64,000 nucleotides of DNA from Alistipes sp. GTDB taxonomy: Bacteria > Bacteroidota > Bacteroidia > Bacteroidales > Rikenellaceae. The stretch is taken from the NCBI GenBank assembly GCA_017624955.1, contig JAGAMA010000042.1, positions 30,318-94,317 on the forward strand, in the 5' to 3' direction. Position numbers and translations under genes: made by a program. The notes beneath the pieces are model-generated. The model saw only the letters and a list, made by a program, of their open reading frames with translations. It had not been told where the DNA came from and ran no database searches. Positions 1 through 64,000 of this stretch are shown here, one piece after another; the stretch's first letter is position 1; every line of letters begins with the position of its first letter.

Positions 1-533
1 CCTCGGCCATCTGCATTCGTTACGTAGATGGTCTGCTGATTGGGAAACGATCCTGCAGCAGGGGCTAAATGGACGTTGTTGTTGACGGGTTGTTTGACCT
101 GGAAGGCTACATATTCCGTATTACCGTACTGCTTACCTTGTTTGTCAGAGATGAAAACATGACAATAATAGGTCTTGCTGTAATCTTTAATATGCACATC
201 TTCGTAGGCGACGAAAAACCAAAAGTCACTCCATACACTACTCTCGTACGGAGGAGTAAAATCGGCCCAAATGGCTACGGTGCCGCTTGTTGTGCACCAA
301 CGTCCGTCGGTATCTTTAACGCCGACCCCTTTCGGTTCGTCAAAATAGACAATGGCACTCATAGGAACATCCTTTAACCCGTCCGTTTGCATGAAAAAGT
401 GAATTTTCATGCCCAACTTTGCGTTGAGGGTAACATCCTTTTCCAACCAAATCTTATTGACCGTCACCGATTGGGCAAAGGCGATGCCTGCGGTTGTGAG
501 GAGCAGGGTGAGTGAAAGTAAAATTCGTTTCAT
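1..533 (-). CDS. hypothetical secreted protein; the C-terminal (3') part runs off the window edge
   Basis: ATG at 533-531 on the reverse strand. My own translation gives MKRILLSLTLLLTTAGIAFAQSVTVNK..., a signal-peptide-like N-terminus. The frame stayed open in the stretch I translated (533 down to about 300). It is absent from the ORF track because there is no stop in the window. Confidence 0.55.
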   Translation of the reverse strand, partial: MKRILLSLTLLLTTAGIAFAQSVTVNKIWLEKDVTLNAKLGMKIHFFMQTDGLKDVPMSAIVYFDEPKGVGVKDTDGRWCTTSGTVAIWADFTPPYESSVWSDFWFFVAYEDVHIKDYSKTYYCHVFISDKQGKQYGNTEYVAFQVKQPVNNNVHLAPAAGSFPNQQTIYVTNADGR

Positions 534-594
534 GGTAGAGTTATTAAAAAAGAGGGAGTAACCGACAAACTGAGGTTGCTCCCTCTTGTCGTGG

Positions 595-2163
595 TTAGTT
601 GAAGAAGATGTAGAGGCCGACCATCACCAGGATCAGGGCGATCCAGAGACCTGCCACCAGCACACCTGTCTTTTGGCGCTCCACCTTGTCGAAGAGCTCC
701 GTGCCCTCCTCCATGGGCGACTTGTCGAACTGCGAAATAAGCATCATCGCAATTACGAGTGCCACCCAGAGGTAGAACGAAAGCATCATGAAGTGGGGCT
801 TGGCAACGCCCTCGGGCCATGCCCAGAGGTAGATCACACCCGTACCGATGCTGAGGAGCGTTCCGAGCGTGAGGGCGAAGTTGGCGGCGCGCTTCGTGGT
901 GCGCTTCCAGAATACACCCAGCACAAAGACGGCAGCCATCGGCGGAGCGATGAAGCTCAGCACCGACTGGAAGACGTTGAAGAGGTTCAGTCCCTTAATC
1001 GAGTCGATGGCCACGCAGATCACCACCGAGAGGATAGCGCCGACCACGGTAACAACGTGTCCCATGCGGATAATCTCCTTGGTCGAGGCCTTGGGGTTGA
1101 ACTTCTTGACGTAGATATCCATCGTGAAGACGGTACTCAGGGCGTTGAGGGCCGAGCCGATCGTGCTCACCAGGGCAGCGGTCAAAACGGCCAATACGAG
1201 ACCCACCATGCCCACGGGGAAGAGGTTCTTGACCATCGTCATATAGGCCTCATCGGGGTTCGCCAACGTGGGGTAGAGGGCGAAGCAGATGATACCCGGC
1301 AGGATGTAGAGGGGCACATCCAAAATCTTCAGCCAACCCGTAAAGTTCGTACCGAGCTGACCTTCGCGGAGGTTCTTGGCAGCCAGGACGGGTTGCACCA
1401 TCGACTGGTCGGTGCACCAGAACCAGATACCCGAAATGGGGTAGCCCAGCACAATCGGCAACCAGGGGAAATCGACATCCGAGTTGGGACGGAACAGCAC
1501 CCAATAGTCGGCCGGTGTGCGGGCCACAAGCTCGTCGATGCCTCCCAATTTGTAGAGTCCGGCCACGACGATCGTACCCGACACGAAGATCAGGAGCAGC
1601 ATCTGATAGACATTGGTATAGGCTACCGCCTTCAGACCACCGAGCATCGTGAAGAAGGCCGAGATGGCCAGCAGAATCAGGGCCGACTGCCACATCGGGA
1701 TATCGAAGACCTGGCGAATCAGCACGCCGCCTGCGAAGAGCGTCAGGGCCAACCACGAGATCAGGATCGTGATCATCGTGTACCAAGCCAGGATGTTGCG
1801 GGTCGATTGACCGAAGCGCTTACCCATGAACTCGGGCAGGGTCGAAACCTTCGAGCCGAGGTAGCGGGGCGCAAAGACGAAGGCCAACATGCAGATAAAG
1901 ATGAAGGCGTACCAGGCGAAGTTACCCGATACGATACCGGTTGTGAAACCGGCCGATGCCGAGGCAATCAGCATCGAGGGGCCGACGTTGGTGCCCCACA
2001 TCGAGAAGCCGATGTGGTACCACCGCAGCGAGTTCTCGGCCAGGAAGAGCGAGCTGCCCTTCTTACGTTGGGTGCTGGCCCAGATGCCGATTGCAAGCAG
2101 AATGACGAAGTATCCGATCAGGATACCCCAGTCAAGCCCTTGCAGGTAGGATGCGTTAATCAT
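595..2163 (-). CDS. sodium:solute symporter (SSF/SGLT-like sugar transporter)
   Basis: 522 aa polytopic membrane protein. The N-terminus GILIGYFVILLAIGIWAS...SLFLAENSL.WY and the overall pattern are typical of the SSF family. Confidence 0.88.
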   Translation of the reverse strand: MINASYLQGLDWGILIGYFVILLAIGIWASTQRKKGSSLFLAENSLRWYHIGFSMWGTNVGPSMLIASASAGFTTGIVSGNFAWYAFIFICMLAFVFAPRYLGSKVSTLPEFMGKRFGQSTRNILAWYTMITILISWLALTLFAGGVLIRQVFDIPMWQSALILLAISAFFTMLGGLKAVAYTNVYQMLLLIFVSGTIVVAGLYKLGGIDELVARTPADYWVLFRPNSDVDFPWLPIVLGYPISGIWFWCTDQSMVQPVLAAKNLREGQLGTNFTGWLKILDVPLYILPGIICFALYPTLANPDEAYMTMVKNLFPVGMVGLVLAVLTAALVSTIGSALNALSTVFTMDIYVKKFNPKASTKEIIRMGHVVTVVGAILSVVICVAIDSIKGLNLFNVFQSVLSFIAPPMAAVFVLGVFWKRTTKRAANFALTLGTLLSIGTGVIYLWAWPEGVAKPHFMMLSFYLWVALVIAMMLISQFDKSPMEEGTELFDKVERQKTGVLVAGLWIALILVMVGLYIFFN

Positions 2164-2202
2164 GGTTAGTTGGTTTTAGATGGTTGTTTGTTGTTGGTTC
2201 GG

Positions 2203-3267
2203 TTAGCGGTAGCGATCGACAATCTTCAGTGCCTCGTCAATCTCTCGTTCGTTTTTGAAGTCCATCGAGAGCAACATGCCTTCGGCACCCACGTTGTCCA
2301 AGAGGGGCTCCAACTCATCGAGCGTTACCCAGTTGGCCTCCACGGATTTGCCTCCCGCCTTGATGCGGCGGTAGAGGTCGTACCATTTGGGATCACCGCC
2401 CTGCGGCTCACCCACACCGGGGGTCCACTGGATGGCGTTCAGCTCCTCAATCTCCAGAAGGGCATCGAGGTGGCGGATGGCGCCCACACCGTCGAGGTGG
2501 TAGAGCGTGTAATCCAATTTTTGGCACTGCTCACGGATGAAGGGCTGCACGAAGCGGCGATAGTCCTCCTCCGAGATCATGATCGAAATGTCGCTCTGGA
2601 GCTTGCTCACGCGGCCCGGGCCCCAAATCGAGAAGTAGCAGAAGGCCATGCCGTCATCCTCGCGGATGATGTCGTAGAGCTCGTCATAGACCTTGAAGTA
2701 GATCTCATTGACCTGCTTTAACTGATGCTCCAACAGGTCGGGGTCGATCATCGTGTCGAGCAGCACGTTGTCCGTGCCACGAATCGCAGCCAGCACATCG
2801 AGACCCTCCATCAGGTCGGGCATGCCGACATAGTAGTTGCCTTGTGCCAACTTCTTCGAGGCCTTCAACAGCTCCTTGTGGAGCTTCCAAGCGGGGTTTT
2901 CGGGATCGAAAACGATATCCTGACCCACCGCATCGGCGGGGTGAATCCAGATCGTATCGGCACCACCCTCCAGCTTACCGCCCAAGATGGCGGCCAGCGA
3001 GCCGGGGCCTAACTGGGTGTTGGCGACGGGGATAATATCGGCCTTGAGCGACGAGTGAGCCACATAGTGGTTCAGCTCCTCGGCACGCCATGCGGGGTCG
3101 AACCAGCGTTGGCTCATATCCTTCGGTGCTGCGGGGGCGGCCACCTCGGCGTGGGGCGTAACCCCCTCCTGCAGGTGCTCCCACATCGTCAGTACACAAC
3201 CCTTATGCTGCCACCAGGCGAGGTAGTTCTGCTTCGATTGCTCCCAATTTTTCTTCCAAGTATTCAT
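2203..3267 (-). CDS. cytoplasmic protein of unknown function; possible URO-D/MtaA-like TIM-barrel fold lacking the Zn ligands (uncertain)
   Basis: 354 aa with no signal peptide. It sits 8 nt downstream of GH31 in the same operon. The C-terminal region LYHLDGVGAIRHLDALLEIEELNAIQWTPG loosely parallels ILHNCGNMGQCTHAMVECGARALHFG of the MtaA-like protein at 9330-10325. The coding call is solid; the fold assignment is by eye only. Confidence 0.8.
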   Translation of the reverse strand: MNTWKKNWEQSKQNYLAWWQHKGCVLTMWEHLQEGVTPHAEVAAPAAPKDMSQRWFDPAWRAEELNHYVAHSSLKADIIPVANTQLGPGSLAAILGGKLEGGADTIWIHPADAVGQDIVFDPENPAWKLHKELLKASKKLAQGNYYVGMPDLMEGLDVLAAIRGTDNVLLDTMIDPDLLEHQLKQVNEIYFKVYDELYDIIREDDGMAFCYFSIWGPGRVSKLQSDISIMISEEDYRRFVQPFIREQCQKLDYTLYHLDGVGAIRHLDALLEIEELNAIQWTPGVGEPQGGDPKWYDLYRRIKAGGKSVEANWVTLDELEPLLDNVGAEGMLLSMDFKNEREIDEALKIVDRYR

Positions 3268-3274
3268 CGTTGCG

Positions 3275-5530
3275 TTAGAATTTCAGTCCGTTAAATGTTG
3301 CGTCAATTACAAGTTTTTCGGCCTTCGTGAGGTCCATCTGGTCGGTATGCTGCGGATCAACATCGGGGTAGAGACTGATCTCGGCACCCTCCTTGACGTA
3401 GAGCGGCATGCGCTCCAGGGGGCACTCCACACCCTTGAGCCAACGGCCACCCTCGAAGCGTTCGCCCGTGAAGAAATCAACCCAGCGGCCCTCAGGGAGA
3501 TAAACATCGCGCTTATCCTCGCTGTTCATCACGGGGGCCACGAGGAACTCCGAGCCGAAGTAGTACTCGTCGTCGATGTGCCATACCTGGCGGTCGTCGG
3601 GGTGGTGCATCAGAAGGGCACGCACCATCGGATAACCCGTCTCGGTCGAGCGGCGGGCCTCCTCCACGATGTAGGGCATCAGGCGGTAGCGCAGCTTCCA
3701 CCAACGCTTCACGAGCGGAGCGATCGCAGGGTAGTGCCACGGCTCACGCTTGAACGACCCGTGGTAGCGCATGTGCGAGGTGAAGACACCGAACTGCGTC
3801 CAGCGCATGTAGACCTTCTCGTCGAGGGGCGAGTTCATGAAGTTGGGCAGCGAGTGGAAGCCCGGCACATCGTGGCTCCAGAAGCCGAAGCCCGAAAGAC
3901 CGAAGTGCAGACCACCCTTCACCGAACCGGCCATGCCGTCCCAGGTCGAGGCCGAGTCACCGCCCCAATGCAGGGGGTAGCGTTGACAGCCTGCCCAGGC
4001 CGAGCGGGCCCAGACGATGCCGTCGCCCGTCACCTCCTTCGTAATCTCGTAGGCGGCCTTCTGATAGAGCAGGGCGTAGAGGTTGTTCAGCTCCTCGGGG
4101 CTCATGGCGTAGTAGTCGGCATCCATGTGGATATTCTCGCCAAAGTCGGTCTTGATGCAGACCACACCCATATCCAACAGCTCCTTCAGGAGTCCCTTGT
4201 ACCAGGCCGTAGCCTTCGGGTAGGTGAAGTCGATCGTGCCGGCATAATCCAGGGTCGAGAAGTTCGAGCCCTCGGCACGCTCCTGCTCCTTCGTCAGGGG
4301 TGCAATGTAGCGGTTCTCCTTCGCCTCGGTGATCTGCTCGGCACCCTCGGCGACATAGGGAAGCTGCCAGAGCGATACGCGGTAGCCATCCTCCTTCAAT
4401 CCCTTGAGGAAGCCCACGGGGTCGGGGAAACGCTCGGGGTTGAACTTCCACTCGCAGAGCCAATCGGTGCGGAACCAACCCGTGTCGAGGTGGATCACAT
4501 CGCAGGGGTACTTCTCACGGCGCAGGCGGTCGCAAATCTCCTGCACCTCGTCGGCCGAGAAGTAGGTCATGCGGCTCATCCAGATACCGAAGCTCCAGAG
4601 CGGGGGCAGCGACGGGAAGCCCGTCAGCGTGCGGTAGTTGTAGAGGATGCGCTCGGGCGACGAACCACCGATGAGGTAGGCATCCACCACGGGGGCTTCG
4701 TTGAGGAACTGCACCGAGCGGGTCGAGTGGTCGGCCAACGAGAGCTTGCAGTAGCGGCTCGTGTGGTAGAAGACACCATACAGGCGGCTCGAGAGGTAGA
4801 AGGGGATATTCTTGTAGGCACGGCGGTTGTTCACGCCCTGACCATCCTGGTTCTTGAGGTAGAAGGTGTGACCCGAGAGGTCCATCTTCGTAAAGCGCTC
4901 TCCCGTACCGGCAAAGCACTCGTCGTGCTTACACTCGAACGAGAGGGTGGCGCGATCCACCTTGCCCTCCGTCTCGCAGTAGGCCAGCGGCAGGGCATCG
5001 TAGCGCGGGGGCGAGAAGTGGTCGTAGGCCGAGAGGCGCACGGGCTTCTCCTTCACACCGTCGGGGTAGATCGTAAGGTCGATCGTGGGCTGCGGAGCAG
5101 GTTGCAGGTCGCTCCAGAAGTCGATCACGGCCTCCTTCAGGTTCAGCTCGCCACGGAGCTTTCCGTTTGCATCGTGGAACTGCCACACATCGTCGGCCAA
5201 GGTGGCCGTGAGGGGCAGCTTTTTGACCGAGGGGGCATACGCGAGCATCTCGCTTTCGTCACTCGGCGCTTGGCCTTCGGTCGAGAGGAAGAGGCGCACG
5301 ATCTCCTCGCCATAGGCGCGCAGGATGAGCGTGTGGCTGACCTGCTCACACTGCGTGTCGGCTGCCATGTCGGCCGCCTTGAGCTGCTTCTGGAAGGGCA
5401 CCGTGATATGGATGTCGCCCTCGACGGCCTCGACCGAGGTGGGCTTGTAGGCTTTCCAAAGGGCCTCGTCACGCTGTAGGTCGGTGTCGAAGTCCAGGAA
5501 ATCAAAAAGGTGGTAATTGGTCTGTTTCAC
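3275..5530 (-). CDS. glycoside hydrolase family 31 (alpha-xylosidase/alpha-glucosidase, YicI-like), cytoplasmic
   Basis: 751 aa with no signal peptide. GH31 signature regions are present: IHLDTGWF, VCIKTDFGE (nucleophile region) and HWGGDSASTWDG. Confidence 0.9.
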   Translation of the reverse strand: MKQTNYHLFDFLDFDTDLQRDEALWKAYKPTSVEAVEGDIHITVPFQKQLKAADMAADTQCEQVSHTLILRAYGEEIVRLFLSTEGQAPSDESEMLAYAPSVKKLPLTATLADDVWQFHDANGKLRGELNLKEAVIDFWSDLQPAPQPTIDLTIYPDGVKEKPVRLSAYDHFSPPRYDALPLAYCETEGKVDRATLSFECKHDECFAGTGERFTKMDLSGHTFYLKNQDGQGVNNRRAYKNIPFYLSSRLYGVFYHTSRYCKLSLADHSTRSVQFLNEAPVVDAYLIGGSSPERILYNYRTLTGFPSLPPLWSFGIWMSRMTYFSADEVQEICDRLRREKYPCDVIHLDTGWFRTDWLCEWKFNPERFPDPVGFLKGLKEDGYRVSLWQLPYVAEGAEQITEAKENRYIAPLTKEQERAEGSNFSTLDYAGTIDFTYPKATAWYKGLLKELLDMGVVCIKTDFGENIHMDADYYAMSPEELNNLYALLYQKAAYEITKEVTGDGIVWARSAWAGCQRYPLHWGGDSASTWDGMAGSVKGGLHFGLSGFGFWSHDVPGFHSLPNFMNSPLDEKVYMRWTQFGVFTSHMRYHGSFKREPWHYPAIAPLVKRWWKLRYRLMPYIVEEARRSTETGYPMVRALLMHHPDDRQVWHIDDEYYFGSEFLVAPVMNSEDKRDVYLPEGRWVDFFTGERFEGGRWLKGVECPLERMPLYVKEGAEISLYPDVDPQHTDQMDLTKAEKLVIDATFNGLKF

Positions 5531-5561
5531 AGTTATTTGGGTTTAGTTATTTGGCTTATGC

Positions 5562-7385
5562 TTAATATTTTACATCGGGCAGCGCCAACGCGCGGCGATT
5601 CATCTGCGGCGAGTTCTCGCCCTCGAAGCGAATCTTCGGGCCCGGGTTGTTGAAGCCGAACGAATCCTTCACCTCGCACCAGTTGTTGCGGATCGTGTAG
5701 CCGTCCGTCGCCGCATCGAGGTAGATGCAGAAGGCGCGGTGGTTCGTGGCGTAGGGCGCTTCGGTGGGGGCGTAGATGATGTTATTTTCGATGAGCGAGT
5801 TGGGCTGATTCGAGAGGGTGTAGATGCCTCCCGTGTCGTAGAGCTGACGGGCATAGTTGCGCACCGTGTTGTGGGTGATGCGGTTGCGCTGCATGCCGGT
5901 CTTGTGCTTCGTCCAGCCCCAGCCTACGGCAATGGCCGAGTAATTGACCCCATCGACTAAGTTGCGCGTGATCGTCACGTCGTGCACATAGCCGCAGCCG
6001 ATGCCGACTGCGCCCCAATCCTCGCGCGTGCAGTTCGTGATGCGGTTATCGGCAAGCGTAAGGTAGGAGCAGAAGCCCTCCTTGGAGCCGATTGCGTTGT
6101 AGGGGATATGCACCTCGGTCGGGCCCTCGCCAAACGAACCGGCCAGGAGTGCCGTGCCGCCGATGTTGCGGAAGGTGCAGGCGGTGACGGCCGAGTGGTG
6201 GACATTCGTAGCCAAATCCAATCCCGTCGAGCCGAGGGCGACAAACGAGCACCCGTCGAAGGCGATGTGGCGGGCATTGACGACCGATACGGCCGCCTCG
6301 GGACGGAGGAGCCATGCCTGATTTTCGAGGTTCTCATCCCACGCAAAGCCCGGCTTGTCGTAGAGCTTGTAGCCGTCGATAAAGGGGAATCCGCCCTGCA
6401 GGGTCACATGCCCCGCCTCCGAGGGGCGATTCCAGGCCGTGTCGGCAAAGGTGATGCCGCGGAAAGTGATGTACTCCACCGACTTTTTCGGTGCGCCCTC
6501 GATCGTCATGAGGCGCTCCAGGTGGGGGATATAGACCGTCGTTTTGTTCGGGTCGATCGCAGGGTCTTTGGCGAAGAGGTAGATTTTGCCCGTAGCCCCC
6601 TCCTGCCACCACTCGTAGTTCTCGTTGAGCAGCTCGCGCGCGTTCATGAGCATATAGGAGGAGTTGCCCCGCTCCTCGCCAATGACGGGCTGCGGCCAGG
6701 GGTGCTCAAACTCCAGGTGGCTCTCGGGTTCGAGGAACGACACTACGGCCTTCTCGCCCTCGTAGCGCATCTCCTTGACACGCAGGATGGCCGTGGCCCA
6801 ACGCTGATGTACCATCATCTCCAACCCCTCGGCTTTCTCCAGTCCCTTGATCGTGGGCTTGGGAATGGTGATGGTGCGGTTTTGCGTATCGAAGGCGATG
6901 ATGCGCTGCATCTTCCCCTCGCCAAACTCATTGGCGCGGAAGAGCTTGCCGCCAAAGCCCCAGAGCTGGCGCGTGAGGATCGGACGACCGTGCTGTTTCG
7001 GGGCATCGGTCACCCAGCAGTTGCCCTCCTTCGTCCAATTTTTCAGGGGCATGCTGCCGACGATAAAGACCTTGCCTTCAGCACCTTCGTCGGCCATGAG
7101 TGTCGTGGGCGAAAGCGCCGTGCCGCTATCCTCGGGACGGAGGTAGATCGTGCGATCGAGCGTGTAACGCCCCGCCGCGAAGCGAATCTCGATGCCGCCT
7201 GCGGTGCGCTCATCAGCTGTGCGTCGCCACTCGCGTGCCATCTTCAGGGCGGCATGGGGCGTGCGTAGGGGGGCGTTTTTCGTACCCTCGGCACGGTCAT
7301 CGCCCGTGGGCGAAACATGGATCGTACCCGCCAGGAGCAGGGTCGGCATACAAAGGCCTGCAAGGAGCATCAGGAATCGTTTCAT
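5562..7385 (-). CDS. secreted right-handed parallel beta-helix protein (probable glycosidase or lyase; family not assignable by eye)
   Basis: 607 aa. Signal peptide MKRFLMLLAGLCMPTLLLAG. The N-terminal IHVSPTGDD...G....PL motif and repeated N/G-rich turns (e.g. ITNCT, ITRNLVDG, ITHNTVRN, IENNIIY) are typical of beta-helix repeats. Confidence 0.8.
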   Translation of the reverse strand: MKRFLMLLAGLCMPTLLLAGTIHVSPTGDDRAEGTKNAPLRTPHAALKMAREWRRTADERTAGGIEIRFAAGRYTLDRTIYLRPEDSGTALSPTTLMADEGAEGKVFIVGSMPLKNWTKEGNCWVTDAPKQHGRPILTRQLWGFGGKLFRANEFGEGKMQRIIAFDTQNRTITIPKPTIKGLEKAEGLEMMVHQRWATAILRVKEMRYEGEKAVVSFLEPESHLEFEHPWPQPVIGEERGNSSYMLMNARELLNENYEWWQEGATGKIYLFAKDPAIDPNKTTVYIPHLERLMTIEGAPKKSVEYITFRGITFADTAWNRPSEAGHVTLQGGFPFIDGYKLYDKPGFAWDENLENQAWLLRPEAAVSVVNARHIAFDGCSFVALGSTGLDLATNVHHSAVTACTFRNIGGTALLAGSFGEGPTEVHIPYNAIGSKEGFCSYLTLADNRITNCTREDWGAVGIGCGYVHDVTITRNLVDGVNYSAIAVGWGWTKHKTGMQRNRITHNTVRNYARQLYDTGGIYTLSNQPNSLIENNIIYAPTEAPYATNHRAFCIYLDAATDGYTIRNNWCEVKDSFGFNNPGPKIRFEGENSPQMNRRALALPDVKY

Positions 7386-7408
7386 AGGAAAGTGTTTGAT
7401 AAATCAAA

Positions 7409-7416
7409 CAAAGATA
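7409..7416 (-). promoter_or_regulatory. Bacteroidota -7 box (TATCTTTG) for the beta-helix/GH31 operon
   Basis: Exact TAnnTTTG match 24 nt upstream of ATG 7385, preceded by an AT-rich TTAA-repeat tract. Confidence 0.5.
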
Positions 7417-7420
7417 CGAA

Positions 7421-7460
7421 AATGAATTAAGAATTAAAAATTAAAATTAAGAATTAAAGG
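7421..7460 (-). repeat. AT-rich TTAA-repeat tract (reverse orientation), part of the promoter cassette
   Basis: aatgaattaagaattaaaaattaaaattaagaattaaagg is the reverse complement of the ttaatttttaattcttaatt-type tracts at 8547-8584, 12210-12248 and 26241-26274. Confidence 0.8.
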
Positions 7461-7550
7461 GAGCTAAGGGGGACTAAAGAAAATTAAGGGGGGGGCTAAC
7501 GCACCCCCCCCCTCCTTAGCAACCTTTAGCAACCTTTAGCAACCTTTAAT
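7455..7550. repeat. imperfect long hairpin built from CTAAAGG-type units around a G8/C9 core
   Basis: The left arm carries gctaaggg, actaaag and attaagg. The centre is G8-ctaacgca-C9. The right arm carries ccttagc and three copies of cctttagc. Related tracts lie at 11963-11992 and 46318-46366. Confidence 0.75.
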
Positions 7551-7586
7551 CCACAACCGCCCACAGTACCACCAACCGTCCACTAC

Positions 7587-7674
7587 CTTCCCACCCTCTC
7601 TCTCTTCTCCTGTCACAAGTGTCACAGGTGTCACAGGTGTCACAAGTGTCACGCCCTGTGACACTGTGACACTG
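7587..7674. repeat. polypyrimidine + (GTCAC)n-GCCC-(GTGAC)n module, left copy of an inverted pair
   Basis: A 28-nt exact match (ctcctgtcacaagtgtcacaggtgtcac) to the reverse complement of 8177-8268. It is itself a hairpin centred on gccc. Confidence 0.85.
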
Positions 7675-8045
7675 CGGCACGAGCAGAAAGTACAACCATT
7701 GAACTTTTGCATGCCTTACGGCTCACACCCACGATCGGTCGTGGGCAAGCACTGCTGCCTGGTCGCATCGTGCTGCATGTGCTTATATAAGAACTAATAT
7801 ATATAAATATTATTTATAATTATTAGGTGTGTATAGGCTTCGCTATCGACTCACCCTATTAGACTTACGGCAAGCACGGTTGCCTTGGGTAACTACGCGA
7901 CAAGTCGGTGTCGTAGTGCGTAGGCTGTCGTGTTGTGCCGTATGTAGTGTGTAGGGTAGCGTGTTGTGTGGTGGGTGAAACCACGGCCACGCTATCGTAC
8001 AATTATTGAACCTGCTTGTGGAGCGGTTTGGGTAGCTCCGAGGGA

Positions 8046-8110
8046 GTAACCAAGTAACATAGTAACATTGTAACAGGGGGTGTACCCGTGTTACTGTGTT
8101 ACGATGTTAC
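8046..8110. repeat. hairpin built from GTAACA units
   Basis: gtaaccaagtaacatagtaacattgtaaca - gggggtgtacccg - tgttactgtgttacgatgttac. Confidence 0.75.
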
Positions 8111-8176
8111 GAAAGAGGACTGGGCCCACTGGGGCTACTGAGGCCACTGGGCCAACTGAATAATTCTTAATTCCAG

Positions 8177-8268
8177 GGTGTCACACTGTCACACTGTCAC
8201 AGGGCGTGACACCTGTGACACTTGTGACAGGAGAGGAAAGAGGAGAGAGCGAAGAGAAAAGAAAAGAG
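8177..8268. repeat. (GTCAC)n-GGGC-(GTGAC)n + polypurine module, right (inverted) copy
   Basis: Its reverse complement aligns with 7587-7674. Two 9-nt units present in the left copy are missing here. Confidence 0.85.
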
Positions 8269-8325
8269 TTGAACGTTATGAGCAACGACCTCATTAGCAC
8301 CACCAGCGGAGCTGTAGCGACTAAG

Positions 8326-8363
8326 CCTCCCTTATCAAAGGGAGGTTTGGAGGGATTGTCTAT
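8326..8363 (+). repeat. S2 module, short form
   Basis: cctcccttatcaaagggaggtttggagggattgtctat. It has the same ends as the long form at 25917-26031 but lacks the ~80-nt interior. Confidence 0.8.
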
Positions 8364-8406
8364 ATCTCTTTCTTAAATAATTACTAATTACGCATACTTC
8401 TCGTCT

Positions 8407-8519
8407 CAGCCTTTTGAGGCCACCGCAGGTGGCTTTGAAAACGAGTAGCCACCGCCAAGCTCGCTTGGAGGGTGGCTGCACGTTTACAAAACAATTGCCC
8501 ATAGGCAACCAAAAGGCTG
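8407..8519 (+). repeat. S1 four-helix structured module, copy 1
   Basis: The closing stem cagcctttt/aaaaggctg encloses three hairpins. It is homologous to 26077-26194, with the structure conserved despite sequence divergence. Confidence 0.8.
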
Positions 8520-8546
8520 CAAAGGCCAAACGCCACGCCCACCCCA

Positions 8547-8584
8547 CAATTCTTAATTTTTAATTTTTAATTCTTAATTTTTCT
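8547..8584 (+). repeat. AT-rich TTAA-repeat tract, part of the promoter cassette
   Basis: caattcttaatttttaatttttaattcttaattttt. Confidence 0.8.
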
Positions 8585-8587
8585 TTT

Positions 8588-8595
8588 TATATTTG
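8588..8595 (+). promoter_or_regulatory. -7 box (TATATTTG) for the corrinoid operon
   Basis: Exact TAnnTTTG match 42 nt upstream of ATG 8637, preceded by a TTAA-repeat tract. Confidence 0.5.
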
Positions 8596-8636
8596 TATGA
8601 TTAAACCGCTAACAACAACAATAAACCAATAACACT

Positions 8637-9308
8637 ATGAACGAAATTCTTGAAAAACTCTTTACCTGCATCGAATTTGGAAAGATCAACACCGCATCGC
8701 CCTATCCGCCGCAGATGCGCGGCCAGGAGGGTGCCATGGAGCTCACGAAGCAGGCACTCGATGCCGGCATCGCCCCCTCGGAGATTATGGATTCGGCGCT
8801 GATTCCCGCCATGACGCGCGTGGGTCAGAAGTTTACCGAAGGTCAGGTCTTCGTGCCGCAGATGTTGCTCTCGGCCAAGGCAATGAATGCCGCCCTGACC
8901 CATATCAAGCCCTTCTTCCAGTCGGGTGAGGTGCAGCGCAAGGGTACCTTCATTATCGGTACGGTGTTCGGTGACCTGCACGACATCGGCAAGAACCTCG
9001 TCTGCATGATGGTCGAGGGTGCCGGTTGGGAGGTGGTGGACCTCGGCGTAGATGCTTCGGCCGAGAAGTTCCTCGCAGCCCTCGAAGAGCACCCGGGTGC
9101 CCACGTTGGTCTTTCGGCCCTGCTGACGACGACGATGACCAACATGAAGACCATCATCGACAAGGTGCACGAGACGCACCCCGAGGTGAAGTTTATCGTG
9201 GGTGGCGCTCCCGTGTCGGCCGAGTTTGCCAAGGAGATCGGTGCTGACGGTTACGCCGCCGATCCGCAGGACGACATCAAGATTCTGGAGAGCTTCCTGA
9301 ACGCCTAA
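8637..9308 (+). CDS. corrinoid (cobalamin-binding) methyl-carrier protein, MtaC/MtbC/MetH-B12-domain-like
   Basis: 223 aa. Helical cap region ALDAGIAPSEIMDSALIPAMTRVGQKFTEGQVFVPQMLLSAKAM. DxHxxG motif GDLHDIGKN (D113-G118, nt 8973-8990). SxL (SALLTTT) and GG (IVGGAPV) motifs of the base-off/His-on B12-binding fold are also present. Confidence 0.9.
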   Translation: MNEILEKLFTCIEFGKINTASPYPPQMRGQEGAMELTKQALDAGIAPSEIMDSALIPAMTRVGQKFTEGQVFVPQMLLSAKAMNAALTHIKPFFQSGEVQRKGTFIIGTVFGDLHDIGKNLVCMMVEGAGWEVVDLGVDASAEKFLAALEEHPGAHVGLSALLTTTMTNMKTIIDKVHETHPEVKFIVGGAPVSAEFAKEIGADGYAADPQDDIKILESFLNA

Positions 9309-9329
9309 CGACTTAATATTGAACACACC

Positions 9330-10325
9330 ATGAAAAAGTGGATCGATGCGCTCATGATGAGCGAAAAGCGTGTCGCTGTGCCGATTATGACCCACCCGGG
9401 CATCGAGTACATCGGACGAACGGTGCGCGAGGCGGTGACCGACGGTGAGGTACACGCCGCTGCCATTGAGGCGCTGGCCAAGCGTTATCCCTCGGCTGCC
9501 TCGACGGTCATCATGGACCTCACGGTCGAGGCCGAGGCCTTTGGTGCCAAGATTCTGATTCCCGAGGAGGAGATTCCGACCGTCACGGAGCGCCTGGTGT
9601 CGGATGCCGCATCGGTGGAGGCGCTGCAAGTGCCTACGCTGGAGGCGGGTCGTGTGCCCGAGTACCTCAAAGCCAACCGCCTGGCCGTGGAGAAGATCAC
9701 CGACCGCCCCGTCCTGGCAGGTTGCATCGGCCCCTTCTCGTTAGCAGGTCGCCTGTACGACATGAGCGAGATTATGGTGGCCATCTACATCGAGCCCGAT
9801 GTGATCATGGCCCTCCTGGATAAGTGTACAGCCTTCCTCATCGACTACTGCAAGGCGCTGAAAGCGACGGGTGTTGCAGGTGTTGTGATGGCCGAGCCGG
9901 CTGCAGGTTTGCTCTCGGACGAGGACCACATGGTCTATGCTACGCCCTATGTGAAGCAGATCGTGGATGCCGTGCAGGACGATGATTTCACGGTCATTCT
10001 GCACAACTGCGGCAACATGGGTCAATGTACCCACGCCATGGTCGAGTGCGGTGCGCGTGCGCTCCACTTCGGCAACCTGGTCGATATTCCGCAAGCCCTC
10101 CAGGAGGTGCCCGAGGAGATGCTCGTGATGGGCAACCTCGACCCCGTGAATGTGATTCAGCAGGCTACGCCCGAGGCGGTGGAGGCCGCTACGACCGACC
10201 TGCTGGAGAAGACCGCCGGGGCGAAAAACTTCGTCATCTCGACGGGTTGCGACCTGCCCCCTGCTGTACCCGAGGCCAACATCGAGGCCTTCTTTGCGGC
10301 TGTGGATAAGTACAATGCACGATAG
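9330..10325 (+). CDS. URO-D family methyltransferase, MtaA/CmuA-like (methylcobamide-dependent), with putative Zn ligands
   Basis: 331 aa. Family-typical segments AEAFGA, MAEPAAG, ILHNCGN and ISTGCDLP. His225-x-Cys227 and Cys307 match the spacing of the His-x-Cys...Cys zinc site known from MtaA. Confidence 0.85.
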   Translation: MKKWIDALMMSEKRVAVPIMTHPGIEYIGRTVREAVTDGEVHAAAIEALAKRYPSAASTVIMDLTVEAEAFGAKILIPEEEIPTVTERLVSDAASVEALQVPTLEAGRVPEYLKANRLAVEKITDRPVLAGCIGPFSLAGRLYDMSEIMVAIYIEPDVIMALLDKCTAFLIDYCKALKATGVAGVVMAEPAAGLLSDEDHMVYATPYVKQIVDAVQDDDFTVILHNCGNMGQCTHAMVECGARALHFGNLVDIPQALQEVPEEMLVMGNLDPVNVIQQATPEAVEAATTDLLEKTAGAKNFVISTGCDLPPAVPEANIEAFFAAVDKYNAR

Positions 10326-11031
10326 GGTGGAACGCGCATTTCATACCTACCGTTTTCCCTATGGCGAGGTCTTGCCCTCGCTCGATGAGCTTGCTCGGTA
10401 TCTTCACATGGAGGAGGATACCGAGCATCCTGCTTATTGCTATATGAAAGAGCGCCTTGCGGGGCTTACATCAAGTGATTTGGAGGCTGTGGGAGGCTAT
10501 GCGATCGGCACGATCGAGGGGCTCGATTTGCAGGGCGGAACGCTTACGGTCGAGGGCACGACTTTCGAGGTTGGAGCGCAGGTTTGCGGCTACCTGAAGG
10601 AGGCCACCGAGGCGGCACTTTTCCTCTGCACGGCAGGTGCTCTGTTCTCGGACGAGGCGCATGCGCTGAACGCGCAGGGGGAGTTCCTGGAGGCCTACAT
10701 CATCGATGCCATCGGCTCACTCACGGTGGAGCGTGCGATGGATAAAATCCATAAGGCGCTGGAGGTGGAGCAGGCTGCGCGCGGGATGAAGATCACGAAC
10801 CGCTACAGCCCGGGCTATTGTAATTGGCCGCTCAAAGACCAGCGACCGTTGTTTGCCTTCGTGGGCGAGAACCCCACGGGCATCGCCCTGAGTGAATCGT
10901 GCCTCATGCACCCGATAAAATCGGTCAGTGGCGTGATCGGCATCGGCACCACGGCGCGCCGCCGCGCCTACGGCTGTGTCATCTGCCAAAACAAAACCTG
11001 CATCTACCGCCGCCTGGTGCAGAAGGGGTAA
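10315..11031 (+). CDS. methionine-synthase (MetH) activation-domain-like protein; putative corrinoid reductive reactivation factor
   Basis: The ATG at 10315 overlaps the upstream stop by 11 nt; the track ORF begins at TTG 10294. RYSPGYCNWP resembles the RxxxGY SAM-binding motif of the MetH activation domain. The C-terminal CxxCxxxxC cluster is CVICQNKTC. Confidence 0.75.
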   Translation: MHDRVERAFHTYRFPYGEVLPSLDELARYLHMEEDTEHPAYCYMKERLAGLTSSDLEAVGGYAIGTIEGLDLQGGTLTVEGTTFEVGAQVCGYLKEATEAALFLCTAGALFSDEAHALNAQGEFLEAYIIDAIGSLTVERAMDKIHKALEVEQAARGMKITNRYSPGYCNWPLKDQRPLFAFVGENPTGIALSESCLMHPIKSVSGVIGIGTTARRRAYGCVICQNKTCIYRRLVQKG

Positions 11032-11131
11032 GGGTTCAAAAATGAATTTTTTGGCGCGAAATTTTGTTAATTCCATTTTTCGCCCTATATTTGCACACCC
11101 TTTCGGAACAAAACGACCGAAAACGGGAAAC

Positions 11132-11219
11132 GGAGAGGTGGGTGAGTGGCTGAAACCACCGGTTTGCTAAACCGACGTACCTGATTAGGGTACCACGAGT
11201 TCGAATCTCGTCCTCTCCG
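11132..11219 (+). tRNA. tRNA-Ser (anticodon GCU), type II with long variable arm
   Basis: Folded by hand. Acceptor GGAGAGG/CCTCTCC; 3-bp D stem with a GG loop; anticodon loop TTGCTAA. Variable arm GTACC-tgattag-GGTAC. T arm ACGAG-TTCGAAT-CTCGT. Discriminator G; no encoded CCA. Confidence 0.9.
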
Positions 11220-11246
11220 CAAAAGGGCAAACGCCCCGGCGAACGA

Positions 11247-11270
11247 CCTCTGCTTTTGCAGAGGTTTTTT
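11247..11270 (+). terminator. Rho-independent terminator after tRNA-Ser
   Basis: CCTCTGC-tttt-GCAGAGG followed by TTTTTT. Confidence 0.75.
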
Positions 11271-11369
11271 GTTTTTAGGCGGGGATGTTTGCGAGTTTAT
11301 TCGTGTAACTTCCCGCCTAAAAACAAAAACACTCCCGTTGGGAGTAGTTCGCGTAGGGCGTTTGGCTTT

Positions 11370-11509
11370 TGCAAGGATGCCTCCGGCAGGAAAGAGAAAG
11401 GGCTCGCTTTAGCGAGGCCAATTTCGTCCTCTCCACCCTTCGATAAAGGGCATCCTTGCAAAAAGCAACCCTTTTGCGGAGAAGGACATAGACAATCCCC
11501 CTAAATCCC
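11370..11509 (+). repeat. M3 module, tandem copy 1 (~140 nt)
   Basis: tgcaaggatgcctccggcagg...gggcatccttgca...cttttgcggagaaggacatagacaatccc. Nearly identical to 11690-11819; I count two substitutions and one A-position shift. Confidence 0.85.
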
Positions 11510-11689
11510 CCTTTGATAAGGGGGACTTCAAACTTGCGGACCCCGCGGGAGCGCAGAGAAAGGCGTAGCGAAGCAGGCTTGCCTGCGCAGCAGCCAATCT
11601 CGTCCGAAGAGTCCGCTTCAACAAACCGTTGGCGGAGAGAACTCCTACAATCCACCCCAACCCCTCCTTTGATAAGGAGGGGCTTGAGA

Positions 11690-11819
11690 TGCAAGGATGC
11701 CTCCGGCAGGAAAGAGAAAGGGCTCGCTTTAGCGAGGCCAATTTCGTCCTCTCCGCCCTTCGACAAAGGGCATCCTTGCAAAAGCAAACCCTTTTGCGGA
11801 GAAGGACATAGACAATCCC
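11690..11819 (+). repeat. M3 module, tandem copy 2
   Basis: See 11370-11509. Confidence 0.85.
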
Positions 11820-11925
11820 TCCAAACCTCCCTTTACGGCGATAAATCGCCGTGACTGCTTGCGCGCCTCGGTAAAGTCTGCAAGCAGCCTCTACACTCGG
11901 CTGTTGCAGCAGTTGATAAGGAGGG
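11807..11925 (-). repeat. S2 module, long form (reverse orientation)
   Basis: Its reverse complement aligns end to end with 25917-26031. A short form in the same orientation lies at 11497-11525. Confidence 0.8.
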
Positions 11926-12004
11926 GCTTGCAATGCGGACCCCGCGGGAGCGCAGAGAAAGGCAACTAAAGGTTGCTAAGGGTTGCTAAAGGTCATCGGG
12001 CTTT

Positions 12005-12094
12005 GGGGCTGAGGCCACTGCGCCCACTGCGCCTACTGGGGCTACTGAAAAAAGTCAGTCGCCCCAGCTGCCCCAGTGGGCCCAGTAGGCCCAG
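12005..12094. repeat. hairpin built from GGCCCACTG-type units
   Basis: ggggctgaggccactgcgcccactgcgcctactggggctactg - aaaaaagt - cagtcgccccagctgccccagtgggcccagtaggcccag. A related one-armed tract lies at 8120-8157. Confidence 0.75.
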
Positions 12095-12137
12095 ACTCAT
12101 GACCCGCCGACCGTCAGCCACCTTCCAACCCCCTCTC

Positions 12138-12201
12138 GTGTCACCGCCTGTCACTATGTGTCACACCTGTCACGCCCTGTGACACGGTGACAGCGTGACA
12201 C
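12138..12201. repeat. (GTCAC)n-GCCC-(GTGAC)n hairpin, third copy of the family
   Basis: gtgtcaccgcctgtcactatgtgtcacacctgtcac-gccc-tgtgacacggtgacagcgtgacac, flanked by C/T-rich runs as in 7587-7674. Confidence 0.8.
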
Positions 12202-12209
12202 CCCCTCCC

Positions 12210-12248
12210 TTAATTTTTAATTCATAATTTTTAATTCTTAATTCTTTT
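12210..12248 (+). repeat. AT-rich TTAA-repeat tract, part of the promoter cassette
   Basis: ttaatttttaattcataatttttaattcttaattctttt. Confidence 0.8.
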
Positions 12249-12251
12249 CGC

Positions 12252-12259
12252 TATCTTTG
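12252..12259 (+). promoter_or_regulatory. -7 box (TATCTTTG) for the pectin operon
   Basis: Exact TAnnTTTG match 24 nt upstream of ATG 12283, preceded by a TTAA-repeat tract. The flanks are nearly identical to the 7409-7416 cassette. Confidence 0.5.
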
Positions 12260-12282
12260 TCTTGATTATACCTAAACCTACT

Positions 12283-13698
12283 ATGAAAACAAAACTCTTT
12301 TCGCGCGCGCTTGCGTGTGTGTGCGCCTTGTGGTGTACCTTTTCCGTGGCCGAGGCGCAGACCATGACCGATCGCCTGGCTGCCTCCGAAACCCCCTTTA
12401 CGATGCCTTTTGAAGAGGTTGTTGCCGAGGTGGAGGCGCTGTTCGATGTCAAACTCGACTGCCGTAATTTCGACCCCAAGAGCCTCACGCTCGATTTTGC
12501 CGCTTCGCGCATCCGTCCCTATTCGTTGGAGGAGACCTTGCGCAATGTCTTGATGCCCCTCGACCTGAAGTGGGAGCAAAATGGCCGCACGATTCGCGTG
12601 CAACCCTACGAGTACCACCGTCGCGTGCCTGCCGATGGCGAGAAATTGCTCGCCTGGCTCTCGGCCAAGTATAACAACCGCGCCGAGTGGGAGCAGCGTA
12701 AGGAGGAGGTAAAAAAGGATGCGCTGCGCATTCTCGACCTCGATCCCTTTGTGCGCGGTCTAAAGGCCGATCCCGATATCCGCATCGGCCAAATCACGAA
12801 GCATGACGGCTACACGACGCAGAACTTTGCCCTGGAGACCCTCCCCGGTCTTTATGCCTGTGGTACGATCTACGCACCCACGGTAAAGCTCAAGGGCAAG
12901 GCGAAGCGCCCCCTGATCATCTCGCCTGCAGGTCACTGGCCCGAGGCGCGCTACCGTGCCGACCAGCAGTATCGCATGGCCACCTTTGCCCGCATGGGTG
13001 CTGTGGCGGTCGATGTCGATATCGTAGCCTGGGGTGAGTCGGAGCATCAGCTCGGCATTGAGGCCCACCAGGCCCCCTACGCCATGCAGGTGCAGGTGCT
13101 CTGGTCGAAGGTCGTGACCGACTGGATTTTGGCCACGCGCACCGATGTCGATGTCAATCGCATGGCCGCTACGGGCGGTTCGGGCGGTGGTACGCATACG
13201 CTGATGATTGCCCTGGTGGATGGTCGTTTCTCGGTGTTGGCTCCCGTGGTGCACCTCGTGTCGCACTTCGACGGTGGTTGCCCCTGCGAGAGTGGTCGCC
13301 CCGTGGCTTTGGCCGCAGGTGGTTCGGCCATGCCCGAGTTGCTGGCTGCCGTGATGGCTCCGAAGCCCGTGCTGACGGTCTCGGACGGTGGCGACTGGAC
13401 CCACACCTATCCCACGCTTGAGCAGCCCTACCTGCACCGCATCTGGGGCTTCTACAATGCCCAGCACAACCTCCGCAATGCCCACTTCGCGGACGAGAAG
13501 CACGACTACGGCCCCAATAAGCGCATGGCCGTCTATCGCTTCTTTGCCGATGAGCTGGGTATGGACTTTACGCAGGTCGATGAGACGAAGGTGACCCTGC
13601 AGCCGCATGAGGCCCTGCAGACCTTCCGTGGCGCGCTGCCCGAGGGGGCCATCCGCTCGGCCAAAGAGTTGGAAAATCTAATCAAAACATTCAAATAA
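12283..13698 (+). CDS. secreted alpha/beta-hydrolase carbohydrate esterase (acetyl esterase-like)
   Basis: Start at ATG 12283 gives MKTKLFSRALACVCALWC, a signal peptide. ATGGSGGGTHT is a GxSxG-type nucleophile elbow. It is the first gene of the pectin operon. Confidence 0.75.
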   Translation: MKTKLFSRALACVCALWCTFSVAEAQTMTDRLAASETPFTMPFEEVVAEVEALFDVKLDCRNFDPKSLTLDFAASRIRPYSLEETLRNVLMPLDLKWEQNGRTIRVQPYEYHRRVPADGEKLLAWLSAKYNNRAEWEQRKEEVKKDALRILDLDPFVRGLKADPDIRIGQITKHDGYTTQNFALETLPGLYACGTIYAPTVKLKGKAKRPLIISPAGHWPEARYRADQQYRMATFARMGAVAVDVDIVAWGESEHQLGIEAHQAPYAMQVQVLWSKVVTDWILATRTDVDVNRMAATGGSGGGTHTLMIALVDGRFSVLAPVVHLVSHFDGGCPCESGRPVALAAGGSAMPELLAAVMAPKPVLTVSDGGDWTHTYPTLEQPYLHRIWGFYNAQHNLRNAHFADEKHDYGPNKRMAVYRFFADELGMDFTQVDETKVTLQPHEALQTFRGALPEGAIRSAKELENLIKTFK

Positions 13699-13699
13699 C

Positions 13700-14878
13700 A
13701 TGAAGAGAATCTTTCTTTTGGGCGCTCTGGTAGCGATGCTTTGCGCCTGCACCAAGACTGAGGAGCGCGTTTACCGCGTTTCGGTCGAGGGTGCCAAGAC
13801 GGATTGCCCCGTCGTAATCAGCGAAGTGCCCGCCTGGGCGCAGTCGGTTGTCGTGACAGCCGAGGGCGAGGAGATCGCCTCGCAGTTGGATAAGTGCCTC
13901 GCGGAGGCCGCCTTTGTGGCCGATATCGAGGGCTCGAAGGAGTTTACCGTAACCTTCTCGGAGAACCCCTCGACGAAGGAGTACGCCCCCCGCACCAATG
14001 CCCAGATGTGGTGGAAGACGGGCGACGAGGAGAACCCCTATGAGGAGAAAGATACCCTCTTCTCGTTCAAGGACGACATGTACCGCAAGCTGCACCACCA
14101 CGGACCGGCCATCGAGTCGGAGTGGGGTGCTTATCGCGTCTATTTCGACAAGAAGCAGACAATCGACACCTACGGCAAGAAGAAGCTCCAGCTCGAGCTG
14201 CGCCAATCGATGTGGTACTCCACGCCCGAGCAGCTGGCCGAGGGCTTTGGTCACGACAACCTGCGTGTCTTCGGCTCGATCGGTGTCGGCGTGCTGAAGG
14301 GCTGGGACGATGAGAAGAAGCAGATGATCCACATCACCGACTTCAAGCGCCGTGAGGCCCGCGTTCTGGCCAAAGGCCCCGTGCGTGCCATTATGGAGAT
14401 GGAGGTCGAGGGTTGGAACTACTGTGGTAAGGAGCTCAACATGACCTCGCGCTACACGATCTATGCCGGTCATAGCGATGTGGTGGTGGAGAACTTTATC
14501 GAGGGCGACTTCACGGGTCTGAAGTTCGTGACGGGTGTGATGAAGATGCTCGACACGAAGTCGATCAAGGAGGAGCGCGCCGTGGCACAGATCGGCTGCG
14601 ACCACCCCGAGAACGACTACGAGAAGTGGCCCAAGGAGACCGTGGCGCTGGCCGTGGCGCTGCCCGAGGAGGTGGAGATCCTCTCGGCCGAGGATGATCA
14701 GCTGAGCTACCTCTACCAGCTCACGCCCAACGCCGAGGGCGAGATTTCGTACCACTTCGACATGAATTGGCGCAAGAGCTCGTGGCTCGATGGCATGACG
14801 GATGAGGAGCTGCTGACCGATGTGCTGAAGAAGGCCAAGGCAGCTGCCGAGCCGATTGCGGTGGAGCGTGTAAAGTAA
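13700..14878 (+). CDS. lipoprotein, DUF4861-like (pectin/hexuronate-locus associated)
   Basis: Lipobox LGALVAMLCAC. It is paralogous to 32271-33398, sharing for example the (A/V)EGEEI(A/P)SQ motif in the N-terminal region. The DUF4861 assignment is from memory of that family, not a search. Confidence 0.7.
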   Translation: MKRIFLLGALVAMLCACTKTEERVYRVSVEGAKTDCPVVISEVPAWAQSVVVTAEGEEIASQLDKCLAEAAFVADIEGSKEFTVTFSENPSTKEYAPRTNAQMWWKTGDEENPYEEKDTLFSFKDDMYRKLHHHGPAIESEWGAYRVYFDKKQTIDTYGKKKLQLELRQSMWYSTPEQLAEGFGHDNLRVFGSIGVGVLKGWDDEKKQMIHITDFKRREARVLAKGPVRAIMEMEVEGWNYCGKELNMTSRYTIYAGHSDVVVENFIEGDFTGLKFVTGVMKMLDTKSIKEERAVAQIGCDHPENDYEKWPKETVALAVALPEEVEILSAEDDQLSYLYQLTPNAEGEISYHFDMNWRKSSWLDGMTDEELLTDVLKKAKAAAEPIAVERVK

Positions 14879-14921
14879 CGGAAATAACTAATAATCAAAC
14901 AAATAACAAAACAAAACTGCT

Positions 14922-16592
14922 ATGAAATTCAAACACACGATTCTTTTCCTGGCGGCTGCCGCGATGACGGCCTGCTGCTGCGGCGAGGCGAACAAAGAGA
15001 CGGATGTCTATGCCAACCTCCCGTTCGAGATGCCCAAGGTGGAGCTTCCCGCGATTCCTGCCCGTGAGGCTTCGATTGTCGATTTCGGTGCCGTAGGCGA
15101 TGGCATGACCCTCAATACGGAGGCCATCCAGGCTACGATCGACAACCTGGCCGAGCAGGGTGGTGGTAAGGTGGTCGTGCCCGACGGTATCTGGTTCACG
15201 GGTCCGATCGTGCTGAAGGACAACATCGAGCTCAACCTCTCGAACCATGCCATGCTGCTCTTCAGCCCCGACCAGTCGTTGTATCCCCTGACGGAGATCA
15301 TCTTCGAGGGTCTGAACACCTGGCGTATGCAGTCGCCCATCTCGGCGCGTGGCGTGAAGAACGTAGCCATCACGGGTGGTGGTGTGATCGACGGTAGCGG
15401 TGATGCTTGGCGTATGGTGAAGCAGAGCAAGGTGACCGAGTCGGCCTGGAAGAAGCTCGTAGCCAGCGGCGGTATCGTGGATGGTACGAATTGGTTCCCC
15501 ACCGAGAGCTACTACCGCGGTCAGAAGGGTGCTACGGACCAGAACGTGAACGAGAACATGAAGACGAAGGAGGACTTTGAGCCGATCCGCGACTTCCTGC
15601 GCCCCGTGCTGGTTGCCATCCACAACTGCGACAATGTACTGCTGCAGGGCGTGACGTTCCAGAACTCGCCTTGCTGGACGGTACACCCCGCCATCTGCAC
15701 CAACCTGACGATTGACGGTGTGACGGTTCGCTGCCCGGCCTATGCCCAGAATGGCGACGGTCTGGATATCGAGTCGTGCAAGAATGTGCTGGTTATCAAC
15801 TCGTCGATCGATGCCGGTGACGATGCCATCTGCATCAAGAGCGGTAAGAACGAGGATGGTCGCAAGCGCGGTATCCCGTGCGAGAATGTGATCGTTCAGA
15901 ACTGCATCGTATTCCATGGCCACGGCGGTTTCGTCGTAGGTAGCGAGATGTCGGGCGGCGTGAAGAATGTCTGCGTGCGTGACCTGACCTTCTCGGGTAC
16001 GGATGTCGGTCTGCGCTTCAAATCGACGCGTGGCCGCGGCGGTGTGGTGGAGAACATCTTCATCGAGAATATCACGATGAACAACATCCTGACGGATGGT
16101 CTTTTGTTCGACCTCTTCTACGGTGGCAAGTCGGCCTCGGAGGCCCTGGCCGATGGCGATGAGGGCGAGGCTTCGGATATGCCCTTCAAGGAGGTGGACG
16201 AGACGACTCCCGCCTTCCGCAACATCGAGATCAAGGATGTACGTTGCAGCGGTGCTCGTCGCGCCATGTTGTTCAACGGTCTGCCGGAGATGAACGTGGA
16301 GAATGTGAAGGTCGAGAACGCCTGGTTCTACACGACGACGGGTGCCCAGATCAACGAATCGACCAACGTAAGCCTGAAGAATGTGACGGTTGTTCCGAAG
16401 CAGGGTCCCGCCCTGTCAATCAACAACGCCAAGCAGGTCGTAACCGAGGAGTTCATCTGCCCCGAGGGCATGGAGACCGCACTGACCGTGACGGGTAGCC
16501 GCAACGAGCAGATTCAGATCGGCTCGGCGCAGATTAAGGCCGAGAATGCGAAGCTCTCGCCCAAGTCGGAGGGTAAGGTAGCCTTCAACTAA
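14922..16592 (+). CDS. glycoside hydrolase family 28 (polygalacturonase / exo-poly-alpha-galacturonosidase)
   Basis: All four GH28 signature blocks are present: NGDGLDIESC, GDDAICIKSG, GHGGFVVGSE and RFKSTRGRGG. Confidence 0.92.
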   Translation: MKFKHTILFLAAAAMTACCCGEANKETDVYANLPFEMPKVELPAIPAREASIVDFGAVGDGMTLNTEAIQATIDNLAEQGGGKVVVPDGIWFTGPIVLKDNIELNLSNHAMLLFSPDQSLYPLTEIIFEGLNTWRMQSPISARGVKNVAITGGGVIDGSGDAWRMVKQSKVTESAWKKLVASGGIVDGTNWFPTESYYRGQKGATDQNVNENMKTKEDFEPIRDFLRPVLVAIHNCDNVLLQGVTFQNSPCWTVHPAICTNLTIDGVTVRCPAYAQNGDGLDIESCKNVLVINSSIDAGDDAICIKSGKNEDGRKRGIPCENVIVQNCIVFHGHGGFVVGSEMSGGVKNVCVRDLTFSGTDVGLRFKSTRGRGGVVENIFIENITMNNILTDGLLFDLFYGGKSASEALADGDEGEASDMPFKEVDETTPAFRNIEIKDVRCSGARRAMLFNGLPEMNVENVKVENAWFYTTTGAQINESTNVSLKNVTVVPKQGPALSINNAKQVVTEEFICPEGMETALTVTGSRNEQIQIGSAQIKAENAKLSPKSEGKVAFN

Positions 16593-16625
16593 ACCAAGAC
16601 ATTAACCTTAAAACTACACTTTTTT

Positions 16626-18455
16626 ATGCGTAAATTACTCTATTTTCTGGCGGCTGTCTGCCTATGGACGGGTTGTTCGGACGAATACGATGATTCGGCC
16701 ATCAAGGGCGACATCGACGACCTGAAGGATAAAGTTGCCGCCCTGGAGCAGCAGATTGCTTCGCTCAAGCAGGAGGCCACGAAGATCAACAACGACATTG
16801 CCGCCCTGAAGGATATTGCCGACGGCATCGCCATTACGAAGGTGACGGAGAATGCCGATGGCGGTTATACGGTAACCTTCTCCAACGGCAAGAGCTACAC
16901 GATTGCCAACGGCCAGAAGGGTGATCAGGGTCCGCAGGGTCCCCAGGGCCCCGAGGGTGCTGCCTGTACGCCGATGATGCGCATCGATTCGGAGGGTTAT
17001 TGGCAGGTAAGCTACGACGGCGGTACGACCTGGGAGTATCCCGGTGGCGAGAAGATCTCGGCTTTGGGCCAGACGGGTGCCACGGGTGACCAGGGTGCCC
17101 AGGGTCAGACGGGTGCTACGCCCCAGATCAGTGTCGATTCGGAGGGCTACTGGACGGTCAGCTACGATGGCGGTAAGACTTTCGAGCGCATGAAGGATGC
17201 TGCAGGTAACGAGATCAAGGCGGTTGTTTCGGAGGGTACGGGCAACGTCAGCTACAAATCGGTCTTCGAGTCGGTAAGCTACTCGGCCGAGAACTCGACC
17301 CTGCAGGTGGTGCTGGCAGGCACGACCGAGGTGCTGGAGATTCCCGTAGGTGGTGCTGCGTTGGCACAGCTCTACGCAGGTGAGAACCCCGTGGAGGGTG
17401 TTCAGACCTTTGCTGCAGGCGAGACGAAGAGCTACACGGTGAAGGCCCCCACGGCCGATATGGTTAAGGTGGTCGGCTATCCCGATGGTTGGACGGTTGC
17501 GCTGAAGGAGATGACCCTCGATGTAACGGCTCCCGCGGCTCAAAGCCGCGCTACGGCCGACTCGGCTACGGATGTTTCGCTCTTGGTTGTGATGAAGAAC
17601 GGCCTTGCCACGGTACTGCGCATGCAGGTTGCTGTGGACGGTACGGCTGCACCTGCCGTGCCGCTGGCTACGCCCGTGGTGACGCTTACGCCCGCCTCGG
17701 TAACGGCCGTTACGGAGCAGGCTGTGGTAGCTGCTTGGGAGGCTGTTGCCAATGCCGCCTCGTATAAGGTTTCGTTCAATGGCGCTGCTGCTACGACCGT
17801 AACGGAGGCTGCCTATACGATTGCCGCTGCGGATGTGAAGGCCCTTGCCAAGGGCGAGTATAAGATTTCGGTGGTGGCTGTTCCGGCTGATGCCGTGGCT
17901 TACACCGAGTCGGCTGCCGGTGAGGCTACGCTGACCGTAACGGAGGCCACTACGCCCCCGTCGGGTGAGGTAAAGACCTACACGCTGATTGCTGCGGAGA
18001 TGCACTCGGCCGGTACGACGGGTATCCCGGGCGGTTCGTCGGGTGTTGTCGATATGGGTGATACCTTCACGACCTGGACTTGGAATTCGTTTAGCTTCGA
18101 GTCGCGTTGCGCCTTGACCACGACGGGTCAGGCCGATGGTACGAAGGTTCCTGTCCTTTATTTCTACAAGACCTCGAAGGTGGCTGCCGGTACGCTGATT
18201 CGCAATACGACGGCTTTGGGCGAGATTCAGAAGATTACCATTACGCTGGTTGATAACGGCGCGAAGAAGGGTGAACTCTTCTCGATGGTAGAGACCGTCA
18301 ATGGCGCTGAGCAAACCGTACAGTCGGCAAATCATACGCAGTCGTCGTGTGAGCATGTTTATACCTTCTCGGCCGGCAACAACGGTAAGTTTGTCTTCTC
18401 GAATCCTTCGGATCAGGATTGCAAGGTGCTTTCGTTTGTGATCGAGTACAAATAA
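16626..18455 (+). CDS. surface lipoprotein with N-terminal coiled coil, two collagen-like G-X-Y blocks, an Fn3-like middle and an unknown C-terminal domain
   Basis: Lipobox CLWTGC. Heptad-like DDLKDKVAALEQQIASLKQEATKINNDIAALKD. G-X-Y blocks GQKGDQGPQGPQGPEGA (nt 16911-16958 approx) and GQTGATGDQGAQGQTGA. The N-terminal module is homologous to that of the adjacent PL1 protein. Confidence 0.8.
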   Translation: MRKLLYFLAAVCLWTGCSDEYDDSAIKGDIDDLKDKVAALEQQIASLKQEATKINNDIAALKDIADGIAITKVTENADGGYTVTFSNGKSYTIANGQKGDQGPQGPQGPEGAACTPMMRIDSEGYWQVSYDGGTTWEYPGGEKISALGQTGATGDQGAQGQTGATPQISVDSEGYWTVSYDGGKTFERMKDAAGNEIKAVVSEGTGNVSYKSVFESVSYSAENSTLQVVLAGTTEVLEIPVGGAALAQLYAGENPVEGVQTFAAGETKSYTVKAPTADMVKVVGYPDGWTVALKEMTLDVTAPAAQSRATADSATDVSLLVVMKNGLATVLRMQVAVDGTAAPAVPLATPVVTLTPASVTAVTEQAVVAAWEAVANAASYKVSFNGAAATTVTEAAYTIAAADVKALAKGEYKISVVAVPADAVAYTESAAGEATLTVTEATTPPSGEVKTYTLIAAEMHSAGTTGIPGGSSGVVDMGDTFTTWTWNSFSFESRCALTTTGQADGTKVPVLYFYKTSKVAAGTLIRNTTALGEIQKITITLVDNGAKKGELFSMVETVNGAEQTVQSANHTQSSCEHVYTFSAGNNGKFVFSNPSDQDCKVLSFVIEYK

Positions 18456-18470
18456 TAGTGTTCGTACACC

Positions 18471-20885
18471 ATGAAACGCATACTATTATATATAATGCTC
18501 GCAGTGGGAGCGTTGTCGGTCGCTTGCTCGGATGAGTACGACGACACGGCCTTGAAGAGCGATGTGGCGGATCTTGCGAACCGCATTGCGGCCATGGAGC
18601 AGGCTCTGCAGGGGCTGAATAGCGACCTGCGGAGCTACGCTTCGCTCGTTGGCTCGCTGCAGGGTGCACGCTACATTACCTCGGTAGCCGAGCAAAACGG
18701 TGTGGTAACCGTCACCTATAACGACGGCTCGACCTATACGCTCACTTCGGGTACGAAGGGCGAGACGGGCGATGCCGGTGTGGTAGGCCCCGAGGGTGAG
18801 ATGGGCAAGATTGCGATGCCCCTTTTGAAAATCGACCCCGCGGACGGTTATTGGTATATCTCGTATGATGGCGGCACGACCTGGAGTCAGCTGTTGGATA
18901 CGGACGGCAATCCCGTGCAGGGCCTTGGCGACAAGGGCGAGACGGGCTCGGAAGGTTCGGTAGGCGAGGTGGGCGCAGCCCCGACGCTGGGTGTTGATGA
19001 GCTGGGTTTCTGGACCATCGACCTCGGTGACGGCAAGGGCCCGCAGCGCATCCTCGACCCCAATGGCGATCCGATTGTCGCCGATCCCGAGAAGCTCCCG
19101 AAGAGCTACTTCGAGTCGGCCAAGCTGAGTGAGGACGGCACGGCGCTCATCGTGGTGCTGGTGTCGGGTGAGGAACTTTCGATTCCGATTTCGGGGGCTA
19201 TTACCTTTACGCTGACCGTAGAGCCCCAGGAGCGTTTTACGGCAGGCGAGACGCGCACCTTTGCCCTGAAACAGCAGGGTGTAAAGGAGATCGCTATCGA
19301 GCGCCCCGAGGGGTGGCGTGTGCAGGTCAAGGAGGAGTCGGTTGTGGTGACCGCTCCGGCCTATACCTCGGAGGGCGAGATTACGTTCTATGCCTCGACC
19401 TCGTCGGCGCTGCTTAAGCTGGCCTCCTTTGGCGTGAAGTGCGATATCACGGCCCTGAAGCTCCCCGCATCGGAGCAGGACGGTGTGATTCGTGCCTTCC
19501 CGGGTGCCGAGGGTGGCGGTATGTACACCACGGGTGGCCGTGGTGGCGCGGTGGTGCATGTGACGAACCTGAACGATTCGGGCGAGGGCTCACTGCGTGC
19601 TGCCGTGGAGATGAACGGTGCCCGCACGATTGTCTTCGATGTCTGCGGTACGATCTACCTCAATTCGGAGCTGCGCATCGGTAAGGGCAATGTGACGATC
19701 GCCGGACAGACCGCTCCGGGCGAGGGTATCACGCTGGCCAACTACTCGGTGGTGGTCAATACCGACAATGTGATTATCCGCTATTTGCGCTTCCGCATGG
19801 GCGATGCGAAGGGTCATGAGGGCGATGCCATTTGGGGTCGCTATCATGAGAACATCATCATTGACCACTGCTCCATGTCGTGGAGTACGGATGAGTGCGC
19901 CTCGTTCTATGCCAACAAGAACTTCACGATGCAGTGGTGTCTGATTGGCGAGTCGCTCAAGAACTCCGTACACGGCAAGGGTTCGCACGGCTACGGCGGT
20001 ATCTGGGGTGGTAAGAACGCTTCGTTCCACCACAACATCCTCACCTCGAACGATAGCCGCAATGCCCGTATCGACCATCCGAATGTCTATGGCAACTACC
20101 TCACGACCCACCGTGGTCATGTCGATTACCGCAACAACCTGATCTACAACTGGGGAGGTAACTCGACCTATGGTGGCGAGGGTGGCTGGTTCAATATGGT
20201 GAACAACTACTACAAGCCCGGCCCTGCCTCGAAGGAGCGCAAATACTTCCTCGATGCCTATGCCCTCTACGACAACACGGATCGCAACTATGCCCGCCTC
20301 TACATGGCCGGAAACTACCATGCAGGCGACTACGCTACGTCCATCAATGCCGACAACTGGAGTGGTATCTATTGGCACAACGGTACGGATGTAGGCGATG
20401 TGGCAGGAGCCAAGAAGACGGCGCTGCAGCCCATTAAGAAGGACGATGTAACCTCGTGCTTCACCTCGACCCACAAGGCCGAGGATGCCTATGCCCGCAC
20501 GCTGGACTATGCAGGTGCTTCGCTTAAGCGTGATAAGATCGATCTGCGCCTGGTGGACGATGCCCGCAACGCGAAGGCTACCTACAACGATGGTGGCAAC
20601 GGCTCGACGGGTGGTCTGATCGACACGCAGACGGCCGTAGGCGGCTGGCCGACCCTCACGGCAACCGATGAGGAGATCGCCCGCGCAACGACCGACACGG
20701 ATAAGGACAACATTCCCGACTTCTACGAGTCGAAGCTGGGTCTGAATCCCTCGAAGGCCGATGCCACGGCCAAGACGCTCGATCCGCAGGGCCTGTACAC
20801 GAACTTTGAGATGTATCTGCACTACCTGGTGCAGGACATCACGGCTGCCCAAACCGTGGGTGGCGACTATACCAAATTGGAGTAA
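18471..20885 (+). CDS. pectate lyase (PL1) lipoprotein with N-terminal coiled-coil/collagen-like module
   Basis: Lipobox ALSVAC. G-X-Y blocks GTKGETGDAGVVGPEGEMG and GDKGETGSEGSVGEVGA. Catalytic region AFPGAEGGGMYTTGGRGG...TIAGQTAPGEGI...IIIDHCSMSWSTDE. C-terminal Ca-binding-like TDTDKDNIPD. Confidence 0.88.
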   Translation: MKRILLYIMLAVGALSVACSDEYDDTALKSDVADLANRIAAMEQALQGLNSDLRSYASLVGSLQGARYITSVAEQNGVVTVTYNDGSTYTLTSGTKGETGDAGVVGPEGEMGKIAMPLLKIDPADGYWYISYDGGTTWSQLLDTDGNPVQGLGDKGETGSEGSVGEVGAAPTLGVDELGFWTIDLGDGKGPQRILDPNGDPIVADPEKLPKSYFESAKLSEDGTALIVVLVSGEELSIPISGAITFTLTVEPQERFTAGETRTFALKQQGVKEIAIERPEGWRVQVKEESVVVTAPAYTSEGEITFYASTSSALLKLASFGVKCDITALKLPASEQDGVIRAFPGAEGGGMYTTGGRGGAVVHVTNLNDSGEGSLRAAVEMNGARTIVFDVCGTIYLNSELRIGKGNVTIAGQTAPGEGITLANYSVVVNTDNVIIRYLRFRMGDAKGHEGDAIWGRYHENIIIDHCSMSWSTDECASFYANKNFTMQWCLIGESLKNSVHGKGSHGYGGIWGGKNASFHHNILTSNDSRNARIDHPNVYGNYLTTHRGHVDYRNNLIYNWGGNSTYGGEGGWFNMVNNYYKPGPASKERKYFLDAYALYDNTDRNYARLYMAGNYHAGDYATSINADNWSGIYWHNGTDVGDVAGAKKTALQPIKKDDVTSCFTSTHKAEDAYARTLDYAGASLKRDKIDLRLVDDARNAKATYNDGGNGSTGGLIDTQTAVGGWPTLTATDEEIARATTDTDKDNIPDFYESKLGLNPSKADATAKTLDPQGLYTNFEMYLHYLVQDITAAQTVGGDYTKLE

Positions 20886-20903
20886 TTAAGCCTTTTCTAT
20901 TGC

Positions 20904-22856
20904 ATGAAATGCTACGGTAAGATACTCTGCTCGCTGCTACTCGCCATGGGCCTTACGGCCTGTGGCGGTGGCTCGGGCGAGGAAGCGGGTCTTGAACCCA
21001 TCGCACCCCCCGTGCCGGTAGCAACCGTGAGTGGTGCACAAGCCATTGTGCGCTGGTCGCCGGTGGCCCATGCCGAAACTTATCAGTGTGAACTGACCGA
21101 GGAGGGCTATTCCCCCAAAATGGAGGAGGTGCAGGCTTCGCAATATAGCTTTGTGATGCGCTCGGGGGCAGCTTATCGCGTGCGCGTAAAGGCCCTTCCG
21201 GGGGCGAATAAGGGCTATGAGGCCTCCGCCTGGTCGGACTATGTCGCCTTCAGCTACCAAGAGGAGCAGAAGCCCGATCCGACACCTCCGCCCACGCCTC
21301 CCCAGCCTGCAGCGTTGCAATTCCCTGCTGCGGAGCAGGACGGTGTGATTCGCGCCTTCCCGGGTGCCGAGGGTGGCGGTATGTTTACCACAGGTGGTCG
21401 CGGTGGCAAGGTGATTCATGTCACGAACCTGAACGATTCGGGCGAAGGCTCGTTGCGTGCTGCTGTCAATGAGTCGGGTGCGCGCACGATTGTCTTCGAT
21501 GTGGCCGGTACGATTGAATTGCAGTCGGATCTCCGTATTCGCAACGGAAATCTTACCATTGCCGGTCAGACAGCTCCTGGTGACGGTATCTGTCTGCGCA
21601 ACTACTCGACTGTTCTCTCGGCCGATAACGTGATTATTCGCTATATCCGTTTCCGTCCGGGTACGAATGGTGCAAACGACAGCGACGGTCTGGATGCACT
21701 TTGGGGTCGCTACCATAAGAACATCATCATCGACCACTGCTCCATGTCGTGGTCGACGGATGAGTGCTCGTCGTTCTATGCCAATCAGCACTTCACGATG
21801 CAGTGGTGTCTGATTGCCGAGTCGTTGCGCAATGCCGGTCATACGAAGGGTACGCACGGTTTTGGTGGTGTGTGGGATGGCGTTTCGGCCTCGTTCCACC
21901 ACAACCTGCTGGCTAACCACGACTCGCGTAATCCGCGCTTCGGCTCGTCGAACAGCTACTATCCCAACAATACGAGCCACGACATCAAACAGGATGAACG
22001 CTCGATTGATTACCGCAACAACGTGGTCTATAACTTTGCCGGCAATTCGGCCTATGGCGGCGAGGGTGCCAAGATGAATTTTGTGGGTAATTACTACAAG
22101 TGGGGCCCTGCATCGATTAAAGGTTCGGGTTATAGCTACAAGGATGGTGTAGCGACGATGCAAAACGCTAAACGTCGCAGTTATTTCTACGTGGCCGATG
22201 GCAAATATGTATCGGGCGGTGTAACATACGACGGGGGTGCACCACATATCTTTACGGCAGGTAATTCAAACCGTTTCGATTCATCGATTGATCCCTCCAG
22301 CTCGATCGGTGCGCAACTTACGGCCAATAACCGCCATGGATTCCCCATTAATGATGGCGCTTTGAGCGATGTGAGTCCAAATATTACCTGGCTCGAGTCG
22401 GTTTTGCCGATTCGTTGCAATAACGTGGCTTGCAGTGTTACGACGCATGAGGCGAGTAGAGCGTATGATCAGGTGCTGACCTATGCCGGTGCGGCCCATC
22501 GTCGCGATGCGGTCGATACGCGTGTGACCTCGCATACCAGCGCCTCAACCTATTACAAGGCTGGCTCGCTTGGCAGTATGAACGGTCTTATCGACCTGCC
22601 GGAGGATGTGGGTGGCTATCCCACGCTCTCGGCCACCTCGGAGGAGATTGCCCGCATGACGACCGACACGGATATGGACCACATCCCCGACTACTACGAG
22701 GAGCTCTTAGGCCTGGATAAGACCAAAGCCGATGCTGAGCTCAAGACGCTCGATCCGCAGGGTCTTTACACCAACTTTGAGTGCTATCTGCACTACCTGG
22801 TGCAGGCGATTACCTTAGCCCAAACCCAGGGTGGAAACTACACTAAATTAGAGTAA
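20904..22856 (+). CDS. pectate lyase (PL1) lipoprotein with N-terminal Fn3-like domain
   Basis: Lipobox AMGLTAC. It has the same catalytic signature as 18471-20885 (AFPGAEGGGMFTTGGRGG, IIIDHCSMSWSTDE) and a C-terminal TDTDMDHIPD motif. Confidence 0.88.
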   Translation: MKCYGKILCSLLLAMGLTACGGGSGEEAGLEPIAPPVPVATVSGAQAIVRWSPVAHAETYQCELTEEGYSPKMEEVQASQYSFVMRSGAAYRVRVKALPGANKGYEASAWSDYVAFSYQEEQKPDPTPPPTPPQPAALQFPAAEQDGVIRAFPGAEGGGMFTTGGRGGKVIHVTNLNDSGEGSLRAAVNESGARTIVFDVAGTIELQSDLRIRNGNLTIAGQTAPGDGICLRNYSTVLSADNVIIRYIRFRPGTNGANDSDGLDALWGRYHKNIIIDHCSMSWSTDECSSFYANQHFTMQWCLIAESLRNAGHTKGTHGFGGVWDGVSASFHHNLLANHDSRNPRFGSSNSYYPNNTSHDIKQDERSIDYRNNVVYNFAGNSAYGGEGAKMNFVGNYYKWGPASIKGSGYSYKDGVATMQNAKRRSYFYVADGKYVSGGVTYDGGAPHIFTAGNSNRFDSSIDPSSSIGAQLTANNRHGFPINDGALSDVSPNITWLESVLPIRCNNVACSVTTHEASRAYDQVLTYAGAAHRRDAVDTRVTSHTSASTYYKAGSLGSMNGLIDLPEDVGGYPTLSATSEEIARMTTDTDMDHIPDYYEELLGLDKTKADAELKTLDPQGLYTNFECYLHYLVQAITLAQTQGGNYTKLE

Positions 22857-22859
22857 AAG

Positions 22860-24491
22860 ATGATGAAAAAACTGTTTTTAGCGTTGGCGCTCTTTTGCTT
22901 TGCCTTTGCCGAGGCCGAGGAGCAGCGCCCGATGCATGTCTATCTCATTGGCGACTCGACCTGCGCCAACAAGAACCTTGACAAGCAGAACCCCGAGCGT
23001 GGCTGGGGTCAATTGTTCCGTGCCTTCTTTGGCGAGGATGTCCTGGTGGAGAACCACGCCATGAATGGTCGCTCGACCAAGTCGTTCCGTGCCGAGGGTC
23101 GCTGGGAGCCGATCTACAGCCAGATGCAAAAGGGCGACTATGTCTTTATCCAGTTCGGTCACAACGACGAGAAGGTGGATCGCCCGAAGGTGGGCTCCGT
23201 ACCCGAGGTCTTTGCCGATAACCTCCGTCGCTATGTGAACGAGACGCGCGAGAAGGGTGGTATCCCGGTGCTTTTGACCCCGATTGCCCGTCGCCACTTC
23301 ACCGAGGAGGGTCAGCTGATTAAGACCCACGGCGAGTATCCCGACCGCGTACGCCAGGTGGCCGAGGAGATGGGTGTCGTGATGCTCGATATGGAGGTCG
23401 TTACCGAGGAGTGGCTTAAGGAGCTGGGCGATGAGCCTTCGCGCCGCTACTTCATGTGGGTTAAGAAGGGTACGTCGCCCCTCTATCCCGATGGTCGTGA
23501 GGATAATACGCACCTCAACGTGGCGGGTGCCCATGTTGTTTCGCGCATGGTTTCCGCGCTCGTTGAGAAGCAGATTCCCGAGCTGGCTGCCAAATTCCAG
23601 ATCCCCGACGTGGTGGTTGCCCAGGATGGTACGGGTGACTTCTTTACGTTGAAGGAGGCCGTGGATGTGATTCCCGACTACAACAACGGTACGTTCAAGA
23701 TTCGCCTCTCGGAGGGCGTTTACCGCGAGAAGATTTCGATCCCCTGGACCAAGCGCAATGTGCTACTCTATGGTGTCGGCAAGGCCGTCGTTTCGTGGGA
23801 CGACTTCGCCAACCGCAAGAATATCAAGGGACAGAATATGGGTACTTCGGGCTCGGCTACGATCTACTTCGGTGCCGATAATTGGACGGTGGACAACATT
23901 ACGTTCGAGAACACGGCAGGCCGCGTAGGTCAGGCCGTAGCGGTGCAGACGCTGGGTAACAACCTCCGCTTCCGCCACTGCCGCTTCCTGGGTAATCAGG
24001 ATACGCTCTATACGCGCGGTACGGGCAACGCGAACGAGAAGATCGGTGGCGAGCGTTGGAACTACTTCGACAACTGTTACATCGAGGGTACGACCGACTT
24101 CATCTTCGGTGCTGCTGCCGCCATCTTCCGCAACTGCGAGATCTGCTCGCTGTCGGATTCCTATGTGACGGCCGCATCGACCGTCGAGGAGCAGGAGGTA
24201 GGCTACATCTTCTTCAACTGCCGTCTGACGGCTGCCGAGGGGGTTACGAAGTGCTACCTGGGTCGTCCGTGGCGTCCCTATGCCAAGACCATTTTCATCA
24301 ACTGCGAGCTGGGTGAGCACATCACCACCGAGGGCTGGCAGGCTTGGTCGAACAAGGATAACCCCTCGACCACCTACTATGCCGAGTATGGCTCGAAGGG
24401 TAAGGGTGCCGTGAAGAAGGGCCGTGTCGAGTGGTCGCATCAGCTCACCAAGAAGGAGGCCCAGGCGCTGATCGAGAAGTATATGAAATAA
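22860..24491 (+). CDS. bifunctional esterase: N-terminal SGNH/CE12 rhamnogalacturonan acetylesterase-like domain fused to C-terminal CE8 pectin methylesterase
   Basis: SGNH blocks YLIGDSTCA, FGHNDE and DNTHLN. CE8 blocks GQAVAVQT, GNQDTLY, GTTDFIFG and LGRPWRP. Confidence 0.9.
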   Translation: MMKKLFLALALFCFAFAEAEEQRPMHVYLIGDSTCANKNLDKQNPERGWGQLFRAFFGEDVLVENHAMNGRSTKSFRAEGRWEPIYSQMQKGDYVFIQFGHNDEKVDRPKVGSVPEVFADNLRRYVNETREKGGIPVLLTPIARRHFTEEGQLIKTHGEYPDRVRQVAEEMGVVMLDMEVVTEEWLKELGDEPSRRYFMWVKKGTSPLYPDGREDNTHLNVAGAHVVSRMVSALVEKQIPELAAKFQIPDVVVAQDGTGDFFTLKEAVDVIPDYNNGTFKIRLSEGVYREKISIPWTKRNVLLYGVGKAVVSWDDFANRKNIKGQNMGTSGSATIYFGADNWTVDNITFENTAGRVGQAVAVQTLGNNLRFRHCRFLGNQDTLYTRGTGNANEKIGGERWNYFDNCYIEGTTDFIFGAAAAIFRNCEICSLSDSYVTAASTVEEQEVGYIFFNCRLTAAEGVTKCYLGRPWRPYAKTIFINCELGEHITTEGWQAWSNKDNPSTTYYAEYGSKGKGAVKKGRVEWSHQLTKKEAQALIEKYMK

Positions 24492-24511
24492 CCTATAAAA
24501 CCTTGAATACG

Positions 24512-25732
24512 ATGAAGAAATTTATGTTTGCCGCGCTGTCGCTGGTGCTGCTTTCGACGGCCTGCACCGCGCCGAAACATCCGCTCATTGATGGTGACAA
24601 ACCGCTGGCCGAGTGGATGGTAGAGAGCGAGATGAAGCGTTTCCCCTCGCCTGCACAGATCGATTTTATCCCCGTTGGTCAGATTAAGTGGGCCTATACG
24701 ACGGGCCTTGAGTTGCTCGCCATGAAGGAGGCTGCGAAGGAGTATGACCGCCCCGATTTCGATGCCTATGCACTGCGTTTCTACGACTCGATTGTCCGCC
24801 CCGACGGCTCGGTCATCGGCTACGCCAAGGAGAAGTACAACATCGACTTCATCTGCCCGGGTCGTCCGCTCTTTGAGATTTACGAGACGACCGGCGAGGA
24901 GCGCTACAAGAAGGTGATCGAGACCCTCTGGGAGCAGCTCCAGGAGCATCCGCGCATTGCAGCCGGTGGCTTCTGGCACAAGTTGCGCTACCCCCAACAG
25001 ATGTGGTTGGACGGTATCTACATGGGTCAGCCCTTCTATGCCGAGTATGTGATGCGCCATGTGATGCCCGTAGATGCCGAGGCCGGCAAGCGCTATGTGG
25101 ATGACATTGTCAACCACTTCGTATGTGCTGCACGCGGTACCTATGTACCCGAGACGGGGCTCTTCTGCCACGCCTTTGACGATGTACGCGCACAGTTCTG
25201 GTGCGACAAGGAGACGGGTCGTTCGCCCCACACCTGGAATCGTGCTCTGGGCTGGTACACGATGGCCATTGTTGAGACCCTGCAGTACCTGGGCGTGAAT
25301 GAGCAGACGCAGCCGATGATCGAGATTCTGACCCACATTGCCGACACCCTGCCGCGCTATGCAGATCCGAAGAGCGGTATGTGGTATCAGGTGGTTGAGT
25401 TCCCCGGTCGCGAGGGTAACTACGAGGAGGCCACCGGTTCGATTATGTACATCTACTCGATGCTCAAGGCACTGCGTCTGGGCTACCTGCCCGAGTCGTA
25501 CCGCGACGCGTGGATGGAGCGCTATCGTCAGTTTGTAGATCGCTTCCTTAAGGTCGAGGAGGATGGTACGATCTCGATCACCTCGTGCTGTGTCGTAGCC
25601 GGTCTGGATACCGAGGGTACGCGCCGCGATGGAACGTACGAGTACTACCTTTCGGAGCCGGTACGCGACAACGACCCCAAGGCTACGGGTCCCTTCATCT
25701 GGGCCGCCATGGAGTACGATCGAGCCAGATAG
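24512..25732 (+). CDS. glycoside hydrolase family 105 (unsaturated rhamnogalacturonyl hydrolase, YteR/YesR-like)
   Basis: Start at ATG 24512 gives MKKFMFAALSLVLLSTAC, a lipoprotein signal; the track ORF starts earlier, at 24431, inside the upstream gene. WLDGIYMGQPFYAEY and WNRALGWY are typical of the GH105/GH88 fold. Confidence 0.85.
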   Translation: MKKFMFAALSLVLLSTACTAPKHPLIDGDKPLAEWMVESEMKRFPSPAQIDFIPVGQIKWAYTTGLELLAMKEAAKEYDRPDFDAYALRFYDSIVRPDGSVIGYAKEKYNIDFICPGRPLFEIYETTGEERYKKVIETLWEQLQEHPRIAAGGFWHKLRYPQQMWLDGIYMGQPFYAEYVMRHVMPVDAEAGKRYVDDIVNHFVCAARGTYVPETGLFCHAFDDVRAQFWCDKETGRSPHTWNRALGWYTMAIVETLQYLGVNEQTQPMIEILTHIADTLPRYADPKSGMWYQVVEFPGREGNYEEATGSIMYIYSMLKALRLGYLPESYRDAWMERYRQFVDRFLKVEEDGTISITSCCVVAGLDTEGTRRDGTYEYYLSEPVRDNDPKATGPFIWAAMEYDRAR

Positions 25733-25788
25733 AAATTTAGCATTTAGAATTCAAAATTTAGAATTAGGGATTCTAAAATTAGAGCTAT

Positions 25789-25832
25789 AAGGCCTATGGG
25801 ACCTATGTGTCCTATGGGCCTTATATTTTTTT
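25789..25832 (+). terminator. Rho-independent terminator of the pectin operon
   Basis: A 14-bp stem (AAGGCCTATGGGAC...GTCCTATGGGCCTT) followed by ATATTTTTTT. Confidence 0.75.
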
Positions 25833-25916
25833 GTATTGGTGTTCATCTGTCTTTTTGATTTCAACGGAAATCCACAACGATTATTAGCATTACCCAAGGA
25901 GCTTTAGCGACTAAGT

Positions 25917-26031
25917 CCCCCTTATCAACTGCTGCAACAGCCGAGTGCAGAGGTCGCTTGCGAACCTATGCCGAGGCGCGCAAGCAGTCACGGCAAATTG
26001 CCGTAAAGGGGGATTTAGGGGGATTGTCTAT
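25917..26031 (+). repeat. S2 module, long form
   Basis: cccccttatcaa...three internal hairpins...gtaaagggggatttagggggattgtctat. Confidence 0.8.
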
Positions 26032-26076
26032 ATTTTTTTTATTTACAAGGAAAATTTACCTTAATCACTCCGCTTT

Positions 26077-26194
26077 CAGCCTTTTGTGCCACTGAAGGTG
26101 GCATTGAAAATGATTTACTCCGCCTCTGAGCTTGCTCGGAAAGGCGAAGTAAATTGTTTTCAAATCAGTTGCCAAGCAGGCAACCAAAAGGCTG
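26077..26194 (+). repeat. S1 four-helix structured module, copy 2
   Basis: See 8407-8519. Confidence 0.8.
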
Positions 26195-26240
26195 CGCCAT
26201 GAAGCTCTGCGATGTGCCCTTTTCACACTTTTGTAGGCAT

Positions 26241-26274
26241 AATTTTTAATTTTTAATTTTTAATCGCTAATTTT
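26241..26274 (+). repeat. AT-rich TTAA-repeat tract, part of the promoter cassette
   Basis: aatttttaatttttaatttttaatcgctaatttt. Confidence 0.8.
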
Positions 26275-26275
26275 G
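26268..26275 (+). promoter_or_regulatory. -7 box (TAATTTTG) upstream of dnaG
   Basis: Exact TAnnTTTG match only 7 nt before ATG 26282. This implies a near-leaderless mRNA, or else a promoter further upstream. Confidence 0.35.
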
Positions 26276-26281
26276 CAAACT

Positions 26282-28261
26282 ATGATCGATCGGACAACAG
26301 TTGATAAAATCTACGCCGCAGCCAATATCGTCGAGATTATTGGCGACTATGTGACGCTCAAACGCAAGGGTGTCAATTACATGGCGTGTTGTCCGTTCCA
26401 CAACGAGAAGACCCCTTCGTTCGTCGTATCCCCCTCCAAGGGGCTTTACAAGTGCTTCGGTTGCGGTAAGGGCGGTAATGCCGTCACGTTCCTCATGGAG
26501 CACGAAAGCGTAAGCTACCCCGAGGCGCTGAAGATGGTCGCCAAGCGCTACAACATCCCCGTTGAGGAGCGCGAAGAGAGCGAGGAGGATATCCGTCGCA
26601 ACAACGACCGCGAGAGTATGTTTGCCGTCAATAGCTGGGCGGCCGAGTACTTCATGAACTACCTCCACAACGAGAGTGAGGGTCGTTCGGTGGGGTTGAG
26701 CTACTTCCGTCAGCAGCGCCGTCTGACGGATGCCACGATCCGAAAATTCGGCCTCGGCTTCTGCCCCTCGTATGGCGATCGGATGACCACCGATGCCCTC
26801 AAGGCGGGCTACAAGGAGGAGTACCTGAAGATGACGGGTCTTACGAAGGCCCGCGAGAGCGACGGACACCTCTACGATCCCTTCCGCGATCGCGTGATCT
26901 TCCCCGTGCACAATATTTCGGGCCGCGTGGTGGCTTTTGGAGCCCGTACGCTGCGTTCGGATAAGAAGGTGGCCAAGTACCTCAATTCGCCCGAGAGTGA
27001 GATTTACAGCAAGCGTAACGAGATCTACGGCCTCTACTTTGCCAAGCGTGCCATCCAACAGCAGGATTGCGCCATCATGGTCGAGGGCTACCTCGATGTG
27101 ATCTCGATGCACCAGGTGGGTATCGAGAATGTTGTGGCCTCGTCGGGTACGTCGCTTACGCAGCAGCAGATTCGCCTCCTGTCACGCTTCTCGCGCAACA
27201 TGACCGTCATCTACGACTCCGATCCGGCGGGTATCAAGGCCTCGCTGCGCGGTATCGACCTCATCCTGCAGGAGGGGTTGAATGTCCGTGTGGTGCTCCT
27301 ACCGGATGGGGAGGACCCCGATAGCTTTGCCCGCAGCCATACGGCCGACGAGGTGCGCCAATACATCGCCGACCACGAGCAGGACTTCCTGAATTTCAAG
27401 GCACGTCTCTTGCTCGATGAGGCGAAGGGGGATCCCGCCCGCAAGGCGATGGTGATCGGCGATATGGTGCAGTCGATTGCCCAGATTCCCGATGCCATTC
27501 AGCGTGCTGTCTACATCAAGGAGTGTGCCCGTACGACCGATACGCAGGAGCAGGTGCTCATTGCCGAGGTGGCTCGCAAGCGCCTCTCTTCGTCGGGCGA
27601 CCGCGAGACGGACGAATTTATGCGCCGTCAGTCGGCCCAGATTCGTGACGAACAGGCCGAGACGGAGCGCGCCGAGGCGATCAATGTGCGCGTTGAGCCG
27701 GGTAGCAGTGTCGAGACCCTGGAGAGCGCCCTGGTGCAGTTCCTCCTGCAGCACGGCCACTGCAACTTCGAGGTCAAGGAGGGTCACCACATGGTCGATT
27801 GCAACGTGGCGGAGTTTATCTTCACGGAGCTCGAGACGGATAAAATCCGCTTCGAAAATCCCCTCTACGAGAAGATCGTGAGCCTCTACCGCTCGATCTA
27901 TGAGGAGCAGGGCGTGGGCGTAAAGGTCCCCGAGGATCGCTTTATTCAGTACAACGACCCCGATGTGGTAAACCGCGTGGTGGAGATCCTGATGGCCGAT
28001 AAGAACTACACGATGAGCAAGATCTGGAAGCGCAACGATATCCATGTTGAGAGCGAGGAGGAGATGCTGGCGGCAGGTGTCCCGAAGACGATCCACATCT
28101 TCAAGTCGAAGGTGATCGACCGCATGATCCGCCAACAGCATGACATTCTTCGCAAGGAGGATCTGTCGGAGGAGGAGCAGAGCCAGGCCGTGAAGACCCT
28201 TGCGCACCTCAACACGGTGAAGGTCAAGCTGGCCAAGAAGATCGAGCGATTGATCCTCTAA
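26282..28261 (+). CDS. dnaG: DNA primase
   Basis: CHC2 zinc finger CPFHNEKTPSFVVSPSKGLYKCFGCG. TOPRIM region MVEGYLDVIS...DSDPAG. I prefer ATG 26282 over the TTG at 26273. Confidence 0.93.
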   Translation: MIDRTTVDKIYAAANIVEIIGDYVTLKRKGVNYMACCPFHNEKTPSFVVSPSKGLYKCFGCGKGGNAVTFLMEHESVSYPEALKMVAKRYNIPVEEREESEEDIRRNNDRESMFAVNSWAAEYFMNYLHNESEGRSVGLSYFRQQRRLTDATIRKFGLGFCPSYGDRMTTDALKAGYKEEYLKMTGLTKARESDGHLYDPFRDRVIFPVHNISGRVVAFGARTLRSDKKVAKYLNSPESEIYSKRNEIYGLYFAKRAIQQQDCAIMVEGYLDVISMHQVGIENVVASSGTSLTQQQIRLLSRFSRNMTVIYDSDPAGIKASLRGIDLILQEGLNVRVVLLPDGEDPDSFARSHTADEVRQYIADHEQDFLNFKARLLLDEAKGDPARKAMVIGDMVQSIAQIPDAIQRAVYIKECARTTDTQEQVLIAEVARKRLSSSGDRETDEFMRRQSAQIRDEQAETERAEAINVRVEPGSSVETLESALVQFLLQHGHCNFEVKEGHHMVDCNVAEFIFTELETDKIRFENPLYEKIVSLYRSIYEEQGVGVKVPEDRFIQYNDPDVVNRVVEILMADKNYTMSKIWKRNDIHVESEEEMLAAGVPKTIHIFKSKVIDRMIRQQHDILRKEDLSEEEQSQAVKTLAHLNTVKVKLAKKIERLIL

Positions 28262-28468
28262 CGAAGGCGAAACGCCCGATCCACGGCTTTGGATCGAGCG
28301 CTTCGAGGGAGGGGCATCGGTTCGTACGCGTATCGCTACGCATACCGTGTGCAAACAGAAAATAAACAGAAAGATGTGTAAAACATTCAAAAGATAAAAG
28401 AATTAGTTACCTTAAGCCGATACCCATCCCTGCGACTGAAAGGTGCAATAAATATGCCGTTTTGAGCG

Positions 28469-28936
28469 ATGAGCGAACAGAAAAAGAGCAAGATCAACAT
28501 AAAGAACAAGCGAGCCACCTTCGATTATGAGATTCTGGAGGAGTGGGTTGCCGGTGTGGTGCTGGTCGGTACAGAGATCAAGTCGATTCGTGCCGGCAAG
28601 GCCTCGATGGTCGATTCCTATTGCTACTTTGATCGTGGCGAGTTGTGGATTCGCGGTGTGAACATCGCCGAGTATGCCTGGGGAACGTGTAACAACCACA
28701 CGCCGCGCCGTGACCGCAAACTGCTGCTCACGGGGCGTGAGTTGCAGAAGTTGGAGCGCGCCTCGCAGGATAAGGGACTGACGATCGTGGGTCTGAGACT
28801 CTTTCTCAACGACCGCGGCCTGGCAAAGATCGTGATCGGCCTGGCGCGTGGTCGCAAGGCCTACGATAAGCGCGAGTACCTGAAGGAGAACGATGCGAAG
28901 CGCGAGATGGACAAGGCGATGAAAAATTTTAGATAA
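28469..28936 (+). CDS. smpB: SsrA-binding protein
   Basis: 155 aa; [29 protein letters not shown] is a classic SmpB N-terminus. Confidence 0.93.
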
Positions 28937-28957
28937 GCATCAGATAACGATAGCATT

Positions 28958-29665
28958 ATGGCACTTATACTCTGCATTGAAACCGGAACCGATATCTGCT
29001 CGGTGGGCATCGCCCGCGATGGGGAGCTGATCTCGCTGCGCGAGAGCGACGAGGGGCGCGACCATGCCCGTCAGGTGGCCGTTTTTGTCGATGAACTCTT
29101 GGAGGAGATGGGGCTGCAGCCCGACGAATTGGATGCCATTGCCGTAGGCAAGGGGCCGGGCTCCTATACGGGTCTGAGAATCGGTGTCTCGTTTGCCAAG
29201 GGTTTGGCCTACGGACTGGGGAAACCCCTCTTGGCGGTGGGTTCGCTCGATGCCCTGACCGAGGTGGCACGCGAGGACTACGAGGCGGGCATCCTCGATG
29301 TCGATGGCTGGGAGGAGGCTGTGCTGTGCCCGATGGTCGATGCGCGCCGTATGGAGGTCTATACGCAGCGTTTCGATAGCCGTGGCAATGCCCTGAGTGA
29401 GGTTTCGGCCGAGGTGATCGATGCGGAGAGCTTCGCTGCCGAGCGCGTTTCGGAGCGCCCGTTTGTCATCTTCGGCAATGGTGCAAAGAAGTGCGAGGAG
29501 GTCTTGAGCGGTGCTGTCTGGGTACCTGTTGCCCCCTCGGCGCGTGGCTTGGTGCGCCTGGCTGAAGAGGCCTTCACGGCGGGTCGATTTGAGGATATTG
29601 CCTACTTCGAGCCCTTCTACCTGAAGGATTTTGTGGTGATCGCATCGAAGAAAAAGTTGTTCTAA
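28958..29665 (+). CDS. tsaB: tRNA N6-threonylcarbamoyladenosine biosynthesis protein TsaB (YeaZ)
   Basis: ILCIETGTDICSVGIA...AVGKGPGSYTGLRIGVSFAKGLA is the TsaB/YeaZ signature. Confidence 0.88.
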   Translation: MALILCIETGTDICSVGIARDGELISLRESDEGRDHARQVAVFVDELLEEMGLQPDELDAIAVGKGPGSYTGLRIGVSFAKGLAYGLGKPLLAVGSLDALTEVAREDYEAGILDVDGWEEAVLCPMVDARRMEVYTQRFDSRGNALSEVSAEVIDAESFAAERVSERPFVIFGNGAKKCEEVLSGAVWVPVAPSARGLVRLAEEAFTAGRFEDIAYFEPFYLKDFVVIASKKKLF

Positions 29666-30297
29666 TGTCGGCGAATCGAATGCGCGGTTTTTGGTGTGCG
29701 GTGTTGGCCCTTTTGCTTTGCACGGCGTGCAGCAACACTCGCTCCGATGAGGAGCAGGCGATGATCGGGGCTGTTGAGGAGTTGGTTGAGCGCTATCCGT
29801 CAGCCACCTTGCAGGATATCTATAAGAGCTGTTTCCAGGACCATTTCGGTGTGGCACATTTGTTGGCCGATCGCGAGCGCGTGAAGGGTTATATCGAGTA
29901 TGAACTCTCGACGGCCGATTCGCTCGTCGGGATTTATTATGAGCCGTGTGGCTGGCGAGGTAACTTTGTGCGTGTCAATCTTTTGGCTGTGCATGACGGG
30001 CATCTTACGGCCGATGAGCTGACCGATGCCTTTATGGCAAGTGCCGCCTATTCAAAAAACGAGGTGAGCGAGGAGTGGCTCGCGGAGTGGCAGACGATCC
30101 TCCGACTGATCAAAGAGGAGGGGCTGGATCGGGCGTTGGTCGGTTTTAGTGCCGACTCGGCAGAGCTTGCCCGACTGCTCGGCGAAGGAAAGTATGTGAT
30201 GCACCACAGCGCCTCGTTCCGCGATGCGTACCATCCGCACTATCGCATCATTCATCGCTCGGTATTTGAGGAGCAGATCCTGCCACGACTGAAATAA
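29665..30297 (+). CDS. hypothetical lipoprotein
   Basis: The start overlaps the tsaB stop (TAATG). Lipobox ALLLCTAC. I recognise no family. Confidence 0.65.
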   Translation: MSANRMRGFWCAVLALLLCTACSNTRSDEEQAMIGAVEELVERYPSATLQDIYKSCFQDHFGVAHLLADRERVKGYIEYELSTADSLVGIYYEPCGWRGNFVRVNLLAVHDGHLTADELTDAFMASAAYSKNEVSEEWLAEWQTILRLIKEEGLDRALVGFSADSAELARLLGEGKYVMHHSASFRDAYHPHYRIIHRSVFEEQILPRLK

Positions 30298-30316
30298 AGC
30301 GGAAAGCGGAAAAACC

Positions 30317-30350
30317 AAGGGAGATGACCGAAGTCATCTCCCTTCTTTGT
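30317..30350 (+). terminator. bidirectional terminator hairpin between convergent genes
   Basis: AAGGGAGATGAC-cgaa-GTCATCTCCCTT followed by CTTTGT. Confidence 0.65.
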
Positions 30351-30372
30351 GCGAACTGTTAATTGTTAATTT

Positions 30373-32166
30373 TTAATTCTCCTTCACCTCGCCCTTGACG
30401 AACTCGTAGACTGCCTTCTGTGTGCCGTCCTCGTTCCAATGGGTGGCAGGACCTTCGGCTACATAACCTACAAATTTGCGATCCAGGTCGCGGGGCGTAG
30501 GTTCGATGTTCCAATGCGACTCCACGCGCTTTTGGCCGTTGGGGTAGTACTGCGTCCATACGCCGCGCATCGTCTCCAGGTTGCGCTCCCAGCGCCAACG
30601 GAGCGTGCCGTCGGGGTTGTAGAAGAGCTCCTCACCCGTCTTGCGACCATGCTCATAAACGACCTGATGCTGCAGCGTGCCGTCGGCGTAGTAATCCTTC
30701 GTCGTGCCGTGCAGCAGGTAGCGACCATTGGGGTAGGTCATTGCCTCCCACTCGGCCTTAAGAGCGCCATTCGGGTACTTCTCCGAGTAGGCCTTCTGTT
30801 CGCCACCCTCCTTCGAGATCGTCACTTCGCCCTCGTCGGACCAGATCCATGCCTCGTTCAACTCATAGTGCAAGGCGGGGTAGTTGGCCGAGGTAAGAAT
30901 GTGAATCAGTCCGTTCGGAGCTTGGCGAACGGTCGAGTACCCGAGCGAGGGATGAGCCGTGCGGCGGTTGTGGGGGAGTGCCACGGGCAGCGATTTGATG
31001 CGCCACGTCTGGCCGTTGTCCTTCGAAATGGCAATCACGCACTTATCCTCGTTCTTCCAACCTTCGGGGGCGGGAATATCCTTTTTGAGCATGTAGGAGT
31101 CGGTGATGTAAACCAGGTTGCCCGACTGGAGACGGATGATCGAGGGACGTTGTGCGCTACCCAGCGGCGGGAAGGGCGAGGGGGTTGCCTCCTCCCAGGT
31201 TGCACCCCAGTCGCGCGAGATATTTTGCGGTGTCCAACCCTCCACATCGGCATTCTTGCCACCAATCGAGAGCAGCGTGCCTTGCTCGTCGAGCGGAACA
31301 ATGGTCGAGTGGCGACCCAACGTGCGGCCACCCATATCCTCCCACGTTACGCCCTCGTCTTGGCTGCGCCAGAGGAAGCTGTTGCTGTCGTCGGCATCCA
31401 TCGCCATATAGATATTGCCGGCCGGATCGCGGAAGGCGCTGTTGATCGGCTGAGCCGTGAAGTCCGTAGCGGCGGTGTCGAGCTGCGGGATCGCGTAGGT
31501 CCAGGTAGCACCGTTATCCTCCGAGGTGGCGATGCGGAAGGGGACGTAGTTCGACATGTAGCGACCGCCACCGAAGAACCAGATCTTACCGTTATCGTTC
31601 CAGAGGAGTCCGGACTGGTCGTTACCGAGTTTCGTATCGTAGAAGAGTTCGGGCATATCCCACTCCTCGGCACCAAAGCGCAGACGAGCCTGCACGAAGG
31701 TAGCCATCGTGTCGCTCTCGCTGCGACCACGGGGCGAGCTGAAGTAGATAGCCAGGGCATCGCCGTTGGGCATCACCTCAAAGCCCGGAGAGTGGCAGTG
31801 ATGGAACACGCCGTAATCCAGGCCGGCCATCTCGCCCTGCTCGGTCGGCGTGTAGGAGGCCGGAATCGGGAGCGTGAAGCGCACCGTGAAGAAGGGCTCG
31901 TCGGCTACGGGACCCTGCTTCGCCTCGTCGGTCGATTGTCTTACGGCCGACTGCGTGAAGGGCACCGTCTCGCGCTCCTTGAGTACATAGTGAATCACAT
32001 TGGCCGAATCGCCCAGCGCGGCCATCTCCTCTCCGGCCTTGAATTGCGATGCTACGACGTAGAGCGTGTCCTGATCCAGGTGCGCCCATGCCTTTTTCTG
32101 CTGCGTGGAGCATGCGCTAAGCAATGCCACCACGGCTGCTACGAGTAGTAGAGTTCGTTTCATCAT
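30373..32166 (-). CDS. lipoprotein: BNR/Asp-box sialidase-like beta-propeller fused to C-terminal MORN/YwqK-type repeats
   Basis: Start at ATGATG 32166 gives MMKRTLLLVAAVVALLSAC. Four Asp-boxes: SEDNGATW, SQDEGVTW, SRDWGATW and SKDNGQTW. The C-terminus has repeated YPNG/YADG/NPDG...G motifs. Confidence 0.8.
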   Translation of the reverse strand: MMKRTLLLVAAVVALLSACSTQQKKAWAHLDQDTLYVVASQFKAGEEMAALGDSANVIHYVLKERETVPFTQSAVRQSTDEAKQGPVADEPFFTVRFTLPIPASYTPTEQGEMAGLDYGVFHHCHSPGFEVMPNGDALAIYFSSPRGRSESDTMATFVQARLRFGAEEWDMPELFYDTKLGNDQSGLLWNDNGKIWFFGGGRYMSNYVPFRIATSEDNGATWTYAIPQLDTAATDFTAQPINSAFRDPAGNIYMAMDADDSNSFLWRSQDEGVTWEDMGGRTLGRHSTIVPLDEQGTLLSIGGKNADVEGWTPQNISRDWGATWEEATPSPFPPLGSAQRPSIIRLQSGNLVYITDSYMLKKDIPAPEGWKNEDKCVIAISKDNGQTWRIKSLPVALPHNRRTAHPSLGYSTVRQAPNGLIHILTSANYPALHYELNEAWIWSDEGEVTISKEGGEQKAYSEKYPNGALKAEWEAMTYPNGRYLLHGTTKDYYADGTLQHQVVYEHGRKTGEELFYNPDGTLRWRWERNLETMRGVWTQYYPNGQKRVESHWNIEPTPRDLDRKFVGYVAEGPATHWNEDGTQKAVYEFVKGEVKEN

Positions 32167-32206
32167 CTTGAAAGTTTTAAGGTTTTGGTAATTGCGGTTT
32201 TGAAAC

Positions 32207-32250
32207 AAAAAAGCGGGCAAGCCGACCGGTTTAGTGTCTGCTTACCCGCT
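32207..32250 (-). terminator. Rho-independent terminator after the DUF4861-like gene (minus strand)
   Basis: On the minus strand: GCGGGTAAGC...GCTTGCCCGC followed by TTTTTT. Confidence 0.65.
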
Positions 32251-32270
32251 GTTGTCGGAATCTTGTCGGA

Positions 32271-33398
32271 TTACTTGATCGTCACCTGCAGCGGGCTTTC
32301 AACCATAGCTGCCTGCTCCTTGATCGTCTCGATCCAATCCTCCATGTTCTCTACGCCACCCTGGCTCCAGCCCGAGGCGCTGTAGTAGGTCATCTTCTCG
32401 CCCGACTTCACAGCCTTCACGGCAAGCGTGTGACCCAGCAGGTCGGCGTTAAGCTCGGCACCCGGCAGTACGATAGCCTGGTAGATGTCGCCATCCACCT
32501 CAGGCTGCTTCGAGTCCGAAACGGCCTCCACCATGGCGATCCAACCCTCGCCCTGCTCCGTGCCCTTCACCTCGTGGCGTACGAAACCGGCTGCGATGGG
32601 CAGCTCCTCGAACTCGCCCTCGTAGAGGTTCTCCATGCGGTTGAAACGCTGGTTGGCATCGAGCGAGATGGTCTTCACGAGCGATACGGCCGTGCCGTTT
32701 ACACCCCAGGGTACATAGACCAGCTTTACGGTCGTGCGGATCGGACCGTTGTCCAGCGTCTGGCAGGTGGCGTAGTTGTGCTCCATGGGCCAGAACTTAC
32801 CCTCCAGCATCGGCACCGAAGCGCCACCGCCGAGCGTGCGGCCAACCTTGTAGCAATCCATGCCGTCGCCGTAGTTGTGGTGGTAGTCACCCTTGGCATA
32901 CCACTCGTCGATAACGAGCTTCTCGGTGCACTTCACCCATACGTCAATACCCGGCGTGATGAGCTTCTCGGGCGAGGTCTCCAGGGCGGGACCATAGAGG
33001 CGGTAAGCCGAGAGGTTGTTCTCCCAGGCGTAGTCGTCGTAACGCTCCGGCACCTGACGGCCGAAGGCCTGCTGCTCATACTCCGAGCGAGTGCCGGCAG
33101 CGATCTGGAACGTAGCCGTCTCACCACCCTCTACGGCGCACTGGAAGATCAGCGCCTGCGGCTCGGCCTCGCCGCGATAGATCACCTGCGAGGGGATCTC
33201 CTCGCCCTCGGCGTTCATGACAACTACGGTCTCGGGCGTAAGACCCTCAATCGACTGCGAGAGCTTCGTCCAGCAGAGCTCTACGGTCTCGGCCGTGCGG
33301 GCTACGTCGGTCGGATTCGCTACCTCGACCTCGACGGCTTTGTCGGTTTGGCAGGCTGCCAATGCGGCAGCGGCCAGCAAAAAGAATAGTTTTTTCAT
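32271..33398 (-). CDS. lipoprotein, DUF4861-like (second paralogue)
   Basis: Start at ATG 33398 gives MKKLFFLLAAAALAAC. It is homologous to 13700-14878. Confidence 0.7.
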   Translation of the reverse strand: MKKLFFLLAAAALAACQTDKAVEVEVANPTDVARTAETVELCWTKLSQSIEGLTPETVVVMNAEGEEIPSQVIYRGEAEPQALIFQCAVEGGETATFQIAAGTRSEYEQQAFGRQVPERYDDYAWENNLSAYRLYGPALETSPEKLITPGIDVWVKCTEKLVIDEWYAKGDYHHNYGDGMDCYKVGRTLGGGASVPMLEGKFWPMEHNYATCQTLDNGPIRTTVKLVYVPWGVNGTAVSLVKTISLDANQRFNRMENLYEGEFEELPIAAGFVRHEVKGTEQGEGWIAMVEAVSDSKQPEVDGDIYQAIVLPGAELNADLLGHTLAVKAVKSGEKMTYYSASGWSQGGVENMEDWIETIKEQAAMVESPLQVTIK

Positions 33399-33431
33399 GG
33401 TTAGGTTTTTGAAAAATAAGTCTCTTGAGGG

Positions 33432-33439
33432 CAAATTTA
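33432..33439 (-). promoter_or_regulatory. -7 box (TAAATTTG) for the DUF4861-like gene
   Basis: Exact TAnnTTTG match 34 nt upstream of ATG 33398 on the minus strand. Confidence 0.4.
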
Positions 33440-33580
33440 CGATTTAATTTGCAGAATATGGCATAAACGACAAAAATATCGCGCGAATTTAGCTATGAAA
33501 TTCATTGTAAAATTAAGAAAGTTGTATTATCTTTACATGCTGGAATGTGTATATAAACCAATAAAACCTCAATACTAACT

Positions 33581-34993
33581 ATGAAACAGTTTAACGACGA
33601 CAATTTCCTGTTGCAGACGCCGGCAGCCGAGCGTCTCTACCATGAGCATGCAGCCAAGATGCCGATCATTGACTACCACTGCCACCTGATCCCCGAGTAT
33701 GTGGCTTCGAACCACAAGTTCGACAACCTCTCGAAGATCTGGCTCGAGGGTGACCACTATAAGTGGCGCGCCATGCGTACGAACGGTGTCGATGAGCGCT
33801 ATTGCACGGGTAAGGATACGACCGACTGGGAGAAGTTTGAGAAGTGGGCCGAGACGGTTCCCTATACGATGCGTAACCCGCTTTACCACTGGACCCACCT
33901 GGAGCTTAAGACCGCTTTCGGTGTGGAGAAGCTCCTCAACCCCTCGACCGCTCGTGAGATCTATGATGTCTGCACCGAGAAGTTGCAGCAGCCCGAGTTC
34001 TATGCGCGTGGTCTGATGGAGCACTACAACGTGGAGACGGTCTGCACGACCGACGATCCGATCGACTCGCTGGAGCACCACCTCAAGGTAGCCGCCGACG
34101 GCTTCAAGGTAAAGATGCTGCCGACGTGGCGTCCCGATAAGGCGATGGCCGTAGAGGTTCCCGCCAACTTCAAGGCATACATCGACAAGCTGGCCGAGGT
34201 ATCGGGTGTCGAGATTAAGAAGTTCCAGGATGTAATCGAGGCGCTGCGCGTACGTCACAAGTTCTTCGAGGAGGTAGGTTGCCGCCTGTCGGACCACGGT
34301 ATCGAGGAGTTCTATGCCGAGGACTACACGCAGTCGGAGATCGACGCCATCTTCCTCAAGGTTTACGGCGGTCAGCCGCTGACGCAGGAGGAGATCCTCA
34401 AGTACAAGACCGCTATGATGGTCGAGTTCGCCATCATGGACTGGGAGACGGGTTGGACGCAGCAGTTCCACTACGGCGCTATTCGCGACAACAACGGCCG
34501 CATGTTCCGTCAGCTGGGTCCCGACACGGGCTTTGACTCGATCGGTGACTTCACGGTAGCGAAGAAGATGTCGAAGTTCTTCAACATGCTCGACGAGCAG
34601 GATAAGCTCACGAAGACCATTATCTACAACCTCAACCCCCGCGATAACGAGCTCGTAGCCACGATGCTGGGTAACTTCCAGGATGGCCGCTACGGTGCCG
34701 GTAAGATTCAGTTCGGTTCGGGCTGGTGGTTCCTCGATCAAAAGGACGGTATGGAGAAGCAGATGAACGCCCTCTCGACGCTGGGCCTGCTGAGCCGCTT
34801 CGTCGGTATGCTGACCGACTCGCGCTCGTTCCTCTCGTACCCGCGCCACGAGTACTTCCGTCGTACGCTCTGCAACCTGCTGGGTAACGATATCGAGCAG
34901 GGTCTGCTGCCCGCTTCGGAGATCGACTTCATCGGTAAGGAGATCGTAGAGGGTGTTTGCTACCGCAATGCTAAGAATTACTTCAAATTTTAA
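33581..34993 (+). CDS. uxaC: glucuronate isomerase
   Basis: 470 aa; LYHEHAAKMPIIDYHCHL is the canonical UxaC N-terminus. Confidence 0.93.
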   Translation: MKQFNDDNFLLQTPAAERLYHEHAAKMPIIDYHCHLIPEYVASNHKFDNLSKIWLEGDHYKWRAMRTNGVDERYCTGKDTTDWEKFEKWAETVPYTMRNPLYHWTHLELKTAFGVEKLLNPSTAREIYDVCTEKLQQPEFYARGLMEHYNVETVCTTDDPIDSLEHHLKVAADGFKVKMLPTWRPDKAMAVEVPANFKAYIDKLAEVSGVEIKKFQDVIEALRVRHKFFEEVGCRLSDHGIEEFYAEDYTQSEIDAIFLKVYGGQPLTQEEILKYKTAMMVEFAIMDWETGWTQQFHYGAIRDNNGRMFRQLGPDTGFDSIGDFTVAKKMSKFFNMLDEQDKLTKTIIYNLNPRDNELVATMLGNFQDGRYGAGKIQFGSGWWFLDQKDGMEKQMNALSTLGLLSRFVGMLTDSRSFLSYPRHEYFRRTLCNLLGNDIEQGLLPASEIDFIGKEIVEGVCYRNAKNYFKF

Positions 34994-35014
34994 TAACTCA
35001 AACTTTTTTAAGAG

Positions 35015-36034
35015 ATGAAAATCGTAACTTTAGGTGAGATCATGCTCCGTCTTTCGACGCCGGGCAACACGCGCTTCGTTCAGTCGGATTCGTTCGATGT
35101 AGTTTATGGCGGTGGTGAGGCTAACGTAGCAGTGAGCTGCGCCAACTACGGCCACGAGGCCTACTTTGTAACCAAGCTGCCGAAGCACGAGATCGGTCAG
35201 TCGGCTGTCAATGCGCTGCGCAAGTATGGCGTGAAGACCGACTTCATCGCCCGTGGTGGTGATCGCGTAGGTATCTACTTCCTCGAGACGGGTGCTTCGA
35301 TGCGTCCCTCGAAGGTGATCTACGACCGTGCTCACTCGTCGATTGCCGAGGCCGATACGACCGACTTCGATTTCGATGCTATCATGGAGGGTGCCGACTG
35401 GTTCCACTGGTCGGGTATCACGCCCGCCATTTCGGATAAGGCTGCCGAGCTGACGAAGCTCGCTTGCGAGGCTGCCAAGCGTCACGGTGTGACTGTTTCG
35501 GTAGACCTGAACTTCCGCAAGAAGCTCTGGACGAAGGAGAAGGCTCAGTCGATCATGCGCCCGCTGATGCAGTATGTTGATGTCTGCATCGGTAACGAGG
35601 AGGATGCAGAGCTCTGCCTCGGTTTCAAGCCCGATGCTGACGTAGAGGGTGGTGAGACCAACGCCGAGGGCTACAAGGGCATCTTTACGCAGATGGCCAA
35701 GGAGTTCGACTTCAAGTATGTGATCTCGACCCTGCGCGAGTCGTTCTCGGCTACGCACAACGGCTGGAAGGCCATGATCTACAACGGCGAGGAGTTCTAC
35801 GAGTCGAAGCGTTACGATATCAACCCGATCATCGACCGCGTAGGTGGTGGTGACTCGTTCTCGGGTGGTATTATCCACGGTCTTTTGACCAAGCCCAACC
35901 AGGGTGAGGCGCTCGAGTTCGCTGTAGCTGCTTCGGCACTGAAGCACACGATCAACGGCGACTTCAACCTCGTATCGGTTGAGGAGGTGGAGTCGTTGGC
36001 AGGTGGTAATGCGAATGGCCGCGTACAGCGCTAA
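35015..36034 (+). CDS. kdgK: 2-dehydro-3-deoxygluconokinase (PfkB family)
   Basis: VTLGEIMLRLSTPG...GGGEANVAV and C-terminal VGGGDSFSGGIIHG are PfkB sugar-kinase motifs. Confidence 0.9.
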   Translation: MKIVTLGEIMLRLSTPGNTRFVQSDSFDVVYGGGEANVAVSCANYGHEAYFVTKLPKHEIGQSAVNALRKYGVKTDFIARGGDRVGIYFLETGASMRPSKVIYDRAHSSIAEADTTDFDFDAIMEGADWFHWSGITPAISDKAAELTKLACEAAKRHGVTVSVDLNFRKKLWTKEKAQSIMRPLMQYVDVCIGNEEDAELCLGFKPDADVEGGETNAEGYKGIFTQMAKEFDFKYVISTLRESFSATHNGWKAMIYNGEEFYESKRYDINPIIDRVGGGDSFSGGIIHGLLTKPNQGEALEFAVAASALKHTINGDFNLVSVEEVESLAGGNANGRVQR

Positions 36035-36179
36035 AAAGTTTTCCGTGAAGACGGGCACCTTTTGACCTTTGCTTGCGAGTTGCGAATGGGCAGTACGCCA
36101 AGTACAGCCCATCCGCACTCACGGCACAAAAATCAAAATCTGCCGCGCCTTGACGAAAAACAGGTAATACCTATTTATA

Positions 36180-36187
36180 TAATTTTG
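36180..36187 (+). promoter_or_regulatory. -7 box (TAATTTTG) for eda-exuT-uxaB
   Basis: Exact TAnnTTTG match 32 nt upstream of ATG 36219. Confidence 0.45.
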
Positions 36188-36218
36188 AATCCTACATTCT
36201 AATTCTGCATTTGTAACA

Positions 36219-36893
36219 ATGGCAAAGTTTGATAAGATCGCCGTGATGAAGAAGATCGGCGAGACGGGTATGGTTCCCGTTTTCTATCACAAGGACGTAG
36301 AGGTTGCCAAGAAGGTCGTGAAGGCCTGCTACGAGGGTGGTGTGCGCGCCTTTGAGTTCACGAACCGTGGCGATTTCGCACATGAGATCTTTGGCGAGCT
36401 GGTAAAGTGGGCTGCTGACGAGTGCCCCGAGCTGGCGCTGGGTATCGGTTCGATCGTGGACGCCCCGACGGCTGCTCTTTATATTCAGCTGGGTGCCAAC
36501 TTCATCGTGGGCCCGCTCTTCAACCCCGACATTGCTCCCGTCTGCAACCGTCGTTCGATTCCCTACTGCCCGGGTTGCGGTACGGTATCGGAGATCGGTA
36601 AGGCTCAGGAGCTGGGTTGCGACCTGACGAAGCTCTTCCCGGGTGATGTTTACGGCCCGAACATGGTGAAGGGTCTGATGGCTCCCTGCCCCTGGTCGAA
36701 GATCATGGTAACGGGTGGCGTTTCGCCCGATCGTGAGAACCTCACGTCGTGGTTCAAGGCCGGTGTTTACTGCGTAGGTATGGGTTCGAAGCTCTTCCCC
36801 TCGGATAAGGTGAAGGCCGAGGATTGGACCTACGTTACGGAGAAGTGCCGTGAGTGCCTGGATATCATTGCCGAGATTCGTGGTAAGAAATAA
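36219..36893 (+). CDS. eda: 2-dehydro-3-deoxyphosphogluconate / 4-hydroxy-2-oxoglutarate aldolase
   Basis: 224 aa. [15 protein letters not shown]-like GIGSIVD and KLFPG blocks are typical of Eda. Its position between kdgK and exuT fits. Confidence 0.85.
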
Positions 36894-36928
36894 TTGAAGT
36901 AAAAATAAATAAACGTAAAACAAACGAC

Positions 36929-38374
36929 ATGACTAACATCAAAAAGCAAATGACGAACTGGCGTTGGTGGATGTGTCTGCTGCTCTTCGTGGCTACGACC
37001 GTTAACTACATGGACCGCCAGGTACTTTCGCTGACGTGGAAGGACTTTATTGCCCCCGAATTCCACTGGACCGACTCGGACTATGGTACGATCACCGGTT
37101 TCTTCTCGATCTTCTATGCCGTAGCTTGCCTCTTTGCAGGTAAGTTCGTGGACTGGATGGGTACGAAGAAGGGCTTCTTGTGGGCTATCGGCGTTTGGTC
37201 GCTGGGTGCATGTATGCACGCAGGTTGCGGCTGGATGACGATGACGATCCAGGGCCACGAGTCGATCGAGGCGCTGAAGGCGCTTGAGAATGGCTCGGAG
37301 GCTGCGATGGCTGCTGCCGCACTCAGTGTATGGCTCTTCCTCGTATGCCGTGCCATCCTTGCCCTCGGTGAGGCCGGTAACTTCCCTGCAGCTATTAAGG
37401 TAACGGCCGAGTACTTCCCCAAGAAGGACCGCGCTTTGGCTACGTCGCTCTTCAACGCAGGTGCATCGGTAGGTGCTTTGGCTGCTCCGCTGACGATTCC
37501 TATCCTGGCTCAGGCCATGGGTTGGGAGATGGCCTTCATCATCATCGGTGCCCTCGGCTTTATCTGGATGTTCTTCTGGGTATATATGTACGAGAAGCCC
37601 GAGAAGTCGAAGCATGTAAATGCTGCCGAGCTGGAGTACATTCTCCAGGATGAGAAGGACGCTCCGAAGGAGGTGAAGCCCGCCGTTGAGGAGGAGAAGA
37701 CGATCCCCTTCCTCAAGTGCTTCGGTTACAAGCAGACCTGGTCGTTCATCGCCGGTAAGTTCTTCACCGATGGTGTTTGGTGGTTCTACCTGTTCTGGGC
37801 TCCGGCTTACTTCTCGGAGTGCGGTTACGGTATGGATACGACGATGGGTAAGATGCTCGTATTCGTGCTTTACCTGATCGTGACGGTTATCTCGATCGGT
37901 GGTGGTTATCTGCCCAAGTTGTTCGTAGAGAAGAAGGGTATGGAGCCCTACTCGGGTCGTATGCTTGCGATGTTGATCTTCGCCTTCTTCCCCCTCTTCG
38001 CCCTCTTCGCTCAGCCGCTGCAGGGTATCTCGGTTTGGTTCCCCGCGCTGATTATCGGTATCGCCGGTGCTGGTCACCAGGCTTGGTCGGCCAACCTCTT
38101 CTCGACCACGGGTGACATGTTCCCCAAGTCGACCATCGCTACCATTACGGGTATCGGTGCCATGGCCGGTGGTTGCGGTTCGTTCCTGATCAACAAGGGT
38201 GCAGGTATGCTCTTCACCTATGCTGAGACGCAGGGTTCGGCCTTCACCTTCGCCGGTTTCGAGGGTAAGCCCGCCGGTTACATGATCATCTTCTGCATCT
38301 GCGCCGTTGCCTACCTGATCGCTTGGTCGATCATGAAGACGCTGGTTCCGAAGCACAAGCCGATCGTTCTCTAG
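36929..38374 (+). CDS. exuT: MFS hexuronate transporter
   Basis: 481 aa with about 12 TM segments. WRWWMCLLLFVATTVNYMDRQVLS is ExuT/ACS-family-like. Confidence 0.82.
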   Translation: MTNIKKQMTNWRWWMCLLLFVATTVNYMDRQVLSLTWKDFIAPEFHWTDSDYGTITGFFSIFYAVACLFAGKFVDWMGTKKGFLWAIGVWSLGACMHAGCGWMTMTIQGHESIEALKALENGSEAAMAAAALSVWLFLVCRAILALGEAGNFPAAIKVTAEYFPKKDRALATSLFNAGASVGALAAPLTIPILAQAMGWEMAFIIIGALGFIWMFFWVYMYEKPEKSKHVNAAELEYILQDEKDAPKEVKPAVEEEKTIPFLKCFGYKQTWSFIAGKFFTDGVWWFYLFWAPAYFSECGYGMDTTMGKMLVFVLYLIVTVISIGGGYLPKLFVEKKGMEPYSGRMLAMLIFAFFPLFALFAQPLQGISVWFPALIIGIAGAGHQAWSANLFSTTGDMFPKSTIATITGIGAMAGGCGSFLINKGAGMLFTYAETQGSAFTFAGFEGKPAGYMIIFCICAVAYLIAWSIMKTLVPKHKPIVL

Positions 38375-38413
38375 TGATACTTCATTTAGCAAACACAACA
38401 AACTCATAAAGAA

Positions 38414-39868
38414 ATGATTAAGAAACTCAATAAGACGACGGTCGAGAAGGTCGAGCGTCCCGTTAAGATCCTTCAGTTTGGTGAGGGTAACTTCCTCCGC
38501 GCATTCGTAGATTGGCAGATCGACATCGCCAACGAGAAGGGCGTGATGAATTCGGGTGTGGCTATCTGCCAGCCGATCATCGACCCCGAGAAGAAGGTGC
38601 TGAAGATGGTTGAGATGCTCAACGAGCAGGACAACATGTACCATGTTTACCTCGAGGGTATCGAGAACAAGCAGCCCAAGAAGGATGTGCGCATGGTAAA
38701 GAGCGTGATGGACTCGTTCAACCCCTATGAGGATTACGCCAAGTACGAGCAGTACTTCCTCTCGCCCGATTTGAAGATCACGATCTCGAACACGACCGAG
38801 GCCGGTATCCGCTACGAGGAGGGTGACGATCTGACGGCTTGCCCGCCGAAGTCGTATCCCGCCAAGATGACGGCTCTGCTTTACAAGCGTTTCAAGCACT
38901 TCAACGGCGATCCCGAGAAGGGTCTGGTGATCATCTGCTGCGAGCTGATCGAGAACAACGGTTCGACGCTGCACGAGTATGTGATCAAGCACGCCCAGTA
39001 CCACAACCTGGGTCAGGACTTCATCGACTGGGTAGAGGCTAACTGCCACTTCTGCGACACGCTCGTTGACCGCATCGTTCCGGGCTTCCCGCGCGATACG
39101 ATTAAGGAGATTCAGGAGGAGGTCGGCTTCGAGGATAACCTCGTTGTGAAGGCCGAGCTGTATCACCTGTGGGCTATCGGTGGTCCGGGTTATAAGAAGG
39201 TAATGGAGGAGCTGCCGCTCGATAAGGCAGGTCTGCATGTTATCTTCATGCCCTCGATCAAGCAGTTCCGCGACAAGAAGGTACGCATCCTGAATGGTTC
39301 GCATACGGGTATGGTAACGATGGCTCTGCTGATGGGTTGCGAGACGGTGATGGACGCTTTCAACACGCCCGATATCGAGAAGTTCGTGAACGACATGGTT
39401 GCCGAGGAGGTTATCCCGATGATCGAGGAGGATCAGGAGGAGCTTAAGGCCTTTGCATCGAGCATCCTGGAGCGCTTCTACAACCCCTATATCAAGCACA
39501 TGCTGAAGTCGATCTCGCTCAACTCGCTGTCGAAGTGGGAGGCTCGCAACTATCCTACGGTTAAGGACAACTGGTTCAAGGCCGGTAAGGTAGCTGAGCA
39601 CGAGTGCATGACCTTCGCAGCTCTGATGGCTTACTACAGCCCCAAGAGCGGCTTCGAGCCCGATGATACGGCCGAGTTCGTTGCTTACATCCGCAACAAC
39701 TGGAATTCGGAGGATCTCGAGGGTACGGTAGCGAAGATCGTGAAGGAGAGCGGTATCTTTACCGTAGACTTCTCGGAGGTTCCGGGCTTCATCCCCGCCG
39801 TTGCCAAGTACCTCAAGGATATTGAGGAGCTGGGTATGGCTGCTGCCCTGAAGAAGTTCCTGGCTTAA
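38414..39868 (+). CDS. uxaB: tagaturonate reductase (altronate oxidoreductase)
   Basis: ILQFGEGNFLRAFVDWQID is the UxaB N-terminal dinucleotide-binding signature; the length, 484 aa, also fits. Confidence 0.9.
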   Translation: MIKKLNKTTVEKVERPVKILQFGEGNFLRAFVDWQIDIANEKGVMNSGVAICQPIIDPEKKVLKMVEMLNEQDNMYHVYLEGIENKQPKKDVRMVKSVMDSFNPYEDYAKYEQYFLSPDLKITISNTTEAGIRYEEGDDLTACPPKSYPAKMTALLYKRFKHFNGDPEKGLVIICCELIENNGSTLHEYVIKHAQYHNLGQDFIDWVEANCHFCDTLVDRIVPGFPRDTIKEIQEEVGFEDNLVVKAELYHLWAIGGPGYKKVMEELPLDKAGLHVIFMPSIKQFRDKKVRILNGSHTGMVTMALLMGCETVMDAFNTPDIEKFVNDMVAEEVIPMIEEDQEELKAFASSILERFYNPYIKHMLKSISLNSLSKWEARNYPTVKDNWFKAGKVAEHECMTFAALMAYYSPKSGFEPDDTAEFVAYIRNNWNSEDLEGTVAKIVKESGIFTVDFSEVPGFIPAVAKYLKDIEELGMAAALKKFLA

Positions 39869-40004
39869 ATTTTTGCGCGGGTAATTTCTGCGTTACGCTT
39901 GCTGCTCAACTGCTCACATACAAACAGTATGCTCCGCGTTGAGCATCTGCGCAAGCCTTGAAATTCCCTCCCGCAACTAATTTAAGCTCATAAGATGTTT
40001 AATC

Positions 40005-40044
40005 GAGGGGCGAGTGCCACGCAAGCGCACATCGCCCCTCTTTT
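40005..40044 (+). terminator. Rho-independent terminator after uxaB
   Basis: GAGGGGCGAGTGC...GCACATCGCCCCTC followed by TTTT. Confidence 0.7.
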
Positions 40045-40073
40045 GCTAAACCCTGAAAACACAAACTTTTGAG

Positions 40074-41567
40074 ATGAAAAGATTTCTGAAAATCAATGCC
40101 GTGGATAACGTGGCCGTAGCCATTGCCGACGATGTGAAGGCGGGCGAAGTGGTCGAGATCGACGGCCGAAAGATTACGCTCAAGGAGGATATTACGCGCG
40201 GGCACAAGTTTGCCATCCGACCGATTGCCGAGGGTGAGAATGTCATCAAGTACGGCTATCCGATCGGTCACGCTACGGCGGCCGTGGAGGAGGGTGGTTG
40301 GATCCACTCGCACAACCTGAAGACCAACCTGCACGATAACCTGGAGTACACCTACGACCACAAGAGCTACGAGATTAACTACCCGAAGCGCGACGATCTG
40401 AAGGTGATGGGTTACCTGAGAAAGAACAACACGATGGGTATCCGCAACGAGTTGTGGATTGTTCCCTCGGTAGGTTGCGTCAATGGCCAGGCACAGGCTA
40501 TTGCCGAGCGCGTGAAGAAGGAGTGCGACTGCTCGCACCTGGACGACGTGCGCGTTTATACGCACAACTACGGTTGTTCGCAGCTTGGCGAGGACCACTC
40601 GAATACGCAGCACGCCCTGGCAGCCCTTGTAAAGCACCCCAACGCAGGTGCTGTGCTGGTGCTGGGTCTGGGTTGCGAGAACAACCAGATTGCCTCGTTC
40701 AAGGAGGTGATTGGCGAGTGGGACGAGGAGCGCGTGAAGTTCCTCATTGCCCAGGAGGTTGAGGATGAGATCGAGACCGGTTTCCAGATCTGCAAGGAGC
40801 TGGTTGAGAAGACGCGCGAAGATAAGCGCGAGCCCCTGCCGCTGAGCTACCTGCGTGTAGGTCTGAAGTGCGGTGGCTCGGATGGCTTCTCGGGCATCAC
40901 GGCCAACCCGCTGGTGGGTCTCTTCTCGGATTGGCTCATCGCCCAGGGCGGTACGACGATCCTGACGGAGGTTCCCGAGATGTTTGGTGCCGAGACGATT
41001 CTGATGGACCGTGCCATTAATAAGGAGGTATTCGAGAATACGGTATGCCTGATCAACGACTTCAAGGGTTACTTCCGCAAGTACGACCAGCCGATCTACG
41101 AGAACCCCTCGCCGGGTAACAAGAAGGGTGGTATCACGACCCTGGAGGAGAAGTCGCTCGGTTGCGTGCAGAAGGGTGGTGCCCAGCAGGTGGTCGATGT
41201 ATTGACCTACTGCCAGCCCATCACGAAGACGGGTCTGAATCTGTTGCAGGCTCCGGGTAACGACCTCGTTGCCGCTTCGTCGCTTGCTCTGTCGGGTTGC
41301 CAGATCGTCCTCTTCACCACCGGTCGCGGTACGCCGTTTGGTGCTTTCGTGCCGACGATGAAGATCTCGACCAACACGCAGCTCTCCAAGTTCAAGGCCA
41401 ACTGGATCGACTTCAATGCCGGTACGATGGTCGAGGACGAGGAGCCGCAGGTAGTCCTGGAGCGTCTGGTCGAGAAGATTATTGCCACCGTAAATGGCGA
41501 TAAGCTCAAGCACGAGAAGACGGGCTTCAAGGAGATCGCTATCTTCAAGACGGGTGTAACGCTGTAA
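40074..41567 (+). CDS. uxaA: altronate dehydratase
   Basis: 497 aa. SAF-domain N-terminus NAVDNVAVAI...GHKFAIRPIAEGENVIKYGYPIGHA, and UxaA-family C-terminal conservation. Confidence 0.92.
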   Translation: MKRFLKINAVDNVAVAIADDVKAGEVVEIDGRKITLKEDITRGHKFAIRPIAEGENVIKYGYPIGHATAAVEEGGWIHSHNLKTNLHDNLEYTYDHKSYEINYPKRDDLKVMGYLRKNNTMGIRNELWIVPSVGCVNGQAQAIAERVKKECDCSHLDDVRVYTHNYGCSQLGEDHSNTQHALAALVKHPNAGAVLVLGLGCENNQIASFKEVIGEWDEERVKFLIAQEVEDEIETGFQICKELVEKTREDKREPLPLSYLRVGLKCGGSDGFSGITANPLVGLFSDWLIAQGGTTILTEVPEMFGAETILMDRAINKEVFENTVCLINDFKGYFRKYDQPIYENPSPGNKKGGITTLEEKSLGCVQKGGAQQVVDVLTYCQPITKTGLNLLQAPGNDLVAASSLALSGCQIVLFTTGRGTPFGAFVPTMKISTNTQLSKFKANWIDFNAGTMVEDEEPQVVLERLVEKIIATVNGDKLKHEKTGFKEIAIFKTGVTL

Positions 41568-41588
41568 TCCATTAACACTACGAAACCT

Positions 41589-42596
41589 ATGAAACGACTT
41601 TTAACCTTTATTGCCTCCGTGGCGCTGTTGGCTTCGTGCTGCTGCGGTGAGAAGGCGCCCAAGACGGAGTATGTAGTTGATTGCAACGGCAAGGGCGATT
41701 TTACCTCGTTGCAGGAGTGCTTGGATGCACTGCCGTCGAAGTCTCCCGTATGGCGCACGATCACCGTCAAGGAGGGTGAGTATCGTGAGAAGATCACGAT
41801 CGATGTCTATAAGGATAAGCTGACGATTGTGGGCGAGGGCGATGTGAAGATCGTCTGGGACGACCACACGGGCAAGGTGGTGGATGGTTACACGATGACC
41901 ACCTACGATTCGTGGACGATGTCGATTCAGGCCGATGAGGTGCATCTGCAGAACCTGACGATCGAGAACTCGGCCGGCCGTGTAGGCCAGGCTGTGGCTG
42001 TCGAGACGCGCGGTGACCGCATCATCATCGAGAACTGTCGCATGCTGGGTAACCAGGATACCTTCTTCACGAAGGACTATGTAGCCCGCGTCTATGTCAA
42101 GAACTGCTACATCGAGGGTACGACCGACTTCATCTTCGGTGCCTCGACCACGGTCTTTGACAACTGCGAGATCCACTGCAAGCAGAACAGCTACATCACG
42201 GCTGCCTCGACGGCTGAGCGCACGATCTATGGTTACATCTTCCGCAACTGCCACATTTCGTGCGGTGAGGAGGTGACGGCGATGTACCTGGGTCGTCCTT
42301 GGAAATCGACCGGTCGCACGGTGTGGATCGAGTGCTACATGCCCGAGCAGATTCGTCCCGAGGGTTGGCACAATTGGGGCGCGAAGGATCGCGAGGAGCG
42401 TTCGTTCTACGCCGAGTATAAGTGCTACGGCCCGGGTGCCGACCGCTCGAAGCGTGTAAAGTGGTCGCATGAGCTGACCGACGAGCAGGTTGCCAATGAG
42501 TATACGCTGGAGAAGATCTTCGCCCTGAAGGTCGGCTCGGAGCAGTATCGTTGGCCCTGGAATGGTACGTTTAACAAAGAAACCCCTGCTGAGTAA
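41589..42596 (+). CDS. pectin methylesterase (CE8), lipoprotein
   Basis: GQAVAVETRGDR, GNQDTFF, GTTDFIFG and LGRPWKS. Confidence 0.92.
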   Translation: MKRLLTFIASVALLASCCCGEKAPKTEYVVDCNGKGDFTSLQECLDALPSKSPVWRTITVKEGEYREKITIDVYKDKLTIVGEGDVKIVWDDHTGKVVDGYTMTTYDSWTMSIQADEVHLQNLTIENSAGRVGQAVAVETRGDRIIIENCRMLGNQDTFFTKDYVARVYVKNCYIEGTTDFIFGASTTVFDNCEIHCKQNSYITAASTAERTIYGYIFRNCHISCGEEVTAMYLGRPWKSTGRTVWIECYMPEQIRPEGWHNWGAKDREERSFYAEYKCYGPGADRSKRVKWSHELTDEQVANEYTLEKIFALKVGSEQYRWPWNGTFNKETPAE

Positions 42597-44242
42597 TGAA
42601 GAGATTGTTTTTTGCCTGCCTCGCGCTCATGACCCTTTCGGTAGCTACGGCGCAGACGGTATGGACGCCCGATTTGGGCAACGGCAAGTACAAGAATCCC
42701 GTACTTTATGCCGACTATTCGGATCCCGACGTGATCCGTGTAGGGGATGGCTATTGGATGACGGCTTCGTCGTTCAACTGTGCGCCGGGTCTGCCGATTC
42801 TCCACTCGACCGATTTGGTCAATTGGGAGATCGTAAACTACGTGTTCCTCAACCAGCCCCCCTACGATTGGTTCGATAAGCCGCGCCACGGTGACGGCGT
42901 ATGGGCCCCCTGTATCCGTTTCCACGACGGTTGGTACTACATCTATTGGGGCGATCCCGATCGCGGTATTCTGATGTCGAAGACGCAGGATCCGCGTGGC
43001 GAGTGGACTACGCCCCACCTGGTGAAGGCTGCCAAGGGTATCATCGACACCTCGCCGCTGTGGGATGAGGATGGCAAGGCCTACCTCGTACACGGTTGGG
43101 CAGGTTCGCGTGCCGGTTTCAAGAGCATCTTGTCGGTAAGCGAGATGACCCCCGACGGCATGAGCCTCATCGGTCAGGATGTGATGATCTTCGATGGTCA
43201 TGGCGAGCATCCCACGATCGAGGGCCCGAAGTTCTACAAGCGTGACGGCTGGTACTATGTCTTTGCCCCCGCAGGTGGTGTGAAGACGGGCTGGCAGGTG
43301 GTGCTGCGTTCGCGTTCGCCCTGGGGCCCCTACGAGATTAAGACCGTCCTGGAGGAGGGTTCGACGGGTATCCCGGGACCGCACCAAGGCGGTTGGGTCG
43401 AGGATGTGGCCGGTGACTGCTGGTTCCTGCACTTTGTCGATATGTATGCCTATGGCCGCGTTTGCCACCTCCAGCCGATGGCTTGGACCGAGGATGGTTG
43501 GTGCACGATGGGTGTGGACTACGACGGCAACGGCGTGGGTGAACCGGTGAAGGAGTATAAGAAGCCCGCCTCGAACGTGAAGTCGGCGATCAAGACCCCG
43601 GCCGATAGCGACGAGTTCTCGGAGCGCACGCTCGGCCTGCAGTGGCAGTGGCATGCCAATCCGCAGCTGCATTGGCTCTTCACGAACCCCTCGGCAGGTA
43701 TGATCCGCCTCTACTGCCGTGCTCACGACAGCGAGTGGCGCAACCTTTCGGACAATGGCAACCTGCTGATGCAGAAGGTCAATGCCCCGGATTATGTCGC
43801 TACGACGAAGGTGCACTTCACGCCCAAGTACGAGGGCGATCGAGCCGGTATGATCATGATGGGTCACGACTACGCAACGATCGGCCTGAAGCTCAAGGAT
43901 GGCAAGATCATCGTGGAGCAGAACGTATGCCCGTCGGCTATGCGTCAGGGTACGCCCGAGAAGGTGGTTGCTACGGCAGCCTACAGCTCGGATATGGAGC
44001 CTGTGGAGGTCTATTTCCGCTGCAAGATTCGCCAGGTGTGGAACAAGGGCGAGCAGCCCCGTCTCTTCTGCCGTTTCTCGTATAGCAAGGATGGTAAGAA
44101 GTTCCAGGAGCTGGGCGAGGAGTTTGAGGCGCAGGCCGGCCACTGGATCGGTGCCAAGATCGGCTACTTTGTCGATGCCGAGATCCACAAGAACGATGGC
44201 GGTTGGATGGATGTCGATTGGTTCCGCGTGAGCAAGAAGTAA
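42596..44242 (+). CDS. glycoside hydrolase family 43 (beta-xylosidase/alpha-L-arabinofuranosidase-like), secreted
   Basis: The start overlaps the upstream stop (TAATG). NPVLYADYSDPDVIRVGDGYWMTASSF carries the GH43 catalytic Asp region. The C-terminal beta-sandwich is typical of XynB-like GH43. Confidence 0.88.
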   Translation: MKRLFFACLALMTLSVATAQTVWTPDLGNGKYKNPVLYADYSDPDVIRVGDGYWMTASSFNCAPGLPILHSTDLVNWEIVNYVFLNQPPYDWFDKPRHGDGVWAPCIRFHDGWYYIYWGDPDRGILMSKTQDPRGEWTTPHLVKAAKGIIDTSPLWDEDGKAYLVHGWAGSRAGFKSILSVSEMTPDGMSLIGQDVMIFDGHGEHPTIEGPKFYKRDGWYYVFAPAGGVKTGWQVVLRSRSPWGPYEIKTVLEEGSTGIPGPHQGGWVEDVAGDCWFLHFVDMYAYGRVCHLQPMAWTEDGWCTMGVDYDGNGVGEPVKEYKKPASNVKSAIKTPADSDEFSERTLGLQWQWHANPQLHWLFTNPSAGMIRLYCRAHDSEWRNLSDNGNLLMQKVNAPDYVATTKVHFTPKYEGDRAGMIMMGHDYATIGLKLKDGKIIVEQNVCPSAMRQGTPEKVVATAAYSSDMEPVEVYFRCKIRQVWNKGEQPRLFCRFSYSKDGKKFQELGEEFEAQAGHWIGAKIGYFVDAEIHKNDGGWMDVDWFRVSKK

Positions 44243-44266
44243 TCATCCCGATCGCTTGAAATGATG

Positions 44267-44300
44267 AGGCCCTGCCGTTTTTGGCAGGGCCTTGTTTGTT
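44267..44300 (+). terminator. bidirectional terminator between convergent genes
   Basis: AGGCCCTGCC-gttttt-GGCAGGGCCT followed by TGTTTGTTTT. Confidence 0.75.
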
Positions 44301-44312
44301 TTGTCGCGCATC

Positions 44313-44669
44313 CTATTTCAGGTAGCCATTCATCAGGCGCGTGTACCAGATGCGCATCAGGTCGTGGGTTGTGTAGTAGGTCTCGATGCCCGACTCGGTG
44401 CGGAAGGTGTAGCCATTCTCCGCGGGCTCGACCGTGGCATCCTGCATCGAGATCGCGCTGTCGTGGAAGACCTCGCCCAAGGCAACAAAACACCCCTCGT
44501 AGAGCGAGTAGGCGTACTCCTTGATCCCCTCAACGCGTAGCCCCGGGGCGCGATAAACCCCACATTCAGGGTCGTTGTAGGTGCGCTCCAGAATACAGAA
44601 GTGGAGCTTCGATGGGTCGGTTTGGATGCGCTCGGCAAAGAATTCGAGCGAAAATTCGATTTGGGTCAT
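44313..44669 (-). CDS. hypothetical cytoplasmic protein
   Basis: 118-aa ORF located 12 nt downstream of the MATE gene on the same strand. Composition is protein-like. I recognise no family. Confidence 0.6.
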   Translation of the reverse strand: MTQIEFSLEFFAERIQTDPSKLHFCILERTYNDPECGVYRAPGLRVEGIKEYAYSLYEGCFVALGEVFHDSAISMQDATVEPAENGYTFRTESGIETYYTTHDLMRIWYTRLMNGYLK

Positions 44670-44681
44670 AGCGGTAGTTTT

Positions 44682-46010
44682 TTAAGCCTGCGCCTTGGCA
44701 TAGAGCGTGCGCAGACGGTCGGTCATCAGGTATTGCGATGCTCCGCGCAGGAGCATGTAGAGCGTAAAGGCGGCCCAGAGGGCGTTGTTGCCGATGAGCG
44801 GATAGAGGCTGAAATGGAGCGCAAAGAAGGCGGCCGAAGCGATAAACATCGCGTTGCGCATCACACGACTTTCGGTCGCTCCGATCATGATGCCGTCGAG
44901 GGCAAAGGGCACGGCGCAGAAGAAGGGGATGCAGATGATCCAGCCGATGTAGCGACCCGCCATCTCGATCAGCTCCGCGGCGTTGCTCGTCTCTGCATCG
45001 ACAAAGAGCGAGAGCAGATCACGCCACCCGACGAGGTAACAGCCGACAAAGAGCAGGGCAATGACCGTGCTCCACAGGATGCTGCGGTTGATGCAGAGGC
45101 GCAGATTTTGCGGATCGCGTGCCCCGATAAAGCGCCCCGTAAGGGCCTCGGCCGCGTAGGCAAAGCCGTCGGCCATGTACGAGAAGAGCGTAAAGAGCTG
45201 CATCAGAAGGGTGTTGATCGCCAGCAGGTTCTTGTCGCCCATCCTGGCCGAGATGCCCGTAAAGAAGGTATAAACCGCCACATTGCAGAGCGTGCGCAAC
45301 ATGATGTCGCGGTTGATGCGGAAAAACTCTTTGAGCGGTTCGATGGCCAACACCGCGCGCCAGTTGATCGCGGTGAGTTGTTTGCGGTAGTAGATCCGGA
45401 GTAACAACACCGAAAGCCCTACACCTGTATATTGCGCCAAGACCGAGGCATAGGCAATGCCCACAATGCCCAGGTCGAGGCCAAAGGCAAAAAAGAAACT
45501 GCACCCGATGTGGATCAGATTGACCGCAATGGCCGTGAACATCGGAATCACGGCATTCTGCATCCCCGTAAACCAGCCGTTGAAGCCGAAGAGCAGGATG
45601 CCTGCCGGCACAGCCCAGATGCGGGCGTAGAAGTATTCGCGGGTCATCTCGTCGCCGTGCATTGCCCAGAGGGCCGCCTCGCCGAGCGGAATCTGCAATA
45701 TGACAAGCAGCAGACCCAATCCGAAGGCGACGATGAGCGCTCGCGCCAACATGTTGGTACATTCGCCGTAGTTCTTCGCACCGTAGGCTTGGGCCGTCAG
45801 ACCACTCGTGCCCATGCGGACGAACGAGCAGTTCCAATAGATGAAGTTGAAGATCGACGTGCCGATGGCCAGCGCACCAATCGTGGCCGCCGAATCGACC
45901 CCCCAATGGCCCGCAATAGCCGTCGAAGCAATACCCATCATCGGTACGGTAATGTTCGAGATGATGTTGGGCACAGCCAAGCGTAAGATCTCTTTGTTCA
46001 TCTTAATCAT
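44682..46010 (-). CDS. MATE family efflux transporter
   Basis: EILRLAVPNIISNITVPMMGIASTAIAGH is the typical MATE N-terminus; about 12 TM segments. The true start may be Met4 (46001), because a -7 box lies at 46015-46022. Confidence 0.88.
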   Translation of the reverse strand: MIKMNKEILRLAVPNIISNITVPMMGIASTAIAGHWGVDSAATIGALAIGTSIFNFIYWNCSFVRMGTSGLTAQAYGAKNYGECTNMLARALIVAFGLGLLLVILQIPLGEAALWAMHGDEMTREYFYARIWAVPAGILLFGFNGWFTGMQNAVIPMFTAIAVNLIHIGCSFFFAFGLDLGIVGIAYASVLAQYTGVGLSVLLLRIYYRKQLTAINWRAVLAIEPLKEFFRINRDIMLRTLCNVAVYTFFTGISARMGDKNLLAINTLLMQLFTLFSYMADGFAYAAEALTGRFIGARDPQNLRLCINRSILWSTVIALLFVGCYLVGWRDLLSLFVDAETSNAAELIEMAGRYIGWIICIPFFCAVPFALDGIMIGATESRVMRNAMFIASAAFFALHFSLYPLIGNNALWAAFTLYMLLRGASQYLMTDRLRTLYAKAQA

Positions 46011-46014
46011 AGTA

Positions 46015-46022
46015 CAAAGATA
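46015..46022 (-). promoter_or_regulatory. -7 box (TATCTTTG) for the MATE gene
   Basis: Exact TAnnTTTG match on the minus strand, immediately upstream of the first ATG codons of the MATE ORF. Confidence 0.4.
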
Positions 46023-46443
46023 AGCATTTTTTGATTTTATACGGCATATTTTGCACTTCCCTCGCGGGCTGCGAATGGGAAATACGCTTAGTATGTCCCA
46101 TCCAGGCCGAACTGCATAATGACAAAATCAGCTCCTCTAAAATCAAAAAATGGTCATGATGCTGCCGACCCAATCACAAAAGCGGCTTCTTAAGCCGCCC
46201 ATCCGCGCCCACTTCACGAAGCCCAAAATCTTCTCGTCTAAAATCAAAAAAGCCCGTTATGAACGGGCCTTTGCGTTGAGTTTGACAGAAAAAACGGTTG
46301 TGGTGCTAATGCCCCCGCCTTTAGTCTCCTTTAGTTTCCTTTAGTCCCCTTTAGCTCCCTTTCCGCCTCTTCCCGAAAAGTAAAAAACGCTGATTGTTTT
46401 ACTTTTCGGTCTTTAGAAAGGCGGAAAATCGAAAACTTTGCCG

Positions 46444-46451
46444 TACCTTTG
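46444..46451 (+). promoter_or_regulatory. -7 box (TACCTTTG) for rluB
   Basis: Exact TAnnTTTG match 29 nt upstream of ATG 46480. Confidence 0.45.
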
Positions 46452-46479
46452 CCCCTCGATTTACCTATATAATAGAAAG

Positions 46480-47640
46480 ATGGAAAAGAAATTCAACGAC
46501 TCAAGCTCGGCCTTGTCGCGTTTTGCACGTGACAAGCGTGTGCGCACCGTGACGGCCGCCCCCGAGCGCGTAGAGCGTCGTCCTCGCACGGAGAAGGCGC
46601 AGGACGGTTACCGTCGCGATGACAAGGCGGCTCGCCCCGCAAAGCGTGCCTCCTACAACCCGCATTTCTCGGAGGACAATCGTCCGCTCTTCGAGCAGAA
46701 GGAGGAGCGTCGAACCTCGAAGTTCTCGGCCGCAGGTCGTGGCCGCACGAATAACGGTGAGCGTCGCACGTTTGGTGACAAGAAGCAGGGCGCAGAGAAG
46801 CCTTTTGAGAAGAAGTTTGACAAGAAATTCTCGGACAAGAGAGGCTTTGGCGACAAGAAGCGCAGCTTCAAGCGCGATGAGGAGCGTCCGCGCAGCTACC
46901 CGAAGTTCAACCCCGAGCGTCAGACGGGCGATATTCGTCTGAACCGCTTCCTGGCCCAGTCGGGCATCTGCTCGCGTCGCGAGGCCGACGATTTCATCAC
47001 GGCCGGTCTGGTGTCGGTCAATGGCGTGATTGTAACCGAGCTGGGTACGAAGGTGAAGCCCACGGATGAGGTGAAGTTCAACGACGAGCGCATCCAGGGC
47101 GAGAAGAAGGTCTATTTGGTGCTGAACAAGCCGAAGGGCTATGTGACCTCGCTCGAGGACCCGCACGCCGACAAGGTGGTGATGGATTTGGTGAAGAACG
47201 CCTGCACGGAGCGCATCTACCCCGTAGGTCGTCTGGATAAGAACTCGTTGGGTCTGTTGCTCTTCACGAACGACGGCGATTTGACGAAGACCCTGACGCA
47301 CCCCTCGTATCGCAAGAAGAAGATTTATCAGGTGTCGCTCGATAAGCCCCTCACACGTGCCGATATGGACCGTCTGGCCGAGGGCGTAACGCTCGAGGAT
47401 GGCGAAATCTTTGCCGACGAAATCTCCTACCTCAAGGACAACAAGCAGGAGGTGGGCATCGAGATCCACTCGGGCCGCAACCGCATCGTACGCCGTATGT
47501 TCGAGTTCCTGGGCTATACGGTAACGAAGCTCGACCGTGTCTATTACGCAGGTCTGACGAAGAAGAACCTCAAGCGTGGTGCTTGGCGCTTCCTTACGAA
47601 GGAGGAGGTGTCGCGCCTCAAGGCCGGCCTCTACGAGTAG
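46480..47640 (+). CDS. rluB: 23S rRNA pseudouridine synthase (RsuA/RluB family) with a long basic N-terminal extension
   Basis: S4 domain IRLNRFLAQSGICSRREAD; catalytic VGRLDKNSLGLLLFTNDG. I prefer the start at ATG 46480 (MEKKF). Confidence 0.88.
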   Translation: MEKKFNDSSSALSRFARDKRVRTVTAAPERVERRPRTEKAQDGYRRDDKAARPAKRASYNPHFSEDNRPLFEQKEERRTSKFSAAGRGRTNNGERRTFGDKKQGAEKPFEKKFDKKFSDKRGFGDKKRSFKRDEERPRSYPKFNPERQTGDIRLNRFLAQSGICSRREADDFITAGLVSVNGVIVTELGTKVKPTDEVKFNDERIQGEKKVYLVLNKPKGYVTSLEDPHADKVVMDLVKNACTERIYPVGRLDKNSLGLLLFTNDGDLTKTLTHPSYRKKKIYQVSLDKPLTRADMDRLAEGVTLEDGEIFADEISYLKDNKQEVGIEIHSGRNRIVRRMFEFLGYTVTKLDRVYYAGLTKKNLKRGAWRFLTKEEVSRLKAGLYE

Positions 47641-47663
47641 AGGTACCGAATAGATGTAAATAG

Positions 47664-47709
47664 CGAGGGCTGTCTAACCGAAGTTAGGCAGCCCTCGTTC
47701 TCTTTTGTT
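47664..47709 (+). terminator. Rho-independent terminator after rluB
   Basis: A 15-bp stem CGAGGGCTGTCTAAC-cgaa-GTTAGGCAGCCCTCG followed by TTCTCTTTTGTT. Confidence 0.75.
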
Positions 47710-47728
47710 GTGGAGGCTACTCGGCCGA

Positions 47729-49759
47729 TTAGTAGTAGGCCACGGCGTGTTGCAGCAGGACGGAATCCACCTCGGCAATCGGTGCGAGGGCATGCGGATT
47801 CTCCTCCGTGGGGACAATGCGCAGCTGTTTCACGCGTCTTACGGGCGATAGAATCGTCAAACGATCCCCCTCGACATAACCCAAATCCTGGTAGGTGGCC
47901 ACGAAGGCGCGCTCGGTGTAACCCTCCTCGAAGATCGAACGACCATAGAAGGGCGACTCATAGCCGATACCCGCTACATCGAGCAGCGTGGGCATCAGGT
48001 CGATCTGCGACACCATGCGCTCCTCGATCTGCGGCGCTACAATGCCAGGAGCATAAATCAGGGCGGGGATGTGGTACTTCTCGAGCGGAATCTCGGTGCT
48101 TCCGGCGCTCGATGCGCAGTGGTCGGCCGCCACGAGGAAGATCGTATTTTCAAACCACGGCTCGTTGGCTGCCGCACGGAAAAACTCGCCCAGGGCGTAG
48201 TCGCTATACATCACGCCTCCCTTGCGCGATTTGATGTCGTGCGGGATCGAAATCTTACCGGCCGGATAGGTGAAGGGGCGGTGGTTCGAAACGCTCATGA
48301 TGTGGGCGAAGAAGGGAGCTCCCTCCTCCGAGAGGGTGTTGATCGTGCGGATCGCCTTGCGGTAGCTATCCTCGTCGCAGACACCCCAAATGTTGCGGAA
48401 GGTGATCTCTTCGGGGCTGTATTGGCGCTGATCGACGATGCGGTAGCCGTTCCCTCCGAAGAAGGACTCCATGTTGTCAAAATAGGCATTGCCACCGTAG
48501 AAGTAGCAGGTCGTGTAGCCCTGCTCGGCCAGCAACTCGCCTACGGTCAGGCACGAGGTGTTGTCTTTACGCTTGATGATGCTCTGCCCGGGGCAGGGAG
48601 GCAACGAGAGGGTCAGCGCCTCCAGACCGCGCACCGTGCGGTTGCCCGTCGCATAGACCCGATCAAAGCCCAGGCCGATCTGGTAGAGCGAATCGAGGTT
48701 CGGGGTCAGCGACTCGGTGTTGCCAAAGCGGGCCATGTACTCGGCGCTCATGCTTTCGAGCGTGATGAGCACCAGGTTGCGACGTGGAGCATCTACGTTG
48801 GGTTGCAACGTGCGGCGCACCCCCTCCTCGCTTTGGTAGGTGGCGCGCAGGAAGGCCTCGGCTTCGGCCTCCGTGCAGGTGGGGTAGAAGTCGCGGTAGG
48901 CAAGCTCATTCTTCAGGAAGGCATCGTAGAAGCGTTGCAGACCGTTTGCCTGCAGCTCGTTGGCATAGACATTGGGGCTCTGCTGAAAGCGAAGATTGAA
49001 CGAAATGATCCCCACGGCCGCCAGGCACATCACGCCATACAGGGGGAGCACGATGCGCCGCCAGGGGGCAGCCTGCAGGCTCTCGTCGATACGACCCAAC
49101 CCGCGGAAGAGCAACCACCATACCGTCAGCGTGATGGCTATGAGCGCACCGGCAATCGGCAGGATGGGGTAGGACTCCATGATGTTGCCCACCACCTCGT
49201 GCGTATAGACCAGATAATCGACCGCAATAAAGTTGTAGCGCACCCCGAACTCGTTCCAGAAGAAGTACTCGCTTACGCCGTTAAAGAGGATTGCGCCGAC
49301 ATAGATCATCGTCAGCACCGTAAACCAACCACGGCTCCAATAGGGGCGCACGCGGGGCAGGAAGAGGCGCAGGGCGAAGCTCGCACACCAATAGGCAATC
49401 ACGGCCGTGGCGATGCGTCGTGCCGCACCGCTGTATTGGTGGAAGATCGAGTTAAAGAAGAGCACATAGCAAAGGGCCGCTACGAGTACGCCGAGCAGGA
49501 GCCAACCCCACGGACGGCGATATTTCTGCTCCGTGATCGATGCCAGAAAGAGCAGGAGCGGAATTCCGCCCAGGGTAACGACCATCAGGTCGTTCACAGC
49601 CCCCAGCAGGTAGATTTTGACCCACTCCCCGAACGAGAAGTCGATATCGACCGTCTGCTCGTTAAAGAGCAGCACAATACGCAGCACAAACCCCACCACG
49701 AGGGCCAATGCAGCTACCCGCGCATAGATCGCGGAAAGTTTTTGAAAAGGTAATCTCAT
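47729..49759 (-). CDS. LTA synthase / sulfatase-family membrane protein (alkaline-phosphatase superfamily)
   Basis: Start at ATG 49759 (MRLPFQK). N-terminal multi-TM region followed by an extracytoplasmic domain with LVLITLESMSAEY and ADHCAS motifs. Confidence 0.8.
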   Translation of the reverse strand: MRLPFQKLSAIYARVAALALVVGFVLRIVLLFNEQTVDIDFSFGEWVKIYLLGAVNDLMVVTLGGIPLLLFLASITEQKYRRPWGWLLLGVLVAALCYVLFFNSIFHQYSGAARRIATAVIAYWCASFALRLFLPRVRPYWSRGWFTVLTMIYVGAILFNGVSEYFFWNEFGVRYNFIAVDYLVYTHEVVGNIMESYPILPIAGALIAITLTVWWLLFRGLGRIDESLQAAPWRRIVLPLYGVMCLAAVGIISFNLRFQQSPNVYANELQANGLQRFYDAFLKNELAYRDFYPTCTEAEAEAFLRATYQSEEGVRRTLQPNVDAPRRNLVLITLESMSAEYMARFGNTESLTPNLDSLYQIGLGFDRVYATGNRTVRGLEALTLSLPPCPGQSIIKRKDNTSCLTVGELLAEQGYTTCYFYGGNAYFDNMESFFGGNGYRIVDQRQYSPEEITFRNIWGVCDEDSYRKAIRTINTLSEEGAPFFAHIMSVSNHRPFTYPAGKISIPHDIKSRKGGVMYSDYALGEFFRAAANEPWFENTIFLVAADHCASSAGSTEIPLEKYHIPALIYAPGIVAPQIEERMVSQIDLMPTLLDVAGIGYESPFYGRSIFEEGYTERAFVATYQDLGYVEGDRLTILSPVRRVKQLRIVPTEENPHALAPIAEVDSVLLQHAVAYY

Positions 49760-49892
49760 CGTTTTGTGAACATAAACAAACCTTGTGCAAAAGCACGCTA
49801 CGAGGAACGCGACATGAGATGTGGGGATCATGGGGTGTTCTCTATGGGGACAAAGATAGTCAAAAACTCCTATTTGTGGATCAAACGACCAT

Positions 49893-49932
49893 AAAAAAAG
49901 AGTTTCATCCGCATTGGATGAAACTCTTTTTG
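49893..49932 (-). terminator. Rho-independent terminator after the M16 peptidase gene
   Basis: GAGTTTCATCC-loop-GGATGAAACTC flanked by an A-run and a T-run; read on the minus strand it is followed by T7. Confidence 0.75.
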
Positions 49933-49962
49933 AGTGCGGTATCGGCCTTTTGGCCGGGATGC

Positions 49963-52797
49963 TTACTCGGCCTTCTCGACCTCGGGGCGCATCATGACCT
50001 TGATCTGGTTCTTATTCTCCAGGATCATCTTGGCGAAGGCCTGGATGTCGGCGTTGGTCGTCGATTTGATCGTAGTCTCCTGCTCGGCGAGGTGATCCAG
50101 ACCGCTGGTCCACTTCGAGGTGATGTAGCCCACCCAGCTCTGGTTCTTCTCCAGGCTCGAGGTCCACTCCTTGAGGAGGTACTCGCGGGTCTTCTCTACA
50201 TCCTCCGTCTTCGGACCGTTGGCGGCGATCTCCTCAATCTCCTTCAGGATGATCTCGCACAACTCGTCGGCCATTGCATCGTTCGTGTCGAACTGGATGT
50301 TCATCTCGTAGGTGGGCGTGGGGATGTACGAGAGCGAGCCCCAAACCTGTACGCCATACGTTCCACCCTTCTCCTCGCGGATCGACTCCAGGTAGCGGGC
50401 GTTGAGGGCCTGCGTGAGGTAGATCATATTGACACGGCTCTGCATCGTGTAATCCACGTCACCCGAGAAGATGTAGCGTACCGAAACCTTCGGCTGCTGC
50501 ATGGCGGTACGGAAGGTCTCATCGACCATGCCGCTCACATAGTCGGCGTTGTCATCCACGAAGGTCATCGGCTTCTTCGAGACGGGCAGCGAACCGAGGT
50601 ACTTCTCCACGAGCGGCTTCAGCACCTCCATATCAACATTACCCACGAAGTAGTAGGTGAAGCTGTTGCCATCGGGGAAGAGCTTCTTGTAGATCGGAGC
50701 CAGATCCTCGAACTTGTACTTCGCAAGCATCTCCTTCGAGAGCTCCTGACGGCGCGGGTTGTTGCCATAGGCAATCTCGGTCGTGCGCTTCTGCATCAGG
50801 TAGTCGGGGTTGCTCTCCAGGTTCTCAACCTGGGCATTGACGATGTTCATCACGGTCTGGTAGTCCGTCTCGTCGAAGCGGGGCTGCGTGAGGTGCAGGT
50901 AAACGAGCTGCAGGAGGGTCTCGATATCCTTCGGCGAGGTCGAACCCGAGATGCCGCTGCTGTAAGTCGAGGCATTGACAGCTACATGGGCCGTGTTGCC
51001 CGAGAGCTGCTTCTGCAACTCGATGCGCGAGAACTTACCAACACCCGACATCTGGCAGATGGCCGGCAGCAGCTCTGCGTAGATCGTCTCCTCGTCCGTC
51101 AGCACCGAAGCACCACCCTTGGCCGAGGCAACAAACATCACCTCGTCGGCCTTGAACGTCGTGGGCTTCACGACGACCTTGATGCCGTTCTTGAGCGTCC
51201 ACTCGGTCGTGCCGTAGGCCTCGTCGATCTTCGTCTTCTTCACGGGCGAACCCTTCAATACGGTACCCTCGGCGATCAGCGGCTCCTTTACGGTGTTATC
51301 CTCGTAGGGGGCAATCTCGCTCTTTGCGACCTTCTCGCGGATAGCGAGGATGTCGGCCTCGGTCGGCACGGCTACACCCTCCTTCTCGGGCGAGTTGATG
51401 ATGATCACCTGGTTCTTGTCCATGATTACCTGCTGAGCCAGCTGGTTGATTACCTCCACATTGAGGCTCTTGATGAGCATCGAGTCTAACTGCCACTCCG
51501 TCTCGGCATCGGGCATAGCCGCGTTCGAACGGAAGGCCTCCAGGTAGCGGTTTACATAGTAGCGGTTCTGCTGGTCGTTGCGGTTCTTGTAGCCACGCTC
51601 GGCGCTGGCCATCAGATCGTTCTGGGCACGCTCGAACTCACCGACCGTGAAACCGTGACGGCGGATGCGCTCCACCTCGGTCATGATGGCCTCATAACCC
51701 TTGGCCAGCTCGCCATCCTTCGTGGCTACGGCAGCTACCGTGGCGCTGAGCGTGGGGATGATGCCGATCGTACCGCCCGTGGCAATCTGACCACCGAGGA
51801 ACGGAGCATCGGGCTTCATGGCAATCTCCTGCAGACGGTCGCCAGCCATCGAGGCGAAATAGTGCTGCATGATGGCGAGCATCTCGGCGTAGATCGTGTT
51901 GTTTGCCTCCTTCGGCAGGGCGGGATACTTCATGAAGATCTGCGCCTGCGAGGCCTGCATCTCGGGATCGGTGTAGATCGAGACGATGGGCTGCTCATTG
52001 TCGGGCACGACGATTACCTCCTTCTTGGCGGCATCGGCCGGCGAGGCGGGAATGTCGCTCATCAGGCTCTTGATCTTCTGCTCGATTTGATCCACGTCGA
52101 TATCACCTACAACCACTAAGGCCTGATACTCGGGACGATACCAAGCAGCGTAGAAATCCTCCAGATCCGAGTACTTGAAGCCCTTCAGACCGTCGAGGTA
52201 ACCGATTAGGTTGCGCTCGGCATAGCGCGTACCCTGCCCCAGCGCCTGGAGCATCTTCATCGTCGAACGCCACTGTGCGTTGTCACGCGTGCGCAGCTCC
52301 TCCGAGATTACACCGCGCTCCGAGTCGATCTCCTTGGGCTGCAGGGCGATGAAGTGCGACCAGTCGTGCAGAATCAAGAGGGCCGAGTCGATCACGCCCT
52401 CGCGCTGTACGGGCACATCCGAGATGTTGTAGCACGTTTCGTCCCACGAAGTGTAGGCGTTCAGGTTGGCACCGAACTTTACGCCGATCGTCTCCAGGTA
52501 CTCGATCACCTGCTTACCGGGCAGGTTCTTCGTGCCGTTGAAGGCCATGTGCTCCAGGAAGTGGGCCAGACCCTGCTGGTTCTCCTCCTCCTGAATCGCG
52601 CCTACATGGTGTATGATATAGAAGTCGGCCTGGTTCTTCGGCTTCTCGTTGTGGCGGATGTAGTACGTCATGCCGTTCTCCAACGTACCCTTGCGGACAG
52701 CCTGATCCTCCGGAATCGGCTGCATGGGGTTGAACCCCTGTGCGGCGGCGCTCACCGTAAAGAGCGCAGCTGCAATCCATAAAGTGATTTTTCTCAT
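49963..52797 (-). CDS. M16 family zinc peptidase (insulinase-like, two-lobed), secreted
   Basis: 944 aa. Signal peptide MRKITLWIAAALFTVSAAA. HxxEH zinc motif in GLAHFLEHMAFNGT. Confidence 0.9.
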   Translation of the reverse strand: MRKITLWIAAALFTVSAAAQGFNPMQPIPEDQAVRKGTLENGMTYYIRHNEKPKNQADFYIIHHVGAIQEEENQQGLAHFLEHMAFNGTKNLPGKQVIEYLETIGVKFGANLNAYTSWDETCYNISDVPVQREGVIDSALLILHDWSHFIALQPKEIDSERGVISEELRTRDNAQWRSTMKMLQALGQGTRYAERNLIGYLDGLKGFKYSDLEDFYAAWYRPEYQALVVVGDIDVDQIEQKIKSLMSDIPASPADAAKKEVIVVPDNEQPIVSIYTDPEMQASQAQIFMKYPALPKEANNTIYAEMLAIMQHYFASMAGDRLQEIAMKPDAPFLGGQIATGGTIGIIPTLSATVAAVATKDGELAKGYEAIMTEVERIRRHGFTVGEFERAQNDLMASAERGYKNRNDQQNRYYVNRYLEAFRSNAAMPDAETEWQLDSMLIKSLNVEVINQLAQQVIMDKNQVIIINSPEKEGVAVPTEADILAIREKVAKSEIAPYEDNTVKEPLIAEGTVLKGSPVKKTKIDEAYGTTEWTLKNGIKVVVKPTTFKADEVMFVASAKGGASVLTDEETIYAELLPAICQMSGVGKFSRIELQKQLSGNTAHVAVNASTYSSGISGSTSPKDIETLLQLVYLHLTQPRFDETDYQTVMNIVNAQVENLESNPDYLMQKRTTEIAYGNNPRRQELSKEMLAKYKFEDLAPIYKKLFPDGNSFTYYFVGNVDMEVLKPLVEKYLGSLPVSKKPMTFVDDNADYVSGMVDETFRTAMQQPKVSVRYIFSGDVDYTMQSRVNMIYLTQALNARYLESIREEKGGTYGVQVWGSLSYIPTPTYEMNIQFDTNDAMADELCEIILKEIEEIAANGPKTEDVEKTREYLLKEWTSSLEKNQSWVGYITSKWTSGLDHLAEQETTIKSTTNADIQAFAKMILENKNQIKVMMRPEVEKAE

Positions 52798-52822
52798 AAC
52801 CTATTGTTAAAGTGTAAAATGT

Positions 52823-53044
52823 TTATTTATCAAGTTCTTCTTCGGCTCGATACTCAATGATATCGCTGGGCTGACAATCCAGCTCCCGACAAATCGCCTC
52901 GAGGGTCGAGAAACGGATCGCCTTCGCCTTACCCGTCTTGAGGATCGAGAGGTTGGCGGGCGTGATATTGACACGCTCGGCAAGCGCACCGAGTGAAATC
53001 TTGCGCTTGGCCATCATGACATCGATGTTGATAATTATCGCCAT
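52823..53044 (-). CDS. XRE/Cro-type HTH transcriptional regulator (YozG-like)
   Basis: 73 aa; KISLGALAERVNITPANLSILKTGKAKAIRFSTLEAICRELDCQPSDI is the YozG-type HTH. Confidence 0.85.
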   Translation of the reverse strand: MAIIINIDVMMAKRKISLGALAERVNITPANLSILKTGKAKAIRFSTLEAICRELDCQPSDIIEYRAEEELDK

Positions 53045-53103
53045 CGCTCACCCCCCCCCTTGCAATATGCTAACGTATTATTTTTCATGGTAGTATGTAG
53101 AAC

Positions 53104-53814
53104 TTAGATGGTCAATTTCTGCTCCTCGCCCAGGTCGCGCCCAATGGCAGTCAGCTCGGCCGCAAAGAGGATCAAAAGACCCATGATGAGCGTCGAGTAG
53201 TTGAATTGGAAGGCGGTGTTTACCGCGTAGGCCGTGTCGGTAACAAGCTCGGCTGCACGGTGATTCATCATCCAGTTCGAGAGGCTGTTGCAAAGCTCCG
53301 AAAAGATCGTCAGCAGGGCGATTACGCGCAAACGCCATACGTTGCTCTTCGCGAGCGGCATCTCCTCGCGGATCGAGCGGCGCACCGAGCGAATGATGAG
53401 CCACATGAGAACAATAATGACCAGGAAGGCCAGCGAGGCGGCTACCGTCATCCAATAGACCCAGGGCGAACCACCCACCGTCGCAAAGGCATACCACCAC
53501 ATCGAGTGGTTGCCGGCAGGCTCCGTGATGCGAAAGGTGATGGTCGAGGGAAAAGCCGTTACCTGACGGATCGAGTCGGCCGTTTCGAACATTACGGCAT
53601 CAGGCTGACGGAGCGGACAATTAAACAGCATGTAGCTGCTCTGTGGGGTAGTTTGGTTGAGCTGTGCGTTCAGATCCCGCCCCATGGTCGTACCGGCCTC
53701 CAGCCCTTGTCGGAATCCGGGAGCTACATCGAACGCCAGACCCGCGATCAACACCACGAAGAAGGTAACATAGATCGCCAGCAGGCGCTTCAGATAGGTC
53801 GTTTTGTTTTGCAT
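53104..53814 (-). CDS. DUF2975-like membrane protein (usual partner of YozG-type HTH)
   Basis: Start at ATG 53814 (MQNKTTYLKRLLAIYV). Several TM segments. It lies immediately upstream of the HTH gene, the usual arrangement. The family call is from memory. Confidence 0.65.
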   Translation of the reverse strand: MQNKTTYLKRLLAIYVTFFVVLIAGLAFDVAPGFRQGLEAGTTMGRDLNAQLNQTTPQSSYMLFNCPLRQPDAVMFETADSIRQVTAFPSTITFRITEPAGNHSMWWYAFATVGGSPWVYWMTVAASLAFLVIIVLMWLIIRSVRRSIREEMPLAKSNVWRLRVIALLTIFSELCNSLSNWMMNHRAAELVTDTAYAVNTAFQFNYSTLIMGLLILFAAELTAIGRDLGEEQKLTI

Positions 53815-53832
53815 AGTGTTCGTTTGTTGATG

Positions 53833-53840
53833 CAAATATA
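53833..53840 (-). promoter_or_regulatory. -7 box (TATATTTG) for DUF2975-HTH(-M16)
   Basis: Exact TAnnTTTG match 19 nt upstream of ATG 53814 on the minus strand. Confidence 0.45.
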
Positions 53841-53935
53841 ACGAAAAAGTCCGAAAAACAAACAAAACTTATTGTTTTTCGATAATATTCGTGACACGAC
53901 AAGGTGTTTTATACCAAATAATCGGAAATTTTTTC

Positions 53936-53943
53936 TATCTTTG
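53936..53943 (+). promoter_or_regulatory. -7 box (TATCTTTG) for the acyl-ACP thioesterase gene
   Basis: Exact TAnnTTTG match 23 nt upstream of ATG 53966. Confidence 0.45.
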
Positions 53944-53965
53944 TTCCCGTAACAAGCAAACGATT

Positions 53966-54691
53966 ATGGCAGACAAAGCATACTTTACCTACAAGGTCGA
54001 GCCGCAGAGCCTCGATTTTACCTCGCGCCTGAAATCTCCCGCGCTGATCATGTCGGCGCTCAATGCCGCCGGAGCCGATGCCCACAACAAGGGCTTCGAC
54101 TATGTCGATATGGAGAAGGATGACCATACCTGGGTCTTGAGCCGCATGGCGATCGAGGTGGCCTTCCGCCCGAAGCAGTACTCCGATTACGAGATCGAAA
54201 CCTGGATCAGCGACTACAACCGCCTGCTTTCGACCCGAAATTTCCGCATCTACGACGAGGATGGTAAGGAGTTTGCCAAGATGACCTCGCAGTGGGCGAT
54301 GCTCAATGTCAATACGCGCTCGGCGGTCGATTTGACCCTTACGGCCGATGTACACGATAAATATATGGTGCAGGAGGAGCCTCCCTGCGCTGCACCGTGC
54401 CGCCTGCGTGGTGTGACGGAGGGCGAGGAGTTCCGCCACACGGTGCGTTACAGCGATATCGACTTCAACCGCCACATGAACACGATTCGCTACGTTGAGA
54501 TGATCTTCGACCACCTCCCCGTGGAGGCTATTGCCGAGGATCGTCCCTTCCGCCTCGATCTGCACTTCCTGCACGAGGCCGTGCTGGGCGAGGTGCTGAC
54601 CATCTCGACCAAAGAGGAGGAGGGTCGCCTCCTATTTGAGATTTCGACGGTCGAGAATCCGTGTGTTCGCGCGGCACTCGCCTGGTTGTAG
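53966..54691 (+). CDS. acyl-[acyl-carrier-protein] thioesterase
   Basis: Start at ATG 53966 (MADKAYFTYKV). The double hot-dog pattern and the segments WVLSRMAIE and YSDIDFNRHMNTIRY are typical of the acyl-ACP thioesterase family. Confidence 0.78.
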   Translation: MADKAYFTYKVEPQSLDFTSRLKSPALIMSALNAAGADAHNKGFDYVDMEKDDHTWVLSRMAIEVAFRPKQYSDYEIETWISDYNRLLSTRNFRIYDEDGKEFAKMTSQWAMLNVNTRSAVDLTLTADVHDKYMVQEEPPCAAPCRLRGVTEGEEFRHTVRYSDIDFNRHMNTIRYVEMIFDHLPVEAIAEDRPFRLDLHFLHEAVLGEVLTISTKEEEGRLLFEISTVENPCVRAALAWL

Positions 54692-54708
54692 CACATTCGT
54701 TGGGACGA

Positions 54709-54747
54709 TAAAAAAAGAGGAATCCCGTTGCGGAATCCTCTTTTTTT
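54709..54747 (+). terminator. Rho-independent terminator (A7-hairpin-T7)
   Basis: AAAAAAAGAGGAATCC...GGAATCCTCTTTTTTT; the stem has one mismatch. Confidence 0.65.
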
Positions 54748-54761
54748 CATATCTTTACATT

Positions 54762-55898
54762 ATGAAAATCACGATTCTTGGCCCGGCACACCCTTATCGC
54801 GGTGGTTTAGCTTCGATTATGCAGACCATGGCGCGTGTCTATCAGCGCGATGGACACGAGGTCGATCTATGCACCTTTACCTTGCAATACCCCTCGCTGT
54901 TGTTTCCGGGCAAGAGCCAGACGGTTACCACCCCCGCCCCCGAAGATTTGAAGATTCGGCGCGAGGTCTCTACCGTCAATCCCCTGAATTGGTGGCGTGT
55001 GGGGCAGATGTTGCGCCGTGAGCGCCCCGATTTTATCCTCATGAAGTATTGGACCCCCTTCATGGCCCCCTGCTTTGGTGCGATTGCCCGCCTGGCGCGT
55101 AAGAACGGCCATACGAAGGTCTTGTGCCAGATCGATAACGTCGAACCGCATGAGCACCACCTGATCGACCGCCCCTGCAATAGCTATTTCCTCCATTCGG
55201 TCGATGGCTTTGTCTATATGTCGGACGAGGTCTATCGTCAGCTGCGCGACTATACCGATGCTCCGGCCCTCTTCTCGCCCCATCCGCGCTTTGAGAATTT
55301 TGGCGAGCGTGTGGATCGTACAGAGGCATGCGATCGGTTGGCGTTGGATCCGAAGGTGCGCTACGCCCTCTTTTTCGGCCTGATCCGCGACTATAAGGGG
55401 TTGGATCTGCTGCTCAAGGCGTGGGGCGCGATGAAGCGTACTGGGAAGACCGCAGGGCGCAAATTGATCGTGGCAGGCGAGTTCTATACCGCCCCCGAGC
55501 CCTACCATAAACTGATCGAAGCGGAGGGGATCTCGGATGAGGTGATTCTGCACGATCGCTTTATTCCCGACTCGGTGGTGGGGGATTACTTCTCGGCGGC
55601 CGACTTTGTGGTGTTGCCCTATCGCTCGGCCACGCAGAGCGGTGTGACGCAGATTGCTTACCAATTCTCGACCCCGATGATTGTGACCGATGTGGGCGGC
55701 CTGAAGGAGATCGTACCCGATGGCAAGGTGGGTTACCTTTGCCGGCCTACACCTTCATCGATTGCCGAGAAGATCGAGCAGATGTGGCAGGGCGACAACA
55801 TGGAGCGTTTCCACCAAAACTGCCTCACGGAGCGCGAACGATTCTCGTGGGAGGAGATGTGCTCGAAGCTGATGGCGGTGTATGATATGGTAAAGTAG
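54762..55898 (+). CDS. glycosyltransferase family 4
   Basis: Start at ATG 54762 (MKITILGPAHPYRGG). C-terminal GT-B region FVVLPYRSATQSGVTQIAYQFSTPMIVTDVGGLKEIV. Confidence 0.82.
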   Translation: MKITILGPAHPYRGGLASIMQTMARVYQRDGHEVDLCTFTLQYPSLLFPGKSQTVTTPAPEDLKIRREVSTVNPLNWWRVGQMLRRERPDFILMKYWTPFMAPCFGAIARLARKNGHTKVLCQIDNVEPHEHHLIDRPCNSYFLHSVDGFVYMSDEVYRQLRDYTDAPALFSPHPRFENFGERVDRTEACDRLALDPKVRYALFFGLIRDYKGLDLLLKAWGAMKRTGKTAGRKLIVAGEFYTAPEPYHKLIEAEGISDEVILHDRFIPDSVVGDYFSAADFVVLPYRSATQSGVTQIAYQFSTPMIVTDVGGLKEIVPDGKVGYLCRPTPSSIAEKIEQMWQGDNMERFHQNCLTERERFSWEEMCSKLMAVYDMVK

Positions 55899-55899
55899 C

Positions 55900-56036
55900 G
55901 TTGAAAGTTGAAAGTTGAGAGTTGAAAGTTTTTTTGTCGTGCTTTCAGCCGCTCAACAAAAAGGGAGATAGTCAAACCGGTGACTATCTCCCTTTTTGTT
56001 GAGCTAACTTTCAACTCTCAACTTTCAATTTTCAAC
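55900..56036. repeat. nested palindrome: 31-nt GTTGAAAG-unit arms enclosing the 24-bp terminator hairpin
   Basis: The arms 55900-55930 and 56006-56036 are reverse complements with one mismatch. They abut the stop codons of the two convergent genes. Confidence 0.85.
55951..56004. terminator. perfect 24-bp hairpin acting as a bidirectional terminator between convergent genes
   Basis: GCTCAACAAAAAGGGAGATAGTCA-aaccgg-TGACTATCTCCCTTTTTGTTGAGC. Confidence 0.7.
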
Positions 56037-57443
56037 TTACTGCTTGATGTTCGGCAGCTCTAGGCCGTAACCCTTCTTCTTGTCCTCGATCTTGAGGTAG
56101 AAGCTCATGATGAAGGCCAGCACGCCAAACGACGAGAAGATGACCATCGGCGCAACATAGCTACCCGTAGCATCGAGTACCGTACCGATCAGGAGCGGCA
56201 CCAGGCAGAGACCGATGTTCTGAATCCAGAAAATCACGCAGTAGGCCGAGCCCAGAATCTTCGAGTCGATGATCTTGGGTACCGAGGGCCACAGGGCAGC
56301 GGGTACGAGCGAGAACGAAACACCCAGCGTAACCACCAACAGCAGAGCCAGACCCTTCGAGGGGAACATCGGCAGCAGGAAGGCGAACGAAAGGTGGCAG
56401 GCAATCATAATCACGGCACCCACCATCAGCATCGTAGCACCCTTACCCTTGAAGTCGAGCAACGCACCGAGGAAGGGCGTGAGGCACATGGCCAGCACGG
56501 GGAAGCAGCTGAACAGACGAGCTGCCGACTCAGCGTCGATACCGAGCGTCACCTCCAGGAAGTTCGGAGCGTAGCGCTGGAAGGGGAAGATGGCCGAGTA
56601 GTAGAGCACGCAGAGCAGTGCCACGAGCCAGAACATCTTCGACGAGAAGATCTTGCCCAGGTCCTTGATCTGGAACTCCTCCTCCGAGGTCTCCTCCTTC
56701 TTCTCGCCCGAGGCGATCAACTGCTTATCGAACTTCTGATCCATCAGCACGAAGATTGCATAGTTCAAAAGGCCGATGATGAGCAGCACCGTGCAGAAGG
56801 CTACGGGGGCTACGACCGACTGATCGAACCAACCCGAAACCATCGGGGCGAGCCACATCACGGCGAATACACCCAGACGGGCGATGGCCATCTCCATACC
56901 CATAGCGAGAGCCATCTCCTTGCCCTCGAACCACTTGGCAATGGCCTTCGAGACGGTCGTACCGGCCATCTCACAACCGCAACCAAAGATCATGAAGCCG
57001 AGCGAGGCAACCTTCGCACTTGCAGGGAACGAAGTCCACCACGAGCCGAGCCATGCGCAGAACTCGGTGGTCTGGAACCAATCCGTGATACCTACATACT
57101 TGATGCAGGCACCGAGTACCATCAGCGAGGCCGACAGCAGACCCGTGAAGCGGATACCCATCTTGTCGAGGATGATACCGGCGAAGATGAGGAAGAAGAC
57201 AAAGACATTCAGAAAGTACTCCGAGGCGGCATACGTTCCGAAGGTCGAGCTGTCCCAGCCGCGCTCCTGCTCAATGAGCGATTTGAGCGGCGACATCACA
57301 TCGACAAACATGTAGGCAAAGAACATCATCGAGGCGATGAGAAACAGCGCGCCCCAACGAAGATACCATTTGTCGTTCATTTTTTGTGTCAAAGTTTGCG
57401 TCATAGTTTTTATGAATTTAAGTTTGTTTAGTCGTTTAATCAT
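56037..57443 (-). CDS. MFS transporter
   Basis: 468 aa with about 12 TM segments. The start is uncertain: Met1 (57443) overlaps the upstream stop by 8 nt; alternatives are 57404 and 57380. Confidence 0.8.
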   Translation of the reverse strand: MIKRLNKLKFIKTMTQTLTQKMNDKWYLRWGALFLIASMMFFAYMFVDVMSPLKSLIEQERGWDSSTFGTYAASEYFLNVFVFFLIFAGIILDKMGIRFTGLLSASLMVLGACIKYVGITDWFQTTEFCAWLGSWWTSFPASAKVASLGFMIFGCGCEMAGTTVSKAIAKWFEGKEMALAMGMEMAIARLGVFAVMWLAPMVSGWFDQSVVAPVAFCTVLLIIGLLNYAIFVLMDQKFDKQLIASGEKKEETSEEEFQIKDLGKIFSSKMFWLVALLCVLYYSAIFPFQRYAPNFLEVTLGIDAESAARLFSCFPVLAMCLTPFLGALLDFKGKGATMLMVGAVIMIACHLSFAFLLPMFPSKGLALLLVVTLGVSFSLVPAALWPSVPKIIDSKILGSAYCVIFWIQNIGLCLVPLLIGTVLDATGSYVAPMVIFSSFGVLAFIMSFYLKIEDKKKGYGLELPNIKQ

Positions 57444-59424
57444 TCAGCGGTGCATAGCGTTTCAGCACCTCGTAGGCCTCCCGGATGCCCAGCTCGCCCG
57501 CCTTCGAGATATCGAGGCATCCCTTGCGCGTATCCTTCATGAAGATCTGCACGATACCGCGGTTGTAGTAGGCCTCGGCAAAGTGGGGATTGAGCTCAAT
57601 GGCGCGCGTGTAATCCTCGTAGGCCGCCGGCAGGTCACCCGACAGGGCGCTGAGGTTGGCGCGGTTGTAGTAGGCGTAGGCGAAGTCGGGGTAGAGCTTC
57701 AATACCTTGTTCAGGTCGGCCGTTGCCTCGTCGTAGCTGTAGGTACGCTTCGAGTTGTTGTGCAGGCGGTTTGCCGGATCCGAATCGATCGTAATGCGCT
57801 GATACGAATTGTCGATCGAGGAGATGAAGTCGATCATCTCGGCCCGCGTGGTCGAACGGTTCAGGTAGAGGAACGGATTCGAGGGGTTGAGCTCGATGGC
57901 CGAGGTGTAGGTGTTCACCGAGTTGGTGTACTGCTTGATGAGCGACTGCGAGATACCGCGCTCAAAGAGATCCACCCACGAGGGATCGCTCACGTTGATC
58001 TGGCGCGTGTACTCCTTGTCGAGCATCACGAGCGTATCGGCCGGCAGTGACGAGTCGCGCCACGAGAGGGCAAGATAGCGGTTGTCGATGCGCTTGAGGA
58101 AATCCTCCAGGCGCTTCGGGTTGTAGCGCTTCATCCCCACCGCCGAGTCGGGCTGCATGAGCGTAAATTTGAAGAGCGGCAAAAGGCGCATCTCCTCGCG
58201 CGCACCCCCTTGCGCCGTGATGCGGTTGAACGACGAGCCGGCAAACTTGCTGTCGAACGAGAGCAGCTTATCGAAATGTTGCGTCGTGTCGGCATAGATC
58301 GAGTAGGTGCTGTCGCTCAGACGGTCGCGGTAGGCGGCAATCTTCTTTTGGGCCGTCTGCTGGTCGCTGCGGGCACCCTTCTGATCGCGCAGCAGGGCAC
58401 GCAGTCGTCCGCGATAGATGTAGGCGTTGGCGAAGTCGGGGTAGAGCTCGATGGCCGACGTGTAGTCGGCAATGGCCTTTTCGATTTCACCCAGCTGGGC
58501 GTGTACATTGGCGCGGTTGTAGTAGACCAAGACATTATTGGGCGAGTAGAGGGCCACTTTGTCGTAATCCTCCAGCGCGCGGTTGTAATCGCCGATGTTG
58601 CTGCGCAGAATGGCGCGGTTGAAGTAGGTGAGCGAGTTCGTCGAGTCGAGGCTGATCACCTTGTCAAAATCGGCCAGGGCAGCCATCGGACGGTGCGTGT
58701 CGGAGTAGACCAGCGCACGGTTGAAGTACGAAAGCAGGTAGGTCGAGTCGCAGGCGATCGCCCTATTGAAATCCTCCTCGGCCTCCTTGAAGCGTTGCTG
58801 CTGCAGGTAGAGCGCACCGCGACGGTTGTAGCCGTTCGGGCTTTCGCGGTTGGTGCGAATGCCACGCTCGAAATCCTCGTAGGCCTTCAGCGTATCCTTC
58901 AGGTGCAGGTAGCTCAATCCGCGACAAATGTAGGCATCGGCCACCTTGTTTTCGTGGCGCACAAATTTGTCGAAGTCCGCGATGGCCTCCTCGAATTGCT
59001 GATTCAGGAGGCGCGTTACGCCACGGCTGTAGTAGGGCCCCGGGAGGTCGGGACGTAGGTCGATCGCCTCGCGGAAATCTTGCAAGGCATCGTCGTAATT
59101 ACCTAATCGTGAGCGTGTAATGGCGCGGTAGGTGTAGGCCTGCGTATAGACCGGATTGAGCCGAATGGCGGTTGTGAAGTCCGCCTCGGCACCCAACAGA
59201 TCGTCGAGGTTGTATTTGGCAATGCCGCGCAGGAAATACCCCTCGAAGGCCTCCTCGTCGAAGCGCAGCAGCGTGTTGAGCGTGCGGATGGCCTCCTGGT
59301 AGTCGTTGTTCATCATGCAACGACGACCCACCCAGAAGAAATATTCTCGGTTGTACTGCGCCGATACCTCGGTCGTAAGCACGAGGAGCAGGAGCGCCAA
59401 AAGGAGTCGTCTGAAAAGTTGCAT
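57436..59424 (-). CDS. tetratricopeptide-repeat (TPR) protein, secreted
   Basis: Signal peptide MQLFRRLLLALLLLVLTTEVSA. More than ten 34-residue repeats of the pattern A..DF..AI.L.P....AY..RG. Confidence 0.85.
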   Translation of the reverse strand: MQLFRRLLLALLLLVLTTEVSAQYNREYFFWVGRRCMMNNDYQEAIRTLNTLLRFDEEAFEGYFLRGIAKYNLDDLLGAEADFTTAIRLNPVYTQAYTYRAITRSRLGNYDDALQDFREAIDLRPDLPGPYYSRGVTRLLNQQFEEAIADFDKFVRHENKVADAYICRGLSYLHLKDTLKAYEDFERGIRTNRESPNGYNRRGALYLQQQRFKEAEEDFNRAIACDSTYLLSYFNRALVYSDTHRPMAALADFDKVISLDSTNSLTYFNRAILRSNIGDYNRALEDYDKVALYSPNNVLVYYNRANVHAQLGEIEKAIADYTSAIELYPDFANAYIYRGRLRALLRDQKGARSDQQTAQKKIAAYRDRLSDSTYSIYADTTQHFDKLLSFDSKFAGSSFNRITAQGGAREEMRLLPLFKFTLMQPDSAVGMKRYNPKRLEDFLKRIDNRYLALSWRDSSLPADTLVMLDKEYTRQINVSDPSWVDLFERGISQSLIKQYTNSVNTYTSAIELNPSNPFLYLNRSTTRAEMIDFISSIDNSYQRITIDSDPANRLHNNSKRTYSYDEATADLNKVLKLYPDFAYAYYNRANLSALSGDLPAAYEDYTRAIELNPHFAEAYYNRGIVQIFMKDTRKGCLDISKAGELGIREAYEVLKRYAPLND

Positions 59425-59456
59425 TTGGAACTAAAACGGGTCTTGGGGTGGTTTTA

Positions 59457-60338
59457 TTATTCGAGTTCGTAACCGAAGCGGCGCAGCTCGCGGTCGTTGT
59501 TGCGCCAATCGTCATTGACCTTGACATAGAGCTGCAGGAAGACCTTCTTGTCGAGGAAGGCCTCCATATCCTCGCGGGCCGCCTTGCCCACCTTCTTCAG
59601 CTTCTCGCCCTTGTGGCCGATCACGATGCCCTTCTGCGAGTCGCGGGCGACATAGATCGTGGCCGAGATGCGGTCGATCGTCGGCTCCTCCTTGTAGCTA
59701 TCGATGGCAATTTCGCACGAGTAGGGGATCTCCTTATCGTAGAATTTGAGGATCTTCTCGCGGATAATCTCCGAGGCGAAGAAGCGCAGGGTTTTGTCCG
59801 TGAGCGTATCCTTGGGGTAGTAGGCGGGGCCTTCGGGCAGCAGCTCGAGGATCGTCTTGAAGAGCGGCTCGATGTTGAACTGCTCCTTGGCCGATACGGG
59901 GATGATGCGTGCCTCGGGCAGCTCCGTGTGCCACTTCTCGACCAGCTTTTCGAGGTCGGCAGGGTTCGACAAATCGACCTTGTTGATGACCACAATGACC
60001 GGAATCGAGGTCTTTTTGAGCTTCGTAAGAATCTCGGCTGCGCGCTCCGACTCCTCCACCGTGTCGGTCACGAAGAGGATCACATCGGCATCGGTCAGAG
60101 CACCCGTGACGAACTTCATCATCGACTCCTGCAACTTGTAGGAGGGCTTCAGGATGCCCGGCGTGTCGGAATAGACGATCTGGAAATCCTCGCCCGAAAC
60201 AACGCCCATGATGCGGTGACGGGTAGTTTGCGCCTTGGAGGTGATGATCGAGAGCTTCTCGCCCACGAGCTGATTCATGAGGGTCGATTTGCCGACATTC
60301 GGATTACCGATGATATTTACAAAGCCTGATTTGTGCAT
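59457..60338 (-). CDS. era: GTPase Era
   Basis: G1 GNPNVGKST, G3 DTPG, G4 NKVD and a C-terminal KH domain; 293 aa. Confidence 0.93.
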   Translation of the reverse strand: MHKSGFVNIIGNPNVGKSTLMNQLVGEKLSIITSKAQTTRHRIMGVVSGEDFQIVYSDTPGILKPSYKLQESMMKFVTGALTDADVILFVTDTVEESERAAEILTKLKKTSIPVIVVINKVDLSNPADLEKLVEKWHTELPEARIIPVSAKEQFNIEPLFKTILELLPEGPAYYPKDTLTDKTLRFFASEIIREKILKFYDKEIPYSCEIAIDSYKEEPTIDRISATIYVARDSQKGIVIGHKGEKLKKVGKAAREDMEAFLDKKVFLQLYVKVNDDWRNNDRELRRFGYELE

Positions 60339-60360
60339 ATACCTTTTTATTATTCACGCG

Positions 60361-60368
60361 CAAAGGTA
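60361..60368 (-). promoter_or_regulatory. -7 box (TACCTTTG) for era-TPR-MFS
   Basis: Exact TAnnTTTG match 23 nt upstream of ATG 60338 on the minus strand. Confidence 0.45.
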
Positions 60369-60389
60369 GGAATTTATCGGAAATTATCC

Positions 60390-60397
60390 TATTTTTG
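60390..60397 (+). promoter_or_regulatory. -7 box (TATTTTTG) for the LRR lipoprotein gene
   Basis: Exact TAnnTTTG match 35 nt upstream of ATG 60432. Confidence 0.45.
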
Positions 60398-60431
60398 CAC
60401 TACCTATTCTATGTATTTCTAATAACCGATA

Positions 60432-61406
60432 GTGATGAAAAGAGTGATGCTGATGTGGCTTTTGATGCTCTCTGTCTCTTTTGTGGCCTGCAGTGAGGGT
60501 GGTTCGGAGGAGGAGCCGACACCGAAGCCCGAAATTGACTATACGGAGGATATTACAGCACACATTGATGCGAATTTTGCAAAGGAGCTTCAGCGCCACA
60601 AGCTGATTGCTAATGCTTTGCGGATTACTCGTGCCGATGTGCGCAAAATCGAAAAGATTGATTTCGTCTATGGTGATTTGTTGATTACCTACGATCCGAT
60701 TACATCGTTGCGCGGTATCGAATATTTCGAGTCGTTGAAAAAGTTGCGTTGCGATTGCCACAAACTCACCTCGGTCGATTTAAGCCGTAATCCGTTGCTC
60801 GAAGAGGTGTCGTTGGAACAAAATCAACTCAGCTCGGTGCAGTTTGGCGCGAATGACTGCCTGAAGTGGGTCTATATTACCAATAACAAACTTTCGTCCC
60901 TTGATTTTAGTCAGTGTCCGGAGCTCAGGTGGCTCTATTGCGGGCAGAACTCGTCGCTTGGTGCGTTGAATATATCCTCCTGCACGAAGCTCGAGCGCCT
61001 GGTCGCTCTACAAGGTAAGTTAAAGAGTTTGGCGGTTGATCATTGTCCCAATCTCGAGTGGTTGCATGTAGGTGTTAACGCTTTGACGAAATTGGATGTA
61101 AAGCAGAATCCGAAACTGCAATTGCTTCACTGCGAGGGGAATCCGATCAGCGAAATCGATATGGGTGGAAACGCGGAATTGACCGAGTTCGATTGCTCGA
61201 GTTGCCAAATCAAAAAGCTGAATATCAGCAATAATCGAAAATTAAATATCTTCACGCCGCATTGGAATCCGGGCGAGGGTGGTCGATTGGTTGTAGAGGC
61301 GTGGTTTGACGATCAGACGAAGCCTGATTTTATTCGTCATTTATCGAGCACATACGAGTATAACGGCCAAACCGTTGTGATTGAGTACCGCAAAGTGGCC
61401 GATTGA
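60432..61406 (+). CDS. leucine-rich-repeat lipoprotein
   Basis: Lipobox VSFVAC. About 8 tandem ~22-residue repeats of the pattern L..L.C..N.L..LD.S..P.L. Confidence 0.8.
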   Translation: MMKRVMLMWLLMLSVSFVACSEGGSEEEPTPKPEIDYTEDITAHIDANFAKELQRHKLIANALRITRADVRKIEKIDFVYGDLLITYDPITSLRGIEYFESLKKLRCDCHKLTSVDLSRNPLLEEVSLEQNQLSSVQFGANDCLKWVYITNNKLSSLDFSQCPELRWLYCGQNSSLGALNISSCTKLERLVALQGKLKSLAVDHCPNLEWLHVGVNALTKLDVKQNPKLQLLHCEGNPISEIDMGGNAELTEFDCSSCQIKKLNISNNRKLNIFTPHWNPGEGGRLVVEAWFDDQTKPDFIRHLSSTYEYNGQTVVIEYRKVAD

Positions 61407-61495
61407 TTGTCGGTTTATAGATAAAAGTGTATCTTTGTGACCGATATTAGCACCACCCAAGGGAGCGAAGCGACCAAGCCCCTGCCTAAGGCGGG

Positions 61496-61516
61496 GCGGT
61501 TTAAGAAACCGCTTTT
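61496..61516 (+). terminator. Rho-independent terminator after the LRR gene
   Basis: GCGGTTT-aag-AAACCGC followed by TTTT; preceded by a second GC-rich hairpin, GCCCCTGCC-taa-GGCGGGGC. Confidence 0.55.
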
Positions 61517-61635
61517 GCGTTGAGTTTGCAATCAGCAAGAAGTGGGGGTGGGTAAAATCTGCAGACGACGCCAACGGCGGCGGGAACTGCCAGGCCAAGC
61601 GTGAACAGATAGAATAAACATAAAACGATTAATAG

Positions 61636-63087
61636 ATGTCAACGATTACGAATCTTGAACCCAAACTCGTTTGGGAACAGTTTGATGCCATTACGCGCGT
61701 GCCGCGCCCCTCGAAGAAGGAGGGTAAGATTATCGACTTTTTGGTAAACTTTGCCAAGGAGCATGGCATTGAGTATAAGAAGGATGCGATCGGCAACGTG
61801 GTGATGCGCAAGCCGGCCACCGCAGGGATGGAGGAGCATCCGACGGTCATCCTGCAGTCGCATATGGATATGGTCTGCGAGAAGAACTCGGATGTGGAGT
61901 TCGACTTCGAGAACGATCCGATTCGCACCCGCATCGAGGATGGCTGGGTGAAGGCCGAGGGTACGACCTTAGGTGCCGACTGCGGTATCGGTATGGCTGC
62001 CGCGCTGGCTTTGATGCTCGATGAGACGGTGCCTCACGGTCCGCTGGAGGCGCTCTTTACCGTGGATGAGGAGACCGGCCTGACGGGTGCTTTCGAGCTG
62101 GGCGAGGGGATGCTGACGGGCAAATACCTCGTGAACCTCGACTCGGAGGATGAGGGCGAGCTCTTTATCGGTTGTGCCGGCGGTATCGACACGATCGCCA
62201 CGTTCCACGCCAAGATGGTGCCTTCGCCGAAGAACTATGTATTCTACCGCGTCGATGTATCGGACCTGCTGGGTGGCCACTCGGGCGACGATATCGACAA
62301 GGGTCGCGTCAATTCGAATAAGACGTTGGCGCGCCTGATGTGGGAGGGCATGCAGAGCTGCGAGTTGCGCCTGAGCTACTTCTCGGGTGGTAACCTGCGC
62401 AACGCCATTCCGCGTGAGGCTTATGCCATTTTCGGTGTGCCGACGAAGTATAAGGCGGAGTTCGAGGAGCGCTATCGTCTCTTTGCTGCCGATATGGAGC
62501 AGGAGTTCCGCTTCCGTGAGCCGAACTTTAAGATTACGATCAACGAGATGCCCGAGGTGGATCGCGTACTCGACGAAAAGACGCAGAATGCGCTGATATA
62601 CGCCTTGGTGGGTGTGCCTAACGGTGTGATTTCGATGTCGTTTGCCATGCCCGGCCTCGTGGAGACCTCGACGAATCTGGCCTCGGTGAAGTTTGTCGAT
62701 GACGAGACGATTGTTGTCACCTCGTCGCAGCGTTCGTCGGTCGAGAGCGCCAAGACCTATGTGGCACAGATGGTCGAGTCGGTCTTCTCGTTGGCAGGTG
62801 CCGATGTGGCCCATACGGATGGCTACCCGGGTTGGAATCCCAATCCGCAGTCGCGCCTGTTGGAGGTTACGGTAAATGCCTATAAGGATCTCTTCGCTAC
62901 CGAGCCGAAGGTGCGTGCCATCCACGCCGGTCTGGAGTGCGGCCTCTTCTTGGAGAAGTATCCCGAGCTGGAGATGGTCTCGTTCGGTCCTACGCTGCGC
63001 GGTGTCCACTCGCCCGATGAGCGCCTGGAGATTGCCACCGTGCCCAAGTTCTGGGATCTGCTGTGCGAGGTGTTACGCCGTATCTAA
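61636..63087 (+). CDS. pepD: aminoacyl-histidine dipeptidase (M20C, Xaa-His dipeptidase)
   Basis: LEPKLVWEQFDAITRVPRPSKKE...LQSHMDMVCEK is the PepD signature; 483 aa. Confidence 0.92.
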   Translation: MSTITNLEPKLVWEQFDAITRVPRPSKKEGKIIDFLVNFAKEHGIEYKKDAIGNVVMRKPATAGMEEHPTVILQSHMDMVCEKNSDVEFDFENDPIRTRIEDGWVKAEGTTLGADCGIGMAAALALMLDETVPHGPLEALFTVDEETGLTGAFELGEGMLTGKYLVNLDSEDEGELFIGCAGGIDTIATFHAKMVPSPKNYVFYRVDVSDLLGGHSGDDIDKGRVNSNKTLARLMWEGMQSCELRLSYFSGGNLRNAIPREAYAIFGVPTKYKAEFEERYRLFAADMEQEFRFREPNFKITINEMPEVDRVLDEKTQNALIYALVGVPNGVISMSFAMPGLVETSTNLASVKFVDDETIVVTSSQRSSVESAKTYVAQMVESVFSLAGADVAHTDGYPGWNPNPQSRLLEVTVNAYKDLFATEPKVRAIHAGLECGLFLEKYPELEMVSFGPTLRGVHSPDERLEIATVPKFWDLLCEVLRRI

Positions 63088-63096
63088 TGTGAGATT

Positions 63097-64000
63097 ATGC
63101 GCTGGTTGTTGGGCTTGATATTGAGCATGTTGCCGTGGATGGTGGCTGCTCAAATGCCCGATGACGAGCCCTATTACCCCTACGAAGAGTCGGAGTTAAG
63201 GTTCGAAGAGCCGTACTCCGACTCCTTGTTGTTTTATCGGGCCATTCAGCTTGCCGATGACCTCTACGGTCGCGTTACGCGGTATGCGTTGCCGCGCGTG
63301 ACGATTGCCCGACGGGGCGAGAATTACCGAGGCGAGGAGAGTACGCTGCACGGCTTAAGGCTCGACTATCGTTACGAACGGGCGATTCGTGCCCTAGGTG
63401 GCGAGGAGTTTACGGCGGCAGGTGCAGCGATGGGGCTGCAAAGCCTGGGGCGTGTGGGCGGTGTGCAGGAGTATCGCTTCACGGAGGCATTGCCCCTCAA
63501 CCCCTATGAGGCAACGGTGCGCCTGACGGATCGCAACTACCGCGTGGGTGCTACGGTCAGGATGCACCGCGACCTGGGCGCTTGGCAGACGGGCCTTGTG
63601 GTGGATGGCCGCCTGGGACGTGATGCCCGCATCGAGGGGCTTTATACCCATGCCTTTACGTTTGGCGCACGCCTTTCGCGTGCTTGGGGCGATCGAAGCC
63701 GACTGACCCTCTTTGCCGCCCTTCCCGTGTCGCATCGCGGCCTGCGCTCCGCCTCGACCGAGGAGGCCTTCACGCTGACCGACGATCCCTACTACAACCC
63801 TGCCTGGGGCTTTCAGCAGGGGGAGGTGCGCTCGGCGCGGGAAAGAGGGGAGTGGCTGCCCTTTGTGGTGGGGGAGTGGGAGCAATCGCTCGGTGCTTCG
63901 ACCACGCTGCGCGCTGCACTCGCTTTTCAGGCAGGCAAAAGTCGGCAAAGTGCGCTCGGATGGTACGATGCCCGCACACCGCTCCCCGATAACTATCGCT
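63097..64000 (+). CDS. hypothetical secreted/outer-membrane protein; C-terminal part beyond the window edge
   Basis: ATG 63097 lies 10 nt after the pepD stop. My translation gives MRWLLGLILSMLPWMVAAQMPDDEPYYPYEE... and I saw no stop before the window end (codon-checked only over the first ~35 codons). It is absent from the track because there is no stop. Confidence 0.55.
   Translation, partial: MRWLLGLILSMLPWMVAAQMPDDEPYYPYEESELRFEEPYSDSLLFYRAIQLADDLYGRVTRYALPRVTIARRGENYRGEESTLHGLRLDYRYERAIRALGGEEFTAAGAAMGLQSLGRVGGVQEYRFTEALPLNPYEATVRLTDRNYRVGATVRMHRDLGAWQTGLVVDGRLGRDARIEGLYTHAFTFGARLSRAWGDRSRLTLFAALPVSHRGLRSASTEEAFTLTDDPYYNPAWGFQQGEVRSARERGEWLPFVVGEWEQSLGASTTLRAALAFQAGKSRQSALGWYDARTPLPDNYR

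Follow-up and report, generated by a model that had tools for sequence, protein, structure and literature searches.

The window analysed here is a 64-kb stretch of gut Alistipes DNA that forms a pectin-utilisation neighbourhood (GH28, PL1, CE8/CE12, GH88/105 and UxaC), including two genes for CE8 pectin methylesterases. Seven of its genes, spanning positions 595-11031, make up the module described below, in which four minus-strand genes face a three-gene corrinoid cassette (Table 1).

Table 1. Genes and intergenic region of the module, with positions in the window
Feature	Position	Strand	Remarks
SSF sodium:solute symporter	595-2163	-	last conserved operon gene; proposed inner-membrane glycoside importer
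MT354, 354 aa, predicted cytoplasmic	2203-3267	-	MtaA/URO-D-like TIM-barrel fold; family without Pfam model
GH31, YicI-like, predicted cytoplasmic	3275-5530	-	candidate α-xylosidase; orthologue of BT_0339 / PDB 5f7c
GH141 beta-helix glycosidase	5562-7385	-	first gene of operon; predicted periplasmic or secreted; BT_0338 clade
Divergent intergenic region	7386-8636		1251 nt, repeat-rich
Corrinoid (cobamide-binding) protein	8637-9308	+	B12-binding_2 + B12-binding; proposed methyl carrier
MtaA-like URO-D-family methyltransferase	9330-10325	+	Pfam URO-D 1.5e-61
MetH-type reactivation protein, AdoMet-binding activation domain	10315-11031	+	Pfam Met_synt_B12

Operon layout and intergenic repeats

A previous sequence-only reading of this DNA described an operon of four closely spaced minus-strand genes closed by an SSF symporter, and the open reading frames agree with that description (symporter: Pfam SSF 1e-55; TIGR00813 268 bits). 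The tight packing also holds, while the lower bound of the gaps, given as 8-39 nt, does not, the measured values being 31, 7 and 39 nt. The divergent corrinoid cassette is likewise real and comprises a B12-binding protein, a URO-D/MtaA-like protein and a Met_synt_B12 protein. The GH31 gene starts with GTG, and its N-terminus agrees with that of the B. thetaiotaomicron orthologue. When the translations of the module genes were read, a signal-like hydrophobic N-terminal segment (MKRFLMLLAGLCMPTLLLAG) was found only in GH141, as had been claimed for the beta-helix protein, and was absent from GH31, MT354 and the three cassette proteins.

The spacer between the operons is full of 7-10-nt tandem arrays. 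At both of its ends (about 7387-7463 and 8538-8602) lies a promoter-proximal, promoter-like element, in which AT-rich heptad repeats lead up to a TAnnTTTG box, and the arms at 7402-7446 and 8558-8602 are 84% complementary; the roughly 1 kb between the two elements is lineage-specific and built from short tandem arrays and inverted repeats. In the divergent intergenic region, neither a riboswitch nor any other Rfam family was detected. The 1.25-kb repeat region noted before is present but not conserved, the inter-operon distance in related Alistipes being only 170-290 nt. Similarly, the duplicated promoter cassette exists as sequence, but the same element also precedes the pectin operon (12205-12260) and dnaG (26240-26265), so that in this genome it is a promoter feature of a generic kind. 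Because of this, the argument that a shared cassette indicates specific co-regulation of the two operons is invalid and was rejected.

Glycosidases of the minus-strand operon

The beta-helix protein matched Pfam GH141_M (8.6e-52) and scored 455 bits to PDB 5mqp (BT_1002). BT1002, the founder of GH141, was reported to free 2-O-Me-D-Xyl-α1,3-L-Fuc from chain A of rhamnogalacturonan II (RG-II) (PMC10154630), and the equivalents of its catalytic Asp residues are kept in the window GH141 (D517 and D557). The protein, however, is 49% identical to a B. thetaiotaomicron BT_0338-like protein versus 39.5% to BT1002. Every one of the 59 GH141s linked to the module has BT_0338 as a closer relative than BT1002, to which those of the loci listed are only 33-45% identical. 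These identities place the window GH141 as an orthologue of the uncharacterised BT_0338, outside the BT1002 clade. As to whether the beta-helix protein belongs to an RG-II-active family, membership in GH141 stands and orthology with BT1002 does not.

The GH31 protein carries all three GH31 Pfam domains together with the KTDFGE and WGGD blocks reported earlier. It scored 1265 bits to PDB 5f7c, about 370 bits to YicI, and 478 bits to the NCBIfam alpha-xylosidase model PRK10658, below the equivalog cut-off of 606. YicI residues D416, D482, K414, R466, W479, F515 and H540 are kept, while F277/C307/F308, which have been implicated in YicI specificity, are T/T/G in the window GH31 and throughout its clade. 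Since the PRK10658 score lies below its cut-off and these three pocket residues are changed, α-xylosidase specificity is no more than plausible, which counts against the proposed route. E. coli YicI/YicJ offers a comparable arrangement, in which an α-xyloside enters through a cation symporter and is handled by a cytoplasmic GH31. The window GH31 is 33% identical to YicI and shares with it both catalytic Asp and most residues of the pocket; the transporter belongs to the GPH family in E. coli (YicJ) and to SSF in the module.

MT354, the corrinoid cassette and their conservation

MT354 had no sequence match in Pfam, NCBIfam or PDB. Its AF2 model (pLDDT 96.9) was most similar in Foldseek to MtaA of the MtaABC methanol:CoM system (4ay7/4ay8, E 2e-7, TM 0.61), followed by URO-D enzymes and MetE, and Pfam URO-D was matched weakly by 22 of 62 MT354 relatives. 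A second URO-D-fold protein had been suspected here, and this fold search, together with the fusion of its orthologues to corrinoid-binding domains, bears the suspicion out. Residues W19, W107, D226, H257, D259 and G260 are invariant. MT354 has H-x-D-G at the H-x-C-G of MtaA and no conserved Cys, so the Cys Zn ligands of MtaA are missing. Judging from the model, MT354 is a new family with the MtaA/URO-D fold.

As a rule, MT354 orthologues carry a corrinoid-binding domain in the same polypeptide. The Bacteroides fusion is MT354-B12 (601 aa); an MT354-Hcy S-methyltransferase-B12 type (P0122, 995 aa) is present in 57 of 80 species loci; and a further relative, P0172, is Pterin_bind-B12-MT354, so that MT354 and corrinoid domains are paired with either a homocysteine or a pterin-binding module. 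By domain content, the Hcy-domain fusions look like a MetH in which another module has taken the place of the folate one. Prevotella P0122 has the same domain order as MetH for Hcy S-methyltransferase, B12 cap and B12-binding, and the adjacent Met_synt_B12 activation domain is a protein of its own, whereas P0122 lacks the methyl-THF (pterin-binding) module and has MT354 at the N-terminus instead. From the fold and the three kinds of fusion, we propose that MT354 is a corrinoid-dependent, donor-side methyltransferase ("MT I"), acting as a methyl-ether-sugar:corrinoid methyltransferase.

The O-demethylases of acetogens and Desulfitobacterium (MtvABC, vanillate, guaiacol) consist of MT I, a corrinoid protein, MT II and an activating enzyme. 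The module would work alike, with one methyltransferase loading the corrinoid, a second unloading it and a dedicated protein reactivating Co(II), and P0172 shares their classical Pterin_bind-B12-MT I arrangement. Unlike these systems, which cleave aryl methyl ethers, the module would use an aliphatic sugar methyl ether through a donor enzyme family without a Pfam model; its acceptor-side enzyme would be a homocysteine/thiol rather than a THF methyltransferase, and reactivation involves a MetH-type AdoMet domain rather than a RamA-type ATPase. The leaving group of a sugar methyl ether is poorer than a phenolate, and we know of no corrinoid methyltransferase that cleaves aliphatic sugar methyl ethers. 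This donor chemistry and the loss of the MtaA Cys Zn ligands both count against our explanation.

In the cassette, the corrinoid protein matched Pfam B12-binding_2 (9e-19) and B12-binding (1e-25) and scored 172 bits to the NCBIfam methyltransferase cognate corrinoid protein (cut-off 215.3). Its DxHxxG motif reads GDLHDIGK, and in Bacteroides and Prevotella its counterpart forms a single protein with MT354. By sequence, the URO-D protein matches MtaA best; the NCBIfam MtaA/CmuA score (145 bits) and all MtaA/MtbA scores lie below cut-off. Aligned to M. mazei MtaA 4ay7 (LHNCGN/LHICGN, STGCD/APGCG), it keeps the H-x-C...C Zn ligands. To our knowledge, coenzyme M is not made by Bacteroidales. The URO-D protein may be either an acceptor-side "MT II" that methylates a thiol or a second donor-specific methyltransferase, its role being ambiguous because it occurs alongside Hcy-domain fusions. 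The reactivation protein matched Met_synt_B12 at 1.2e-6 (28.6 bits, cut-off 25), and its B. thetaiotaomicron orthologue at 7e-19. In most lineages the methyl acceptor is probably homocysteine, a point absent from the sequence-only reading; no Hcy domain was found within the 64-kb Alistipes window, where the module domains are separate proteins. A cobalamin methyl carrier common to nutrient demethylation and methionine synthesis is also found in MtgBCD of Ruegeria pomeroyi, which couples glycine betaine demethylation to methionine synthesis (PMC12478193), but with a quaternary amine donor, an MttB superfamily enzyme, and different organisms and ecology.

Corrinoid, MtaA-like and activation proteins are also the components of methanol:CoM systems, methanol is the obvious methyl compound of pectin breakdown, and the window encodes the two CE8 enzymes. 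It is nevertheless quite improbable that an MtaB/MtaC/MtaA-type system passes pectin-methylesterase methanol to homocysteine or another thiol, with GH141, GH31 and SSF serving a separate xyloside pathway. MtaB and MT354 are unrelated, methanol requires no transporter, and CE8 genes are not consistent neighbours of the module; in most lineages, MT354 shares an operon with GH31 on one side of it and the sugar transporter on the other, and it accompanies GH31 also at loci that lack pectin genes.

Synteny was counted in 47 loci, each representing a species and each with its 10-kb flanks complete on both sides of the MT354 orthologue. Within these flanks, a corrinoid domain was found in 46 loci, GH31 and SSF in 39 each, GH141 in 35, the activation protein (ACT) in 32 and URO-D in 31; all six partners occurred together in 26/47, and MT354 had no GH141, GH31 or SSF nearby in 8/47. 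The set was found in Alistipes, Bacteroides (BT_0338-0343), Phocaeicola, Prevotella and Muribaculaceae, staying together although Alistipes, Bacteroides/Phocaeicola and Prevotella each arrange the genes differently. MT354 is immediately flanked by GH31 and SSF within a single operon in Alistipes, Bacteroides and many Prevotella. The distant loci L093 and L094 encode LacI, an ABC sugar transporter in place of SSF, URO-D, GH31 and two MT354 paralogues; their GH31 is 47.6% identical to that of the window and has the same T/T/G signature, which suggests that the GH31-MT354 pairing is old. No corrinoid protein was found on the contigs of L092-L094, which, like the eight loci with none of the three partners near MT354, counts against our explanation. 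Synteny and gene fusion across Bacteroidales thus show, at the level of gene organisation, that the two divergent operons are functionally linked, as had been supposed. The generic promoter element and the lineage-specific spacer would suit operons that are neighbours by chance, but this is hardly credible and is effectively refuted by the MT354-corrinoid fusions and by the retention of the seven-gene set in at least five Bacteroidales families in varied orders.

Association with RG-II and the proposed route

Several neighbours of the module recur. In Prevotella loci L022, L025, L042 and L043, a GH139-GH78 fusion (747 bits to PDB 9hyq, a GH139 2-O-methyl-L-fucosidase structure) precedes the MT354 fusion gene at a distance of 8 nt, with GH106 and an esterase upstream, while a BT_1020-like GH143/GH142 protein and GH78 precede the module in L020, L045 and L056. 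L-fucose isomerase (FucI) adjoins the module in 6 loci, a FucP-like MFS transporter in 4, and a Zn-ADH/Amidohydro_2/AKR trio in 10-11. A Flavobacterium RG-II PUL has GH31_3 beside GH141 at its end, and P. vulgatus, which carries the module (locus L030), has redundant GH141 copies that are differentially expressed on RG-II. The recurrent GH139-GH78, BT1020-like, GH106, FucI and FucP neighbours point to RG-II as the putative source of the substrate.

The full module is present in B. thetaiotaomicron, in which BT_0338 has been named GH141 (PMC8264420) and BT_0340/0342/0343 were given as "Mta" proteins (PMC8941943); the GH31 of this locus (L040) scored 1775 bits to 5f7c, with about 98% identity judged from the alignment. 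The module shares with the RG-II degradome of this species (Ndeh et al. 2017; BT1002 GH141, BT0984 GH139) the GH141 family with both catalytic Asp, and the GH139, GH143/142, GH106 and GH78 families of the degradome flank it in Prevotella. It lies outside the only three RG-II PULs reported there, has no SusC/D, and would add cytoplasmic cobamide chemistry missing from the published pathway. According to previous studies, B. thetaiotaomicron cleaves all RG-II linkages but one, as the sequence-only reading also stated, and secretes 2-O-Me-Xyl-α1,3-Fuc. Wild-type cultures on RG-II build up both methylated products, this disaccharide and 2-O-Me-Fuc, for which no pathway is known according to a preprint of March 2026, and these two leftovers are the proposed module substrates. 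Since the species carries the module yet accumulates them, the module is either not RG-II-induced there or has another target.

A methylated α-glycoside from some other plant, algal or host glycan, with the RG-II neighbours reflecting general clustering of plant-cell-wall genes, would account for these unused products. It would also agree with the reported up-regulation of BT_0338 in mucin co-culture, with GH141 and GH31 clades that are uncharacterised and a GH31 pocket unlike that of YicI, and with environmental loci L092-L094, where MT354, URO-D and GH31 are paired with ABC sugar transporters and no pectin genes were found on the contigs. We consider such a target unlikely, as the RG-II-restricted GH139, GH143/142 BT1020-like and GH141 families, with GH106 and GH78, adjoin the module in arrangements independent of one another, genes of fucose catabolism are repeatedly found next to it, and the P. 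vulgatus GH141 copies are differentially expressed on RG-II.

The donor of MT354 might instead be free 2-O-methyl-L-fucose released by GH139, with GH31 cutting the methylated xyloside directly or another α-glycoside; URO-D may then act on 2-O-Me-Xyl, giving two donor-specific methyltransferases with one corrinoid carrier. The GH139-GH78 fusion directly upstream of the MT354 fusion (also in L029) favours this, as do loci L020, L027, L045 and L056, which have MT354-Hcy-B12, ACT, URO-D and FucI and no GH141, GH31 or SSF within 10 kb. Two methylated dead-end products do arise from RG-II, and URO-D co-occurs with Hcy-domain fusions and is therefore not required there as the acceptor enzyme. Still, we regard this as rather unlikely, given the operon in which GH31 and SSF directly flank MT354, the same GH31 clade beside MT354 in L093/L094, where GH139 is absent, and the thiol-activating Zn site kept by URO-D, which is typical of acceptor-side MtaA enzymes.

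Our best hypothesis, with a probability of about 0.5, is that the seven genes form one catabolic module salvaging methyl-ether sugars from RG-II. In the periplasm, the secreted GH141 would cut a chain-A-type fragment down to a small glycoside bearing a methyl group, for which 2-O-Me-D-Xyl-α1,3-L-Fuc or its L-Gal variant is the best candidate, and the SSF symporter would bring it into the cytoplasm. There, MT354 would move the O-methyl group onto the corrinoid protein in its Co(I) state, from which the methyl group would pass to a thiol: in most Prevotellaceae to homocysteine via the fused Hcy domain, yielding methionine, and in Alistipes and Bacteroides probably via the Zn-containing MtaA-like URO-D protein. 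Oxidised Co(II) corrinoid would be reductively re-methylated by the MetH-type activation protein, and the cytoplasmic GH31 would split the demethylated α-xyloside into xylose and fucose for central catabolism. The predicted localisation fits this route, with GH141 alone exported and the cobalt chemistry and GH31 in the cytoplasm. The computations gave the family and fold assignments, gene fusions, synteny and RG-II-specific neighbours; we infer the identity of the substrate, the demethylate-then-cleave order, the acceptor in Alistipes and the substrate of each URO-D-fold protein. A four-step route of release, import, demethylation and cleavage had already been suggested and is kept here as the best hypothesis, with the suspected URO-D fold of MT354 and the operon link upheld and the promoter argument dropped. 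The module is widely conserved yet uncharacterised, and it would address the fate of methylated RG-II sugars, which is without explanation in published pathways.

Gene layout and conservation of the module

The four minus-strand genes are separated by gaps of 31, 7 and 39 nt, and a spacer of 1251 nt divides them from the plus-strand trio. GH141 alone in the module has a signal-peptide-like start. The ORFs, gaps and translations thus agree with the sequence-only reading, which had described this layout and a signal peptide in the beta-helix protein only.

Features of the module and of the adjacent region, in window positions
Feature	Position	Strand	Remarks
SSF symporter	595-2163	-	
MT354, proposed donor-side methyltransferase	2203-3267	-	354 aa
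GH31	3275-5530	-	
GH141	5562-7385	-	signal-peptide-like N-terminus
Corrinoid protein	8637-9308	+	B12-binding_2 + B12-binding; DxHxxG present
MtaA-like URO-D-family protein	9330-10325	+	
MetH activation-domain protein	10315-11031	+	
tRNA-Ser(GCT)	11132-11220		
Pectin operon	12262-25732	+	putative esterase, DUF4861, GH28, two DUF4988, PL1-type lyases (by sequence), CE12-CE8, GH88/105

An MT354 protein 98% identical to that of the window is encoded in a goat-caecum Alistipes MAG, and GCA_965331955.1 holds a contig near-identical to the window. No SusC/D-like ORF was found in window 1-32 kb, and no SusC/SusD pair among the recurrent neighbour clusters of the module. The long pectin operon likewise lacks SusC/D; the first of its listed enzymes is a 478-aa secreted putative esterase with a weak S9 match, its two DUF4988 surface-type proteins carry collagen-like GxY repeats (one is fused to a pectate-lyase-like C-terminal region), and it encodes an additional PL1-like protein. 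More pectin/uronate genes lie at 32271-34993 and 41589-44242, namely a second DUF4861, a UxaC glucuronate isomerase, a second CE8 pectinesterase and a GH43. On the other side, 3' of the SSF gene, a 367-aa ORF without Pfam match (1-526, minus strand) is truncated by the window start and is followed by a trio of Zn-ADH, Amidohydro_2 and aldo-keto-reductase genes; this stretch corresponds to 12742-16912 of locus L006.

The inverted cassette on either side of the spacer is made up of heptad repeats rich in AT and, after them, a TAnnTTTG box, which matches the Bacteroidota -7 promoter consensus. The sequence-only reading had pointed to this duplicated promoter cassette in front of both divergent operons. 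The same heptads and box also precede the pectin operon and dnaG, which rules out the cassette as a sign of co-regulation; co-regulation cannot be read from this DNA, and a functional link must rest on other evidence. Intergenic DNA of this genome generally carries short tandem arrays (7-10 nt). The repeat block of ~1 kb, TGTCAC 9-mer arrays included, is specific to this species; in four related Alistipes the two operons are only 170-290 nt apart. Within the 64 kb, TGTCAC arrays occur only at three operon starts (both module operons and the pectin operon). Regions 7386-8636 and 11256-12260 are dense in tandem arrays, such as (TTAGCAACC)3, (TGTCACAGG)4-5, (ACTGGGCCC)4 and GTAACA-type 8-mers, and repeat modules of the spacer reappear 5' of the pectin operon (11958-12260). 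An inverted-repeat pair (7597-7680 / 8178-8252, 88-95% complementary) encloses ~500 nt, like a MITE-type insertion. A 145-nt direct repeat (11370-11514 / 11690-11834, 94% identical) lies 3' of the tRNA gene, with repeated 30-nt units nearby at 11535-11564 and 11934-11963. Neither a cobalamin riboswitch nor another Rfam element was found in the two intergenic regions, the tRNA being the sole real match and the rest chance matches of miRNA models on repeats. A scan for consensus sigma-70 promoters and terminators gave counts near the shuffle expectation, with a consensus that does not cover Bacteroidota promoters.

The evidence for a shared function comes from other genomes. One genome per species was scanned with a close 16-sequence MT354 alignment, which yielded 80 loci, and partners were counted by tblastn with the window proteins in the 47 loci having full 10-kb flanks. 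Within 10 kb of MT354, a corrinoid domain was found in 46/47 loci, GH31 and SSF in 39 each, GH141 in 35, the activation protein in 32 and the URO-D protein in 31; GH141, GH31 and SSF occurred jointly in 35 of the 47, and all six partners in 26. The arrangement is divergent in Alistipes, with MT354 and the corrinoid protein unfused; in Bacteroides/Phocaeicola, GH141, GH31, a fused MT354-B12 gene and SSF face the activation and URO-D genes (GH141 > GH31 > MT354-B12 > SSF > < ACT < UROD); and in many Prevotella an MT354-Hcy-B12 gene, the activation gene and the URO-D gene stand upstream of GH141 > GH31 > SSF. Preservation of the gene set through rearrangement and gene fusion is strong evidence of shared function, and we hold it as very likely that the seven genes form one module. 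The partnership of the divergent operons, proposed earlier from the window alone, is thereby upheld by synteny across lineages and by the MT354-corrinoid fusions.

The copy in B. thetaiotaomicron is BT_0338-BT_0343. BT_0338 was named as the second GH141 of this organism (PMC8264420), and BT_0340/0342/0343 appear only as 'Mta' corrinoid proteins, without characterisation (PMC8941943). BT_0339 is annotated as alpha-xylosidase, and the GH31 of this B. thetaiotaomicron copy matches the orphan structure 5f7c with 1775 bits (~98% identical, judged from the alignment). After the module, this genome encodes a GntR-HTH/periplasmic-binding-type regulator, a PFL-like glycyl-radical enzyme and a 440-aa ORF (L040 15388-19997), for which a tie to fucose-derived 1,2-propanediol metabolism is conceivable.

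The coupling of MT354 with GH31 extends well outside Bacteroidales. Two environmental loci from JGI metagenomes (L093 366-9018 and L094 1-9162) encode LacI, an ABC sugar transporter, a URO-D protein, GH31 and two tandem MT354 paralogues. Their GH31 is 47.6% identical to that of the window and belongs to the same clade, the MT354 paralogues share 36% and 26% identity with MT354 of the window, and no corrinoid protein is present on these contigs. Another MT354 relative has GH31 and an AraC regulator nearby.

MT354 and its corrinoid partners

By sequence, MT354 had no match in Pfam (URO-D, PF01208, included), NCBIfam or the PDB, either as a single sequence or as a 62-sequence profile, and the informative evidence on it comes solely from the fold search and the domain fusions. 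The family comprises 2082 clusters at 50% identity (E ≤ 1e-3), and 22 of 62 relatives match Pfam URO-D weakly (best 5e-6). An AlphaFold (AF2) model built from the 62-sequence alignment (pLDDT 96.9, pTM 0.93) found as its best Foldseek matches 4ay8/4ay7, the Methanosarcina mazei MtaA methylcobalamin:CoM methyltransferase (E 2e-7 to 6e-7, probability 1.00, TM 0.60-0.63), followed by four structures of uroporphyrinogen decarboxylases (URO-D) and by MetE. MT354 is thus predicted to adopt a URO-D-type TIM-barrel fold. The earlier description of this protein as a possible second URO-D-fold protein was right at the level of fold, and the main doubt attached to it is settled in its favour by the AF2/Foldseek result together with the corrinoid fusions of the orthologues. 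Alignment of the MT354 family with the URO-D protein of the window by hhalign was not significant, whether the latter entered as a single sequence or as a 40-sequence profile, so kinship between the two is claimed at the fold level only.

Neither an MtaA-type zinc site (H-x-C...C) nor a conserved Cys was found in the MT354 family, whose invariant residues are W19, W107, D226, H257, D259 and G260. In a profile alignment that is colinear and statistically non-significant, H257-L-D259-G260 falls on the MtaA zinc motif H-x-C-G. An H-x-D-G motif in this place would be consistent with an enzyme that activates an ether oxygen and not a thiol.

In its domain fusions MT354 goes with corrinoid domains, along with a homocysteine or pterin-binding module. 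Most orthologues at 72-75% identity are proteins of 601 aa with C-terminal B12-binding_2 and B12-binding domains; P0122 (995 aa) reads MT354, homocysteine S-methyltransferase (PF02574, 4e-83), B12 cap and B12-binding; and a more distant relative, P0172, has the order Pterin_bind, B12, MT354. In 57/80 species-representative loci, a homocysteine (Hcy) domain separates MT354 from the corrinoid domain. Compared with MetH, MT354 occupies the position of the folate module in the MT354-B12 and MT354-Hcy-B12 fusions. Since homocysteine accepts methyl groups, MT354 would be expected to act on the donor side (as 'MT I'), and it is likely a corrinoid-dependent methyltransferase of this kind. In a neighbour-joining tree of MT354 domains, Prevotella split by gene arrangement in a way inseparable from host phylogeny. 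The activation domain is encoded separately from the MetH-like chimera of ~1000 aa (P0122; L018-L086, e.g. L022 10001-12838), which would be a candidate methionine synthase with a methyl donor other than methyl-THF.

The corrinoid protein consists of the B12 cap and a Rossmann B12-binding domain (both Pfam), with the DxHxxG motif read as GDLHDIGK in translation, and scored 172.5 bits against NCBIfam TIGR02370, below the cut-off of 215.3. The activation protein matches Met_synt_B12 with 28.6 bits (Pfam gathering threshold 25), only the C-terminal part of the profile being covered, and its B. thetaiotaomicron orthologue with 68.7 bits.

The URO-D protein matches Pfam URO-D (1.5e-61), and its three H-x-C...C Zn ligands align with those of 4ay7. 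It fell below the NCBIfam cut-offs (in brackets) for PRK06252 at 167 bits (244), TIGR01463 at 145 (235.4), MtaA at 126 (400) and MtbA at 138 (600), which marks it as a predicted divergent relative of MtaA/MtbA rather than a CoM methyltransferase. A homologue search with this protein returned only near-identical Alistipes orthologues, and no fusions, among the 120 matches listed. Given its co-occurrence with Hcy-domain fusions, this protein may act either on the acceptor side or as a second methyltransferase with a donor of its own, so that Me-Xyl and Me-Fuc, for instance, would each be served by a separate enzyme.

Glycoside hydrolases and the probable link to rhamnogalacturonan-II

Whether the beta-helix protein falls in a family active on rhamnogalacturonan-II (RG-II) had been left as a question; it belongs to GH141, with Pfam GH141_M (8.6e-52) and Beta_helix matches, a right-handed beta-helix carrying the GH141 insertion (beta-sandwich) domain, and a full-length alignment to 5mqp (BT_1002, the founding GH141) at 455 bits. 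The catalytic Asp pair is kept, D517 (YDTGG) and D557 (YLDAA) corresponding to BT1002 D523 and D564 (numbering of PMC10154630; the PDB chain is offset by 5 residues). According to the same paper, BT1002 frees 2-O-Me-D-Xyl-α1,3-L-Fuc from RG-II chain A. Orthology places the window protein in the uncharacterised BT_0338 clade and not with BT1002, and all 59 of 59 module-linked GH141s are closer to BT_0338 than to BT1002. An L-Gal-containing variant of chain A is a possible substrate of the module GH141.

The GH31 protein has three Pfam GH31 domains. Its proposed role as an α-xylosidase agrees with the retention of the nucleophile (KTDFGE Asp) and acid/base (WGGD Asp), which are D416 and D482 of the E. 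coli α-xylosidase YicI, and of most YicI pocket residues. However, it scored 478 bits against the NCBIfam alpha-xylosidase equivalog cut-off of 606, and YicI F277/C307/F308, C5-side pocket residues with a role in specificity, are replaced by T/T/G. The whole clade shares this signature: it is present in the window GH31, in its B. thetaiotaomicron and Prevotella counterparts and in the distant L093 orthologue.

Several neighbours of the module point to RG-II. In four Prevotella loci (L022, L025, L042 and L043), a 1450-aa GH139-GH78 fusion lies directly upstream of the MT354 fusion gene, 8 nt apart, and is itself preceded by GH106, a SASA-type esterase and a GH2 fragment; it matches 9hyq, one of two GH139 2-O-methyl-L-fucosidase structures, with 747 bits. 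In three other loci (L020, L045 and L056), the module is preceded by a BT_1020-like GH143/GH142 protein and GH78. L-fucose isomerase adjoins the module in 6 loci and a FucP-like transporter in 4. The Zn-ADH/Amidohydro_2/AKR trio adjoins it in 10-11 loci (Alistipes and several Prevotella), including the genome of the window just beyond coordinate 1, and presumably resembles the L-galactose pathway of Phocaeicola vulgatus (Bvu0219-0222); L-Gal is an RG-II sugar. In addition, a Flavobacterium RG-II PUL has GH31_3 beside GH141 at its end, and P. vulgatus, which carries the module (L030), was reported to express redundant GH141 copies differentially on RG-II. According to a preprint of March 2026, B. 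thetaiotaomicron secretes 2-O-Me-Fuc and 2-O-Me-Xyl-α1,3-Fuc, for which a pathway is neither known in this organism nor confirmed in other gut microbes. The module is present in B. thetaiotaomicron, yet the methylated products are not consumed; it lies outside the reported RG-II PULs of this organism, and BT_0338 responded in mucin co-culture. On balance, the substrate of the module probably derives from RG-II.

The natural GH139-GH78 fusion (L043 5640-9992; also L022, L025, L029, L042) joins 2-O-methyl-L-fucosidase and α-L-rhamnosidase domains, activities which reside in separate enzymes in B. thetaiotaomicron. A DHDPS-family aldolase and a second SSF were also observed beside the module in L018, L020, L021, L027, L036, L045 and L050 (e.g. 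L050 13575-14513, L018 15805-17292), in some loci with a BT_1020-like GH143/142 adjacent. This pair might serve to salvage Kdo or Dha, keto-deoxy sugars of RG-II that were also reported to be secreted unused by B. thetaiotaomicron.

Proposed route and its implications

In the route we propose, periplasmic GH141 would yield a small methylated glycoside, which SSF would carry into the cell. MT354 would methylate the corrinoid protein at Co(I), and a thiol would then accept the methyl group. This thiol would be that of homocysteine in lineages with a fused Hcy domain; for Alistipes and Bacteroides, the likely catalyst of the second transfer would be the URO-D protein, whose H-x-C...C zinc site is intact. 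Oxidised cofactor would be rescued by the MetH-type domain, and the α-xyloside would then be hydrolysed by GH31. Retaining α-glycosidases generally need the 2-OH group; because of this dependence and the tight coupling of MT354 to the GH31 clade, we infer that demethylation precedes GH31 cleavage. For the full route with 2-O-Me-Xyl-α1,3-Fuc as substrate, we estimate a probability of about 0.5. In the literature searched, we found no precedent for corrinoid-dependent cleavage of an aliphatic sugar ether, and no paper tying these module genes to sugar demethylation.

With the comparative evidence, what began as a guess from a single locus has become a module that is conserved, lacks annotation and has a specific proposed function. 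Corrinoid-dependent methyl transfer is of an already known kind; the donor-enzyme family and the MetH-like chimeric architecture are new, and the substrate class is probably new as well. No known plant glycan is more complex than RG-II, whose degradation by gut Bacteroides has become a textbook example; one RG-II linkage and two methylated sugars are without a known catabolic route, for which the module, found in many abundant gut and rumen Bacteroidales, is a candidate at the gene level. Purified 2-O-Me-Xyl-α1,3-Fuc disaccharide is already being produced.

We tentatively suggest that MT354 represents a previously unrecognised family of methyltransferases that use cobamides to cleave aliphatic methyl ethers of sugars and that, with the BT_0338-clade GH141, a dedicated GH31 clade and the transporter, it may form the route still missing in gut microbes for 2-O-Me-Xyl-α1,3-Fuc, the 'last' linkage of RG-II, and perhaps for 2-O-Me-Fuc too. 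If so, sugar methyl ethers would be a new substrate class, and MT354 a new enzyme family, for cobamide-dependent methyl transfer, and B. thetaiotaomicron BT_0338-BT_0343, including the orphan structure 5f7c, would gain a function. The MetH-like chimera of most Prevotellaceae would convert methyl groups of the plant cell wall directly to methionine. In that case, bacteria would need vitamin B12 to use this piece of dietary fibre, which would tie fibre degradation to B12 availability and, via the Hcy-domain fusions, to methionine supply.

What the first reader, a model, noticed from the sequence alone, without database searches (positions are those of the whole stretch)
7455..12201. Hairpins whose arms are tandem arrays of a short unit and its complement (GTCAC, GTAACA, CTAAAGG, GGCCCACTG, GTTGAAAG)
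Seen in sequence: at least seven intergenic elements share one design rule. The left arm is 3-5 degenerate tandem copies of a 6-10-nt unit, followed by a short loop, and the right arm is tandem copies of the complementary unit. The elements are 7455-7550 (CTAAAGG), 7611-7674, 8177-8232 and 12138-12201 (GTCAC/GTGAC around GCCC), 8046-8110 (GTAACA), 12005-12094 (GGCCCACTG) and 55900-56036 (GTTGAAAG). Copy number of the unit varies between copies; the left GTCAC module has two more units than its inverted partner.

Inference: this is not the usual terminator or REP design. It suggests either slippage-prone palindromes, arrays of half-sites for a DNA-binding protein (the GTCAC/GTGAC units superficially resemble TGTGA/TCACA half-sites), or the substrate of an unknown DNA-processing activity. 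I do not know of a described family with this architecture, but I cannot search the literature here.
Basis: partly seen in the sequence, partly recalled or inferred. Interest (0 to 1): 0.65.

Follow-up and report, generated by a model that had tools for sequence, protein, structure and literature searches.

The report
Hairpins built from inverted tandem arrays
The odd hairpins are real: in this ruminant-gut Alistipes-like bacterium many intergenic regions hold palindromes whose two arms are short tandem repeats. The design was already noted in Xanthomonas, here it changes fast between strains, and one type (TGTCAC) matches the repeat clusters at phage replication origins.

Summary
Confirmed. 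All seven listed elements are tandem arrays (period 7-10 nt) facing an inverted array of the complementary unit. They fold far better than shuffles, and arrays are about 10 times more frequent than chance. More examples lie in and next to the window.

They are not artefacts: independent assemblies carry them. They are lineage-specific: sister species (75-82% nucleotide identity) have a 172-175 bp spacer with no arrays at the same locus. Among ~96%-identical lineages, unit numbers differ, whole modules are present or absent, deletions lie between direct arrays, and one segment between inverted arrays is flipped.

They are not REP/RAYT elements and match no Rfam family. The design has a precedent: about 70 convergent GGGAATC array pairs per Xanthomonas genome.

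Best reading: slippage expands a short unit next to a small hairpin, and inverted duplication copies it across. The products serve different purposes. Some are or flank intrinsic terminators, and some sit in a duplicated promoter cassette.

The TGTCAC/GTAACA arrays around a 12-15% GC core resemble iteron origins. Three phage groups carry inverted TGTCAC arrays at a primase/helicase gene.

New variant of a known kind; function untested.

The parts
7455..7550 (.). C hairpin. The left arm holds degenerate (CTAARGGNNN) units ending in G8, the loop is CTAACGCA, and the right arm is C8 plus (CCTTTAGCAA)x3. The core is terminator-like on the minus strand, pointing at the GH141 promoter.
   Evidence: (z -4.98)
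7611..7674 (.). A1 module: (TGTCACARG)x5, GCCC, (TGTGACAC)x2.
   Evidence: unit number 3-7 in other strains
7675..8045 (.). Centre segment between the A and B arrays. It has no ORF and holds a 12-15% GC core at about 7776-7832. It is 90% identical to a second locus (L032).
8046..8110 (.). B hairpin: (GTAACANN)x4, GGGGGTGTACCCGT, (GTTACNNT)x3.
   Evidence: (z -6.43); right arm has 3 or 4 units between strains
8119..8158 (+). One-armed D array, (ACTGGGCCC)x4.4. It is the direct-repeat partner for a deletion seen in L007.
8177..8232 (.). A2 module, an inverted copy of A1: (GTCACACT)x3, GGGC, (GTGACACNT)x3.
   Evidence: (I2 88%, I7 95%)
11966..11993 (+). One-armed C array, (CTAAAGGTTG)x2.8.
12005..12094 (.). 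D hairpin: (CCACTGNGC)x4, loop AAAAAAGT, (CAGNNGCCC)x4. It is part of a cassette found upstream of three promoters.
   Evidence: (z -5.78)
12138..12201 (.). A3 module, a solo copy 8 nt upstream of the AT-rich array of the peptidase promoter.
   Evidence: (I3 89%)
7424..7458 (-). AT-rich heptamer array (TTAATTN)n directly upstream of the GH141 promoter. Sister arrays lie at 8546-8594, 12209-12246 and 26239-26274.
25734..25833 (+). AT-rich palindromic array, then a (CCTATGGGA)x3 hairpin followed by T7 just after a stop codon. This is an intrinsic terminator built from an array.
   Evidence: z -5.47
46318..46362 (+). One-armed (CCTTTAGTNN)x4.4 array in a divergent intergenic region, next to another hairpin.
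55899..56038 (.). E element: (GTTGARA)x4, a 75-nt centre holding a bidirectional terminator (55954-55999), and (TTTCAAC)x4. The arms match at 30 of 32 positions with the same order of unit variants.
   Evidence: (z -15.8)

Best explanation
These are genuine, lineage-specific intergenic palindromes whose arms are long simple-sequence repeats with 7-10 nt units. They are a class defined by how they arise, not one sequence family and not the substrate of one enzyme.

Proposed origin:
1. Replication slippage expands a short unit next to a small existing hairpin, often an intrinsic terminator.
2. Template switching or inverted duplication across that hairpin copies the array to the other side.
3. 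The two arms then drift apart through further slippage.
4. The arrays act as homology for deletions and inversions, and for moving whole modules between intergenic regions. The result is mosaic regions.

What the products do varies:
- Some are or extend intrinsic terminators.
- The GGCCCACTG and GTCAC hairpins upstream of genes belong to a duplicated cassette of hairpin, AT-rich heptamer array and Bacteroidota-type promoter.
- The TGTCAC/GTAACA arrays around an AT-rich core look like an iteron-type replication-origin module of phage or mobile-element descent.

Shown: the anatomy, the excess over chance, lineage restriction, polymorphism, the deletions and the inversion, the inverted duplication, and the terminator-like structures.

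Inferred: slippage and template switching as the generating steps, and every functional assignment.
For: Anatomy and excess over chance.

Independent assemblies: ten loci from ENA, NCBI and JGI carry the same arrays, and L005 is 100% identical to the window.

Lineage restriction: sister species with the same gene order have 172-175 bp spacers and no arrays in 20 kb. At the E locus, a relative at 82% amino-acid identity has a plain terminator.

Slippage: unit-number differences in every array among ~96%-identical lineages. The arms of A modules have different periods.

Inverted duplication:
- The E arms share the same order of unit variants, 30 of 32 positions.
- The 503-bp intergenic region of L001 is 76% self-complementary, against 48% for shuffles. 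About 115 nt around the D hairpin is an exact inverted copy.
- A1 and A2 are 88-95% complementary.

Arrays as recombination substrates:
- L007 has a deletion between two direct D arrays.
- L001 and L010 lack the whole A-to-A block, with a CCTGT microhomology at the junction.
- The centre of E is inverted in L178.

Terminators. Array-next-to-terminator is also seen just outside the window.

Promoter cassette.

Precedent: convergent GGGAATC arrays in Xanthomonas, which are intergenic, lie close to stop codons and differ in length between species (PMC4692102).
Against: Slippage and template switching are inferred from end products; no event was observed.

The compared strains differ by about 4% in coding DNA, so the rates need not be unusually high.

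The model does not explain why this lineage and not its sisters, nor why the same cores (TGTCAC, GTTGAAA) recur in unrelated phage contigs. That recurrence points to sequence-specific function for at least some units.

Identical modules with identical loops at several loci need dispersal as well as local birth.

No usable strand-specific RNA data were available.
Confidence: 0.5

Rival explanations
1. The TGTCAC and GTAACA arrays are protein-binding iterons. The block 7611-8232 would be an orphan or relic replication origin of the SaPI/PICI or phage primase-helicase type. In those origins, sets of short repeats point in opposite directions around an AT-rich unwinding core, and the winged-helix domain of a self-loading helicase binds them.
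For: Three IMG/VR contigs of one phage (L212, L223, L252) have (TGTCACCCT)x4, a 92-bp spacer at 31% GC, then (AGGGTGACA)x4. This lies immediately 3' of a Prim-Pol/VapE-type ORF.

L206 has TGTCAC arrays in both directions immediately 3' of a 781-aa Prim-Pol/VapE protein.

The only blastn hit of window 7560-8270 among 50,697 phage records is (GTGTCACAR)x3...(GTGACACTT)x3 inside the 3' end of the primase/helicase gene of Microbacterium phage Fizzles. The A3 module hits ten further records (eight other phages, two held twice) in the same gene.

L400 and L407/L408 carry inverted GTAACA arrays around about 330 bp with an AT-rich core. L400's core shares ATATTATTTATAATT with the window, and L408's arrays lie next to a Dda-like helicase.

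The window block has a 12-15% GC core.

SaPI origin layout as described in PMC9371898.
Against: No rep, primase-helicase or phage gene lies within the 64-kb window or the 18 kb fetched beyond it.

Each A module is a tight hairpin with a 4-nt loop, not arrays around an AT-rich spacer.

The Fizzles protein is not homologous to the VapE-type proteins, so a shared binding domain is not shown.

The blastn E-values are weak (9e-6 and 0.05).

This reading does not cover the C, D and E types.
Confidence: 0.3
2. The hairpins are selected at the RNA level as long-stem terminators, insulators in front of promoters, or 3'-end stabilisers. Arrays would simply be the cheapest way to lengthen a stem.
For: 25786-25833 is a hairpin plus U7 directly after a stop codon. 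The E arrays extend a bidirectional terminator between convergent genes. The C core is terminator-like on the minus strand. Arrays lie beside terminators in L170 and L172. In Xanthomonas most such arrays are transcribed and lie about 28 nt after stop codons.
Against: The A, B and D hairpins have no U-tract and lie in a divergent promoter region where no transcript needs to end. Arms differ in period and unit number, so pairing is not maintained. One-armed arrays exist. The available RNA data were unoriented contigs and said nothing about transcript ends.
Confidence: 0.3
3. They are non-autonomous mobile elements of the MITE, foldback or REPIN kind, whose repeated units are transposase binding sites.
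For: A1 and A2 are inverted repeats bounding 500 bp, and L001 and L010 lack the block. The A module, C hairpin and centre occur at an unrelated locus beside mobile-element debris (L032). A roughly 1.45-kb contig in the same metagenomes is bounded by inverted A modules. Depth suggests about 3 copies of the A module and about 8 of the C array.
Against: There is no target-site duplication; the flanks are themselves inverted complements (CTCTCC / GGAGAG). No transposase or RAYT was found in the 82 kb examined. Copy numbers are low. The empty site is equally well explained by a microhomology deletion. Five or six unrelated unit families would need as many transposases. L032 may be a chimeric contig.
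Confidence: 0.12
4. They are programmed invertible switches (invertons) flipped by a site-specific recombinase, as is common in Bacteroidales.
For: They have the geometry of inverted repeats flanking 75-500 bp. The centre of E lies in opposite orientation in two lineages.
Against: The A-to-A block has the same orientation in all ten assemblies and in L032. The E inversion is a fixed difference between diverged lineages. No recombinase gene lies nearby. No strand-change joints were seen, although unitigs cannot show them.
Confidence: 0.07
5. They are assembly artefacts.
For: Some short-read contigs end inside arrays (L128, L129 and L179; L032).
Against: The same structures appear in independent assemblies from different samples, assemblers and archives. 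The differences between them are coherent with phylogeny.
Confidence: 0.01

Closest known systems
Convergent GGGAATC heptamer arrays of Xanthomonas (Rehm et al. 2015, PMC4692102), and long simple-sequence repeats in general (cyanobacterial STRR, from memory; TAACTGA repeats, PMC4679880)
   Same: A tandem array of a unit of about 7 nt faces an array of the complementary unit close by. The arrays are intergenic, often just after stop codons, usually hold about 4 units, and differ in length between close relatives.
   Different: Here at least five unrelated units occur in one genome, with periods of 7-10 nt, and most are not G-quadruplex formers. The host is a Bacteroidales gut bacterium. Modules are nested, shuffled between loci and tied to a duplicated promoter cassette.
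Iteron origins of SaPI/PICI satellites (PMC9371898) and of phage P4 and lambda (from memory)
   Same: Cores of 5-6 nt are repeated several times on each side, point in opposite directions and surround an AT-rich segment. Phage comparators with TGTCAC arrays have them directly 3' of, or inside, the primase/helicase gene.
   Different: The window has no replication gene nearby. Each A module is a tight hairpin. Binding and origin firing are untested.
REP, REPIN and BIME elements with RAYT transposases
   Same: They are intergenic palindromes that form mosaics with other motifs.
   Different: There is no GTAG or CGTC head, the arms are tandem arrays, copy number is low, and no RAYT was seen. A separate 42-nt element at 8323-8364 is the high-copy, REP-like repeat of this genome.
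Foldback and Galileo transposons of Drosophila
   Same: Their long inverted termini are made of tandem subrepeats that carry multiple transposase binding sites (PMC3688188, abstract as listed; the tandem-subrepeat structure is from memory).
   Different: Those are eukaryotic, kilobases long and create target-site duplications. None of that is seen here.
Bacteroidales invertons
   Same: Inverted repeats flank a short intergenic segment, and one such segment is found in both orientations across lineages.
   Different: No recombinase, no promoter shown inside, and no mixture of orientations within one strain.

Membership tests
Inverted long-SSR arrays (Xanthomonas GGGAATC type) | Tandem array of at least 2 units of a short (about 7 nt) motif | tested here: met
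   TRF periods 7-10 with 2.4-4.7 copies
Inverted long-SSR arrays (Xanthomonas GGGAATC type) | A second array of the complementary unit close by on the other strand | tested here: met
Inverted long-SSR arrays (Xanthomonas GGGAATC type) | G-rich GGGANTN unit able to form a G-quadruplex | tested here: not met
   The units are GTCAC, GTAACA, GTTGAAA, CTAAAGG and CCACTG. Only the last two are G-rich on one strand.
Inverted long-SSR arrays (Xanthomonas GGGAATC type) | Intergenic, with length differing between close relatives | tested here: met
   All are intergenic; polymorphism
REP/REPIN with RAYT | A 20-40 nt imperfect palindrome with a conserved GTAG or CGTC head | tested here: not met
   By reading the sequences; the arms are tandem arrays of 60-140 nt
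REP/REPIN with RAYT | Tens to hundreds of copies per genome | tested here: not met
   Depth ratios suggest about 3 (A) and about 8 (C) copies
REP/REPIN with RAYT | A RAYT (IS200/IS605 TnpA-like) gene in the genome, flanked by the repeats | not testable with these tools
   Only 64 kb plus 18 kb of this genome could be read. No Pfam or other family search was run specifically for a RAYT/TnpA-like gene; only selected ORFs of the window were scanned and none of those hit a transposase family.
Iteron-type origin (SaPI/PICI, phage primase-helicase replicons) | At least two short repeats on each side, pointing in opposite directions | tested here: met
   A1, A2, A3 and B
Iteron-type origin (SaPI/PICI, phage primase-helicase replicons) | An AT-rich region between the two repeat sets | tested here: inconclusive
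   A 12-15% GC core at 7776-7832 lies between the A1 and B arrays, but each hairpin itself has only a 4-14 nt loop
Iteron-type origin (SaPI/PICI, phage primase-helicase replicons) | Lies immediately downstream of, or inside, the rep or primase-helicase gene | tested here: not met
   The neighbours are GH141 and a corrinoid methyltransferase operon. The feature is met in the phage comparators.
Iteron-type origin (SaPI/PICI, phage primase-helicase replicons) | Bound by the initiator, and fires as an origin | not testable with these tools
   Needs EMSA or DAP-seq and copy-number profiling
Intrinsic (Rho-independent) terminator | A G+C-rich hairpin followed by a U-tract at a gene's 3' end | tested here: inconclusive
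   Met by 25786-25833, the core of E and the C core on the minus strand. Not met by the A, B and D hairpins.
MITE or foldback transposon | Terminal inverted repeats plus a target-site duplication | tested here: not met
   Inverted repeats are present, but the flanks are inverted complements with no direct duplication
Bacteroidales inverton | Both orientations coexist in one population, with a recombinase | tested here: inconclusive
   The centre of E is flipped between lineages. The A block never is. Unitigs cannot resolve this.
Any Rfam family | A match at or above the gathering score | tested here: not met
   Only tRNA-Ser reaches threshold. Sub-threshold miRNA-hairpin noise appears at 7453-7685.

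The most novel reading that the evidence does not exclude
The TGTCAC/GTAACA block is an orphan phage-type replication origin kept in chromosomal intergenic DNA. An incoming phage's or satellite's self-loading primase-helicase would recognise it in trans. It could then act as a decoy that titrates the initiator, or as a way for the flanking genes to be over-replicated and packaged. More broadly, array palindromes would be the engine that duplicates and flips promoter cassettes in this lineage.
Probability: 0.1. Interest if true: 0.8.

Novelty: new variant of a known kind. Interest (0 to 1): 0.5.

Why it matters
It gives a worked example, with strain-level comparison, of how short tandem repeats and small hairpins together build and reshuffle intergenic DNA in a gut Bacteroidales lineage. 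A 170-bp spacer has grown to 0.5-1.25 kb, promoters have been duplicated in inverted orientation, and arrays have driven deletions and an inversion.

It extends the Xanthomonas observation to another phylum and to several unit types in one genome.

It also points to a testable link between one unit (TGTCAC) and the origins of phage primase-helicase replicons. These regions break short-read assemblies, so they matter for the quality of metagenome-assembled genomes.

Tried and rejected
- Rfam, gathering and E-value modes: only tRNA and sub-threshold miRNA hairpins.
- Genome-collection scan for the A-module centre: 31 hits, 30 by chance and one real (L032).
- Metagenome scan with the same pattern: 79 chance hits, none with arrays.
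- Viral scans for the A centre, the C array variant and the centre segment: nothing real.
- Viral scans for period-9 CCACTG and CTAAAGG patterns: none of the hits had an inverted partner array; I did not inspect them further, and period-9 hits may be in-frame coding repeats.
- Plasmid collection: no match. Phage blastn with the B, C and D hairpins: no match.
- RNA runs: only unoriented Logan contigs, some probably contaminated with DNA, so nothing can be said about transcription.
- CRP-like half-site idea: rejected, because units within an arm are direct repeats.
- oriC: rejected. There is a single DnaA-box-like 9-mer and no GC-skew switch.
- Cross-phylum transfer through L032: not pursued. 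The bulk of that contig is another organism (tetranucleotide r = 0.66), and its last 1.3 kb is a patchwork that includes a tet-gene flank, so a chimeric contig cannot be excluded.
- First look-up of the glycosyltransferase failed because of a wrong start codon.

Full report
**What is there.** The window has 56.6% G+C and Bacteroidota-style promoters (TAnnTTTG, no Shine-Dalgarno). The closest named relatives of its corrinoid protein are Alistipes sp. at 90% identity. All matching samples are ruminant or other gut metagenomes.

The finding spans two long intergenic regions that flank a corrinoid methyltransferase operon and tRNA-Ser. The first, 7386-8636, lies between divergent GH141 and B12-binding genes. 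The second, 11221-12283, runs from the tRNA to an S9-like peptidase gene. A third site, 55899-56036, lies between convergent genes.

TRF finds arrays of period 7-10 at every listed coordinate. All seven elements fold far better than dinucleotide shuffles, with z from -2.6 to -15.8. A census with exact 5-mer cores gives 16 arrays against 1.5 expected. It gives 5 inverted-array loci against none in 100 simulations.

- Arms pair mainly through the conserved cores.
- The two arms of the GTCAC modules have periods 9 and 8.
- Some arrays have one arm only (8119-8158, 11966-11993, 46318-46362).
- Further examples exist. At 25786-25833 a (CCTATGGGA)3 hairpin is followed by U7 directly after a stop codon. 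Just outside the window an AAGGG/CCCTT hairpin follows a terminator (L172), and a CTTTAGCTRC array follows another (L170).

**Not an artefact, and specific to this lineage.** Ten contigs from ENA, NCBI and JGI encode the identical B12-binding protein. One (L005) is 100% identical to the window, and the others are 95.5-96.7% identical in coding DNA. All carry the arrays.

The GH141-B12 spacer measures 503, 973, 1112, 1251 or 1257 bp in these contigs. Two sister species (75-82% nucleotide identity, same gene order) have spacers of 172 and 175 bp, with no such arrays anywhere in 20 kb. At the third site, a relative at 82% protein identity has a plain terminator.

**How the regions differ between lineages.**
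- Unit numbers change in every array. The GTCAC left arm has 3, 4, 5 or 7 units, and the GGCCCACTG left arm has 3-6.
- L007 lacks the stretch between two direct GGCCCACTG arrays.
- L001 and L010 lack the whole block from the first to the second GTCAC module. The junction is CTCTCTCC-TGTGACA-GGAGAGG, with a CCTGT microhomology.
- Next to the GH141 promoter, the window has the CTAAAGG hairpin where eight of the nine other assemblies have a GGCCCACTG hairpin (L005, identical to the window, has CTAAAGG).
- In L178, the 75-nt segment between the GTTGAAA arrays, terminator included, is inverted relative to the window.

**Evidence for inverted duplication.**
- The GTTGAAA arms match at 30 of 32 positions and share the same order of unit variants.
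- The whole 503-bp spacer of L001 is 76% self-complementary, against 48% for shuffles. About 115 nt around the GGCCCACTG hairpin is an exact inverted copy.
- The promoters of GH141, the B12 operon and the peptidase gene share a homologous cassette. It consists of a hairpin, a spacer, a (TTAATTN)n array and a TATCTTTG box.

**Dispersal.** Contig depth in samples that hold this strain suggests about 3 copies of the GTCAC module and about 8 of the CTAAAGG array. (GTTGAAA)n is 1000-1800 times the genome baseline, so it is common across the community.

One genome-collection hit (L032) carries a GTCAC module, a CTAAAGG hairpin and the same centre segment (90% identity) at an unrelated locus. That contig belongs to another organism. 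It ends in the element and carries 275 bp of the 3' flank of a tet ribosomal-protection-like gene, named from its EF-G-type domains and mobile-element context rather than confirmed. It is therefore either mobile-element debris or a chimera.

**The lead from phages.** One IMG/VR phage (three contigs) has (TGTCACCCT)x4, a 92-bp spacer at 31% GC and (AGGGTGACA)x4 immediately 3' of a Prim-Pol/VapE-type gene. Another has TGTCAC arrays in both directions immediately 3' of a 781-aa homologue.

The only blastn hit of 7560-8270 in 50,697 GenBank phage records is (GTGTCACAR)x3...(GTGACACTT)x3 inside the 3' end of the primase/helicase gene of Microbacterium phage Fizzles. A separate search with the 12138-12201 module hits ten further records of related Microbacterium phages (eight phages, two held twice) in the same gene. 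That protein is not homologous to the VapE type.

Inverted GTAACA arrays around about 330 bp with an AT-rich core occur in three more viral contigs. One of them (L400) shares a 15-mer with the window's AT-rich core. In another (L408) the arrays lie next to a Dda-like helicase.

This layout is what is described for SaPI origins. There, 6-12 short iterons lie just downstream of rep, half on each side of an AT-rich region and pointing in opposite directions. The helicase's winged-helix domain binds them (PMC9371898).

The window block has the arrays and a 12-15% GC core, but no replication gene nearby.

**Comparison with what is known.** The design is not undescribed. Rehm et al. 2015 report 70-75 cases per Xanthomonas genome of two GGGAATC arrays in convergent orientation. 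Those arrays are intergenic, lie close to stop codons, are mostly transcribed and differ in length between species. TAACTGA arrays of Beggiatoaceae, cyanobacteria and a few Bacteroidetes are a direct-repeat relative.

REP/RAYT, MITE, inverton and Rfam membership each fail at least one defining feature (see the membership table).

**Verdict.** This is a real, well-supported structural class. It is best explained by slippage plus inverted duplication around small hairpins, with mixed downstream uses: terminators, promoter cassettes and an origin-like module. It is a new variant of a known kind. Function remains untested.

Noticed in passing
8323-8364 (+), 11485-11528 (-), 11805-11834 (-), 25910-26035 (+, with an insertion of about 85 nt in its loop): A 42-nt hairpin-plus-tail element (AAGCCTCCCTTATCAAAGGGAGGTTTGGAGGGATTGTCTATA). 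Its contig depth is about 85 times the genome baseline, which makes it the true high-copy, REP-like repeat of this genome. A conserved ATTAGCAYYACCCAAGGAGC... stretch precedes it.
   Followed up: partly
11132-11834: tRNA-Ser is followed by two extra copies of its 3' end (11420-11436 and 11740-11756) inside a 320-bp tandem duplication. The copy number of that duplication differs between strains. These look like att-type scars of integrative elements.
   Followed up: partly
7386-7460 (-), 8546-8636 (+), 12205-12283 (+), 26239-26272 (+): (TTAATTN)n heptamer arrays lie directly upstream of Bacteroidota-type promoters. Three of the promoters are homologous over about 65 nt, so a promoter cassette has been duplicated, once in inverted orientation.
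   Followed up: partly
8410-8520 and 26078-26200: Another dispersed element of about 110 nt (CAGCCTTTTG...GGCAACCAAAAGGCTGC), present or absent between strains.
   Followed up: no
L032 7027-7312; L176, L177: A fragment of about 275-286 bp, 95-96% identical to the 3' flank of an EF-G-like, probably tet ribosomal-protection gene. That gene sits on a conjugative element (L177). In a MAG labelled Kiritimatiellae the fragment lies about 110 bp from the GTCAC module.
   Followed up: partly
L184, L189, L186 (IMG/VR): (GTTGAAA)4-5 arrays end exactly at, or a few bases before, ATG start codons in phage contigs. This recalls the TAACTGA arrays upstream of start codons in Beggiatoaceae and suggests a role in the mRNA leader.
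   Followed up: no
16918-17116: Period-9 and period-18 TRF hits here are collagen-like G-X-Y coding repeats in a DUF4988 protein. They are unrelated to the intergenic arrays.
   Followed up: yes
L123 12415-13096: The sister species has its own tandem intergenic repeat of about 200 bp downstream of the methyltransferase operon. The stretch also contains runs of N.
   Followed up: no

Follow-up and report, generated by a model that had tools for sequence, protein, structure and literature searches.

S1, a covarying four-way-junction motif in accessory intergenic cassettes of Alistipes-like bacteria, and its putative function

We describe a small, previously uncatalogued structured motif, S1, which is well supported and absent from Rfam. 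S1 occurs twice in a 64,000-nt stretch of Alistipes sp. DNA (GCA_017624955.1 JAGAMA010000042.1:30318-94317, hereafter the window), and it forms the structured core of an accessory cassette, non-coding and ~300 nt long, that is specific to the Rikenellaceae (Alistipes-like bacteria) and present in low copy number. S1 cassettes are kept at some orthologous sites across species, and between strains they come and go or give way to other palindromic cassettes. The motif is solid, its covariation is real and its population behavior is unusual; its function is putative. S1 marks accessory intergenic cassettes in a group of gut bacteria with almost no described non-coding elements. In this group, near relatives swap entire structured cassettes in the intervals between identical genes, and one such cassette has long been under purifying selection where sites are orthologous. 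Taken together, these two facts speak for a role of intergenic secondary structure at the level of the host, for which the candidates are 3′ end protection, insulation or a function at the level of DNA.

The initial annotation of the window placed two copies of a four-helix element on the plus strand, and both their coordinates and their sequences are exact. Copy A (8407-8519) is a 113-nt four-way junction with a minimum free energy (MFE) of −60.8 kcal/mol and a z-score of −7.7, and it scores 99 bits with our covariance model R1. Copy B (26077-26194) is a 118-nt four-way junction with an MFE of −61.0 kcal/mol and a z-score of −8.8, and it scores 109 bits with a covariance model. The z-scores compare the MFE with those of dinucleotide-preserving shuffles. 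In the MFE fold, both copies consist of a 10-bp closing stem around three hairpins. For copy A, helix 1 is CAGCCTTTTG/CAAAAGGCTG, helix 2 is GGCCACC/GGTGGCT, helix 3 is a long variable hairpin, and helix 4 is TTGCC/GGCAA. The closing stem is identical in both copies, as had been noticed: the pattern CAGCCTTTTG-N80-110-CCAAAAGGCTG matches the window twice, at copies A and B, versus no match in 100 shuffled windows. The closing pair of helix 2 indeed changes from G.T in copy A to T-A in copy B, and helix 4 is kept in both with different loops. As for helix 3, it was correctly described as differing in sequence while keeping its pairing, but at ~25 bp the hairpin is longer than the initial annotation had it. 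Both copies do lie upstream of promoter boxes, the 3′ edge of copy A being 69 nt from the TATATTTG box of the corrinoid-protein gene (8588-8595), and that of copy B 74 nt from the TAATTTTG box of dnaG (26268-26275). What had been missed is the larger composite repeat to which S1 belongs, and the usual setting of S1, which adjoins the 3′ end of a convergent gene rather than standing upstream of promoters. The homology between the two window copies extends beyond S1 by ~100 nt upstream (179 nt in copy B, including a 79-nt insert) and by ~35 nt downstream.

The proposal that selection acts on the structure, made from the two window copies, holds in a larger set for which covariance models were built. 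In a model-guided alignment of 15 S1 copies, 96.4% of the cells are standard pairs, and 14 pairs (48 cells) carry double-sided changes. None of 500 column shuffles reaches any of the observed pairing measures, and in a control in which the 3′ partners are slid by 1-3 columns, the paired cells fall to 34-55%. The loops and junction residues vary freely, and the invariant positions sit in helices. Helix 1 calls for more care: it was fixed by the search patterns that produced the main set, so its invariance in that set is uninformative. A divergent copy (L174:1588-1701) was found without constraining helix 1, and it has two compensated pairs in that helix, three or more in helix 2 and two in helix 4, while the sequence of its helix 3 is almost wholly different. 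This copy folds to the same junction (−66 kcal/mol), and the two-purine bulge on the 3′ arm of helix 3 is conserved. With compensation present in all four helices when this copy is included, the comparison shows that the S1 fold exists and that all four helices are under selection. The L174 copy adjoins a GNAT gene orthologous (68% amino acid identity) to the GNAT gene beside the L016 copy, and therefore the pair looks like a single site at which the fold has been retained while the sequence drifted.

Orthologous copies provide a second view. Downstream of rmuC, the S1 copies of L015 and L023 are identical at 118/118 positions (100%) where the adjacent coding sequence is 93% identical, and those of L015 and L072 agree at 114/118 positions (96.6%) next to coding sequence at 86-89%. 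Downstream of mdh, L020 and L026 agree at 117/119 positions (98.3%), with adjacent coding sequence at 87-92%. These identities of 97-100%, versus 86-93% in the adjacent genes, show that orthologous S1 copies are under purifying selection. The differences between L015 and L072 and between L020 and L026 are confined to loops, junction residues and the helix 3 bulge. The spacer and the module that precede S1 in the composite are conserved to a similar degree; upstream of the composite, identity is 71-77% at the rmuC locus (L015/L023/L072) and 92% at the mdh locus (L020/L026). Within the window's species, the S1 copy at the dnaG locus scores 109 bits in all four carrier strains with no sequence differences by eye, and the dnaG gene itself diverges by 1.4-1.7%, all of it synonymous.

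The search for further copies returned a family of at least 15 distinct members of 113-125 nt, every one of them from Rikenellaceae/Alistipes genomes or gut metagenomes. A scan with the closing-stem pattern over one genome per species gave 30 loci, a third of which (10/30) are true S1 relatives; all 10 belong to Rikenellaceae/Alistipes metagenome-assembled genomes, with up to four copies in one genome, and exact-stem copies number one to four per representative genome. A metagenome scan used the 5′ arm plus helix 2 as its pattern, which is too loose, and yielded two true gut-metagenome copies among the 80 matches listed. Two divergent copies were found in a more distant Rikenellaceae genome (L174) by way of its rmuC neighborhood. 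Two covariance models, the second of which took in the divergent copies, identified no extra members in the window and 376 kb of related sequence, and therefore the family is sparse. A marginal model match in L162 was rejected as terminator-like, and the single match of a viral scan as a coincidence inside a coding sequence. A BLAST search of the composite against phages and plasmids matched the module alone and left S1 unmatched. Against Rfam 15, as the initial annotation had proposed, the whole window at the gathering threshold reports tRNA-Ser alone, and permissive scans of both S1 regions report chance-level matches far below threshold, so that S1 matches no family. We found no description of the element or of its strings in the literature searched.

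S1 makes up the 3′ portion of a composite of ~300 nt, which is present in 13 of the 14 copies aligned, always with the same polarity. In order, the composite has a GGAGC-N-GCGACTAAG leader, a pyrimidine-purine-purine module (Y-R-R), an AT-rich spacer, S1 and a tail. The module consists of a pyrimidine run and, beyond a 4-nt loop, its purine complement; TTT separates the latter from a second purine run, and then comes TTGTCTATAT. The spacer is ~40 nt long, AT-rich and T-terminated, and the tail is ~35 nt long and semi-conserved. For copy A, the upstream module (8308-8365, plus strand) starts with GGAGCTGTAGCGACTAAG and continues with CCTCCCTT (8326-8333), the loop ATCA, AAGGGAGG (8338-8345), TTT, the mirror purine run GGAGGGA (8349-8355) and TTGTCTATAT. 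Its AT-rich spacer (8366-8406, plus strand) ends in a T-rich run that abuts the closing stem, and its tail (8520-8545, plus strand) begins with CAAAGGCCAAACGCC; a similar string, CAAAAGCCAAACGCC, follows an unrelated cassette, S2, on the minus strand near 11370. For copy B, the upstream module (25898-26033, plus strand) has GGAGCTTTAGCGACTAAG, TCCCCCTT (25916-25923), a loop with the 79-nt insert (~25929-26007), AAGGGGGA (26006-26013), TTT, AGGGGGA (26017-26023) and TTGTCTATAT. Its AT-rich spacer (26034-26076, plus strand) contains AAGGAAAATTTACCTTAA, and its tail (26195-26230, plus strand) is within a segment present or absent between strains. The 79-nt insert is itself structured and sits exactly in the hairpin loop of the module; at this locus it is found in L156, L161 and the window and is cleanly absent from L153 and L154. 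The same segment is also seen at 11835-11915 (minus strand) and in L016 and L028. Two further ideas about the composite were discarded. An outer stem enclosing all of it, predicted for copy B, is by eye not conserved in other copies; and the invariant 10-mer is found solely within S1, for which reason we rejected a DNA uptake sequence.

The module has an unusual pattern of variation. Across Rikenellaceae loci there are nine module classes, and from class to class all three runs change together. The second purine run mirrors the first, and is neither a direct nor an inverted copy of it. Examples, given as pyrimidine run, purine run and mirror run, are CCTCCCTT, AAGGGAGG and GGAGGGA; CCCTCCTT, AAGGAGGG and GGGAGGA; TCTCCCCTT, AAGGGGAGA and AGAGGGGA; and TCCCCCTT, AAGGGGGA and AGGGGGA. 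The mirror symmetry has 0-1 mismatches per 7-8 positions, and the mismatches are mostly A-to-T or opposite an interrupting C, with A/G in two classes. Large insertions are found in the first loop only. As a lead, an intramolecular triple helix would be expected to vary in just this way; it would be of the purine motif on this strand, or of the pyrimidine motif on the complement. The A-to-T variants fit a purine-motif triplex, which forms with DNA strands only. The three-strand covariation, if upheld, would offer comparative support, of a kind rarely available, for an intramolecular triple helix that forms naturally in bacteria.

The module is seen at further sites. It is present at L032:60-110 and L174:1495-1535, and on the minus strand of the window at 11486-11530, 11640-11690 and 11806-11930. 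These last belong to an array beside tRNA-Ser (11370-11990, minus strand) in which three Y-R-R modules alternate with S2 (twice) and another cassette, S3 (once). S2 (z −2.3) and S3 (z −0.6) are far less structured than S1. By this array, the module is shown to be a shared connector, and S1 to be one cassette type of several. The intergenic region that holds the array is 850-1250 nt long, depending on the strain. Outside the Rikenellaceae, the G5 version of the module (TCCCCCTT..AAGGGGGATTTAGGGGGA), for which mirror and direct repeats are indistinguishable, recurs, unannotated and between genes, on plasmids from Acinetobacter and numerous cyanobacteria (88-94% identity). The plasmid records with it number 25, including L181:1500-1545 (Acinetobacter NZ_CP090068.1) and L182:1498-1535 (Synechocystis NZ_CP054308.1). 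The Acinetobacter module starts 6 nt past a stop codon; TTTTT comes after it, and ~30 nt downstream there is a second copy, inverted and imperfect.

With respect to genes, the composite has a preferred setting. At 8 of the 12 independent loci, S1 turns its 3′ side towards a convergent gene whose stop codon is 8-84 nt away; on the module side, the distance to the neighbor is 150-600 nt. The convergent neighbors are unrelated housekeeping genes (rmuC, mdh, argH, mnmA, ribH, GNAT and a sialidase-like gene). Four loci, including both window copies, lie downstream of no gene on the opposite strand, and the window copies face promoters. In more distant species the rmuC locus has no S1, so that the site is not universally occupied. 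In L015 (~3650-3900 and 3400-3530), and likewise in L023, the composite is flanked by a ~75-85-nt direct duplication of the 3′ end of rmuC, including the stop codon; L072, from a third species, has the composite at the same rmuC site and lacks the duplication.

Conspecific contigs, obtained by looking up the DnaG and B12-binding proteins, have identical proteins and flanks at 96-98.6% nucleotide identity, and their intergenic regions differ by whole blocks. Between GH88 and dnaG, six strains (L152, L155, L157-L160) have no S1 and a plain terminator-like hairpin in a region of 153 or 161 nt, L153 and L154 have 470 nt with the composite, and L156, L161 and the window have 548-549 nt with the composite plus the 79-nt insert in the module loop. 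Between GH141 and the corrinoid operon, S1 is missing from regions of 506 nt (L162, L171), 976 nt (L168) and 1115 nt (L165, L167, L170), and present in those of ~1255 nt (L163, L164, L166, L169 and the window). What separates the strains is the replacement of blocks between short linkers that they share, rather than clean insertion with target duplication, and at the corrinoid locus a palindromic 9-mer array takes the position of S1 in some strains. S1 is thereby shown to be dispensable within the species, and therefore it is no essential regulator of dnaG or of the corrinoid operon.

The surroundings of S1 are repetitive in their own way. The intergenic regions of the window are mosaics of 9-nt tandem repeats in inverted arrays that form long hairpins, and the number of units depends on the strain. 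The arrays include GTGTCACAn at 7610-7679 and 8174-8231, ACTGGGSCC at 8119-8159 and ~12010-12110, GTAACAnnn at 8045-8115, and TTAGCAACC at 7517-7548 and ~11975-12005. Inside inverted GTGTCACA arrays lies a ~360-nt non-repetitive, non-coding block (7681-8040) with no Rfam match at the gathering threshold and no ORF of at least 100 aa; it is found in most strains and missing from L162 and L171. In L162, everything between two GTGTCACA arms is deleted, which leaves a short perfect hairpin. AT-rich repeats with a 7- or 14-nt period (TTAATTTTTAATT, TTCTAAATTTTGAA) stand upstream of TAnnTTTG boxes and after gene ends in this lineage (7425-7460, 8548-8588, 12205-12245, 25735-25780, 26241-26267 and 30354-30380). 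GH88 is followed by such AT-rich repeats and then by a terminator made of CCTATGGG repeats, including G.U pairs (25786-25825).

What does S1 do? Tentatively, and judging from sequence, we propose that S1 is a structural cassette similar to REP and ERIC elements, whose active form is a folded single strand, probably within transcripts that read past the 3′ ends of genes. S1 would work through its helices, as REP, ERIC or BOX do, and it would be carried by RNA that reads through from a neighboring gene. The very stable four-way junction could then serve as a nuclease-resistant 3′ structure or as a transcript insulator between transcription units. In most loci, the relevant RNA would be the reverse complement of the strand described in the initial annotation. 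In favor of this reading are, besides the stable fold, the covariation and the purifying selection, the convergent setting, the want of a canonical promoter of its own, the dispensability of S1, and the equal folding of both strands (mean MFE difference −0.8 ± 2.2 kcal/mol). By eye, the interval from the stop codon to S1 contains no hairpin-plus-T-run terminator in six convergent loci, and therefore the transcript of the convergent gene must run into the S1 reverse complement. On the other hand, the mdh locus (L020/L026) does have a hairpin with a T-run, by eye a terminator, in that interval, and the four loci with no upstream opposite-strand gene also count against read-through. The closing stem is not followed by a U-run on either strand (the T-run precedes the stem on the plus strand), so S1 is not a canonical terminator. 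On the plus strand, G.U states outnumber A.C states 13 to 5 (p ~0.1), a lean that is weak and opposite to the one predicted by read-through from the convergent gene. Moreover, the one to four exact-stem copies per representative genome, with none extra in 376 kb, fit poorly with a classical REP.

The equal folding of both strands would be natural if S1 were an element of the DNA itself, a palindrome that acts or spreads as a cruciform or as folded single-stranded DNA. Variants of this explanation are a non-autonomous mobile element, a structure-specific site of recombination or priming, a protein-binding or topological element, and a selfish palindrome; either selection on hairpins in the DNA or correction templated by a hairpin would then preserve the compensated stems. 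We regard this explanation as less likely than read-through RNA, yet as a serious rival, and it has several observations on its side. S1 lacks both a canonical promoter and a terminator, the same site in other strains holds palindromic cassettes of inverted 9-mer arrays, and the hairpin-tip deletion in L162 is typical of the instability of DNA palindromes. In addition, the linked module is a purine mirror repeat, an H-DNA or triplex motif whose A-to-T variants suit the purine motif, and the 79-nt segment in its loop is cleanly present or absent between strains. An element of the DNA fits less well with the rest: by eye, a target-site duplication is lacking and the closing stem is the sole terminal inverted repeat; transposases, integrases or reverse transcriptases are not consistently nearby; strains differ by replacement of blocks; the copy number is low; and orthologous copies have been conserved for long rather than decaying.

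Could S1, alone or with its module, be a gene in its own right? A family of stand-alone sRNAs on the plus strand, trans-acting or protein-binding, would account for the fixed internal polarity of the composite, for the asymmetric distances to the neighbors (150-600 nt on the 5′ side, 8-84 nt on the 3′ side, as for a gene with an upstream promoter), for the slight G.U excess, for an AT-rich spacer as conserved between orthologues as S1 is, and for a low copy number like that of sibling sRNA families. But just 1 of 14 copies has, in the 420 nt upstream, a canonical TAnnTTTG box of the kind that serves the genes of the window, and sigma-54 or ECF-type promoter readings of the spacer were rejected by eye as inconsistent across copies. 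The sequence upstream of the composite is poorly kept at the rmuC locus, and yet well kept at mdh. The absence of a promoter, of a terminator after S1 and of any conserved single-stranded region that might be a seed (the loops and junctions are all variable) makes a stand-alone sRNA less likely, as does its dispensability within the species, and we consider it improbable.

A bolder combination of the DNA-level ideas is that the whole composite is a folded single-strand DNA device, in which a purine-motif intramolecular triplex of the module and a cloverleaf of S1 would form on one strand and serve as a structure-specific recombination, priming or strand-exchange site for swapping non-coding cassettes among intergenic regions, like an attC site with no integron integrase. 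In a milder version, the other strand would act as RNA, where a pyrimidine-motif triple helix and S1 would together make a protective 3′ end of the mRNA. Either would be a long shot.

Last, a cis-regulatory 5′ leader, riboswitch or attenuator of the corrinoid operon and dnaG, which has in its favor the position upstream of those two window genes and nothing else, can be given practically no credence, in line with the initial annotation: the −7 boxes are downstream of S1, the element is missing from strains that encode identical DnaG and B12-binding proteins, elsewhere it faces the 3′ ends of unrelated, mostly convergent genes, and it has no Rfam match and no conserved unpaired nucleotides that would make a ligand or protein pocket.

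Having returned to a REP- or ERIC-like cassette as our preferred reading, we compare S1 with the systems that it resembles. A tRNA or tmRNA is readily set aside: ARAGORN reports in the window only tRNA-Ser (11132-11220), and unlike the tRNA cloverleaf S1 has a 10-bp closing stem, a ~25-bp hairpin and variable loops. Fremin and Bhatt 2021 (PMC8040213) report 250 palindromic candidate structures in human microbiomes that score on both strands. Several candidates of ~80-130 nt are confined to Bacteroidetes and interpreted as terminators or as REP-like, and most of the candidates are predicted intrinsic terminators, whereas S1 is not one. The closing-stem strings of S1 have no S1-like match in 200 of the 408 supplementary files of that study; CAAAAGGCUG, present in one of these files, lies inside a different motif and was rejected as S1.

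As to mobile elements, the 10-bp closing stem could serve as the terminal inverted repeats of a MITE, and L015 and L023 carry the 75-85-nt duplication; flanking direct repeats are unseen by eye, and, unlike with a classical MITE, a comparison of filled and empty sites finds strains that differ by replacement of a larger block, not by precise insertion. With integron attC sites and other recombination sites that work as a folded single strand, such as the attP of phage CTX, S1 shares the precedence of structure over sequence, a size in the range of ~60-140 nt, the folded single strand and the bracketing of exchangeable cassettes. It is unlike attC in having neither R and L boxes (GTTRRRY) nor the pattern of extrahelical bases, in the non-coding nature of the cassettes, and in forming a junction instead of a bulged hairpin. 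The closing stem is CAGCCTTTTG/CAAAAGGCTG instead of RYYYAAC/GTTRRRY, no integrase is adjacent, and the flanking genes are housekeeping genes.

Among the intergenic repeats of other bacteria, the S1 composite is like BOX of Streptococcus pneumoniae (boxA-boxB-boxC) in being modular, with a fixed order, a stable predicted structure, an intergenic location and a variable content of modules; BOX belongs to another phylum, has another sequence and more than 100 copies per genome, and lacks a multi-way junction or a mirror purine module. Like REP and BIME of E. coli and its relatives, S1 is an extragenic palindrome near the 3′ ends of genes, in mosaics with other motifs, and REP functions in either orientation as folded RNA that shields the upstream mRNA. 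REPs are single hairpins of 20-40 nt with hundreds of copies and ties to RAYT, whereas S1 has 115 nt, four helices and few copies per genome; no RAYT-like gene is seen in ~400 kb of context, and the Y1-transposase family is absent from the gene tables. A further likeness is to ERIC, or IRU, the ~127-bp imperfect palindromes of the Enterobacteriaceae. S1 resembles them in size (~115-125 nt), intergenic location, low to moderate copy number, conservation across species, presence or absence between strains, compensated stems and occurrence in either orientation relative to genes, and the optional internal insertions of ERIC are comparable to the 79-nt insert of the S1-linked module. ERIC is a single long hairpin of Proteobacteria without a mirror-repeat module, and S1 is a four-way junction found, in the scans made, in Rikenellaceae only, with zero sequence similarity to ERIC. 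S1 therefore has the features of an ERIC-like structured intergenic repeat by analogy only, without homology and with a different topology. Set apart from ERIC, REP and BOX by homology, topology, copy number and transposase, S1 belongs to none of them, and yet it behaves as they do.
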